Assembly: GCA_964016885.1 (NCBI GenBank)
Contig: OZ024747.1
Location: forward strand, 38,068,001-38,132,000
Source: Eledone cirrhosa
Lineage: Eukaryota
DNA: 64,000 bases
Direction of reading: 5' to 3'
The notes beneath the pieces are model-generated. The model was not told the origin of the DNA. It ran no database searches and saw nothing but the letters and a program-made list of their open reading frames with translations. Shown here in pieces: positions 1-64,000 of this stretch. Positions within the stretch are counted from its first letter, which is position 1. Each line of letters begins with the position of its first letter. The translations under genes were made by a program, and so were the position numbers.

Positions 1-2057
1 CCAAGAAGAAGACAGCCTCTTTATGGCTCTGACAATAATGTCTGGGACTTTAGCAAGTTGGAGGGCCTCTATCATCCAAGAGAGGGGAACAGAATCGAAA
101 GCTTTCTTGTAGTCCAGCCAGACTGTAGTCATATTTCTCCTAAGTTGTCGCACCTCCGACATCGCAGTTTTGTTGATTAGGAGTTGTTCAGCACATCCCC
201 AAACCCTTTTCTTTCCAGCTGCTTGTTCATCTGTGATGATGTTATTATTTTCACAGTGATCTTGGAGGAATAGGTTGAGGCAGGCTGTATACATCTTATA
301 CATCAGGTTCTGGCATGCAATAGGTCGGTAGTTTTTTGCCAAGTGGGTGTCTTTGTTCTTGGCGACCAGTAACGTTTGTGCTAATGTTAACCATTCTGGT
401 ATAAGTGTATCTCCCTTATGTTTTTTGTACCAGTAGCCGACAATCATGTCTCTTCCTGGTGTTTTCTTATCTTGGAGTTTTCCTATCACAGTCTCAAGGG
501 TACCCTCACTTATTTCGTATGTTTTTGTTGTAGTGTAGGAGCAATAGTTCTTTCGGATTTCACTTATCCACACTGCATCTTGGTTGAAATTCTTCTTTTC
601 ACCCCATATTTTTCTCCAAAAGGAATCTGTCTTTCTGGGATGGGGCCTCAGTGACACTTATTATTTTGTCCTTCATATCTCTATAGACTGATGTTTGGTT
701 TCGTCTGAATCTTTTATTAAGCATTTTTCTCTCATCTACCTTCTTCAGGTATCGGCGTTTTTGGCTAACAGCTCTCAATTCTTGTTTGAGGGGGATCAGT
801 TTATATTGGAGAGTTCTGGTTCTACTGTTACCAAACATCGTCTCTATTTTATTTTTCACTCTTTGTTGGTGAGGAGTGAGGGTTTTTTTGTGTTTGTTTG
901 CATGTAAGGAGCATTATCACATGTCCTATGTTTTTTTGTAGGTCAGCACTCTTTTTTTCTATTTTAGTTATATATGATGGTATTTTTGGTGGTGTTTTGT
1001 TCTTGTTAATATCTCTGCTATCACCAAGAAAATACTTCACTGTCATTGCGAAGGCATATAAACAGGCGTTGATTTGCCAAAATGTTGGGGTTTTTATCCG
1101 TCGTAAATATTCATCCCCTATTTCGTCAATAACACGTAGTATTTCATTATTTGGTTTTTTATTCACCATTGTCATTTTAACACGTTCAGCCAGAGAGATA
1201 CATGAGTTAATTTCTCTCTAGAAGATTTCGTTGAGGGAAATTTTCAATTGTTTATACTTTTGATTATCATTATCGATAGTATTTTCCACAACAGTCGAGG
1301 TAGACTCGGATGGTATACGTGGTGTCACATTTATTCGATTATTATTATTATTTCTTCGATTATTATTATTATCGATAGTGTTTTCCCCAGCATTCGAGGT
1401 AGACTTAGATGGTACAGGCATAGTTGTTTCAAGGCGTTGTTCGACCTGGCTGCTAGGAAGTCTAGTAGCATGGCGATCTGTAGCACGTGTTGTTGATTCC
1501 ATGTTTGTTGTGGGGGACTTACAATTAATAATATTTATCTTATTTTTACGTTCAACAAACGTCGCTTGTTGGCGTAATTGTTTCGCTGTGAAATAATTTA
1601 GCTCTGGGTGCATTTCGTCCCAGTGTAGCTTCATTCTATTCATATAGCGAATGGAGGGATTGTTTTTTGCCATTTTATAACAATTAAATAAATCATTATT
1701 AAGTTCGCAACTCCAAGAGAAATGCGATTTATAATTTCGGTTTCTTCTGTAGCTACAACTGAATAATATTTTCTTACCTTCTTTGTTATTTGTCTTCGAT
1801 ACTTCCTTAATTTTCTTGTTGATGTTGTGTTCAGCCATGCTGTTTGTAGCAAATCCTTGTAAAATGAATTATGTATTTAGTCGGATATCTCTACGAATTC
1901 GAATAAAAGGTGTCTTCAGAAGGGATAGTTAGAAGAATAACCAGTCATTAAACCTGGCTGTAGTTGTGGTATTACTGTCGGAGATAGTATTCATCAAAAA
2001 TTTAATAAATAGTCTCCCACGCCAAAATATGCGAGTGATCGCGGTGACTGATGGAAG
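1..2057 (-). mobile_element. R4/Dong-clade non-LTR retrotransposon, 5' half (runs off window start), decayed
   Basis: Minus-strand translation of ~1-420 gives RT motifs NYRPIACQNLMYKMY...EQAAGKKGVWGC...WLDYKKAFDSVP. ORF 1218-1838 has the N-terminal W-x3-LN...CY...YMNRMKLHW domain seen in the other Dong copies. The 5' end abuts (TATG)n. Confidence 0.88.
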
Positions 2058-2106
2058 TATATATATGTGTATGTATGTATGTATGTATGTATGTATGTAT
2101 GTATGT
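2058..2106. repeat. (TATG)n microsatellite
   Basis: Direct reading. Confidence 0.97.
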
Positions 2107-2602
2107 GACTTTGGACATCCTGCAGGCCTAAAAACAAAACCTGTCAAAGGGCAAAGGAGCTCTTAAGAGTCAATGGCCATCCAAAATCACCGGGAGAGAT
2201 GACCCCTTAGCCTTTGTCAAGGCAGAATTCTAGGAGAAGGAAAACTCTGATATAACACCTGCAACCCTGATGGTATCCAATGATGTTGACTTGTTCTTCC
2301 TTTTGGTAAATATCATCTTGGTTAAGAGAGTGGGACTGGCTTTGTGCAGTGCGTTTGCTCACTATAAAAGCTTCACGGCACAGCCATTGCTTTATATCTG
2401 GAGATCTCTCTGCACTTGTCGTCACATGGTACCATGGGGCCAGCACTATTTGTCAATAATTGTCCCAAGTGTAGTGTTTGTACCAGAGTTTTCAAGTCGC
2501 TGGCTAGACTAAAAAGTCACACTCGTTCAGCGCATCGGTAGGGGTTCTCCTACATGGATATAAAGTAGTGGCCGTACTCGAAAACGAGTTGGCAGCCACC
2601 TT
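2107..2602 (+). mobile_element. Probable 5'-leader fragment of an RTE-clade LINE
   Basis: Contains ctaggagaaggaaaactctga, a motif I recognise from RTE 5' UTRs. Its start (tttggacatcctgcagg) overlaps the end of the 9603-9740 fragment (tttggacaccctgcgg). Bounded by two (TATG)n tracts. Confidence 0.5.
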
Positions 2603-2680
2603 GTATGTATGTATGTATGTATGTATGTATGTATGTATGTATGTATGTATGTATGTATGTATGTTTGTATGTATGTATGT
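2603..2680. repeat. (TATG)n microsatellite at the 3' end of a Dong element
   Basis: Direct reading. Confidence 0.97.
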
Positions 2681-2760
2681 TTTCTCTTTCTCTTAATTTC
2701 GAGTATATTTTTTTGACCGGCCACCTTCCTGGTGGCAAGGTTGTAAAAGAAAAGAAATTG

Positions 2761-3432
2761 TCATCCCTTGAATCGCAAGAATGTTTTGCAAATTTTGAAG
2801 GTGCCACCTATCGCAGCCATTTGTAGACTATGAATTAGGGAGCTGCGCTTTTTGTCCGCAAATCCAAGTTCAGTCATACTTTGGTCCAAGCGGGTTGGTA
2901 TATAACCCGTAGCTCCAATAATGATAGGTATGAAGCTAAAGGTGTATCTTGGATACTGGATTTGTAAACTCCTCATCAATGGTCCGTAGAAGTCCTCCTT
3001 CTCCTGTATTTTTCTGACAACGTTTACATCAAGTGGGCAGCTGATCTCCACAACAGAACACGTTTTCAATGCGTGGTTCCAAACAACAATATCAGGCCGG
3101 TTGTGCTTTAATTTAGTGGCAGTTTTTATTTTCAGGTTCCACCAGTATTCCTTAGTGCCATCTGTCTCAATATATTCTTCCTCGTTTGTTGTTAATTTTG
3201 TTTTCCGAAGTGCGTTCCAGATGGTTCTAGCTATCCCATCGTGTCTCATGGGGAGGTAGTAGCGAGATGACATTCTTTCGCAGCTGGCAACAATGTGGCT
3301 GACATCCTCGATCTTTTTACATAGCCTACATTTATTGTCAGCTGCTGGCCATCCTCTTTTGTGCAGCAGATATTTGGTAGGGAGTTCTTGTTCCTGTATT
3401 GCATAGAGATATCCCTCAAGGTGTGATGTCAT
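2761..3432 (-). pseudogene. CCHC zinc finger + restriction-like (PD-(D/E)xK) endonuclease of the Dong element
   Basis: CRLC...HIVASC, RHD, NRPDIVV...EISCP...K, IPIIIGATG. Confidence 0.92.
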
Positions 3433-3741
3433 AAACTTGTCGGAACTTCATGCCAGGCTTTTTGAGTGGTTTATCCCCTCTATGGTCTGTGTTTTACGCC
3501 TCAAGTATCCATGCACAACTTTTTCTGTAAATTGGTCAATTTTTTAATCTTGTTTGAACATTGAATAGGATCTTCCGATTTCTCTGGGTGAGAGATTTAT
3601 ATCAGGCTTTATTCCATATCTCTCCTCCAGATCAGTCGCTATTCTAATGATTCTTTTTTTTCATGCTCATAAACCTGGGCAAGATGGTTGCCAACCTTTT
3701 TCCCCTGTTGAAGGTGTTGCTTCAGTGTTACTATCCGGGTC

Positions 3742-5211
3742 TCATATGTTTTTTAATATTGATTTTAGACCCCGGCCACCTTCCTTGCGTGAGAAGTATA
3801 GCCTATCCACAACACCATTGATGTTAAAGTTCCCAGTAACACTGAGAAGTTTTCGAGTTCTAACATCCATCTCACTTAGTTCTTGCAATGACCAGTTCAG
3901 CAGGCCAAATGTTGGCGTTAGAATTGGCACAGCATAAGTATTGTGGGTAATGTATTTGTTGTATGCTGACAGTTCTGATGACCATATTTTCTTTACTCTT
4001 CTGAGGTATTCAGTTCTGGTTCTCTCCTTATTTATGGGTCCATCATATCTGACATTCTCATCCTGTCCAAGATATCTGTAGTTGTCACCTGACTGCAGTG
4101 GTTGTATTGTCAGGCCGTTCATCTCTAGATTTCTAGAGGAGAGCACAGCTCTTCCACGTTTTACTGCCAAATATGCACACTTGGACTCACCAAATTTCAT
4201 TTTGATGTCGGTTGAAAATTGTGTAATGAGGTCCAATTGTTTCTTGATGTCATTGATATTTGGCCCATACAACTTCAGGTCATCAACAAAGAAAAGATGG
4301 GAGATACTTCTGGGCCCACTTCTTTGTCCACCTTGTTTCCTGAGTAGGTAAGATAGTGGATTCAGTGAGAGAACGAAGAGTAGCACTGACAAGCTATCAC
4401 CCTGAAAGATGCCCTTCTGGTAATGTATCTTATCAGTCTTAACCTGCTCCTTCTCACCTCTAAGGATCAAATTGGTGTACCAGTTTTTGGTCAGTCGTTC
4501 AACAGCAGCTACCAATGGTTGTGGGACTTTAGCTAACTGTAAAGCCTTAATAATCCACCCATGAGGTACACTATCAAATGCTTTTTGATAGTCCATCCAC
4601 ACCACAGTCATGTTTCTGCGATTCTTTGTTGTTTTTTCCTGAATCATTTTGTTAGTTAGTAGGTGATCTATGCAACCCCACACCTCCTTCTTTCCACCAG
4701 CTTGCTCAGGTGTTATGATGTTGTTGGTAGCACAGTTATCCTGTAAGAACAGGTTAAGGCACCCAGTATATAATTTATACACGATGTTTTGGCAGGCAAT
4801 TGGGCGGTAATTTTTAGCAAGGGTGGTTTGGCTATTTTGGGGAATGAGGAGAGTAGTGGCAGTTGATAACCATCTGGGCAGTTCTTGTGTGCCCTTAATG
4901 GTTTCTGTAAACAGCCGTATGAGATCTTGCCGATAGAAAGGGAAATTCTTCAACCAGTATCCTGTAATGAGGTCTGGGCCTGGCGATTTCCTATTCGACA
5001 TTTTCTGTAGAGCTGTTTCCAGTATTGACCCATCTATGTCATATTGTTTTGTCTGTACATGTTGGCAGTAGTCCTGTTCCAGTTCTTTTAGCCAATTAGC
5101 TTGTCTGTTGAATCCGACATCCGTTTCCCATACAGATCTCCAGTAGCTCTCAACCTGTTCTTTTGAAGAGTGTCGTTTACAGGGATTCAGCTTTTGCCAC
5201 CGAAGCTGCAA
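3742..5211 (-). pseudogene. Reverse transcriptase domain of the Dong element
   Basis: KSPGPD, NYRPIAC, DYQKAFDSV, GIFQGDSLS, LFFVDDLKLY, YRYLG motifs. Confidence 0.93.
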
Positions 5212-6887
5212 TAAACTGATTTAGGATCTCTGGCAAACAATCTATTTAGCACTTGTCGTTTATGTGCTGTTGACTTATATTTTAGTCTTTCTGTTGTAGA
5301 TGTGAGTTGTTGTTTCAACTGGTGTAATTTGGAGTTCAAAGTTTTAAATTTTGTATCTCCAAATCGTCTCTCTAACTTTTTCTTTAGGTCTTCCTGGTGT
5401 CGTGTGAAGTTGCTCTCTATGTTGCATTTCATAACGACTGCGATGTGTGAGATACTTCGTCTCAGGGACAAAATTTTGGTTTTTAAATTTCGCATCCACG
5501 CTGGTTCAGGCTTTCTGTTTGTACCTTGATTGAGTGGTTTTAGATGTGTGTTATATGATAGCAATGTGACAGCTGAAACATATAACAAAACATTAAGCGT
5601 TTCAAATGTCGTTTCTACACCTTTAGATCGTATAGCCTTCAGATAATTGCCAGCTATTTCGTTCACCGCTTCCAATTCGAATTTAGTGGGTTCTTTACTG
5701 ATTCTAGTGTTGTATGGTCTGTCACTCACATTAAGGCTGTGTATCTCTTGAAACATATCGTTCCATATCACTTATAGGGTGTCCACAAGTTTTTGGTGCT
5801 CTGTTTGTTCAGTAGTCATGCATTTCAGCCTCGTTGTTGATGTGGTGACAATTACTACTAGAGTTAGCTGACCTTTCTCGCTGTTCTTCAGTGGAAGTGG
5901 GATGGTTTTCAGCAAAATTGTTGGTGAGCTGTTCACTGTTAGATTTCTCTTTGTCTGTCAGTGGAGGTGGGGTGGTTGTCTACAAGGGCTGTATTTGTAG
6001 TATCACTCAATTCCGTTAGATGTATCAATTTACATCTAATGATACGTTTTGCCTGTTCATTTAAATGCTTTGGAGAAAAGTCTAATTCTGGGTGTTTGGA
6101 GTTTCATAAAGTTTAAAAGCCTTTGCATAAAACCGAACTTTTGGGGTTCAGATTGTTTGTATGCTTCATATAATACTTTGTTAAGCTCGTAGCTCCACTG
6201 TGTAAACGGTTGTAGTTGCGATTTGGTCGAAGGAGACTTGTACTTTTTGCCATGATGAGTTCGTCTATTCACTAATATTTCGCATTTATTTTTCAAAATA
6301 GTCGATGATCTTCTTTAAAAGTTTCGACAAAGTTCTGTCAGAATCAAATTTAAAGTTATTCACAGCTTGGGTAATATTTCTTTTCAGTTAGTTTTTAATT
6401 CTACAACTGTGTTTTAAACGTTGTTCTTGAATCGTTTGAATCGAAAACAAAAAGAACCGTTACTTAGTATATTCCTTTATGAATGTAATATAATATAACA
6501 ACGCTGTATTTATATGTTAAAGTTTATGTATCATTCATATAAATAGGTATTCTACAACTTATTCACAACATATTCACAGTTCAAACACTTATGTTTTTGT
6601 TTCTGAATCGAAAACGCTACTTGTATATTTCTTTATAAATGTAATATAACAACGTTGCATTTATATGTTAAAGTGTATGTATCGTTCATATATCATAAGT
6701 GTATGTATCGTTCATATAAATAGGTGTTTTACAACACACTTACAGTTCAAACACTTATGTAGAATTATTGTATGTAATCTTACCGCGTAATGTAGCTCAA
6801 CTTTTTCCAATATATGGTATGTTGCTTTCATGTAAGCCGTAATTACACACGTCCGATTATCGGACACTGACCACAACGGTCGCCATT

Positions 6888-7028
6888 TATGTATGTATGT
6901 ATGTATGTATGTATGTATGTATGTATGTATGTATGTATGTATGTATGTATGTATGTATCTATGTATGCATGCATGTATGTATATATGTATGTGTGTGTGT
7001 GTGTGTATGCGTGTGTGTATGTATGTAT
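6888..7028. repeat. (TATG)n/(TG)n compound microsatellite
   Basis: Direct reading. Confidence 0.96.
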
Positions 7029-7279
7029 TCTTCTGGTTTTATAATTTCACAAATTTTTACCAATAGAGGGAGAGTCGGTTTCTAACATAGACACAAGACT
7101 CTCTCATTGGAATTTACACAACATCAACTGGGTAGATATGTATGTATGCATGCATGTGTAGATATGGATATTATTGTATGTGTGGATGTTGATGTTTTGA
7201 GTTGTATGTGTGCATGTGCATATGCTTTGTATCTGCACATATGTATATGCAGTTATTAGATGCAAAATGTTTGGAATGT

Positions 7280-7620
7280 TTTCTCAGTTCTGCATAAATA
7301 TTCTCCCTTTCGCTAAACTTTGATAATATATTGGCATCTGCTGGGCAGCTAAGTTCCATTTACTGTGCATGCTTTCTTTTCCCTGTCCCATATGATAATA
7401 TCTGGTCTGTTATGCCTGCATTTTATTGGGGTTTTACTGGAACATTCCACCAGTACTCTTTCATATTGTGTATATGGATGTCTTCCACATTGCTGTAGAT
7501 TTTAATTTTTTTTATTATCGGGGCTCTCGTTTCTACGCAAATGGTGGACAGTCCACCATTTGCCTCCTTCACGGAACCATGGTTCAACTAAGCACTCTTG
7601 CGATATTAACACATTTTGAA
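7280..7620 (-). mobile_element. Dong-type REL endonuclease fragment (older copy)
   Basis: KCRHNRPDIIIWDREKKACTV / MELSCPADANI, homologous to 2761-3432. Confidence 0.75.
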
Positions 7621-8045
7621 CTGCTTAACTTCAATGGCTGTGCTTGTAAATAACATTATTTTTTCTTCCACATTGACTTTTTACGTTCCACATTATGCAC
7701 GCTTTTTTTCCCTTTTACTTTTTTCTTTTCACTTATTAAACCTTGTTTGTATATAACATTAATCTTTCTGCACCTTCTGTTTAACACGTGCGACACCACA
7801 CTAATACATTTCACTATCATTTGATAATGCATATAAATGCAGAAACCGGTAATAGACAATAATTAAATATATAAATAGATAGATAAATGCCATTGTTAAA
7901 TAATAAATGAATCAACTAATACCTTAACACTTCACACAAAGTAGAACATTTCATTTTAATCATTTTCTAACCCAGAAAAGAGAGAGAGAGACAAAAAAAA
8001 AAAAAAAAAAATGTATATTCCTCATAATCGTCTCTTTCTCCCTGT

Positions 8046-8169
<124 letters not shown>

Positions 8170-8926
8170 TAACTCGTGTGCCTCCTCTCCACAATTTATT
8201 ATTATTATTATTATTATTACTATATATATACACATATATATATATATGATTGCAGATAGACATAATTAACAGCCATAAATGCATGACAGCTAATCCTATA
8301 TATTTATATATATATATTTAATTTTATTTAATAACACAAAGGATGTATAACATTAATAAAAAATCACTTATGCTTTGTATGTATATGTTATATACGAGGG
8401 TAGATACACGTATGATATGTATTTTCTGAGTGTGTGTTATATGATATGTAATTTCTCTAGCAATATATAGATTTCTTAATGTTTAAATTCCAATTTTTAA
8501 ACTAAATATCTAATCATAGTTAAACAATGATTAATTTATCATATTATATATGTATATTCCATTCATGAATATTAATATTTCTAATTTTATTTATTCATTT
8601 CATCTCAATTTTTAACTTAACTTAATATGACATGACTTAAGGTTTTCGTTCTCTCCCCATCTCTCTATCTCTATATTTCTCTCTCTCGATTTTTTCTCTC
8701 TGTCTGGTGTTTTGATATCTCTCTCTCATTTTTTCTCTTTTTTCTTTCTTTCTTTCTTTATTTATTTCTCTCTATCTCTCTCCGCTTTTCTCTCTCTCCG
8801 TTTTTTCTCTCTCTCAGTCTTTTTCCTTCTCCGTAACACAACGACTTACTAATATAAGTAAACAAATCCACTATTCTGATGTCTTCCAAAAGTAACGGTA
8901 GCATTTTGAAAGGGTATGTCAATATT

Positions 8927-9034
8927 TATTTATAAAACTGGTATATATTGTATTTTGTCTGATGAAAGCATACCATAATTTTAACATGGTATCCTCGAAA
9001 TATGTATAATAAAATAGATATGGTTTTATAAATA
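8927..9034 (+). ncRNA. Type I hammerhead ribozyme motif (slightly degenerate, minimal stem III)
   Basis: Core CTGATGA at 8959-8965. Stem II 8966-8976/8986-8996 (9 of 11 pairs). GAAA at 8997-9000. Stem III ATA-TG-TAT with cleavage triplet AUA (9006-9008). Stem I TATTTTGT/ATAAAATA plus a distal 13-bp helix 8927-8939/9022-9034. Confidence 0.75.
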
Positions 9035-9055
9035 TAGTTTCCATTTGTTAATATC

Positions 9056-9213
<158 letters not shown>

Positions 9214-9602
9214 TAAAATAACATATTAAAGTTTAAACAAAGAATCGCTGCTTTCACCCTTAATGGGATCTTCTGAAACTAAAAAAATCAATCTGTGAAC
9301 GCAAAAGTAAATATTTCGAAAGGTTTTTGTGTATGCAAAAATATCTGTCAGTGATGCATGTGATTATGTAATCGCCGGCCTTTTTTGTTTATATTTTGTG
9401 TGCGTGTATGCAAAGATATCTGTACACGAATATCTATATTAAAATAACATATTAAAGTTTAAGCAAATAATCGCTACTTTCACTCTTAACATTCATGTGT
9501 GTATTGGAATTTAAACATTAACTAGGTATGCATGCCTGTGTATGCAGGCTTAGATGTTATTGTATGCGTGTATGCATGTATGTATGTATATATGAATGTA
9601 TA

Positions 9603-9740
9603 TATGTCAGGTCATTCTTCAGCACTACTGGTAACATGTAACCCTGTACAACCTGTGCATGGTCGGGACGTCGGCGACTAAACCGGTGACTCACCAAGCC
9701 TGTTTGGTGAGGAGGTTGATTTTGGACACCCTGCGGAATG
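9603..9740 (+). mobile_element. Probable extreme 5' end of an RTE-clade LINE leader
   Basis: GC-rich structured island with hairpin ctcaccaa/ttggtgag (9690-9711). Its 3' end matches the start of 2107-2602. Confidence 0.45.
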
Positions 9741-9747
9741 TGTGTGT

Positions 9748-9749
<2 letters not shown>

Positions 9750-9820
<71 letters not shown>
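9750..9820. repeat. (GA)n microsatellite
   Basis: Direct reading. Confidence 0.98.
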
Positions 9821-9825
<5 letters not shown>

Positions 9826-10039
9826 TAGAGAGTAAATGAGAAAGAGATGTAGAGAAGGAATCAATTCCAATACTGAACTCGTTCTTTTTATCGACCTTGA
9901 AAGAAAAAGGAAAGATAAAGTTGTTCTCTGTTACATTTGAATTAAAGCTCAGTGAGCCAGAACGAATACAGAAAAACATTCTATCCGATATTCGCATGAC
10001 TCTATCAATCCACTGCCTAAAATACACCATGTATTTTTC

Positions 10040-10200
10040 AATAAAGGTGTTCCAGGCATGACCACTCCGTCTTTCAGATATAGCTTATCTCAAACTATAT
10101 TATATATGTCCTTTCTTTCTTCTGAAACACAGTTGGAGAGTATTTGAGAAAAAAAATTACTAATAATTCTAGCTGGTTGAGTGACCACGTAAAGCCTCGC
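10040..10200 (+). repeat. Short dispersed repeat, diverged (related pieces at ~13365-13500 on + and ~12135-12190 on -)
   Basis: aaaggtgttccaggcatgaccactccgtcttt here vs aaaggccttccagtcgtgatcaccctctcttt at ~13371. Confidence 0.45.
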
Positions 10201-10227
10201 CTAAATTTTGTAGCGCTCACCATGTGT

Positions 10228-11797
10228 TCTAGGGCGGGTAAAATTCCCGAGATCCATAGACGAGTTCTCTCCAGCGGTCTCTATCCCTCATTATTGCTGC
10301 CATGTCCTGCGTCTCCAACAGACCAGTGTCTGTCCTTAGGGCATCAACATATGTTAACCTTCGTCTTCCTCTTCCAGTGTGTCCATGTTGGGGCTCCCAC
10401 AGGAGCACTGAGTGCAATGTCAACTTTGGATGTCGGTCAGTATGTCCAGCTAACCTCAGTCTCCTCTGTGTCACTTTTGAGCTGACATTTGGGAGGCTCC
10501 CATACAACTCTGAGTTTTTCATCCTCAGTGTATACTGATTAATGTTCAGAGCCATCCTCAGCATTCTCGTGTAGCACCCATCCACCATCTGAGTGAGTTT
10601 ATTGGTCAGTGTCTAAGTCTCAGACCCGTACAGCAGCACAGACTCCACTACAGCAATGAAGAGGCTGATTTTGAGGTCTCTACGAAGGTCCAACTTCCAC
10701 ACCGATCTCAAGCTGTGGCACGCCGCCCAGGCTTTGCTCTTCCTCTCAACCACATCATCTTCCATATTCCCAATCTTTGCTCCCAAATACAGGAACTCCT
10801 CAACCAATTCTAGCGGCTTCCCGCCTACATAAGTGATTCTCTCTGGCTTCTCAACATCCTCTACCAGATATTTTGTTTTAGTCTCATTCATTCTCAGCCC
10901 CACACTCATCGACACAGTCTCAACCTTCCGCATCATATCCTTTGCCTCCTTCACTGTATTTGTCACCAAAACTATGTCGGCAAATTCAGCATCCGATATT
11001 TTCTTCGCCTTAACTCTCCTGCTCTGAGCAGGTGCTACAGTAAAGCCAGAGTCCTGGTGTTTCTCCAGTGCAAGGCGCATACAATAGTCCACTACGATAA
11101 TAAAAAGGTAGGGAGCCAATATGTATCTCCCTGAAGCACTCCAGCCAGTATCCCAAAGAACTCTGTCATCCCATCAGGTGTAATGACTTGGGCTTTGGTG
11201 TTGGTGTAGAGCAGTGATATCAGGTTCACTATCTTCTTGGGGATTCCATAAGCCTGTAAGATATTCATCAGGCAGTGACGGTCCACAGAATCAAAGGCCT
11301 TCCTAAAGTCAATGAAAACCATGACCGCAAAATGGGCACTTTGAACCTGAGGACTATTCGGACGCTGGAGAAGAGAGAGGAGTTGGTAAATCTGTTCGAC
11401 GAGAGTGGTATACAGATACTTGCGATCCAAGAACACAGGATCCTACACGATGAGGAGTGTGATGATTGGGAAGATGAGCCAGCTCATCACCATATCGGCA
11501 GTGAGGAACATGATCAATGCTCCAGTGGGAGGAGTGGGTTTTGTTTTCAGCACAAAAAACAGTCTATTGGTGAGGGAAATAATGCCTATCTCCCCGCGAG
11601 TGTTGAGGGTGACCTTTAATGGAAACCCAAGACAGACAGTCATCTCAGCCTATAGTCCAACCGAGGGAGACAGTGATGTGAGTGCAGAAGAGTTCCATGA
11701 GGAGTTGTGTAGAGCTGTCAACACCACTCAAGCACACAACATCCTGCTTGTTTTGGGGGACTTCAATGCACATCTGAGTAAAAAAGGCAGTGAAGAT
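10228..11797 (-). mobile_element. RTE-clade LINE insertion with inverted 5' segment, bounded by a TSD
   Basis: 10229-~11329 is the RT 3' half on minus (GVLQGDT...DAEFAD...FLYLG...GSREFYPP*). ~11329-11797 is the APE N-terminus on plus (KMGTLNLRT...AIQEHR...LGDFNAH). Both are highly similar to 34073-37336. TCACCATGTGT at 10217-10227 and 11797-11807. Confidence 0.92.
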
Positions 11798-12189
11798 CAC
11801 CATGTGTATTGTTTGTTATTGATGATGATGATGATCCCCTTATCATAAAAAACAACAGTAAAAAGAAGAACTTCAACAGAAAAGCATTATCTAAAATAAA
11901 TAGACAAGTAGACAATGATAGAAACATCAACAATAGCAAGAAGAAAACTAACACAAGTAACAAAAACAACGACACAGTGTCTACGGACAGGGCCAATCAG
12001 CTGCTGGCGTAATAAAAATTGAAATGAAAAAGCCGACAACTAATGAAATGCTAAAGACAATGACTGCAAAGTCATAGCTTTCATCTGAAGTAGCAATAGA
12101 AATATCTTAGAAGACAAACGAGTCAATGATGTCCTCTAGAGGGATACTTGAACTGCTAGAAATAACACTAAAATGACCTTCAAATCACA

Positions 12190-12760
12190 GCAAGGGTGGG
12201 ATGGGTTCTTTTCAGCACAGCATCTCTCCATTCGTCATGGTCCCTCGTCATCTACTCTGTGAGCTTCAGTTATCTGAGGTCAGCTCTCACCTCCTCCCAT
12301 GTTTTTGTAGTCTTCCTCTACTGCATCTTTCTTCCACTGGGATTTCTTGGCACTTCTTCACCCAGCAGTCATCTTCCATGCACATCACTTGACCATACCA
12401 ATGTAGTCTTCTCTCCTGCACACTACAGTTTATCCCTCTTATACACAGTTTCATTCTCACCGCGTCCATGCTTGGTCGTTCACGTACATTGACATTGCAA
12501 TTCCAACGGAGCATGCTTGCTTCATTTCTCTTCAACCTTCACAAATACTCCGCAGTTGCTGCCCATGTCCCACTACCATGCAGCATTGCGCATCTCACAC
12601 AGGCATCAAACACCTGACCTTTCATTCGTAGGGAGAAACCCTTTGTTGCCAACAGAGGGAGCAGCTCCCTAAACTTCTTCCATCCTGTCCTTATTCTAGA
12701 TAGTATAGCCTTGGAGTATCCTCCTTCCTTGCTAATCTGATCACCTAGATATAAAAAATG
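12190..12760 (-). mobile_element. 5'-truncated RTE-clade LINE of a second family (C-terminal end)
   Basis: FLYLGDQISKEGG..., EASMLRW, RRLHWYGQV, RGR motifs typical of the RTE C-terminus. Confidence 0.75.
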
Positions 12761-13004
12761 TGATTGTTGATTTGTGGTTCTATGAGAACTGTGTTTAGGA
12801 AATAATCGTAATGTTCACAACGGGAATGTCTATGATAGTAGAGTTACCCGTTCAGATAATAATATACATGACATAGAGAATAAGAACAACAGTAAGCTCA
12901 ACCACAACAGTAGCAATACTCGGATTTTATGAGAACTTATCCCTTAACAAACATTCAAAATTGCTAACATTCGATAATAATAATAATAGCCACAGCAACG
13001 AACA

Positions 13005-14790
13005 AGAAGGAGGAGGAGGATGAGGAGGCGGAGGAGCAGGAGTATGAGGAGGAGGAGGAGAAGGAGAAGGAGGAGGAGGAGGAGGAGGAGGAGGAGGAGG
13101 AGGAGGAGGAGGAGACGATAAATAAATCAGATAATGTATAGGAATGCAATAAAGAGTTTTAAGTGAAATAAAAGAGAGTGAAAGAAAAAGGTAAAGGATG
13201 AAAAGTAAAAGAGGATGAAAGACAAAAATAAAAGGAAGAAAATGTAGAAGATGAGGTGGTAGAGAAGAAGTGGAAATAAGATAAGAGAGAAAAGGGAAAG
13301 ACTATAATGAAACAAATATTATTGTTGTTATTTACCCTTATGTCAAAGCAAATTGAGTGGGCCTATCGTCAAAGGCCTTCCAGTCGTGATCACCCTCTCT
13401 TTTATTCGGGCATAGTGTATCTAGTTTTATGAAATACTAGGCTGTAATTAGAGGGATAGTTAACAGATATGTCTTGAAGGAATAGCGATCATTTAGAGGC
13501 TAGATGAATTTGCGGGTGGAGAATGTATTCAATTGAAGTTGATATGAGTAAATTACTGGTATTAGTTACTCTATTGAACATGGAGTGTGTTGAAAGGCAA
13601 AATCATTTTAAACAGGTTTTGAAATCAGGTGTTAAAATAACAAAACTAAATTGTTTATAGGATTCAGTTGGTTAATGTATTATTTCTAATACTCAGCGAC
13701 CCTTGAAAAAATAAAGTACTAGAAGATGGGGAAATAAAAAAAAAAGAAAACAAGTAAATGGAAGATTAAAAGATAAGCAGAAAGTGGGGCGGAGAAGAAA
13801 GATGAAAGGTCGAAAGTGTAGAACGCAAAACAATAAAAATCAACAAAGACAACAACACTGAACGGAAATGGTAGAAAAAAAGGAAGAAAAAGAAGGCGAT
13901 GAAGGTGAAGAGAACATGAAAGAATATGTTAAACGAGAAAATGAATACGTGAGAGGAGTAAAAAGAAGCAGACTTGGAAAAACAAGGGCCGTGACTAGAA
14001 GAAGAAAAGAGTAAGAGAAACGGGAATGATGCTCAGGAGTTAATAAGAAAGTAAATGAAAGTAGTGAAATAGCAAGGTAGAGAAGACGATGAAGGAAATT
14101 GAAAAGAAAACTAGACATGTATAAAACGAAAGATCAAAATGAAGGAGAGTAAAAGAAGAAAGAAGACAAGGAAATATAAGTTGAATGGGAAGATGGTGAT
14201 GCGAGAGGAGAAAGGAGGAATAAGAGAGGAAAAGATACTGAAATAATAAAGAAAAGAAGGAATGTAAAATGAAAGTGGTTGATTTGAAAAGAAAAAGACT
14301 CAACTAGAAAATTGAAGTAATAGACTAAAAAAAGATAAGAAGACGAATGAAGAGAGTGTTAAGAATACTAAGAAGAGAATATTATGAATCAACAAAGATA
14401 GACAGAAAGAGAAAGCCGAAAAATAGAAAAATTCAGAAAAACAAGTCAAAAGGAGAGAAGGATGATGGAGAAGAAAGAGACGAAGAACAATAAAAAACAT
14501 AAATCAAACGTATAAAAGGAAGCTTGAAAGATGTCGGTGAAGGAATATATAAAGGAAAGAAACAAGAAAAGAAGAACGAAATGTATGCTAGGCGAAAAAA
14601 TATTTAGAAAGGCAAATAAAATGAAGAAAAAACGGAAGACAAATAAAACTGGGAATGACTGGAAGTGGTGTTAAAGTATTAAAAAATATTACTGAAGTGG
14701 AAATTCAGTTGCTTAGCACCAAGAATGTAAATGAAAAACCATTAAGGTAGGCAAAAAAAAAAAAAAAAAATCAAAACTGACAAAAGATAA
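13005..14790. repeat. (GAG)n tract followed by a long purine-rich low-complexity region (interrupted by degraded SINE/short repeats at ~13330-13730)
   Basis: Direct reading. The minus-strand Phe/Leu/Ser ORFs are compositional artefacts. Confidence 0.85.
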
Positions 14791-17119
14791 TAATAAAGGG
14801 AAATTTTCAACTGAATATCTCCTGTCTTGAAGTTACCTATTCTAGTTTTTATTAGTGAAAAACGAATGAGTGACACTCGTGCCTCTTCAAGGTCGTTATT
14901 GAAAATGTGTGAAATGATAAATTAAATTTGATATAATTATACCCCCAACTCACACATGTATATAAGAAATTCCTACTGATGACATTCAGGCATATCAGTA
15001 AAAGGAAATGGCAACAAATAAATTAATTTGCTAAATATGTCTTTTGACAAGCTCAAATCATGTAGAGATGGTGAATAGTTGATTCAATCAATACCCGTTG
15101 AAAAAATGTCTTTACTCACTTGGCTTTCAAGACAGTATTAGTTAATTGACAAGAACTGGGAACAGTGAACTAAACCGCAGTCTTAGATAACCTACAATGC
15201 ACATCTTACCTACGTGGTCATCTAATTTATATAAATATAACGATTGTTTCTTATTTCCAAGTGTGCCTGTATATGTATGTATATATAACTCTCTCAAGGA
15301 GTTCTGAGTTTATGATATAGATTTTTTTCTAAGCGATTTCCTTTATTCTGTCTTTTTTCTTCTATATCCAGCCACTTCATTATGTTTACTTTTCTCATCC
15401 ACTCTCTTCTCTCTTCTTTCTAAGCGCATTCTCTCACCGAGCTCTTTGTTGAGACAGATGTTAAAAAGAATTATGGCTTTATTACATGTTGATAAATTCT
15501 ATTTTTAATATATGCAAATGTATATGCACATATGTAATGTATATATATTTCGCGATGCTTCTAGTTACTATAATAATATAATAAATGTAACATCCTTTAG
15601 ATTTATGCATCTTCCTCTCTATATGTGTTAGGTTTGCGTGTTTAGAGCTACAATGTATTTAGATACTACGATCGATTTCATGGTTGGGCAACGTATATTT
15701 TATTGGAATTTTGGAAAGAATAGATAAACATCGCGCTAATGTTTATCTGCAAATGGATATGATGTATTTTGTCAAATAGAGAGATAAATAAATATAATGA
15801 CTGCAGACGTAAGTAGTATGTCGAGTAATTGCCTTGCTAGTCTGACGTATTTGACAATTTCTATATTTCAAATCATATATTTATGCAGAAGGTGATATAT
15901 TACATAGCTCACGGTTTTTATTTTGCCAACATTGTTATTCATAAGAATTTAGTATAATCGTGTTAAATCAAAGTAGTATAATCATGCCTGATTTTAATGG
16001 TTTATAATGTTCTGTAGAATGTATAATAGAGCATATATTTGGCACACATCTGACTTACAGCCTAAACATAGAGAATTGAGTAACCCCAGTAAGTGGGCAA
16101 TTTACAGATATTATGATTACCACAAAATAGCCGAGGGATAATAACTCATGAGAGTAGTATTTGAATTTAGTTGTATATTGTCGTATAAACACACACACAC
16201 ACACGCCGATATTACACTACATTATGTAAGCTACTACCTTGTTTCATAACTGGACAGCTAATTTCATCGTAGATAATGCCGCCTTACATCGGCTTGGCAT
16301 TCCTCGGGTTGTAATATTCACAAAAGGCGGCTCCAATCCACAAAATGGTGGTTATTATTTTATATTGATGAATGCATTGACATAGTGTGACAATGTCAAG
16401 GTTAACATACGGTATATCTATGCTGACAAGTTTGAGTTATCTATCTATTGCCAAGCGTTTTCTAACGTCTAACACCCTGAGATGCGAGTAAATATTATGT
16501 AAATCTATTTGAAATGTTTGGCGTATTTGCGTCTTCAAAACAGATTGCAAATGCATAGCTAAGCCAAGCTTCTAATATAAACAACAAATGTTCTCAAATT
16601 CAACATTATGTGTTGATTACTTTTTTCATTCAATTGCACCCACATTTGCAGCCTCAACCCCTCATATCCTCATATATATATATATATATATATATCCCAC
16701 TATATATTTTGTCATACTTCAATGCTATAGAAATTCTTGTCACACCCATGTTACTATTAATTCAATTTCATTCCAGACAGTGTTCACAACGTTAGTATCT
16801 ATGTAATAGAATAAATATCTAACCAACATCCATCTCCTCCTCTAATTCTCTCTCTGTTATTCAGCCCACCTACATGGCCACCTATCTACATACCAATCGA
16901 TCGATTTATTATATCAACCTGCATATATGAATGCAGTTTTACTTGATATATGTATATGTGTCCTCACATATATACTTAGTTTATGTATACAAATAATATT
17001 CTGCCGATGAAATAACTAATACTTTCACAATTTTTACTATTCAACTATTCATACAGCAACAGTTTACAAATTCTAATTCTGCATCTTCCTTTAACATCAT
17101 GAAATGTCTACAGCACATA

Positions 17120-17245
17120 TTGTTAGAGCGTTAATCAAAATAAATTGTGATACTTGTTCCATAGCTTAACTTTCTGAGTTCAAATCCCAACAATATCAAT
17201 TTCGGCTTTCAATCTTCAAGGGTCGAGAAAATAAAGTACCCCCAT
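17120..17245 (+). mobile_element. Degraded tRNA-derived SINE
   Basis: ctgagttcaaatccc B-box and gggtcgagaaaataaagtacc, matching the SINE copies at 37.7-38.9 kb. Confidence 0.7.
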
Positions 17246-17364
17246 ACATTTTCTGGACTTGTGCATAAATTCGTTATTATGTTGTTTCTCTGTATTTGGT
17301 ATTTTGTTTGCTAGATACTAAAGTGTCTGCTAAGAGAAGCCTTAGCAGTTCAGAACCATTCTTC

Positions 17365-20300
17365 TTTAACAACAGCAACAACAAAAATAACAGCGGTAAA
17401 GTCGAGAACGACAATAACAAAAATAACAGCGGTAAGGTCGAGAACGACAATAACAAAAATAACAGCGGTAAGGTCGAGAACGTCAATAACAATGACAATA
17501 ACAACAGCCACAACAACAATAATAGTAGTATCAACAAAAACAACAATAATAACATCAGCCACAATAACAGTAACAACAGCAACAGTATCAACGAAAACAA
17601 CAACAACACCAACAACTGTACCAACGAAAACAACAACAATGACACCGATACCTGTAATAACGATTTCAGCACCACCAGTAAGACCAGTAGCGGCAGCTAT
17701 AGTGGTGCTGCTGAAAAAGGGACCACTTCTTTTGCAGGTGTCGCCCAAAATATCGAGACAGTGTTAGTCACAGAGGAGGAGATGGCAGTTGCAAGGGCCA
17801 TGGTGACATGAAGCGCAAATAGAGTTTCCATGAAACCTCCACCCGATTTTTTCAAGGACCAGCAGCTACGGACGGTGACTTACCTCACCGTAAGCAAAAT
17901 CTCACATCAAGTGGAGAGAGCCACGGAGGCTCAAATCCAAAATCGTGAACAGGACGACCATGCTGCAAGTAGAAAAAATAGGGAGAGAGAACTGGTCAGG
18001 TATAGGCATGCAAATGCTTATATAAACTGACCAGGAATGTATCGAGGGTATCCCCGATATCATAGACATCGAGGAAGGACTCCAACTCCCTATAAGTGTA
18101 GAAGGAAGACGGCCAAAATGTTATCTCTGTGGGTCGAAGGGTCACCTCAGGGCCTATTTCCCGCAGAAGACAGCGAAGAAGGCCTCTCTCCTTCCAATAG
18201 CTGGTCCGCTGCTACCAAGAGCAGGGCAGGCAACAAACGAAGAAGCCCTTTCCACGGTGAGTAGGAGGGCAACGTCCGTAGCACCCGTACCTAGGCCACG
18301 AACAATTAAAGCAGCATCATCAGTGCCGGCAACACCAAGAGCTACATTTGAAGTAGCTACACCAGCAACATAATTGCGGAAGATGGTTCCACTACCACCA
18401 CCAACAGCCGTGGAGCACATACCCCTCCCAGACGCCACAGAATCCAACATGGAGTTTGAGGCGGGTGTGAAGTGGCAAAAGGTCTGCCACAAAAAAGAAA
18501 AAAGAAAAAACCCTTAGATTCACCCTCCAAAAGCGAAGGCATAGAAAGTAAAGGCAGCAAGGCAGCAAGGAAACTTGCAGCAACACCACCACCATCACCA
18601 CCACCATCACCAGTGACAACAACAACCACACCACCACCAGCATCACCAAAAACACCAACAACGCAAACACAACAAGACACACACACAAACAGCAACAAGA
18701 AGAAAACAGCAACAAAATCACCCCTCCCCCAAAAAAGTACACAGCCATAAACATGGGAAAAAAAGAACTCATACAATATATAAAGCAGCACACAGACATC
18801 ACAAAAAAAACTATTACACCCCACCAACAACCAACACCAAGAACTCTCCCGACAAACATAAGCATCATCGAAATCTCAATAGAACAGTACAAACCTTTAA
18901 AACAAAAATTCCCCAACGTAGTTGGAGACTTCAAAGGGTCGGTTACCAAGAGGATATACACTGACATCCTCTTGGAAACACCCATGACCAGCGAAAGGGA
19001 CGGTTCTACTGTCCCTTCACCACACGAACAAGGTAAGTGACCCTTTCTTACTTTCCCCGTTTCTCATCCAACATGGCCGTACTCAGAATAGGCAGTATAA
19101 ATGCACGTGGCCTGGGGTCATCTTGGAAGCAGGGTCACCTGCTCAACGACCTCAGGTCACTAAACATAGATGTCGTGGCCATCAGTGAAACCAGAATCTC
19201 TGAAGCACAAGCCTTCGCACCGATCTTCGGCGGTTACGATGTATACGCATCGCCAAGCCGTCCAGGATCGGGGGGTGGAGTGGCCGTCCTTTTTCTGACA
19301 GGCTTGGATCTCGCGATACGGGCCATCTTCCTAGACCCAGAAGGTAAGTCGGTGGTGCTGGACGTGACCGGCAGCGAAGGCAATGCTTTCAGGCTAGTAG
19401 CCGTCTACGCCCAACAGGGGCAGGACGGCGAGATTTCTTCAGACGTCTAGAGACCTTTCTTGGAACGTGCCGCTCTGTAGTGTTAGTGGGCAACTGGAAC
19501 GGTATATTGGATGCACGCTGGGATCGTGTGGGGCTAGTGGATAGGGGAGGAGGGTGCAAGAGCCTCACCAACCTGCTCAGACGTTTTGAATTGTCTGACA
19601 GGTATCGACTGGATCACCCGAATGTGCCAATGTGGACATGGACAAACCGCATCGGGGCATCCAGATCGTATCTCGATAGGGTATTCTGCAGAGAACTAGA
19701 TATGGCTAGTATAAGTTGTCCACAATTTAAAATAGTCGACTACACAGACCACAAATTTGTGATCTGTGAGATCGACATAGACAGACTTCATAGACAAGGA
19801 CCTGGTTACAGGAAGCTGAACGCGTCTTTCCCGGCGCACAATGCCTACAGAGATCGGATTCGCGTATTAGTTAAGCGGGCGTTGACGGGAGCGATCGTCA
19901 ACAACAGGTGGTGGTTCGCCCTGAAAAGGGCTATTAGAGTAGAGTCGATTAGGTTTAGCAAAGGACTAGTGATAGAGAAAAATAGAGTAGAGGGAATGCT
20001 AGTCAGAAAGCTAGAAGAGGCGTTTAGGACAGGCATCGCATCCGACGTGCTTGCGGCGAGATTGGCACTCGACCAATTTTTCAACGCAAAACACGAAGGC
20101 TGCCTTGTCAGAGCTAGAGCGCGTGCTCTGAAACACGAGGGGACAAAAGCCGTCCAATGGGCCCGGGTGGCAGAGGCGCGACGTGGCAACAAAGCCACAA
20201 TTCGGTCTTTGTTTGACCAAAACGGGTGCGTGATGCTCGAACCCGGGCGGATGTGTGAAGCTTTTCAGCAGCACTTTGCTGAACCGTTCGGGAGGGGAGG

Positions 20301-22768
20301 CGGCCCGGACCAGGGCATGAACTTCAGTGCATACATCGACGGACTGCCTCGGCTCTCGACGACCGCAGCACAGCGTTGCCAAAAGCCAATAACAGCCGGT
20401 GAAATACGGGAAGCGATGGCTAACTGCACAAGGGGTAAATCGCCAGGTTTGGAAGGTCTGCTCTACGAGCCTTATGCAGACTTGTTCTGTGATCTCTTGG
20501 CAGACGTCTACTGCAACTGGCAGCAGAACGGAAGCATTCCCAGTTTTGTGAGCCGGGGAGCAGTGGCGCTGCTGAGAAAATACCCGAACAAGGGGGATGT
20601 TATCGATAATTTCAGGCCCATAACCCTGCTAAACGCAGAGTTCAAGATTTTGGCCAAGGTGTTAGCAAAGTGGTTGGAGCTTGTTGTCAAGGGTCTGGTG
20701 GGAGAGGCGCAGATATGCGCCATTCCGGACAGATGCATACACGACAACCTCCACCTCATGCGATACATCATAGAGAGGGTGGTTAAGGAACCTGGCAAGC
20801 GTGGGGTCCTGATCAACTTGGATCAATCCAAAGCATTCGATAGGGTCGACCATCGGTACCTTGCGGCGGTCCTCGTGGCAGCCGGTTCCGGGCCCGTTTT
20901 CATGGGTTGGATCGCAGCAATGTACAGCGATATCTGCTCAGTTGTGAGGGTGAACGGTCACCTGTCGCAGCCGCTCAGCATCATGCGCTCAGTCCGCCAG
21001 GGTTGTCCTCTCTCGTCCCTCTTGTACGTATTGGCTCTCGAGCCGTTACTGCACAAACTGGTGGCGATGAAGGGCGTCCCACGCGAACTAGGATGCGGGA
21101 AATCCGAGTCGGCTTATGCTGACGACGTCACCGTGGTGGTGTCGAGCACCAGACACATTCAGATGCTCGGCACCGCTCTCAAGGAATACGAAACGGTGAC
21201 AGGAGCAAAGATAAACCAGGAAAAGTCGGTGGGCTTGCAGTTTGGCACCTGGAGAGGCAAGTCCATGCCGTACGACAGCGTCGTGGGGCGTTGGACGGAC
21301 GGACCGGTTAAATTGCTCTGGGTCTGGTTCGGACCGGCCCTCCAGATGGAGAAAAACTGGAACTAAGTGACGAGCAGGTTGACCTCCCTCACCCAGAAAT
21401 GGGCTGAAAGGAGCTGTCCCTGAAAGGCCGGGCGGAGGTGACGAATGCGTACATCGCATCCGTCATCTGTTACCGCTTCACCACGTCCCTTGCTCCAGCC
21501 CAACTCTCACCAAAATGGAGCGCCTACTCTTCCGCTTTTTGTGGAAGGGACGCGCTCCCATAGTCAGACGATCCATCTGCTGTCAACACCCGTTGCGTGG
21601 AGGACTGGGCATGCCATGGCTGATGATGCGCAAACATGCGCTGAGGCTGCGACATCTCTGGTGCTTCCTTGATGGTGAACAGGTGTGGTCGCCGTTCGCC
21701 GGCACATTTTTCCACAGCTCGTCCCCTTGACGGAGCTGCAGGCCTGGGTCAGAAAAATACCGACGGATAGCGCTTGGAAACTGGAATGTCTCCAGGCGCT
21801 TACTGCCCTCTGCCAGCTGGGCACCTGTATCGGTGGAACATCCACCTCGGCGTTCTATAGAGGACTAGTGGAGGGAAGAGCGACGACATTCTCGGAGAGA
21901 TCCTGGGCGTCGAAGAAGATCCGCTGTTTACTCTCTTCCGGAGAACTTTCAGCCTGAGGCCTATGGATAACTTCCCAAAATCCCTAACCTGGCAGTGCTA
22001 CCCGGGAGCGCTGTCGGTTCGAGATAAGCTCTACAGGCACGGAAGTGCCGTCAGCCGAGCCTGTCCGAGATGCGCGCAGAGCGACGAAACCGTCGTGTTA
22101 CGCACTCGTTTTGTGCCCGAGCATTGCTGACTTGTGGAGCTATATCGAACAGTTGCTGTCACCTGTGGGACTGATCCGGTTGTCGACTGAGTCCATTGTG
22201 CAGATGGTCTGGCCGTCTTCCATCGAGGAGGATGGGCAGGCGGATTTCATCTACCTGGTGGCCATGGCGAAAGAAATTGTGTCGTGGACAAGATTAAAAG
22301 GGGTAAAGACAAACACTTTCCTCTTCGGCGAATCCCTAATTAACTTTTTCAAGTTTCACTTGAACAGGAAAATCAGGGTGGAGAGGCAAGTGCAGCCTTC
22401 TAGCAAGTTTGTTGAAAGGTGGGTGAATGTAGCGAGAATGGTCCGAGTGAATATACGTATGTAGGTTGAGAGATGGAAAAATTGAGAGAGGGCGCTTGAC
22501 CTGGTGGGCAGGGTGCCCGTGGCCTTTTGTGTGGTTTTAGCCACGAGTAACTCTCGGAGGTTTCTCCCATATTGGGGAATTTTTCATTGTTTCAATTTTC
22601 ATTTTTATTGTTTATATATATATATATATGTTTCTATGTCCTTTTTTTTTTCTTTTCTTATATAAATAATAAAAATCTTTACACGCACAAAACCCACATC
22701 GTACCGTCCTGTCCCGCCTGTAATGTTTTTCTTGATATCTGCCTTGTGGCCAATAAAAGAAATTATTA

Positions 22769-22806
<38 letters not shown>
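17365..22806 (+). mobile_element. L1/Tx1-clade non-LTR retrotransposon, copy A (5' truncated, ~245-bp deletion in ORF1)
   Basis: ORF1 remnants (Asn-rich N-terminus, CYLCGSKGH knuckle, Pro/Thr-rich tail) and ORF2 APE (GSINARG, AISET, YLDRV, TDH) + RT + CPRC finger. AATAAA then (ATT)n at 22763-22806. Confidence 0.93.
19480..21366 (+). pseudogene. Tx1 ORF2 fragment: APE C-half + reverse transcriptase
   Basis: KSPGLEG, FRPITLLN, LDQSKAFDRV, VRQGCPLS, AYADD, INQEKS. Frameshifted from the APE start (19037-19450) and ends at a premature stop. Confidence 0.92.
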
Positions 22807-25800
22807 GAATGCCATGGTTGACGGAGGCTCGGCTCTGTAAGGTATTGTAAATTTTGACCGATATAACAATTGTAAATTGTTTAAAACTTTAACCAAATTG
22901 TAGACAAAAACACCCTCCTCCTCGTGAGAGGGGTCTTTCTGCCCGTTATTTGGCCCTTCGGGGTTAAATAACCGCTTATTGCGGTTTTGTGCCTAATATT
23001 TATTTTAAACAAAAAAAAAAAAACATGGCCACGAAAAATAATTTTCATAGGTCACTCCCACTCATTCCGTCTTCTTCTTCCTCAATCGTCACTACAGCAA
23101 AGAGAAGATTGTCTCTCTCCCTCCCTTCTCTTTCGCAAGCGACGCCAGTCAAGAAAAATCACGTGAAAATCATGGAACATTTCTCCACAACGACGACAAT
23201 GACGAAAAAGGTGTGCTGTAAATACGAAAATCCATTTCATTCGTCTGACGTCATGAATAATAGCAGTAGCAGCCGTAATAACAGCAGCAGCAGCAACAGT
23301 GACAAGGAAAAACAACAGTAGCATCCGAAACACCATCAGCAGCAGCATAAACAACAACAGCATTAGCAGCAACAGCAACAACAACAGCAGCAGCAGCAAC
23401 AACAACAACAACCACAGCAACAGCGACGGCGGCAGTAGTCGTAGTACCTGCAGCAACAACAAAAGTAACAGCAGCTCTGACGACGACAACAACAAGAGCA
23501 GCAAAGAAAAACCAACTTCGTTTGCAGGTATCGCAAAGAACCTGGAAACCATCCTCATAACAAATGAGGAATTACAGGAAGCGAAGAAGATGGTGACGAA
23601 AAGCGGTCACCGAGCAATCTGCAAGGCAGCCGAAACATTTTTCGAAACCCAACAGCACTGTACGGTCACGTACCGTACAGTAAGCAGAAAATCACGTAGG
23701 GTTGAAAGAGCCACAGAGGCTCAAATACAAAAAGCCTTAGGGTCTGTGTGGCAGCGGAAAACGCATATCACCCGAGGCAAAAAATATGTCACCGTAGACG
23801 TGCTTTTTGCCACACCCCAGGAGGCAAAGGCTCAATCCTTAGTGACGCTAAGGAGCGAGGAAATGGTGTTGGTGCCCTCATACTGCGGGCAAAAAATTGT
23901 GAGGGTCAAACTGCCCTACGTCCCCCCCCCGGGATGGCCCCTTTTTGGCTGGCCGCGTCTGTCCTCGTCGGAATCGAGGACAAAACAACTGTACTGCAAG
24001 TACAGAAAAAAGTAAGAGAAGATTGGGTCGGCACCTCCATTGAGATGTTAATCCAAACCAACCAGGAGTGCATAGAAGCTATCCCGGATGTGATAGACTT
24101 CGATAACGGCACTCAACTGCCTATAAGTGTTGAGGGCAAACGCCCGAAATGCTTTCGCTGTGGATCGAAGACTCACCTCAGGGCCTTCTGCAACGGGAAG
24201 ACCCTGAGAAAGGAGAAAACCCCCTCCTTCCGAAACCGGCTCCACGGCTACCAGCAACAGGACAAACGGCAACCAGGAACGATAGGTCCGTGGCACTCAT
24301 ACCCACACCACGGAAATCAAGTACAGCAGCAGCAGTGGAAGTATTAACAACAACAACAGTAATACCAAATGCAGCTGCAACAGAGAGTCCACTGCAAACA
24401 TCACCAACAACAACAAGTGAAAGAGTGGAACTGGTACCCCTCCCCGACCTCACATAATCAGACATGGAGTTTGAGGTGGGAGAGGGATGGCAAAAGGTCG
24501 TAAGAAGGCACACACGCAGAAGCAGCGCATCGTCGCCTTCGAAAAGGGAGGAAAGAAATGAAAAAAGGGTAAAGGCTACTGCAAAGAGATTCACAGCAGC
24601 AACACCACCAACACCATCACCACCCACACTAGCACCACCATCACCACCGGCGACAACTCTACCGCCATCAACAACAACACCTTCAACACCACCACCACAA
24701 GCAGCAACATCGCAACCACAACAACAAAACACACACACCCAGCAACAACGACAAGAAAATAACAGAACCACAGCCCACCTCCAGACAAAACAAATGCACG
24801 GCAATAAATACACGCAACAAGAAACTAATGACTTACATAATATAACACACAGACATTTCACAGCACGACTACATAATACCAGCACCAATCAAAACGCCAA
24901 CGAACATAAGACTGGTAAAAATAGCACAGAAACAATACACAAACATTAAAACGAAATTCTCCAACGCAATTGGTGATTTCAGAGACCTAGGAGGGAATCT
25001 CAACCGGAGAGTATATTCGGACATACTCATAGAAGAGCCGACGACCAGCCGAAGGGGCGATTCAACGGTCTCTTCACCAGACGATCAAGTGAAAAGGGAT
25101 GGAGAAACCATCCTTCCTCTACTTAAAGTACGGTAAGTGGTCTTTCCCATCATTTCCACTCACTCAGAATAGGCAGCATAAATGCGCGTGGCTTGGGGCC
25201 GTCATGGAAGCAGGGTCACCTGCTCAAAGACCTCAGGTCACTAAACATAGATGTAGTGGCCATCAGCGAGACCAGAATCTCCGAAGCTCGGGCCTTCGCA
25301 CCGATCTTCAACGGCTACGACGTGTACGCATCTCCCAGCCGTCCTGGATCGGGGGGAGGAGTTGCTATGCTTTTTCGGAGAGGTTTGGATCTCGCCATAC
25401 GGGCCATCTTCCTGGACCCAGACGGTAAGTTGGTGGTGTTGGATGTGACCAGCGGAGACGGGCAAGCTTTCAGGCTAGTGGCCGTCTATGCCCCGACAGG
25501 AGCAGGGCGGCCTGATTTCTTCCGGCGTCTGGAGACCTTTCTTGGAACGTCCCGCTCTTTAGTGTTAGTGGGCGACTGGAACGGGATCTTAGATGCACGC
25601 TGGTATTGTGTGAGATTAGCGGATAGGGGTGGAGTGTGCAAGAGCCTCACCAACCTGCTAAAGGCGTTTTGAACTGTCTGACAGGTATCGATTGGATTTC
25701 CCGAATGTGCCAATGTGGACTTGGACAAATCGTATCATATCTAGATAGAGTATTTTGTAGGGAAATAGATAGGTCTAGCATAGGCTGTCCACAATTTAAG

Positions 25801-28749
25801 ATAGTCAGCTACACGGACCACAAATTCGTGATCTGTGTGCTTGACTTAGATAGGCTTCATAGACGAGGACCCGGCTACTGGAAGCTAAACTCGTCCTTAC
25901 CAGCGCGCAAGGCCTACAGAGACCGGATTAGCGAACTAGTGAAGCGGGCGTTGACGGTGGCAATCGTCAACAACAGTGATGGTTCACCCTGAAAAGAGCG
26001 ATTAGAATAGAATCCATTAGGTTTAGTAAGGCTTTAGCCATAGAGAAAAATAGAGCAGAGGGAGAACTAGTTAGAAAATTAGACGAGGCGCTTAGCAAAG
26101 GCATTGCGACCGACGTGCTTGCGGCGTAGGCTGCGTTGTCAGAGCTAGGGTGCGTGCTCTCAGACACGAGGGGACGAAAGCCGTTTAATGGGCCCGAGTG
26201 GCGGAGGCACATCGTGGCAGCAAAGCCACGATCCGGTCTTTGGTGTACCACGACGGGCGCATACTACTCGATCCCTGGCAAATGTGTGAAGCTTTTCAGC
26301 GACACTTCGCTCAGCTGTTCGGGGGCAGCGGTGGGCCGGGTCGAGGGATGGACTTTAGTGTCTACCTCGACGGACTGCCGCGGCTCTCGGCCACTGAGGC
26401 GGAGTGTTGCGAAAAGCCGATAACAGCCGCTGAAGTACGGGAGGCAATGACTGGCTGCACAAGGGGTAAATCGCCTGGTTTGGATGGTCTGCCCTATAAA
26501 CTTTACGTACAGATGCCAGACTTGTTCGGAGGCCTCTTGGCGGACGTCTACTGCAACTGGCAACCGAACGGGAGCCGAGGAGCGGTGGCGCTGCTGAGAA
26601 AGGATCCGAACAAGGGGGATAACATAGATAATTTCAGGCCCATAACTCTGCTAAACACAGAGTTCAAGATTTTGGCCAAGCTGCTAGCAAGTGGTTGGCG
26701 CTTGTCGTTGGTGGTCTGGTGGGAGAGGCGCAGACATGCGCCATTCCCGACAGATCCATCCACAACAACCTCCACCTCATGCGATACATCGTAGAGAGGG
26801 GAGCTAGGGAAACTGGCACGGGTGGGTCCTTGATCAATTTAGATGAATCGAAAGCTTTCGATACGGTCGACCATCGTTACCTGGCGGCAGTCCTGAGGGC
26901 GGCTGGCTTTGGGCCCGTCTTCAGAGGCTGGATCGCTGCCATGCACAGCGATATCTGCTCTGTGGTGAGAGTGAACGGCCACCTTTCGGAACCATTCAAC
27001 ATCATGCGCTCGGTCCGCCAAGGATGTCCCCCTCTATTCCCTCTTGTAGGTATTGACTCTCGAGCCATTACTGCACAAACTGGAGACGTTGAGGGGGGGT
27101 CCCGCGCGAACTAGGATGCGGAAGATCCGTGTCAGCATATGCGGACGATGTCACCGTAGTGGTGTCGAACGCCAAACACATCGAGGCGATCGGCACTACA
27201 CTAAGAGAATACGAAGCGGTGACAGGAGCAATGATCAACCAGGAAAAGTCTGTGGGCCTGCAGCTCGGCACCTGGAGAGGCAGGTCCATGCCGTCCAACA
27301 GCGTCGTCGGGCGCTGGACGGACGGACCGGTTAAATTGCTAGGGGTCTGGTTCGGTCCAGACCTCCAGACGGACAAAAACTGGGACGAGGTGACGAGCAG
27401 GGTGGCTTCTCTCACCCAGAAATGGGCGGAGAGGAAGCTATCCCTGAAAGGTCGAGCGGAGGTGGCTAACGCGTACATCGCGTCCGTCATCTACTACCGC
27501 CTGACCGTCGTACCTTGTCCTAAGCCCCACCTGACCGCGCTGGAGCGTTTGCTCTTTCGCTTTTTGTGGAAGGGACGCGCTCCGATGGTCAGGCGGTCCA
27601 TCTGCTGTCAACACCCGCTACGTGGAGGGCTGGGCATTCCGTGGCTGATGATGCGCAGACACGCGCTCAGGCTACGACATCTCCACCTCTTCCTCGACGG
27701 TGATCAGGTGTGGTCGCCGTTTGCTAGACACGTTTTTCCCCAGCTCGTCTCCTTGACGGAGCTGCAGTCCTGGGTCAAGCGAAGACCGAGAGGGAGCGCT
27801 TGGAGACTGGAATGTCTTCAGGCGCTCACAGCCCTCGACCAATCGGGCAATATGATCGGTGGAAACTCCACCTTGGCGTTCTATAGGTGATCAGTGGAGG
27901 GGAAGAGCGACGACATACTTGGAGAAACTCTAGGCGTCGACGAAAATCAACTAGCCAATCTCTTCGGAAGGACTTTCGGGCCGGGGCCTATGGACAACTT
28001 CCAGAAATCCCTGGCCTGGCAGTGCTACCGAGGAGCTTTGCCAGTTCGGGATAAACTCTACAGGAATGGAGGTGCCGTCAGCCGGGCATGTCCGAGATGC
28101 GCGCAGGGCGACGAAACCGTCCTGCACGCACTCGTCCAGTGTCCGAGCATTGCTGACTTGTGGGTTTATGTCGAACACCTGCTGTCACGTGTAGGACGGA
28201 TCCAGCTATCAGCTGAGTCCATCGTGAGGATCGCCCCGCCCTCTTCCTTTAGCCGGGAAGGGCAGGAAGTTTTGATCTGTCTGGTGGCCATGGCGAAAGA
28301 GATAGTATGGTGGACACGTTTGAAAGGGCTGAAGACGAGCACTTACCTCTTCGGTGATGCCCTAATTAACTTTTTCAAATTTCATTTGAAAAGGAAAATC
28401 AGGGTAGAGAGGGAAGTGCTCTCTTCCCAGCATTTTGTTGAAAGATGGGTGAGAGAAGCAAGTATGGCCCGAATGAATGGGCCTTCTCTGAGTATGTGTC
28501 TGTAAATTAAAGGTGGAAAACTGGGAGAGGGCACTTGCCCTGGTGGTCAGGACCACTATGGTCTTTTAATGGGCTTTCACCACAAATGTCCCTCGGAAGT
28601 CTCCCCCCCTATTGGGGAATTTTTCTTTGTTATTTTATTTCAACCTCTGTTTTTTTTACACGCAGAAATGCCCATTTGTACCGTCCTGTATTGTCCTGTA
28701 CTGTCCTTAATGTCTACTTTATGTAAACCCTTGTGGTTAATAAAGAAAA

Positions 28750-28783
<34 letters not shown>

Positions 28784-28789
28784 GTTATT
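22807..28789 (+). mobile_element. L1/Tx1-clade element, copy B (full-length, diverged subfamily, frameshifted)
   Basis: Structured 5' UTR; ORF1 (Asn/Ser-rich; CFRCGSKTHLRAFC); ORF2 fragments 25193-28505 (APE, RT AYADD, CPRC...HALVQC); AATAAA then (ATT)n. Confidence 0.93.
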
Positions 28790-31700
28790 TGAGTCTCAGT
28801 CATTGATGTTATTTAACTGGAAAGTCTGTAGAAATGAATATCAAGCCACTACCTGCAGCCTCACATATTCAGGACGTATCTGAGGGTTCTTGCTGCTCCC
28901 AGCAAGCATGCCTTTTGAAGTGTTCCAAAAAGCGGGGCGGGACCAATTTTCTTTAACCATCCTTGGAAATCCTTTGAGATAGTACCTAGTGCGCCTATGA
29001 CCTCATGGCAGTTCCAAATCCTTTTTACCTCCCACTTTAAGTCCTGGTATCGGTTAATTTTCTCCCTCTCCTTGCACTCTCGTGTCGAATGGGCAGGCCA
29101 CATCCACAATCAGGCACGATCTTTTTTCCTTGTCCAAAACTACCAGGTCAGGTCTATTGTGTTCCAGTTTCTTGTCCGTCTGTATCCTAAAATCCCACAG
29201 CACCTTCACCTGATCGTTTTCTATCTTATGCTCTGGCTTATGCTCATACCACTTTTCAGAATGTGGTAAATTGTTTACTTTGCATAGGTGCCAGTGGATC
29301 ACCCTGCCCATCACATTATGTCTCCAGCCTTTATAGTGAGTCTGGGCTAGGTGTTTACACTCGAATACAATGTGAGCCACAGTCTCCTCTCTCTCTCTCT
29401 CCACAGATCCTGCACAGTGGGCTAGACTCCTCCTTGTAAATATGGTGTTTCAGCCACTTCGTTTTTAGGGCCTGCTCTTGCGTAGCCATTAACATTCCTT
29501 CTGTAGCCTTTTTAAGGTCTCCTCTTCTCAACCAGCTCCATGTCTATGGATCTCTGATTTCCGTTTTCTCAAAGGTACTATGAAGGGATTTTTCATGAAG
29601 GTTGCTCTTTCTCCTCGTTGTTATTTCCTCCTTGGACATCCCCTGGTTCATTGTCCTCTCCTTCAGTACAATTCTGAGCATTGGCTCCTTACTATCGGTC
29701 ACGTATTTGTGTAGGTTGTTTTTCTCCATTTGAACACAGTCCTCATGCTGATAAGACCTCTTCCACCTTCAGATCTCCTTAGGTAGAGTCTATCGACATC
29801 ACTCCTCTTGTGGAACATGTTGTAGATAGTCAATAGCTTCTTTGTCTTCCTATCCATTTCTTTTTGTTCAGCAACATTCCATCGCAGAATTCCCGCACTG
29901 TACCTAATAATAGACACAGCTCGGGAATTTACTGCACTTATGAAATTCCTACTGTTCAGATGTGACTTTAATACGCTCCTTACTCTCCGAATGTATTCAG
30001 ATCTTATCAATTCCTTCATTTTTTTTGTTCTTGATGTCATCAGCCTCCAGAACACCTAAATACTTGTATTCTTCTTCAGTATCAATTTCCTTTATCTTCT
30101 CACTTGTTGGTATCTGGAATCTGTTGCTTCTGCTCAATTTACCCCTCTTCATCACAAGGACTCCACACTTACTAATACCAAATTGCATACATATATCGTT
30201 GCTGAACATACGGAGAGTGTCAACAAGCAAATCCCACTTTTGCTCAACAGATGTCTGATGTTATCTGCCACCCTGAAGATCTCTAGGCTTTTGGTTATCC
30301 AAGAATGAGGTACCATGTCGAATGCCTTTTTGTAGTCTATTCATCCCATGGCAAGACCAGTGTGTCTCCTCCTGCAATTCCTCATTACCATCTTTTCAAT
30401 AAGTAACTGATCCTTTGTACCTCGGGACTTCTTCTCGGGAGTTGTTTATGTGGAGGTGATGGTAGATTTCCTCAGATAGAATGCTTGTCAACAATTTCCA
30501 CATTACGGACAGACATGTGATAGGTCTATAGTTGGTAACATCATTACCCTTGGTTCGGTCTTTCATTACCAGAACTGTGGTACCTTTTGTCAACCACTCT
30601 GGTACCTCGCCTGACATCATGCAGTCATTGAACATGGTTGTCAGTTTCGGGTGGAGGGATGTTATATTTTTAATCCAATACCCCTGCATACCATCTGGGC
30701 CTGGTGATTTTCAGTTGCTTAGTTTTCTGGCCTGTCCCTTAAGAGTTTCAACTGTGATATTCAAATCAGTTTGTTGGTGTGCCTGTTCACTAATCCCTTT
30801 TGTACTGTCTCAATCCACACTGCCTGATCATTACGTTCAACATCCTGCTCCCATATACCTCTCCAGAATGTCTTAGTTCGTTCCGCCTCAGGTATCAAGT
30901 CGTTGCCTCTTTCTTTTCCTTCAAGCTGCCAAACAACATCTGGTTGTTGTCAAACATGCGGTTCTGTCTATACTGACTGACTCTGCTCTCGTATCGCCTA
31001 ATCTTTGCGCTCTTTGCTACAATGCGTTACTTCAGCTCCACTATGATAATATTAAGCTTTTTCCTCCTAGTTTTGTACTTTACTCCCAGTCTATTTTTAG
31101 TGTCTATATTTTGTAGTGTCCCATTCAGTAGTGACTCAAGCTTTCCAATGTCGTTTATCATTTCCCCGATTTGACCATCCAGTCGTTTCTTCCATCAAGG
31201 TTCTGATCTTTATTGTTTGTTGTTTCCTCTCGTTGTTATGCCAAGTAATTTCCTCACTACATTTGCTGCTACTTTGAGGATATTGTTGCATTGGTGAAGA
31301 TTCCTCGCCTCAAGGTATGGGATGACTTTGTTAACCTTAGCTCTTGTTTCTTTTAACCTTTTCCTTTCTACAAATCTTAGGTTTCCCACTATCATTGTTC
31401 ATTTGATCTACCACTAAGTTCAGGATATCAACCAAATCTTGTCCTAGCTCGTCAGCATTCATTTCCTAAATGGCCGTATCTTTGTTCCAGATGTTATTTA
31501 TTTCAGCATTAAGATCATTGTCTGCGTCGGATGCTTCCTCCGTTCTCTCAACCTCTTCACCATTATTTCCCACTGGTTCATTTGCCTGACATACTCCACT
31601 CTCCATGTTCAACCTAATCTCTCTGCTCAGTTATTCCAGTTCCAACTCGCTTATCCATCCATTAGTTCTTATTATCCGAGTTTGCCCGGCCAATTTTTGT

Positions 31701-32127
31701 TCATCTAATTTAAATAGACCAATCTTGTTCCAGAAGTTATACATACGTTTCCTTTAGCCTTTTTCCTTGGGGTTACACTTCAGGTAACTTTCCATGACAG
31801 TTATACTCAATTCTTTCATCCAGTTGGTGCTTGTCCCTTTCCTTCTTCTTCTTCCTCCAACACCAGCTGTATTTGGATGACACCCAAGTCCCTGCTGCTG
31901 GACCACGGGCACTTGCTGGGTGAGAGTCTGTCCCATAACGTTCCAGTCTCCTCTTCACCGTTATTCGAACTGTTTAGGTTCGATATTTAAACACTCATAT
32001 CGAGGATTGGTGAATGTATGGTTACATAACCACCGGGGATTTCATCGCCCCCATTTATTTCATCACCCCCGGTGATTTTAGCGTGGCACCATCACGCTGT
32101 AGACGAACATAAATAAACAAACAAATA
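28790..32127 (-). mobile_element. R4/Dong-clade element, (TAA)n-tailed family, RT catalytic core deleted
   Basis: N-terminal WMKELSITVMESY, NWKSPGPDG, NYRPITC, YKYLG, CRIC...HIVFEC, HNRPDLVV...DVACP, IGALG. The 3' end runs into (AAT)n. A deletion at ~30235 removes QGD...DD. Confidence 0.9.
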
Positions 32128-35100
32128 CTTTTCGCAGTATAATGGTCAGGGGTATCATGGCAAGGACAAACAACAGAGGGGACAAACTATCTCCCTGGAA
32201 GATACCTCTCTTGATCTTCACGCCTCCCAGGGATTCTCCACCCGATGTTAACTCTGTTTCCCAGGACTTCATACTTTTGCTCAACAACTGTCTGATGTTA
32301 TCTGCCCCCTTGAAGATATTCTAGGCTTTTGGTTATCTAAGAATGAGGTACGATATCGAATGCCTATTTGTAATCTATCCATCCCATGGCAAGACCAGCA
32401 TATCACCTCTTGCAATTCTTCATTACCATCTTATCAATAAGAAACTGGTCTTTTGTACCACGGGACTTCTTTCGGCAGCCTTTCTGTTCGTCCGTTAACA
32501 TGTTGTTTATGTGGAGGTGATGGTAGATTTCAGACACAATGCTTGTCAACAGTTTCCACATTACGGACAGACATGTGATAGGTCTATAGTTGGTAACATC
32601 AATACCCTTGATTCGGTTTTTCATTACCAGAACTGTGGTACCTTTTGTCAACCACTCTGGTACCTCACCCGACATCAAGCAATCATTGAACATGGTTGTC
32701 AGTTTCGGAGGGAGGGATGTTATATTTTTTAATCCAATACACCTGCACACCATCTGGGCCTGGTGATTTCCAGTTTTTTAGTTTTTTGGCCTGCTCTTTA
32801 AGAGTTTCAACTGTGATACTCAAATCAGTTTGTTGGTGTGCTTGTTCACTAATATCCTTCTGTACTGTCTCAATCCGCACTGCCTGATCATTATGTTTAA
32901 CATCCTGCTCCTATTTTCCTCTCCAGAATGTCTTAGTCTGCTACGCCTCAGGGATCAAGTCGTTGCCTCTTTCTTTCCCTTCAAGCTGTCCAAACAACAT
33001 CTTGCGGTTCCGTCTATACTGACTGACTCTGCTCTCATACCGCTTAATATTTGCACTTTTTGCTACAATGCGTTGCTTCAGTTCCTCTATGGTAATATTT
33101 AACTTTTTCCTCCTAGTTTTGTACTTTATTTCCAGTATATTTTTAGTGTCTATGTTTTGTAGTGTCCCATTTAGTAGGGACTCAAGCTTTCCAATGTCAT
33201 TTCTCATTTCCTTGATTTGACCATTCAGTCGTTCCTTCCACCAAGGTTCTGGTCTTTTTGTTTGTTGTTTCCTCTCGATTTTATGCCAAGTAATTTCCTC
33301 ACCGCATTTGCTGTTGCTTTGTGGATATTGTTTCATTGGTGAAGGTTCCTCGCCTCAAGGTATGGGATGACTTTGTTTAACTTAGCTGTTGTTTCTTTTA
33401 ACTTTTTCCTGACTACAAATCTTAGATTCATAGGTTTTCCACTATCATTGTTCATTTCATGTACCACTAAGTTCAGGATATAAACCAAATCTTGTCCTAG
33501 CCCGTCAGCATTCATTTCCTCAACAGCCGTATCTTTGTTCCAGATGTTATTTATTTTAGTATTCAGATCATTGTCTGCTTCGGATGTTTCCTCCGTTCTC
33601 TCAACCTCTTCACCTTCATTTCCCACTGGCTCGTTTTCCTGACATACTCCACTCTCCATTTCCAACCTAATCTCTCTTCTCAATTCCTCCAGTTCCAACT
33701 CGCTTATCCATCCATTAGTTCTTATTACCCGGGCCTGCCCGGCAAATTTTTGTTCATCTAATTTAAATGGTCCAATCTCGTTCCAGATGTTATGCATCCG
33801 TTTTCTATAGCCTTTTTCCTTGGAATTACTCTTCAGGTAACATTCCATGACAGTTCTACTCAATTCTTAGGTCCAGTTGGTTCTTGTCCCTTTCCTTCCT
33901 CTTCTTCTTCCAACACCAGCAGTATTTGTATGACCGCCAGGACCCTACTGCTGGGCCAGGGAGCACAGCGCTGGGTGAGAGTCTTTCACATGACGTTCCA
34001 GTCTCCTTTTCACTGTTATTCGAACTGTTTAGGTTCTACATTTAAGCACTCATATCGAGGATTTGTGAATGTCTAAGGCGGGTAAAATTCCCGAGATCCA
34101 TGAACGAGTTCTCTCCAGCGGTCTCTGTCCCTCATTATCGATGCCATGTCCTGCGTCTCCAACAGACCAGTGTCTGTCCTTAGGGCATCAACATACGTTA
34201 ACCTTGGTCTTCCTCTTCTAGTGTATCCATGTAGAGGCTCCCAAAGGAGCACTGTGTGCAATGTCAACTCTGGATGTCGGTGAGCATGTCCAACTAACCT
34301 CAATCTCCTCTGTGTCACTTTTGAGCTGACTTTTGGGATGTTCCCATACAGCTCTGAGTTTTTCATCCTCAGTGTATACTGATTAAAGTTCACAGCCATC
34401 CTCAGCATTCTCGTGTAGCACCCATCCACCATCTGAGTGAGCTTCTTGGTCAGTGTCCAAGTCTCAGACCCATACAGCAGCACAGACTGCACTACAGCAT
34501 TGAAGTGGCAGATTTTCAGGTCTCTACGAAGGTCCGACTTCCACACCGATCTCAAGCTGTGGCACGCCGCCCAAGCCTTGCTCTTCCTCTCAACCACATC
34601 ATCTTCCGTATTCCCAATCTTTGCTCCCAAATACAGGAAGCCCTCAACCAATTCTAGCGGCTTCCCGCCTACATTAGTGATCCCCTCTGGCTTCTCAACA
34701 TTCTCTACCAGATATTTTGTTTTAGTCTCATTCATTCTCAGCCCCACACTCATCGACACAGTCTCAACCTCCCGCATCATATCCTTTGCCTCCTTCACTG
34801 TATTTGTCACCAAAACTATGTCGGCAAATTCAGCATCCGATACCTTTTTCGCCCTAACTCTCCTGCTCTGAGCAGGTGCTACAGTAAAGCCAGAGTCCTG
34901 GTGTTTCTCCAGTGCAAGGCGCATACAATAGTCCACTACGATGATAAAAAGGTAGGGAGCCAATGTATCTCCCTGGAGCACTCCAGCCAGTATCTCAAAG
35001 AACTCAGTCATCCCATCAGGTGTAATGACTTGGGGTTTGGTGTTGGTGTAGATCAGTGATATCAGATCCACTATATCTTCTTGGGGATTCCATAAGCCTG

Positions 35101-37500
35101 TAAGATCTTCATCAGGCAGTAACGGTCCACAGAATCAAAGGCCTTCCTAAATTCAATGAAAACCATGACCGCAGGAAGGCACTTTGGTTGATATAGCCTC
35201 TCTGAAGCCGTTCTGGTTGTCCCTGAGCTTCTTCTCCATCTCAGGCTGGATCCTGTTAAAAATCATCCTGTTGAGGGTCTTTGCCACAAGTGACGTCAGT
35301 GAGATCCCACTGTAGTTGTTGGTGTTAGAGAGATCTCCCTTCTTTGGCACTGGGACGATGTTACTGATCATCCACTGATTCGGGGCAACTCCATTCTCCA
35401 GTGCCCCGTTACAGAACCCCAGGATGATATCATCAAAATCACACCTCTTCATCACCTCTGATGCCACTCCATCTTCTCCATGAGCCCTGCCCTCCTTGAT
35501 CCTCTTCTTGGCTCTCTGAAGCTCCCCTCTGGTGAAGGGCTCTGTCTCAACATCCAGTTCCTCAAACAGCCGCCTGATCTCCCCAGTGCTCTGGGCTGTG
35601 GAGGGTGGCTCTCCTAGTAGGGTCCTAAAATGGTCTAGCAATTTCCTCTTCCTATCCTCAGGCGCCGTTCCCTGGATCTGACTCGAACACCTTCTCTTCC
35701 TCCCTGTGATCTCGTTGATGATCATCCAGCTCTCCTTACATCCAGATCTGTCAACCGCTCTCTCCACACTTCTGATCTTCTCTATCAGTTCCTCCTCTCT
35801 GACCTCAGTGTAAGCCGTACAGAGCTCTTCCCTCATCACCTCCACAGTCGTCATCCTCTCCTCCGTAGGATCAGCATAGAATTGGTCCTTGGCAGCGTTC
35901 AGGTGTTCTCTGGCTGCACACACTTTTGGGCTTGCAGAGCTGACGTGCTTCCCTTTGTTCTTTTTCCTCGGCACCAGGATTTCACTTGCTTCCGCCACTG
36001 CATTGGTGAAGTGCCCGTACCTCCTCGTCACACTTTCCTCAGTCCATCCAATCTCTCTCTCTCCTCTGACTCTTCACACAGATCACTAAACTTGTTTCTC
36101 ACTTCCACTGTGAACCTCTCCTGTAGCTTATCATCTTCCTTGAAAACTCCCCAGTCATAGATTGCTTTCCGGGGCCGAGCCTTGCTCTTTCTTAAGCTCA
36201 CCCGGACCTCACTCATAACAAGCCGGTGGTCACTACCCAGTGTACTGAAATAGTTGTATGGCTCTGTGTTCAGAACACTATTCCGCCACTTTTTCCTCAC
36301 CAGAATGAAATCAATCTGGGACTTGGACAGGTGCACATATGAGATGTAGGTCCACATCTTCCCCAGATTCTTTCTAAACCTTAGGTTGGTCGCCATCAAG
36401 TTCGTCTCCAGCAGGGTGTCTTTCAGTAGTCTTCCATTTCGGTTGGTGTTGTTATGGAAGTACAAGCAAGGATCTTCACTGCCCTCCTTACTCAGCTGTG
36501 CATTGAAGTCCCCCAAAACAAGCAGGATATTGTGTGCCTGAGTGGTGTTGACAGCTCTACACACCTCCTCATGGAACTCTTCCGCACTCACACCACTGTC
36601 CCCCTCGTTTGGACTATAGGCTGAGATGACTGTCAGTCTTGGGTTTCCATTGAAGGTTACCCTCAACACTCGCGGGGAGATAGGCATTATTTCCCTCACC
36701 AACAGATTGGTTTTTGCACTGAACACAAAACCCACTCCTCCTACTGCAGCATTTGTTGTGTTCTTCACTGCCGTTGTAGTGATGAGCTGGCTCCTCTTCC
36801 CGATCATCACACTCCTCACGGGCTCATCGTGAAGGATCCTGTGTTCTTGTTTCGCAAGTATCTGTATACCACTCTCCTCGAACAGATATCCCAACTCCTC
36901 TCTCTTCTCCAGCGTCCGAATAGTCCTCACATTCAAATTGCCCATTTTGATGGCTCTTCTGCAGGACAAAACTGCATTCTTTATATTTGTGTCAGAGACA
37001 GCTGATCCATCATCCACTGGCCCTCTCTGTGGTTCTAAGCCAGCAGAGTCATAACGACCAGGCTGCTCCTTGACAGTGTAATTAGGGGCTCTAATCCTCG
37101 TGCTGTTATATCGACTCTCCATATTTCTTTTCAATGGCTGATAATACCTTACCGGCGCCACTCGAATAAGGTAGTTATTTAACCCATAAATGGAGCCCTA
37201 ACAGGTACTACCACCCCGGCGGAAGCAATGGGAGACCTGGGACTCATGACAACTAAGGGGTAACTCCACATTCCCCACAACTCCTGAACTCCCGAACTGG
37301 AGCCTTGCCATTGGATGTAGTTTAATGCCATACCCAGTGAATGTATGGTTACATAACCACCGGGGATTTCATCACCCCCCCCCCCCAGTGATTTCATGAC
37401 CCCCGGTGATTTTAGCGTGGCACCATCAGGCTGTAGACGAACATAATAAATAACCAAATAAATAAATAACAACTTTAAAAAATAAACATGTTTCATTGTA
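32128..37500 (-). mobile_element. R4/Dong-clade element, same family, 5' half only, with an RTE element nested in its 5' UTR
   Basis: 32128-34072 is collinear with 30240-32017 and extends to GIFQGDSLSPLLF. The 5' leader resumes at 37337 and matches 32010-32125. Confidence 0.9.
34073..37336 (-). mobile_element. Essentially full-length RTE-clade LINE (APE-RT single ORF broken into 3 pieces), 8-bp TSD
   Basis: ORFs 36028-37161 (APE: LNVRT, QEHR, GDFNA, IDFILV, SDH), 35153-36031 and 34073-35071 (RT). TSD GTGAATGT at 34065-34072 and 37337-37344. Empty site visible at ~32010. Confidence 0.95.
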
Positions 37501-37726
37501 ATGTTTGAATGTCTGACTTAGTTTATTTATTTATTTTTTTCCTTTACGTTTTTCGTTTTTCAAGGCCCGTAACGTCGGTTACTAGTGTTGTTGTTGCTGC
37601 TGCTGCTAAGGGAAGTAGGGGTTGTTGTGTTCAAAACTTTTGAATTTTGTGTTTGTTGTTGCGTTTTCTTCTGTCTGTGTTCTGTTCTATAAATTTTCCA
37701 CTTTTTGCTTATTATTATTTTTTAGT

Positions 37727-37918
37727 GGCGGTGGATTGGCAGTATCCGTAGAGGGTCGGACGCCATGCTTTGTAGCATAGTTACGTCCCTTTACGATCTG
37801 AGTTCAAATCCCGCCGAGGTTGACTTTGCCTTTCAGCCTTACGGGGTCGATAAAATAAAGTACCAGTAATGCACTGGGTAATTGCTGGCCTTGTGCCTAA
37901 AGTAGAAACAATTATTAT
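37727..37918 (+). mobile_element. tRNA-derived SINE, copy 1
   Basis: A-box-like tggcagtatccg, B-box gagttcaaatcc, (ATT)n tail; three related copies in the window. Confidence 0.85.
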
Positions 37919-37926
37919 TTTTTAGT

Positions 37927-38113
37927 GGCGGTGGATTGGCAGTATCCGTAGAGGGTCGGACGCCATGCTTTGTAGCACAGTTACGTCCCTGAGTTCAAAT
38001 CCCGCCGAGGTTAACTTTGCCTTTCATCCTTACGGGGCCGACAAAACAAAGCACCAGCAACACACCGGGACAATTGCTGGCCCGTGCCAAGAGCAGAAAC
38101 AATTATTATTATT
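37927..38113 (+). mobile_element. tRNA-derived SINE, copy 2 (tandem to copy 1; clustered T>C changes)
   Basis: Head nearly identical to copy 1; 3' part carries 10 T>C substitutions. Confidence 0.85.
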
Positions 38114-38707
38114 ATATTATAGTTTAGATTTGACATCGTTTAAACTAACCATTTTGAGAGAGTTTAGAGATACAACAACAATAATTATTTTGGTGTTGTT
38201 GTTGTTGTTGTTGTTGTTAGCTGTTTGACCGGGTCACTAAATCAGTCTATTTATATCTTTTGATGCCTTCCTCCCTTCTATTCATGTGTAGTGGCACTAC
38301 GACCATCCGTCTCTTAACAGGAGGTAGTGAGGAAATAGTGGTGGTAGTGATGATGCAGTGGTGGCGGTGGTGATGGGATAGTGATGTTGTTGCTGCAGCC
38401 GTTGGCTAAATTTGTTGTGGTAGTGGTGATGGTGGCGGCGGCGGTGGTGGTGTTGAAATTATTTGGCTGTTGTTTGTAACCATTTTCTTTTTTGACTATA
38501 ACATTTCTGATACAAAATTAAATATTAAGTATTGGAGCCCTATGCCATAATGTGATGCGTTGTCACTTCCTGAGAGTTGGGACTGGCATCTTATGTTCCA
38601 TTTGTAATAAGAATTATTCTATCACAATTGTTTTAAATATGTAAAACATCAAAAACTTGCGGGAGCGATTCCACAACACTCAATCCACCATGTGCGTATA
38701 TTCCCTA

Positions 38708-38753
<46 letters not shown>
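38708..38753. repeat. (ATT)n microsatellite
   Basis: Direct reading. Confidence 0.97.
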
Positions 38754-38754
38754 G

Positions 38755-38958
38755 AAGGGCAGTGGATTGGCAGTATAGGTAAAGGGTCGGATGCCATGCT
38801 TTGACGTATAGAGTTACGGCCTTTGCCATTCTGTGTTCAAATCCCGCCGAGGTTAACTTTGCCTTTCATCCTTACGGGGTCGATAAAATGAAGTACCAGT
38901 AATGCTCTGGGTAACTGTTGGCCTTGTGCCAAAGGTAGAAACAATTATTATTATTATT
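38755..38958 (+). mobile_element. tRNA-derived SINE, copy 3, with (ATT)n tail
   Basis: Collinear with copies 1 and 2. Confidence 0.85.
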
Positions 38959-41900
38959 CAAGGTGAAGCCAAGCTTCTTACCTCGTTTTTAACCGTTCTA
39001 AACTTTTTATTCAAGTTTCAAACTTGATAAAAGTTTAGAAGAAGTGACCCACCTAATACAGGGGTTCACTCGTAAATAAAACGGCACCCCTTTACGGGGT
39101 GTCGTATTGTGTAAAAATATTATAAAAAAAAATTCTTTCAACATGGATAACACAAGAAAGAGAGAGAGCGCTGTCACCCAACACAGAGAGAGGGAGACTT
39201 TGACAGCATATCAACAAGACAGCGTTCCAGCGAAGGTAAATTTAAAAGAAAATATTACGAAGGAAAAGAGGAACAATAGCAGTTTTAATGATATTGTTAC
39301 AGATTTAAAATTACCAAATATTTCTAACACAAACAACACCAACATTAACACCAACAACAACACAATCAATAACAACAGCAACAAAAAAATAACAGCAGTA
39401 AGATCGAGAACGACAATAACAAAAATAACAGCGGTAAGGTCGAGAACGACAATAAAAATGACAATAACAACAGCCACAACAACAATAATAGTAGAAATAG
39501 TATCAACAAAAACAACAATAATAACAACAGCCACAATAACAGTAACAACAGCAACAGCATCAACGAAAACAACAACAACAGCAACAACAGTACCAACGAA
39601 ACATCAACAATGACATCGATACCTGCAACAGCGATCTCAGCACCACCAGCAGGGCCAGTAGCGGCAGCAATAGTGGTGCTGCTGAAACAAGGACCACTTC
39701 TTTTGCAGGTGTCGCCCGAAATATCGAAACAGTGTTAGTCACAGTGAGGAGATGGCAGTCGCAAGGGTCATGGTGACAAGAAGGGCCAATAGAGTCTCCC
39801 TGAAACCTCCACCCGATTTTTTCATGGACCAGCAGCTACGGACAGTGACTTACTACAGCGTAAGCAAAATCTCACATCGGGTGGAGATAGCCACGGAGGC
39901 TCATATCCCAAAGGCCTTGGGGTCCGTCTGGACACGCAAAACCCACATCACCCGAGTCAGAAAGTACACCACAGTCGACGTAGCTTTCGCCACCACCCAA
40001 GAAGCGAAGTCTCACACTTTGGAAACCCTAAAGAGTGAGGAGATAGACTTGGTGCCCTCCTACTGGGGCAGAAAATTGTGAGGGTCAAAGTGACTCAGGT
40101 CCCACCCGACGTGCCCATACCTTGGCTGGCCGCGGCTGTCCTTGCTGGAATCGAGGCCAGGACGACCATGCTGCAAGTAGAGAAAATAGGGAGAGAGAAC
40201 TGGTCATGTATAGGCATGCAAATGCTTATACAAACTGACCAGGAATGTATCGACGCTATCCCCGATATCATAGACATCGAGGAAGGATTCCAACTCCGTA
40301 TAAGCCTAGGAGGAAGACGGCCAAAATGTTATCTCTGTGGGTCAAAGGGTCACCTCAGGGCCTTTTGTCCGCAGAAGACAGCGAAGAAGAAGGCCCCTCT
40401 CCTTCCAATACCTGGTCCGCTGCTACCAAGAGCAGGGCAGGCAACGAACGCCGAAGCCCCTTCTACGGTGAGTAGGAGGGCAACGTCCGTGGCACCCGTA
40501 CCAAGGCCACGGACACTAAAGCAGCAGCATCAGTGGCGGCAACACCAGTAGCTACATTTGCAGTAGCTACACCAGCAACAACATTGCCGGAGAGGGCTCC
40601 ACTATCACCACAAACAGCCGTGGAGTACATACCCCTCCCAGACGCCACGGAATCCGAAATGGAGTCTGAGGCGGGCGTGAAGTGGCAAACGGTCTGCCAC
40701 AAAAAAGAAAAAAGAAAAAACCCTTAGCTTCACCCTTCAAAAGCAAAGGCACACAAAGAGGGGTAAAGGCTGCAAGGAGACTTGCAGCAACACCTCCACC
40801 ATCACTGCCACAAGCCCTACCGACAACAACAACCACACCGCCACCAGCATCACCAAAAACACCAACAACACAAACAAAACAAAACACACACACCAAATAG
40901 CAACGAAGAAAACAGCAACAAAATCAACCCTTCTCCCAAAAAGTACACAGCCATAAACATGGCAAAATAAAGAACTCATACAATATATAAAGCAGCACAC
41001 AGACATCACAGAAAAAAAACTACTACACCCCCACCAACACCAAGAACTATCCCGACAATCATAAGCATCATTGATATCAAAATAGAACAGTAAAAACTTT
41101 TAAAACAAAAATTCCCCAACGCAGTTGGAGACTTCCGAGGGTCAGTTACCAAGAGGATATACACTGACATCCTCTTGGAAACATCCATGTCCAGTCAAAG
41201 GGCTGGTTCTACTGTCCCTTCACCACACGATCAAGGTAAGTGACCCTTTCTCACTTGACCCGTTTCTCATCCAACATGGCCGTACTTAGAATAGGCAGTA
41301 TAAATGCACGTGGCCTGGCGTCACCTTGGAAGCCGGGTCACATGCTCGACAACCTCAGGTCGCTAAACAGATGTGGTGGCCATCAGCGAGACCAAAATCT
41401 CCGAAGCACTAGCTTTCGCACCGATCTTCGGCGGTTACGATGTATACAGATCTCCAAGCCGTCCAGGATCGGGGGGAGGGGTTGCCGTCCTTTTTCGGAG
41501 AGGCTTGGATCCCGCCATACGGGCCATCTTCCTGGACCCAGAAGGTAAGTCAGTGGTACTGGACGTGACCGGCAGCGAAGGCAATGCTTTCAGGCTAGTA
41601 GCCATCTACGCCTCAACTGGGGCAGGACGGCCAGATTACTTTAGACGTCTAGAGACCTTTCTTGGCACGTCCCGCACTTTAGTGTTAGTGGGCGACTGGA
41701 ACGGTATCTTGGATGCACGCTGGGATTGTGTGGGGCTAGTGGATAGGGAAGGAGGGTTCAAGAGCCTCACCAACCTGCTCAGATGTTTTGAACTGTCTGA
41801 CAGGTATCGACTGGATCACCTAAATGTGCCAATGTGGACATGGACAAATCGCATCGGGTCATCCAGATCGTATCTCGATAATAGGGTATTCTGCAGAGAA

Positions 41901-44829
41901 CTAGATAGGTCTGGTATAAGTTGTCCACAATTTAAAATAGTCGACTACACAGACCACAAATTTGTGATCTGTGAGATCGACATAGAGAGACTTCATAGAC
42001 AAGGACCCGGTTACGGGAAGCTGAACGCGTCTTTCCAAGCGCGCAAAGCCTACAGAGACCGGATTAGCGTATTAATTAATCGGGCGTTGACGCGAGCGAT
42101 CGTCAACAACAGGTGGTGGTTCGCCTTGAAAAGGGCAATTAATGTAGAGTGGATTAGGGTTTGCAAAGGACTAGTGTTAGAGGAAAATAGAGTAGAGGGA
42201 GATCTAGTCAGAAAGCTAGAAGAGGCGTTTAGGACAAGCATCGCAACCAACTTGCTTGCAGCGAGATTGGCACTCAACCAATTCTTCAACGCAAAACACG
42301 AAGGCTGCCTTGTCAGAGCTAGAGCGCGTGCTCTGAAACACGAGGGGACAAAAGCCGTCCAATGGGCCCGGGCGGCAGAGGTGTGATGTGGCAACAAAGC
42401 CACAATTAGGTCTTTGCTGAACTCTTCTGGAGCAGCGGCAGGCCGGATCGGGGTATGGACTTCAGTGCATACCTCGACGGACTGTCTCGGCTCTCGACGA
42501 CCGCAGCACAGTGTTACGAAAAGCCAATAACAGCCGGTGAAATACGGGAAGCGATGGCTAACTGCACGAGAGGTAAATCACCAGGTTTGGATGATCTGCC
42601 CTACGAGCTTTATGCATTTATGCCAGACTTGTTCGGTGACCTCATGGCAGACGTCTACTGCAACTGGCAGCAGAACGGGAGCATTCCCAGTTTTCTGAGC
42701 CGGGGAGCGGTGGCGCTGCTGAGAAAAGACACGAACAAGGGGGATGTTATCGATAACTTGAGGCCAATAACCCTGCTAAACGCAGAGTTCAAGATTTTGT
42801 CTAATGTGTTAGCAACGAGGTTGGCGCTTTTCGTCAACGGTCTGTTGGAAGAGGCGCAGACATGCGCCACCCCGGACAGATCCATACAAGACAACCTCCA
42901 CCTCATGCAATACATCATAGAGAGGGTGCTTAATGAACCTGGCGGCGGTCCTCGAGGCGGACTGTTTCGGGCCAGTTTTCAGGGGTTGGATCGCTGCGAT
43001 GTACAGCGACATCTGCTCAGTTGTGAGAGTGAAAGGTCACCTGTCGCAGCCGTTCAGTATCATGCGCTCGGTCCGCCAGGATTGTCCCTCTCGTCCCTCT
43101 TGTGCGTATTCGCTCTCGAGCAGTTACTGCACAAACTGGGGGCGATGAGGTGCGTCCCACGCGAACTAGGATGCGGGAAATCTGAGTCGGCTTACGCCGA
43201 CGCCTTCACCGTAGTGGTGTCTCGCAGCAGACACGACCGGTTGCGCGGCACCGCTCTCAAGGAATACGAAGCGGTGACAGGAGCAAAGATGAACCAGGAA
43301 AAGTCGGTGGGCTTGCAGCTCGGCACCTGGAGAGGCAAGTCCATGCCGTCCGACAGCGTCGTGGGGCGTTGGACGGACGGACAGGTTAAATTGCTTGGGG
43401 TCTGGTTCGGACCGGACTGAAGCGTGGTGACGAGCAAGTTGGCCTCCCTCACCGAGAAATGGGCCGAGAGGAAGCTGTCCCTAAAAGGCCGGGCGGTGGT
43501 GGCGAATGCGTACATCGCATCCGCCATCTTCTACCGCCTCACCGTCGTCCCTTGCCCCGGCCCAACTCTCACCAAAATGGAGCGCCTCCTCTTCCGCTTT
43601 CTGTGGAAGAGACGCGCACCCACCGTCAGATGATCCATCTGCTGTCAACGCCCGTTGCGTGGAGGACTGGGCATGCCATGGCTGATGATGCGCAAACATG
43701 CGTTGGGGCTGCGACATCTTTGGTGCTTCCTTGACGGTGAACAGGTGCGGTCGCCGTTCGCCAGGTACGTTTTTCCACAGCTCGTCTCCTCGGCGGAGCT
43801 GCAGTCCTAGGTCAGAAATTAACCGAGGGATAGCGCTTGGAAACTGGAATGTCTCCAGGCGCACATCGCCCTCTGCCAGCTGGGCACCAGTATCCGTGGA
43901 ACATCCACCTCGGCGTTCTATAGAGGACTAGTGGATGGGAAGAGCGACGACGTTCTCGGAGAGATCCTGGGCGTGGAAGAAGATAAGCTGTTTGCTCTCT
44001 TCCGGAGAACTTTCAGCCCAGGGCTTATGGATAACTTCCAAAAATCCCTGGCCTGGCAGTGCTACCGGGGAGCGTTACCGGTACGAGATAAGCTCTACAG
44101 GAACGGAAGTGCCGTCAGCTGAGCCTGTCCGAGATGCGCGCAGAGCGACGAAACCGTCGTGCACGCACTCGTTCAGTGTCCGAGCATTGCTGACTTGTTG
44201 AGCTATGTCGAACAGTTGCTGTCGCGTGTAGGACCGATCCGGTTATCGACTGAGTCCATTGTGCAGATGGTCTCGCCTTCTCCCTTCGAGGAGGAAGGGC
44301 AGGCGGGTTTCATCTGTCTGGTGGCCATGGCGAAAGAGATTGTGTGTTGGATAAGGTTGAAAGGGTTAAAGACAGACACTTTCCTCTTCGGCGATTCCCT
44401 GATTAACTTTTTCAAATTTCACTTGAAGAAGAAAATCAGGGTGGAGAGGCACGTGCTGTCTTCTAGCAAGTTTGTTGACAGGTGGGTGAATGTAGCGAGA
44501 ATGGTCCGAGTGAACGGGACCGCTCTGTAGCTTGAGGAATGGGAAGAAATTGAGAGAGGGCGCTTGCCCTGGTGGTCAGGGTGGCTGTAGTCTTTTGTGT
44601 GGTTTCGCCACGAGTAACTCTCGGGGATTTCCCCCCTATTCGGGAATTTTTCATTGTTTCAATTTTCATTTTTATTGTTTATATATATATGTTTATATGT
44701 CTTTTTTTCTTTTCTTATATAAATAATAAAAATCTTTACACGCACAAAACCCACATCGTACCGTCCTGTACCGTCCTGTGCCGTCTGTAATAGTTTTCTT
44801 GGTGTCATCCCTTGTGGCCAATAAAGAAA

Positions 44830-44861
<32 letters not shown>
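38959..44861 (+). mobile_element. L1/Tx1-clade element, copy C (full-length, same subfamily as copy A, frameshifted)
   Basis: Hairpin-rich 5' UTR; ORF1 with CYLCGSKGHLRAFC; ORF2 fragments 41373-44530; 3' UTR nearly identical to copy A; AATAAA then (ATT)n. Confidence 0.93.
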
Positions 44862-44863
44862 TC

Positions 44864-45035
44864 TTAGAGGGTCGTTGGTTCAGCAGGTCCTGTCAGAAGC
44901 AACCGTTTCCAACTGATCTCTGTGGATCTCCAAACAAGACCAGCCGTGCTCATGGATGTTATCCCACCATCTGGTTCGGGGTCTACCATTGTGTCTACTG
45001 CCAGTTGGTATTGCCTGTAAAATCTGTCCAGGGAT
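44864..45035 (-). mobile_element. RTE-clade 3'-end fragment (third family)
   Basis: QILQAIPTGSRHNGRPRTRWWDNI...LETVASDR. Confidence 0.75.
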
Positions 45036-45210
45036 TTTTTTACTGAGATATTCTGTAGAATCAAGAAATTCAATTTTATATGCAATATCTTCAACCAAAT
45101 CTTCAAACATCCAATAATCATCGCCAAGATTCCCAATACAACTGGGATTATAAATAATTGGTGGAAATTACTGATTCTCAGCATAAAGTATTTCAGGTCT
45201 TGCAACTGTT
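45036..45210 (-). mobile_element. Ancient Dong-type REL C-terminal relic
   Basis: IIPVVLGILAMI...WLKIL...LQN resembles the REL C-terminus of the other Dong copies. Confidence 0.5.
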
Positions 45211-45974
45211 CTATTTTCTTGCGTTTTTTGTCTACTACTCAAACACCGAATTGACAAGCAATATGGATTAACCACCGCACTATTTCTTTTCCCTTGAGTA
45301 TAATACTCTCTGTACATATACGCATTTTATGGTTTGTATATCTATTTGAATCTTCATGTCCCCAAATACATTTACATGACATCATGTTTGATATTGTACA
45401 CAGCCAAATGTTATTTTGTCTTAGCGTTCAGTTATTCGCTTCTCAGTCAATATTGCAAATTTTTCTTTTTACGTCCACCCTATTCAGCCATATCTGATAT
45501 CGACCATGTAGTGACCTTTCTTGCTAGTGTTTTATAAGGGCATTCTTTAGCTCTGTTTTTAACTTTGACGTTAGTGTTGTAATAATTTCATCTGTTATTT
45601 CGCATTCTAGTTTCATAAATATTTATCATTTCAATCGCTGATTTGTATTTGATGGCGTCTTTGAAAACAGAAAATAATTTCTGATTTAGTTTTTGTATTT
45701 GTATTTCATTATTCTGTTTTATGCAATTTTGAAACATTACAGTGGATATTTGAAATAGTTATATAGCTGCATAACGTCCATTTATTCACGGTAAATATAA
45801 CTATTTCAATCTGGGCGTTGGGTGTTCTATTCTAAATGTAGCAATTTCTTTTTCCCGTCTTGCTATGTGAGTTCGATTGGCATCCAGTTACGAATATTGA
45901 ACTGTAACGTAATACTGTGAAATCAAGGGTATTCATGTCCATTTCCATATTTTTGCATTTAGTTCTTACGGACA

Positions 45975-46236
45975 AAACCAACTGACAGTAGACCCAGGGG
46001 TAGACCCCGTGCAAGATTGTTAGATAACATCAATGAGATCGACTGGTCACGCTTGGGGATCCAGCCGTATCAGTTGGAAGTGGTTGCTTCTCACAGGACC
46101 CACAGCACAGGAAGGAGTATTTGAGGACTCTGCTCCCACGGCCCCATCAGAAATAAGTGGGCAAAGAAGAAGAAGAAGAAGAAGAAGAAGAAGAAGAAGA
46201 AGAAGAAGAAGAAGAAGATGATGATGATGATGATGA
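45975..46236 (+). mobile_element. RTE-clade 3'-end fragment with (GAA)n(GAT)n tail
   Basis: PTDSRPRGRPRARLLDNI...WSRLGI...LEVVAS; homologous to 44864-45035; tandem-repeat tail at 46165-46236. Confidence 0.8.
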
Positions 46237-47899
46237 TTAACTCGAGGCTTTTGTTTATCTTTCTCCAAGGATATTGGACTTAATTTGCAGCATCATTTGT
46301 CTTAATTATCCATTTCACGTCATTGGCTCTCATAAGTTATGTTTCTGAGATAATTAGCTTTTAATCATCAACATTTTTCTGATTAAAAAAGTGCCTGTCT
46401 TATTTCCTACATACAAATATCTATCCGCTCATCTACAATCTTGATCAGACTGTTTTATGCTAATGAGATCCAATAGACCGAAACACGTGCAAAGCCGTTC
46501 ATTATTTGCCACCCGCAAAAAAGAAAAGATTAAGCTAACCTATCTTTAAGTTTGAATTAACTTGGAAATTGAATTTTTAATTTCTTTCAAATAACTCCCC
46601 GCCCTCTTTTCAAACCTGCTAACAAATCATGTTAAATTGATGCTTAATTTTCTCCAACTAGAGAAGTATAAATTAATTGAGAATTGTTTTCCTTACGACA
46701 TTCATTTTTCATCGTTTAATCAAGTTAGTCTCACTGTTATTCTGTTCTTTAGCTTTTGTTTCATACTCGCATTTAGATTTTATAGAAACATGTTCCTGTG
46801 TTTGTATTCTAAATATATAGATGCGTTCTATAGAAAAAACAACAAATATTGGTATTCTCCCTGAAAACACCATAATCTTAAGTATCACATATTCTTTTCC
46901 TTTTCTGAAAGTTCGCCATCTTCGGAATGATTCTTGACGTTCCCAGGAGGCATGCAATCTATCGCAATTTTCCTCTCCCAGGTCACAATCATATCTCTCA
47001 CTGAACCACGGCCGACCTCTTTTATGCTTCTGTGGTATATTGTTTACTTCCTTAAATGTTATTAGTAATTGAATAAGGAACAGTAAATTACAAATTTCTA
47101 TTTCGACACAATGAAGCATAATAAACTGTAGAACTGAGGAACTGTAAAACTGTTGAACTGAACCAAGGATGTAACAATAATGACACTGAACGAGTTCCAT
47201 ACGCGACAACTTCAATGAGTTTTAGTTGCCTAATCTCTTCGTTTTGCTCTATTCTGGTGAAAGGTGGACATTAGTTTATAATTTGAACTTCGTTCGTCAC
47301 TTTATCCTCAACTATGATATCTGACTTGTGTCCTAGGCTTTTACCAACCTGTATTAAAAAGTCTCATAACAGCTTTAGATATTCAGATTTCATTTTCTGC
47401 TAAATTTGGACACTCATTCCCAATATGAGTAATGATTTAATTGCATTCCCCGAAGATTGCAAAATGGCGAGACATTTTTTTGTCAAACTGATTCTTGATA
47501 ATATTTGTACTGGTGGCCTGAACTTGAGCTACTATAATTATACTTACTGCGTCTTTCTTGAAGTAATTTCTGTCAATAAACCCTATGTGTTGTTCCCTCT
47601 ACTCCCTTCCTTTGTCGTATCAAACAGGCCGTATATAAATTTGATCTCTCTCGTTACTCTATTCTTCCTGAAAACTTTTCGAATCCTCATCTCCTTTACC
47701 CCCTTTGAAAACCTCTACTTTTTCTACCTTCATCATCAATGTTTTATTGCTTACAATGCAATTTAAGAAGCTAAATCATCCTATTCTCACACAATCTTCT
47801 ACATCGATAGGCCACTACCAGCCCTAACTCTCTTTACATATAACCACACTATATCTGCTAGCGGGTGTGGCCTGAGAGGAAGCTTTGCAGAGTTAATAG

Positions 47900-48440
47900 C
47901 TTCCTTCATTTCCTATACATTTCTTGCAATTCTGCTTCTGTCTAATCAAATATCCATGCACCATATAGAAACTTTACAGCTGATATAATATTTATTCCAT
48001 TTATCTTACCTTTTAATAATATATACTCGTCTGGTGTATTCCGTACTAATGCTAACTTTCATTTCAACATGCTTTATGTCATTTGCTTCTAAGATATCTA
48101 AGTATTTGTATCTTCTATCATTTTGTATGGATTTCATAGCTTTTTCATCTGATTTATGTTACCATCACTTCTTTATTCGTAACCAGAACAGCACATTTTG
48201 ATGGCTTGCATTCCATTCTTGTTTTCAGAAAGAATTAATACAGTTTTTATCAGACTATTGAGCTGATCTTCATTCTTTGAAAGAAGATTAAGGTCACACA
48301 TGATTATCAGGTGATTGATGTTCCCGCATAGATCATATGAAATTTCCACCTTGCACAGTTGCAATGAAAGTGGAATTATTACATTACAATAACTATAAAA
48401 GAGACAAACTATCTCCCTGAAGGTTATCGTGTTTAATTTT
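47900..48440 (-). mobile_element. Ancient Dong-type RT relic
   Basis: QGDSLS at ~48402-48419, INHLIIMCDLNLLSKNEDQLNSLIKTV, YKYLDILEA. Confidence 0.7.
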
Positions 48441-48479
48441 CTAGCTGAATACCACCCGAAACCACCCCGGTATTATGCT

Positions 48480-49700
48480 ATTTCATAAAGGTGGTCACGA
48501 CTTGGACCGGTTTAAAAAAGATTCAATTATTACTTTTAATTAGTTAGGACTCAGGATAACGGTAGCTACCAACCTCTCTAGCGTAGATTACTTAGACATA
48601 AATCGAGACCTTCGCACACACACCTTTAGACCCCTCCATAAACCAAATGGAAAACTTAGTTACATACATAAGGACTCATGCCACCCTCCTACAGTTTTTA
48701 GAAACTTCGTGAATAATATCGGTACTAGAATCTCTAACTTCTCCTCTAATAAAGCAAGACAGAGCGGCACCCTACTACAACGAGGCGTTAGCTAACAGCG
48801 GCTTCTCGCAACCAATTTCTACTCCCCTGCTAGCACCAACAGCAATAAGAAAAGAAATCGTGCTAATAGAAAAGCAATCTGGTCCTCTCCCCACTTCTCA
48901 CTCAACGTTAAAACTAACGTAGGAAATGTTTTTTAACTCTCTTATATAGACACTTTACCATAGGTCACAAATACCGCTCCATCTTTAACAGACACAGGTA
49001 AAACTAAGATACGCCTGTGCTAAGAATATGAATGCCCACATCACCAACAGCCCTAAGAGCAGCACTCCACCAGGATGCTCATTTGGGAACCTGAAGCTTA
49101 CCCCTTCAACAACAATGCAACACACCCTCTGTAATTTACGAAGCTGTGATCACTTCCAACCGACCAAATCAGCAAAAACAGGTTAAATCCTATGTAGCTA
49201 TGGCGGAGGGCCGATTTAAGGGACGCTCCCTGAACCATAAGTGGACCTTTAGATACCCGAACAAACGATCGTCCACGAAATGTCCCTCAAACGATCGTCC
49301 ACGTATGGTCACTCAAAGACTCAGGCGTAGACTACTCCATCCAATGAAACGCTATCACTAGGTCCAAGCCATACGCAAAGGGTAATCCGTCCTGTAGACT
49401 GTGCATTGAAGAGAGGATCAATATCCCAAGAAGTTTACACAATAGGGATTGCCTAAATCAAGGAATGAACTCTTTTCACGTTGTCCACACGTCTGGAAAC
49501 ACTTTTTACATAATCACAAAGCTACAGATTTAATAACATCAACAATCTAATATTTTGAATAAGCTCGAATAATTTATTCCGGACATCCACAGTTAACTCC
49601 CTTATATCGGTCGTGGGATTACCTCACCCACGAGAAGTGACCGTTTCTGCGCAAGCGTATTCGTACGGTTGTTTTTCATTTTCCGTACAACTTCATTCAG
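48480..49700 (+). mobile_element. Penelope-like element relic (RT C-terminus + GIY-YIG), probably Naiad-type
   Basis: LGLRITV..NLSSVDYLD...KPN...YIHKDSCHPP, AAPYYNEAL, FSLNVKTNVG, decayed CxCx5Cx5C linker, VIYEA...YVAMAEGRFKGR..NH, CRLCIEE...RNEL..CPH. Confidence 0.88.
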
Positions 49701-49727
49701 TTATACATTCATACATATATACATATG

Positions 49728-49876
<149 letters not shown>

Positions 49877-50044
49877 GGAACACACTGCATGGACACACTC
49901 TGTGTAAGAGGTAGACCGAGGTTAACATATGTTGATGCCCTAAGGAGATTTGTTTCTTGGAGACGCAGGACATGTTTGAGATAATGAGGGACAGAGACCG
50001 CTGGAGAGAACTCGTCCATCGATCTCGGGAATTTTACCCGCCCT
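49877..50044 (+). mobile_element. 3'-terminal fragment of the RTE family at 34073-37336
   Basis: RGRPRLTYVDALR and ...gggaattttacccgccct terminus. Confidence 0.88.
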
Positions 50045-50235
50045 ATATATATGAGAAAAACTACAGACCCTCCATCTCAACTCTACTTTTGAAACCGGTA
50101 AAGGAAACAAATAAATATATATATATTTAAAAAAAATAAGACTCCAGTTGCATTTTCGATTTCATGTTTTTTCATTTATACTTTCACTCGTGTTGGACAC
50201 CTCGGTTATTTTTCATTTTGTAAAAAAAACCTCAC

Positions 50236-50295
<60 letters not shown>

Positions 50296-50439
50296 GGGTA
50301 GAACACTGGAAGGTAATATCCTTAGTGGTAGAGCACTCAGTCCATGGGACGGGTTAGGTAGAAGTGGTAGCACAACAGTTAGTTCACCATACCGAGAAAA
50401 ATTTATTCACCTTAGCGGATACTCAGCTCGTAATGGACA

Positions 50440-50570
50440 TGATTATACGGAACAGGAAGGACAACCGTATGAACACGCATGCGCAAAAACGGTCACTCCA
50501 CCCGGCATTACAAGGCTGCGTGCGAGAACTGTAGGGGAGATAACTGCGAAAGTCCGAAAGGTTCTAGGGG
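50440..50570 (-). mobile_element. Inverted, diverged homolog of the Penelope-like 3' terminal region
   Basis: Reverse complement of 50446-50497 matches 49636-49687 at 44/52 nt ungapped; reverse complement of 50530-50559 matches 49577-49606 at 23/30 nt. Confidence 0.75.
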
Positions 50571-50571
50571 A

Positions 50572-53500
50572 GGTAGGATATGAAAATATGTAATGGGGAG
50601 ATAGGATAGTAAAATATGGTAATGGGGAGATAGGATAGTAAAATATGTAATGGGGAGATATGATAGTAAAATATGTAATGGGGAGATAGGATAGCAAATT
50701 ATGTATTGGGTAGATAGGATAGTAAAATATGTAATGGGGAGATAGGATAGTAAAATATGTAATGAGGAGATAGTGTGGTAAACTATTTAATGGGAAGATA
50801 GGATAGTAAAATATGTAATGGTGAGATAGGATAGTAAAATATGTAATGGGGAGATAGGGTGATAAACTTATTAATAGGGAGATAGAATAGTAAAATATGG
50901 TAATGGGGAGATAGGGTGATAAACTTATTAATAGAGAGATAGGATAGTAAAATATGGTAATGGGGAGATAGGTTAGTAAAATGTGTAATGGGGAGATAGG
51001 ATAGTAAAATATCTAATCGGGGGATAGGAGAGTAAAATATGTAATGAGGAGATAGGGTGGTAAAATATGTAATGGTGAGATAGGGTGGTAAAATATAGTA
51101 CTGTGAGATAGGATAGTAAAATATGTAATGAAGAGATAGTACAGGAAAATATGGTAATGGGGAGATAGGGTGGTAAAATATGTAATGGGGAGATAGGATA
51201 GTAAAATGTGTAATGGGGAGATAGGATAGTAAAATATCTAATAGGGGGATAGGAGAGTAACATATGTAATGAGGAGATAGGGTGGTAAAATATGTAAGGG
51301 TGAGATAGGGTGGTAAAATATAGTACTGTGAGATAGGATAGTAAAATATGTAATGAGAAGATAGTACAGGAAAATATGGTAATGGGGAGATAGGGTGGTA
51401 AAATATGTAATGGGGAGATAGGATAGTAAAATACGTAATGAGAAGATAGTACAGGAAAATATGGTAATGGGGAGATAGGGTGGTAAAATATGGTAATAGG
51501 GTGATAGGAAAATAAAATAATGTAATGAGGAAATAGGATAGTAAAATATGTAATCTGGAGATAGGATAGTAAAATATGTAATCGGGAGATAGAATAGTAA
51601 AATATGTTATCGGGAGATAGGATAGTAAAATATGTGATGGGGTGATAGGATAGTAAAATTTGTAATGGGGAGATATGATAGTAAAATATGTAATGAGGAG
51701 ATAGGGTGGTAAAATATGTAATGGGGTGATAGGGTGGTAAAATATGTAATCGGGAGATAGGGTTGTAAAATATGTAATGGGGAGATAGGATACTAAAATA
51801 TGTAATTGGGAGATAGGATAGTAAAATATGTAATAGCGAGACAGGATGGTAACATATGTAATGGGGAGATAGGATAGTAAAATATGTAATGGGGAAATAG
51901 GGTGGTAAAACATGGTAATGGGGAGATAGGATAGTAAAATATGGTAATGGGAGATAGGATAGTAAAATATGTAATGGGGTCATAGGATAGTAAAATATGT
52001 AATGAGGAGATAACGTGCTAAAATATAGTACTGGGGAGATAGCATAGAAAAATATGTAATGGGGAGGTAGGATAGTAAAATATGTAATGGGGAGATAGGA
52101 TGGTAAAATATGTAATAGGGAGATAGGAGAGTAAAATATGTAATGAGGAGATAGGGTGGTAAAATATGTAATGGTGAGATAGGATAGTAAAATATGTAAT
52201 GGCGAGAAAGGATAGTAAAATATGGTAATGGTGAGATAGGGTGGTAAAATATAGTACTCGGGATATAGGATAATAAAATATGTAATGAGGAGATAGGGTG
52301 GTAAAATATGTAATGGGGAGACAGGATAGTAAAATACGTAATGGGGAGATAGGATAGTAAAATATATAATGGGGAGATAGGATAGTAAAATATGTAATGG
52401 GGAGACAGGATGGTAAAATATGTAATGGGGAGGTAGGATAGTAAAATATGTTAATGGGGAGGGAGGAGAGTGAAATATGTAATGGGGAGATAGGGTGGTA
52501 AAATATGGTAATGGGGAGATAGGGTGGTAAAATATGTAATGTGGAGATAGGATAGTAAAATATGTAATCGGGAGATAGGGTGGTAAAATATGTAATGGGG
52601 TGATAGGGTCGTAAAATATGTAATGGGGAGATAGGAAAGTAAAATATGGTAATGGTGAGATAGGATAGTAAACTATGTAAAGGGAAGATAGGATAGTAAA
52701 ATATGTAATGGGGAGATAGGGTGGTAAGATATGGTAATGGGGAGATAGGACAGTAAAATATGGTAATTGTGAGATAGGATAGTAAACTATTTAATGGCAA
52801 GATAGGATAGTAAAATAGGTAATGGGTAGATAGGGTGGTAAAATATGTAATGGGGTGATAGGGTGGTAAATATGTAATGGGTAGATAGGGTGGTAAAATA
52901 TTTAATGGGGAGATAGGATAGTAAAATATATAACGGGGAGATAGGATTGTAAAATATGTAATGGGTAGATAGGGTGGTAAAATAAGGTAATGGGTTGATA
53001 GGATAGTAAAATATGTAATGAGGAGATAGGGTGGTAAAATGCGTAATGGGGAGATAGGGTGGTAAAATATGTAATGGGGAGATAGGATAGTTAAATAAGT
53101 AATGTGGATATAGGGTGTTAAAATAGGGTAATGGGAAGATAGGATAGTAAAATATGGTAATGGGGAGATAGGATAGTAAAATATGTAATCGGGACATAGG
53201 ATAGTAAAATATGTAATGGGTAGATAGGATAGTAAAATAAGTAATGGGTAGATAGGGTGGTAAAATATGTAATGGGGAGACAGAGTGGTAAAATATGTAA
53301 TGAGGAGATAGGATAGTAAAATATGTAATGAGGAGATAGGGTGGTAAAATATGTAATAGGGAGATAGGATAGTAAAATATGTAATGGGGAGACAGGGTGG
53401 TAAATTATGTAATGGGGAGAATGGATAGTTATATATGTAATGAGGAGATAGGGTGGTAAAATATGTAATATTGAGATAGGATAGTAAAATATATAATGGG

Positions 53501-56500
53501 GAGATAGGATAGTAAAATATGTAATGGGGAGATAGGATAGTAAAATATATAATGAGGAGAAAGAGTGGTAAAATATGGTAATGGGGAGTTAGGATAGTAA
53601 AATATGGTAATGGGGAGATAGGATAGTAAAATATGTAATGAGGAGAAAGGGTGGTAAAATATGGTAATGGGGAGATAGGATAGTAAAATATGTAATGAGG
53701 AGATAGTGTGGTAAACTATTTAATGGGGAGATAGGATAGTAAAATATGTAATGGTGAGATAGGATAGTAAAATATGTAATGGGGAGATAGGGTGATAAAC
53801 TTATTAATAGGGAGATAGAATAGTAAAATATGGTAATGGGGAGATAGGGTGATAAATTATTAATAGAGAGATAGGATAGTAAAATATGGTAATGGGGAGA
53901 TAGGATAGTAAAATGTGTAATGGGGAGAGAGGATAGTAAAATATGTAATGGGGAGATAGGATAGTAAAATATCTAATCCGGGGATAGGAGAGTAAAATAT
54001 GTAATGAGGAGATAGGGTGGTAAAATATGTAATGGTGAGATAGGGTGGTAAAATATAGTACTCTGATATAGGATACTAAAATATGTAATGAAGAGATAGT
54101 ACAGGAAAATATGGTAATGGGGAGATAGGGTGGTAAAATATGTAATGGGGAGATAGGATAGTAAAATGTGTAATGGGGAGATAGGATAGTAAAATATGTA
54201 ATGTTGAGATAGGATAGTAAAATATGTAATGGGGAGATAGTATAGTAAAATATCTAATAGGGGGATAGGAGGGTAACATATGTAATGATGAGATAGGGTG
54301 GTAAAATATGTAATGGTGAGATAGGGTGGTAAAATATAGTACTGTGAGATAGGATAGTAAAATATGTAATGAGGAGATAGTACAGGAAAATATGGTAATG
54401 GGGAGATAGGGTGGTAAAATATGTAATGGGGAGATAGGATAGTAAAATATGTAATGGGGAGATAGGATAGTAAAATATATAATGGGGAGATAGGGTGGTA
54501 AAATCTGGTAATAGGGTGATAGGAAAATAAAATAATGTAATGGGGAAATAGGATAATAAAATATGTAATCGGGAGATAGGATAGTAAAATATGTAATCGG
54601 GAGATAAGATAGTAAAATATGTAATCGGGAGATAGGATAGCAAAATATGTAATGGGGAGATAGGATAGTAAAATATGTAATGGGGTGATAGGATAGTACA
54701 ATATGTAATGGGGAGATATGATAGTAATTATGTAATGAGGAGATAGGGTGGTAAAATATGTAATGGGGAGATAGGGTTGTAAAATATGTAATGGGGAGAT
54801 AGGATAGTAAAATATGGTAATGGGGAGATAGGATAGTAAAATATGTAATGAGGTGATAGGATAGTAAAATATGTAATGAGGAGATAAGGTGCTAAAATAT
54901 AGTACTGGGGAGATAGCATAGAAACATATGTAATGGGGAGGTAGGATAGTAAAATATGTAATGGGGAGATAGGATAGTAAAATATGTAATGGGGAGATAG
55001 GAGAGTAAAATATGTAATGAGGAGATAGGGTGGTAAAATATTTAATGGTGAGATCGGATAGTAAAATATGTAATGGCGAGATAGGATAGTAAAACATGGT
55101 AATCGTGAGATAGGGTGGTAAAATATAGTACTCGGGATATAGGATAATAAAATATGTAATGAGGAGTTAGGGTGGTAAAATATGTAATGGGGAGATAGGA
55201 TAGTAAAATACGTATTGGGGAGATAGGATAGTAAAATATGGTAATGTGGAGATAGGATAGTAAAATATGGTAATGGGGAGATGAGATAGTAAAATAAGTA
55301 ATGGGATGATACGTTAGTAAAATATGGTTATGTGGAGACAGGATAGTCAAATATGTAATGGGGAGATAGGATAGTAAAATATGAAATGAGGAATTAGGGT
55401 GGTTGAAATATGTAATGGGGTGATAGGGTGGTAAAATATGTAATGGGGAGATAGGGTTTATAAAATATGTAATAGGGAGATAGAATAGTAAAATATGTAA
55501 TGGGGAGATAGGGTGGTCAAATATGGTAATGGGGAGATAGGATAGTAAAATATGTAATGGGGAGACAGGGTGGTAAATTATGTAATGGGGAGAATGGATA
55601 GTTATATATGTAATGAGGAGATAGGGTGGTAAAATATGTAATATTGAGATAGGATAGTAAAATATATAATGGGGAGATAGGATAGTAAAATATGTAATGG
55701 GGAGATAGGATAGTAAAATATATAATGAGGAGAAAGAGTGGTAAAATATGGTAATGGGGAGTTAGGATAGTAAAATATGGTAATGGGGAGATAGGATAGT
55801 AAAATATGTAATGAGGAGAAAGGGTGGTAAAATATGGTAATGGGGAGATAGGATAGTAAAATATGTAATGAGGAGATAGTGTGGTAAACTATTTAATGGG
55901 GAGATAGGATAGTAAAATATGTAATGGTGAGATAGGATAGTAAAATATGTAATGGGGAGATAGGGTGATAAACTTATTAATAGGGAGATAGAATAGTAAA
56001 ATATGGTAATGGGGAGATAGGGTGATAAATTATTAATAGAGAGATAGGATAGTAAAATATGGTAATGGGGAGATAGGATAGTAAAATGTGTAATGGGGAG
56101 AGAGGATAGTAAAATATGTAATGGGGAGATATGATAGTAAAATATCTAATCCGGGGATAGGAGAGTAAAATATGTAATGAGGAGATAGGTTGGTAAAATA
56201 TGTAATGGTGAGATAGGGTGGTAAAATATAGTACTCTGATATAGGATACTAAAATATGTAATGAAGAGATAGTACAGGAAAATATGGTAATGGGGAGATA
56301 GGGTGGTAAAATATGTAATGGGGAGATAGGATAGTAAAATGTGTAATGGGGAGATAGGATAGTAAAATATGTAATGTTGAGATAGGATAGTAAAATATGT
56401 AATGGGGAGATAGTATAGTAAAATATCTAATAGGGGGATAGGAGGGTAACATATGTAATGATGAGATAGGGTGGTAAAATATGTAATGGTGAGATAGGGT

Positions 56501-59500
56501 GGTAAAATATAGTACTGTGAGATAGGATAGTAAAATATGTAATGAGGAGATAGTACAGGAAAATATGGTAATGGGGAGATAGGGTGGTAAAATATGTAAC
56601 GGGGAGATAGGATAGTAAAATATGTAATGGGGAGATAGGATAGTAAAATATATAATGGGGAGATAGGGTGGTAAAATCTGGTAATAGGGTGATAGGAAAA
56701 TAAAATAATGTAATGGGGAAATAGGATAATAAAATATGTAATCGGGAGATAGGATAGTAAAATATGTAATCGGGAGATAAGATAGTAAAATATGTAATCG
56801 GGAGATAGGATAGCAAAATATGTAATGGGGAGATAGGATAGTAAAATATGTAATGGGGTGATAGGATAGTACAATATGTAATGGGGAGATATGATAGTAA
56901 TTATGTAATGAGGAGATAGGGTGGTAAAATATGTAATGGGGAGATAGGGTTGTAAAATATGTAATGGGGAGATAGGATAGTAAAATATGGTAATGGGGAG
57001 ATAGGATAGTAAAATATGTAATGAGGTGATAGGATAGTAAAATATGTAATGAGGAGATAAGGTGCTAAAATATAGTACTGGGGAGATAGCATAGAAACAT
57101 ATGTAATGGGGAGGTAGGATAGTAAAATATGTAATGGGGAGATAGGATAGTAAAATATGTAATGGGGAGATAGGAGAGTAAAATATGTAATGAGGAGATA
57201 GGGTGGTAAAATATTTAATGGTGAGATCGGATAGTAAAATATGTAATGGCGAGATAGGATAGTAAAACATGGTAATCGTGAGATAGGGTGGTAAAATATA
57301 GTACTCGGGATATAGGATAATAAAATATGTAATGAGGAGTTAGGGTGGTAAAATATGTAATGGGGAGATAGGATAGTAAAATACGTATTGGGGAGATAGG
57401 ATAGTAAAATATGGTAATGTGGAGATAGGATAGTAAAATATGGTAATGGGGAGATGAGATAGTAAAATAAGTAATGGGATGATACGTTAGTAAAATATGG
57501 TTATGGGGAGACAGGATAGTCAAATATGTAATGGGGAGATAGGATAGTAAAATATGAAATGAGGAATTAGGGTGGTTGAAATATGTAATGGGGTGATAGG
57601 GTGGTAAAATATGTAATGGGGAGATAGGGTTTATAAAATATGTAATAGGGAGATAGAATAGTAAAATATGTAATGGGGAGATAGGGTGGTCAAATATGGT
57701 AATGGGGAGATAGGATAGTAAAATATGTAATGGGGAGATAGGGTGGTAAAATATGTAATGGGGAGATAGGATAGTAAAATAGGGTGATGGGGAGATAGGG
57801 TGGTAAAATATGTAATAGGAAGATAGGGTGGTAAAAATATGTATTCGTGTGATAGGGTAATAAACTATTTAATAGGGAGATAGGAGAGTAAAATATGGTA
57901 ATGGGGAGATAGGATAGTAAAATATGTAATGGGGAGGTAGGATAGTAAAATATGTAATGGGGAGGCAGTATAGTAAAATATGTAATGACGAGATAGTATA
58001 TTAAAATATGTAATGGGAAGATAGTGTGATAAACTATTTAATGGGGAGATAGGATAGTAAAATATGTAATGGTGAGATAGGATATTAAAATATGTAATGC
58101 GGAGATTGTGTGGTAAAATATGTAATGAGGAGATAGGGTGGTAAAATATGTAATGGGCCGATAGTGTGGTAACATATGCTAATGTGGAGATAGGATGCTA
58201 AAATATGGTCATCGGGAGATAGGATAGTAAAATGAGTAATGGGGAGATAGGGTGATAAACTATTTAATGGGGAGATAGGATATTAAAATATGGTAATGGG
58301 GAGATAGCATAGTAAAATATGTAATGGGGAGATAGGATAGTAAAATATGTAATGTTTTGTTAGGATAGTAAAATATGTAATGGGGAGATAGGATAGTAAA
58401 ATATGTAATGGGGAGATAGTGTGATAAAATATTTAATGGGGTGATAGGATAGCAAAATATGTAATGGTGAGACAGGATAGTAAGATATGTAATGGGGAGA
58501 GAGGATAGTAAAATATGTAATGGAGAGATAGGATAGTTAAATATGTAATGGTGAGATAGGATAGTATAATATGTAATGGGGAGATAGGGTGATAAACAAT
58601 TTAATGGCGAGATAGGATAGTAAAATATGGTACTGGGGACATAGGATAGTAAAAAAAGTAATGGGGAGATAGGATGGTAAAATATGTAATGGGGAGATAG
58701 GTTAGTAATATATGTAATGTGGAGATAGGATAGTAAAATATGTAATGGGGAGACAGGATAGTAAAATATGAAATTCGGAGATAGGATAGTGAAATATAGA
58801 ATCTAGAGACAGTATAGTAAAATATGGTAATGGCGAGATAGGATATTAACATATGTAAAGGGAAGATAGTGTGATAAACTATTTAATGGGGAGATAGGAT
58901 AGTAAAATATGTAATGGTGAGATAGGATAGTGAAATATGTAATGCGGAGATAGCATAGTAAAATATGTAATGGGGAGATAGGATAGTAAAATACCTAACG
59001 TGGAGATAGGATAGTAAACTATTTAATGTGGAGAAAGGGTGGTAAAATATGTAATGGTAAGATAGGATAGTGAAATATGTAATGGGGACAGAGAGTGGTA
59101 ATTTGTAGTACTGGGGAGATAGGATAATGAAATATGTAATGAGGAGATAGTGCAGTAAAATAAGGGAATGGGCTGATAGGCTAGTAAAATATGTAATGGG
59201 GATATAGGGTGGTAAAATATGTAATGGGGAGATAGGATAATATAATATGTAATGCGGAGATTATGTGGTAAAATATGTAATGAGGAGATAGGGTGGTAAA
59301 ATATGTAATGGGCCGATAGGGTTGTAACATAAGGTAAAGTGGAGATAGGATGCTAAAATATGGTAATCGGGAGATAGGATAGTAAAATGTGTAATCGGAA
59401 GATAGGGTGGTAAAATATGGTTATGGGAGGTAGGGTGGTAAACATGTAATGGGGGGATAGGGTGATAAACTATTTAATGGGGAGATAGGATATTAAAATA

Positions 59501-62500
59501 TTGTAATGGGGAGATAGCATAGTAAAATATGTAATGGGGAGATAGGATAGTAAAATATGTAATGTTTTGTTAGGATAGTAAAATATGTAATGGGGAGATC
59601 GGATAGTAAAATATGTAATTGGGAGATAGTGTGATAAACTATTTAATGGGGAGATAGGATAGCAAAATATGTAATGGTGAGATAGGATAGTAAATTATGT
59701 AATCGGGAGATAGGATAGTAAAATATGTTATCGGGAGATAGGATAGTAAAATATGTAATGGGGTGATAGGATAGTAAAATTTGTAATGGGGAGATATGAT
59801 AGTAAAATATGTAATGAGGAGATAGGGTGGTAAAATATGTAATGGGGTGATAGGGTGGTAAAATATGTAATGGGGAGATAGGGTTGTAAAATATGTAATG
59901 GGGAGATAGCATACTAAAATATGTAATTGGGAGATAGGATAGTAAAATATGTAATAGCGAGACAGGATGGTAACATATGTAATGGGGAGATAGGATAGTA
60001 AAATATGTAATGGGTAAATAGGGTGGTAAAACATGGTAATGGGGAGATAGGATAGTAAAATATGGTAATGGGAGATAGGATAGTAAAATATGTAATGGGG
60101 TGATAGGATAGTAAAATATGTAATGAGGAGATAACGTGCTAAAATATAGTACTGGGGAGATAGCATAGAAAAATATGTAATGGGGAGGTAGGATAGTAAA
60201 ATATGTAATGGGGAGATAGGATAGTAAAATATGTAATAGGGAGATAGGAGAGTAAAATATGTAATGAGGAGATAGGGTGGTAAAATATGTAATGGTGAGA
60301 TAGGATAGTAAAATATGTAATGGCGAGAAAGGATAGTAAAATATGGTAATGGTGAGATAGGGTGGTAAAATATAGTACTCGGGATATAGGATAATAAAAT
60401 ATGTAATGAGGAGATAGGGTGTTAAAATATGTAATGGGGAGACAGGATAGTAAAATACGTAATGGGGAGATAGGATAGTAAAATATATAATGGGGAGATA
60501 GGATAGTAAAATATGTAATGGGGAGACAGGATCGTAAAATATGTAATGGGGAGGTAGGATAGTAAAATATGTTAATGGGGAGGGAGGAGAGTAAAATATG
60601 TAATGGGGAGATAGGGTGGTAAAATATGGTAATGGGGAGATAGGGTGGTAAAATATGTAATGTGGAGATAGGATAGTAAAATATGTAATCGGGAGATAGG
60701 GTGGTAAAATATGTGATGGGGTGATAGGGTCGTAAAATATGTAATGGGGAGATAGGATAGTAAATTATGGTAATGGTGAGATAGGATAGTAAACTATGTA
60801 AAGGGAAGATAGGATAGTAAAATATGTAATGGGGAGATAGGGTGGTAAGATATGGTAATGGGGAGATAGGACAGTAAAATATGGTAATTGTGAGATAGGA
60901 TAGTAAACTATTTAATGGCAAGATAGGATAGTAAAATAGGTAATGGGTAGATAGGGTGGTAAAATATGTAATGGGGAGATCGGATAGTAAAATATATAAC
61001 GTGGAGATAGGATTGTAAAATATGTAATGGGGAGATAGGGTGGTAAAATAAGGTAATGGGTTGATAGGATAGTAAAATATGTAATGAGGAGATAGGGTGG
61101 TAAAATGCGTAATGGGGAGATAGGGTGGTAAAATATGTAATGGGGAGATAGGATAGTTAAATAAGTAATGTGGATATAGGGTGTTAAAATAGGGTAATGG
61201 GAAGATAGGATAGTAAAATATGGTAATGGGTAGATAGGATAGTAAAATAAGTAATGGGTAGATAGGGTGGTAAGTATATGTAATGGGGAGACAGAGTGGT
61301 AAATTATGTAATGAGGAGATAGGATAGTAAAATATGTAATGAGGGGATAGGGTGGTAAAATATGTAATAGGGAGATAGGATAGTAAAATATGTAATGGGG
61401 AGAATGGATAGTTATATATGTAATGAGGAGATAGGGTGGTAAAATATGTAATATTGAGATAGGATAGTAAAATATATAATGGGGAGATAGGATAGTAAAA
61501 TATGTAATGGGGAGATAGGATAGTAAAATATATAATGAGGAGAAAGAGTGGTAAAATATGGCAATGGGGAATTAGGATAGTAAAATATGGTAATGGGGAG
61601 ATAGGATAGTAAAATATGTAATCGGAAGATAGGAGAGTAAAATATGTAATGAGGAGAAAGGGTGGTAAAATATGGTAATGGGGAGATAGGATAGTAAAAT
61701 ATGTAATGAGGAGATAGTGTGGTAAACTATTTAATGGGGAGATAGGATAGTAAAATATTTAATGGTGAGATAGGATAGTAAAATATGGTAATGGGGAGAT
61801 AGGGTGGTCAAATATGGTAATGGGGAGATAGGATAGTAAAATATGTAATGGGGAGATAGGGTGGTAAAATATGTAATGGGGAGATAGGATAGTAAAATAG
61901 GGTGATGGGGAGATAGGGTGGTAAAATATGTAATAGGAAGATAGGGTGGTAAAATATGTATTCGTGTGATAGGGTCATAAACTATTTAATAGGGAGATAG
62001 GACAGTAAAATATGGTAATGGGGAGATATGATAGTAAAATATGTAATGGGGAGGTAGGATAGTAAAATATGTAATGGGGAGATAGTATAGTAAAATATGT
62101 AATGGCGAGATAGTATATTAAAATATGTAATGGGAAGATAGTGTGATAAACTATTTAATGGGGAGAGAGGATAGTAAAATATGTAATGGTGAGATAGGAT
62201 ATTAAAATATGTAATGCGGAGATTGTGTGGTAAAATATGTAATGAGGAGATAGGGTGGTAACATATGTAATGGGCCGATAGTGTGGTAACATGCTAATGT
62301 GGAGATAGGATGCTAAAATATGGTCATCGGGAGATAGGATAGTAAAATGAGTAATGGGGAGATAGGGTGATAAACTATTTAATGGGGAGATAGGATATTA
62401 AAATATGGTAATGGGGAGATAGCATAGTAAAATATGTAATGGGGAGATAGGATAGTAAAATATGTAATGTTTTGTTAGGATAGTAAAATATGTAATGGGG

Positions 62501-64000
62501 AGATAGTGTGATAAAATATTTAATGGGGTGATAGGATAGCAAAATATGTAATGGTGAGACAGGATAGTAAAATATGTAATGGGGAGAGAGGATAGTAAAA
62601 TATGTAATGGAGAGATAGGATAGTTAAATATGTAATGGTGAGATAGGATAGTATAATATGTAATGGGGAGATTGGGTGATAAACAATTTAATGGCGAGAT
62701 AGGATAGTAAAATATGGTAATGGGGACATAGGATAGTAAAAAAAGTAATGGGGAGATAGGATGGTAAAATATGTAATGGGGAGATAGGTTAGTAATATAT
62801 GTAATGTGGAGATAGGATAGTAAAATATGTAATGGGGAGACAGGATAGTAAAATATGAAATTCGGAGATAGGATAGTGAAATATAGAATCTAGAGACAGT
62901 ATAGTAAAATATGGTAATGGCGAGATAGGATATTAACATATGTAAAGGGAAGATAGTGTGATAAACTATTTAATGGGGAGATAGGATAGTAAAATATGTA
63001 ATGGTGAGATAGGATAGTGAAATATGTAATGCGGAGATAGCATAGTAAAATATGTAATGGTGAGATAGGATAGTAAAATACCTAACGTGGAGATAGGATA
63101 GTAAACTATTTAATGTGGAGAAAGGGTGGTAAAATATGTAATGGTAAGATAGGATAGTGAAATATGTAATGGGGACAGAGAGTGGTAATTTGTAGTACTG
63201 GGGAGATAGGATAATGAAATATGTAATGAGGAGATAGTACAGTAAAATAAGGGAATGGGCTGATATGCTAGTAAAATATGTAATGGGGATATAGGGTGGT
63301 AAAATATGTAATGGGGAGATAGGATAATATAATATGTAATGCGGAGATTATGTGGTAAATTATGTAATGAGGAGATAGGGTGGTAAAATATGTAATGGGC
63401 CGATAGGGTGGTAACATAAGGTAAAGTGGAGATAGGATGCTAAAATATGGTAATCGGGAGATAGGATAGTAAAATGTGTAATCGGAAGATAGGGTGGTAA
63501 AATATGGTTATGGGGAGGTAGGGTGGTAAACATGTAATGGGGGGATAGGGTGATAAACTATTTAATGGGGAGATAGGATATTAAAATATTGTAATGGGGA
63601 GATAGCATAGTAAAATCTGTAATGGGGAGATAGGATAGTAAAATACGTAATGTTTTGTTAGGATAGTAAAATATGTAATGGGGAGATAGGATAGTAAAAT
63701 ATGTAATTGGGAGATAGTGTGATAAACTATTTAATGGGGAGATAGGATAGCAAAATATGTAATGGTGAGATAGGATAGTAAAATATGTAATCGGGAGATA
63801 GGATAGTAAAATATGTTATCGGGAGATAGGATAGTAAAATATGTAATGGGGTGATAGGATAGTAAAATTTGTAATGGGGAGATATGATAGTAAAATATGT
63901 AATGAGGAGATAGGGTGGTAAAATATGTAATGGGGAGATAGGGTTGTAAAATATGTAATGGGGAGATAGGATACTAAAATATGTAATTGGGAGATAGGAT
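50572..64000. repeat. 28-bp (28/29) tandem satellite, consensus GTAATGGGGAGATAGGATAGTAAAATAT, with kb-scale higher-order duplications; runs off the window end
   Basis: Direct reading. Main variant ...ATAGGGTGGTAAAAT.... Near-identical blocks at offsets 2173, ~4087-4117 and 8121 bp. Confidence 0.98.

Follow-up and report, generated by a model that had tools for sequence, protein, structure and literature searches.

How does a short stretch of a SINE come to carry ten changes of one kind and almost none of any other? The question is raised by one of three SINE copies in the stretch of Eledone cirrhosa DNA analysed here (64,000 nt, hereafter the window). Between positions 38038 and 38094, comparison with the SINE family finds C in place of T on the plus strand at 10 of 15 family Ts; apart from these, the span differs by just one A>G (38091) and a gap of 1 nt. 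All ten sites lie where the initial annotation had placed them. It had also counted an eleventh, 37978, and put TA context at about 7-8 of 11; TA context holds for 7 of the 10, whereas the C at 37978 is a frequent polymorphism of the SINE family, not an edit, and does not belong to the patch. Chance is excluded as the origin of the patch: the probability of at least 10 changes among 15 Ts is 2e-21 at the per-T rate of 0.0039 found in one-off SINE inserts, and 2e-10 at an assumed rate of 5%. Dense sense-strand A-to-G clusters like this one, limited to predicted dsRNA stretches, are numerous in the mobile elements of this genome. Judged from sequence comparisons, ADAR-type editing of LINE dsRNA very probably made the patch, and a reverse transcriptase very probably fixed it in germline DNA.

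An assembly or base-calling artefact can be discarded. Miscalled bases are rejected because a paralog about 150 kb off (L002, G000:C7:37955095-37958284) has the identical ten changes despite 3-5% divergence elsewhere. Short-read contigs (one sample, possibly the assembly's own) match the C-rich sequence exactly over 38020-38083, and the patch is multi-copy: used alone as a query, it gave at least 42 matches (best 40 scored of 946 candidates). The same annotation had asked whether the C-rich variant is a multi-copy subfamily. Multi-copy it is, but not a free, independent SINE subfamily, as neither unrelated flanks nor insertion sites of its own were seen: all 30 of the fetched loci with the C-rich patch share the flanks of the host LINE, and the SINE head is absent in most.

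The patch lies in an old, 5'-truncated SINE fragment of family F1 (38016..38113, plus strand; 48 pieces sampled), which stands antisense in the 5'UTR of a LINE and has multiplied with it. This LINE is on the minus strand, so in its sense strand and RNA the plus-strand T>C changes read as A>G. An unedited SINE head (37925..38015, plus strand), seen among the sampled copies only in L002, was later joined to the edited fragment, which makes copy 2 a chimera. The initial annotation had taken the position of the changes towards the 3' end as a sign of reverse transcription; this apparent bias arose because the later, unedited head joined an older, edited 3' fragment, and in another carried insert it is the 5' half that holds the edits. 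The surrounding 5' part of the host 5'UTR (37337..38707, minus strand) contains an (ATT)n that is a SINE insertion hotspot, and a (TAA)n microsatellite (38708..38753, minus strand) lies at the 5' end of the LINE. SINE copy 1 (37711..37916, plus strand) is unedited, belongs to a different subfamily and is missing from L002; copy 3 (38758..38952, plus strand), likewise unedited, lies beyond the host LINE. The remaining host 5'UTR and broken ORF remnants, a tandem second copy included, occupy 29699..34072 (minus strand), with longer ORFs in sister copies. Between the two parts lies an unrelated LINE with APE endonuclease and RT (34073..37336, minus strand); it was rejected as a candidate host, being itself inserted into the host LINE. 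Copy 1 is flanked by an exact 67-bp duplication (its first 67 bp, 37711-37777, equal 37911-37977) that takes in the resident SINE head; it may have been inserted with homology joining its 5' end. L002 and window positions 36210-38753 form an inverted duplication with about 95% identity across the left 1.7 kb, the inserted APE-type LINE included.

The host LINE is about 4.5 kb long, and (TAA)n surrounds both its ends. Its single ORF holds an RT (Pfam RVT_1, with a weak zf-RVT match), a zinc knuckle and a C-terminal motif, recognised by eye, that we take to be the restriction-like endonuclease motif; it has no APE domain, and R2 proteins are its best solved relatives. As this domain set fits and the (TAA)n ends match the Dong target, the element appears to belong with Dong/R4-like elements, a placement made by domains and target. 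In the available part of the pertinent source, Dong elements have TAA repeats as target, and members of the Dong/R4 clade share with the host the location in (TAA)n and a lone ORF that encodes RT, a zinc knuckle and a restriction-like endonuclease motif (PMC3812793); unlike them, the host has a SINE hotspot inside its 5'UTR. Along the host LINE body strand bias is absent (0.0121 vs 0.0116, ten mixed tandem-copy loci left out), and an overall tendency of the host enzyme towards A>G was not seen.

The hotspot permits a comparison between SINE inserts that travel with the LINE and inserts that arrived once. An edit-blind flank probe gave 133 exact matches, and 136 host copies were examined from it and from other probes. 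The (ATT)n site is vacant in some of these, and the remainder carry 206 SINE pieces. T>C per piece is bimodal, with 0-1 in 100 pieces, 2-3 in 4 and at least 4 in 102; A>G reaches a maximum of 4. After removal of a duplicate row (L176), the edited pieces resolve into four shared inserts (48, 7, 28 and 16 pieces), each with its own start point and set of sites; two more edited pieces sit together in a single host copy. A tree of non-SINE sequence, covering 87 of the 136 copies (the other 49 were too short), sorts the edited inserts by host lineage with support of 1.0 for the F2 clade and 0.96 for the F1 clade, some label noise coming from tandem copies. Among the unedited pieces (n = 103) junctions are nearly all unique; one shared carried insert (L050, L053, L141) is unedited too. 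Hypermutation is found in four of five carried inserts vs two of about 100 one-off inserts, those two in a single host copy (Fisher p = 1.5e-5). Carried inserts go on gaining changes after insertion: counted from the founder state onwards, their T>C per T is 0.040, a value inflated by shared descent, vs 0.0039 in one-off inserts, and the distinct post-founder sites in carried inserts comprise 23 T>C and 9 A>G. Outside the hotspot set, 7 of 245 SINE pieces hold a T>C cluster, each with host-family signatures, and A>G clusters among these 245 number zero. The hotspot itself (window 37700-38120; host copies L061-L209) accommodates up to nine consecutive pieces (L180), and the SINE direction shows one exception among the 206.

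These counts bear on the option that the initial annotation had put first, namely that ADAR acts on the DNA in the RNA:cDNA hybrid during reverse transcription of the SINE. If so, any SINE insertion should show T>C in the sense of the RNA that was copied, over the full length of the hybrid. The option fits the single copy in the window, where T>C falls on the sense strand of the SINE with seven of ten sites in TA, but one-off inserts are almost never changed and changes accumulate after insertion. Matched genome-wide probes for four shared TA sites speak for it: beside 153,388 exact unedited matches they gave 90 in which three or more T>C stand, and 7 with three or more A>G. A few T>C singletons without a detected carrier (L287, L289) also accord with it.

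After the probe search 37 further loci were inspected; five of them with 3-7 T>C amid many other changes (L265, L272, L274, L276, L280) were excluded from all tallies. More events lie directly upstream of APE-type LINE ORFs, where antisense SINEs show T>C (L257/L279, L264/L269/L275, L277), and at L286, where SINE and carrier run in the same direction, A>G is seen. All 14 events whose carrier could be oriented have A>G on the carrier's sense strand (14/14), the direction of one carrier, a short element, being inferred from its tail and L283 being linked to its carrier by adjacency only. At L282 and L283 the one-strand rule holds across three arms each. A carrier was sought at the inspected loci and none was found at L282, L284, L285, L287 and L289. 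The apparent strand conflict at L287 comes from an inverted duplication (L287:4400-5700) of a stretch already holding an edited SINE piece. At five dispersed loci a short element contains a head-to-head SINE pair in which the two arms are altered on the same strand, at partly different sites. The pair is predicted to fold as a long hairpin (z = -10.9). In its sense arm 49 of 112 As are changed in paired stretches vs 0 of 78 in unpaired ones, and the loop is unchanged though both arms are changed. The direction of change tracks the carrier strand, not the SINE, since sense SINEs show A>G (L286, the hairpin arms, L283); the changes end with pairing and reach microsatellites that are not SINE. 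Because of the strand rule and the unedited one-off inserts, editing of SINE cDNA is contradicted for the carried cases and we hold it to be extremely unlikely. The second option of the initial annotation, an edited antisense RNA, is supported, A>G following the carrier's sense strand. APOBEC-type editing, which would mark first-strand cDNA along an element regardless of RNA structure, does not fit, as changes stop where pairing stops. Two elements met in this survey deserve mention. The short element (L281:4250-5350, L288:7351-7965, L260:2599-3305) is high-copy, about 0.6-0.75 kb long and without a long ORF; it sits in (ATGT)n or (AT)n and seems to bring upstream sequence along. L286:1381-4500 has a 1040-residue open frame matching endonuclease, RT and PHD-finger, possibly a young LINE family.

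An edited copy and its unedited parent can be compared directly at one locus. L288, on C2, reproduces 3.2 kb of a C18 region, with an abrupt start inside a repeat array and its end at the tail of a short retroelement; the C18 parent has the same SINE junction and no edits. In L288, 74 of 202 As (37%) are changed to G in repeat stretches, comprising an antisense SINE, a (CTA)n array and a second SINE-like piece, vs 4 of 642 (0.6%) elsewhere. One further change in the edited stretches is not A>G, no A of 66 is edited in the (TAG)n arm (0/66), and outside the repeat stretches the two copies differ at 16 of 2,042 nt (0.8%). L288 has the traits of a retrocopy produced through target-primed reverse transcription, being dispersed, 5' truncated and ended at a retroelement tail with the parent present; a TSD is unreadable inside the microsatellite. 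Microsatellites in edited copies are likewise A>G (L288:5254-5515 and 6771-7350; L283:4823-4969). This would convert (CTA)n to (CTG)n and (AT)n to (GT)n, a possible origin of new microsatellite types.

The same pair weighs against two further explanations. An error-prone polymerase like eta or iota, or else a dATP-starved reverse transcriptase, could put G opposite T or U in patches, and a mild A>G excess among the fixed changes of the F1 and F2 host lineages (11/40) would suit it. The 37% and 0.6% of As changed within one and the same copy, the host LINE without strand bias, and hairpins with both arms changed and the loop spared speak against such an enzyme, and we find it very improbable. 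Alternatively, ordinary mutations might have been selected in source elements, mismatches lowering silencing by SINE RNA. An edited insert is present in 51 of 99 host copies in the edit-blind sample, and some shared changes other than T>C likewise break pairing. That F1 sub-lineages have changes other than T>C in common at all, e.g. A>C at two sites and A>T at one, counts against the editing reading. Yet selection would favour neither a single transition that preserves G-U pairs nor an order of 5' neighbours, and it cannot account for 74 changes in L288, a young dead end 0.8% from its parent elsewhere, nor for dead-end clusters as in L288 and the second-round copies L156 and L135. Selection alone is hardly credible as the source of the patch, but it may act on top of editing.

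The sequence context of the clusters agrees with ADAR. As with a 5' neighbour U are changed in 102 of 129 cases, with A in 98 of 141, with C in 28 of 83 and with G in 8 of 53 (19 pieces, 14 loci), counts that reuse identical SINE columns, which leaves their p-values approximate; the host set agrees. Of the neighbour preference that the initial annotation wished to see tested, the 5' part is seen (U and A favoured, G depleted). On the 3' side the sets disagree: the host set favours G and the A>G set A, and no preference appears when all are pooled. DNA polymerase eta shares the 5' U/A preference, producing A>G after A or T, and polymerase iota frequently inserts G opposite T, which suits the error-prone polymerase; the 5' motif alone does not tell ADAR from polymerase eta, which is disfavoured by the density of the changes and their confinement to pairing stretches. 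In the available parts of two studies 5' G is depleted in ADAR editing (PMC5625713, PMC8586724), and the avoidance of 5' G in our clusters appears to match this preference. Together with the A>G strand rule and the confinement to pairing stretches, it supports the adenosine-deaminase footprint that the initial annotation had suspected.

L282 takes a different position. Three edited SINE arms on one strand lie there in single-copy sequence (L282:3771-5346); neither a second copy nor an unedited parent is in the assembly, the edited form is present in reads at flank depth, and no unedited allele or relative was found among the contigs examined, which does not show absence. L282 is a candidate for conversion in place, as the assembly has no second copy and the reads show the edited form at flank depth. 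An in-place change of this kind, by a deaminase acting on genomic DNA hairpins or R-loops or by conversion of a native locus by edited cDNA, with no new insertion, misfits the patch in the window, which travels with the LINE, and L288, with its unedited parent; the parent of L282, too, may be lost or unassembled. As an account of the patch we judge it highly unlikely. The best reading of the fixation route is reverse transcription by retroelements, not gene conversion, L282 possibly excepted.

The preferred reading, editing of LINE dsRNA followed by reverse transcription, would run as follows. A LINE transcript with an antisense SINE would pair with SINE sequence, an ADAR-type enzyme would turn many As of the duplex into inosine, and the reverse transcriptase would read inosine as G and so fix the change in a new germline copy. 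Such events recurred independently; edited copies became source elements, later rounds added changes in sub-lineages, and other LINEs and read-through transcripts genome-wide were probably marked by the same route. ADAR genes are ubiquitous in metazoans according to the available text of one source (PMC5625713). For lone antisense pieces the partner would most likely be free SINE RNA, in trans: such pairing is suggested because no sense SINE inside the host is common to 71 long host loci and none lies within 16 kb around the L288 parent, and it would explain the excess of antisense cases. A bolder extension makes ADAR a heritable germline mutagen: LINE enzymes would routinely write edited RNA into DNA, edited sources would win by escaping dsRNA silencing (half of the sampled host copies descend from them), and edited cDNA would replace loci like L282 in place. 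This we put forward tentatively, as rather unlikely.

Several known systems, as described in the available portions of the papers cited, share features with these clusters. ADAR hyper-editing of inverted SINEs in RNA also gives dense A>G in repeat duplexes with 5' G depleted and both arms hit (PMC5625713); here, in contrast, both the genome assembly and DNA reads carry the changes, which have been inherited and multiplied. APOBEC-edited vertebrate LTR retroelements likewise have strand-biased clusters of a single transition and an unedited source copy (PMC4866542, PMC2873906). The present cases differ in being A>G and not G>A, in a predicted RNA duplex in place of single-stranded cDNA, in non-LTR elements and in pairing stretches only; in the portions available, the APOBEC-type screen calls clusters of the other mismatch types negligible and describes no editing in invertebrates (PMC4866542, PMC2873906). 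In the avian retroviruses RAV-1 and ALV, with ADAR-linked A>G hyper-editing, RT also copies edited RNA into DNA (PMC8586724). Those are infectious and concern somatic or cultured cells, whereas our cases are endogenous, probably germline, repeated over source lineages and driven by a SINE passenger. In plant mitochondrial retroprocessing, too, the genome receives an edited RNA sequence (PMC4987113, PMC2989974), but there as organelle C-to-U via gene conversion and here, presumably, as A-to-I in an animal nucleus, mostly through new insertions. ADAR1 restriction of human LINE-1 also has ADAR acting in the LINE life cycle (PMC5224506). The available part of that study reports no editing across more than 2.5 kb of L1 RNA (PMC5224506); here, in contrast, editing would be the visible product, and the edited lineages multiplied and did not die. 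Searches of the open-access literature, most subscription papers being outside the scope, brought up no case of nuclear non-LTR elements in which ADAR-type clusters had become fixed. A 2016 review, in its available part, describes the role of ADAR in SINE subfamily evolution and in mutational suppression of retrotransposition as not yet determined (PMC4982230).

On this question the genome studied here appears to offer direct cases of ADAR-type mutation of SINEs and LINEs, internal controls included. Edited RNA copied into inherited DNA would amount to a readable fossil record of RNA editing, and parent-copy pairs would be single-molecule records of germline editing, dated through divergence. 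The data point to trans pairing of SINE RNA with LINE RNA and permit testing whether editing restricts elements or helps them to escape silencing. In practical terms, A>G clusters can skew repeat ages, and RNA mapped to edited copies can mask true editing sites.

Rfam and ARAGORN gave no match within the window. Several plus-strand LINE copies, related to one another at 75-91% identity, retain remnants of endonuclease and RT at 39686-44530 and 17941-28780, and a large tandem array fills 50567-64000, its tested part having a 28 bp period with 83% matches.
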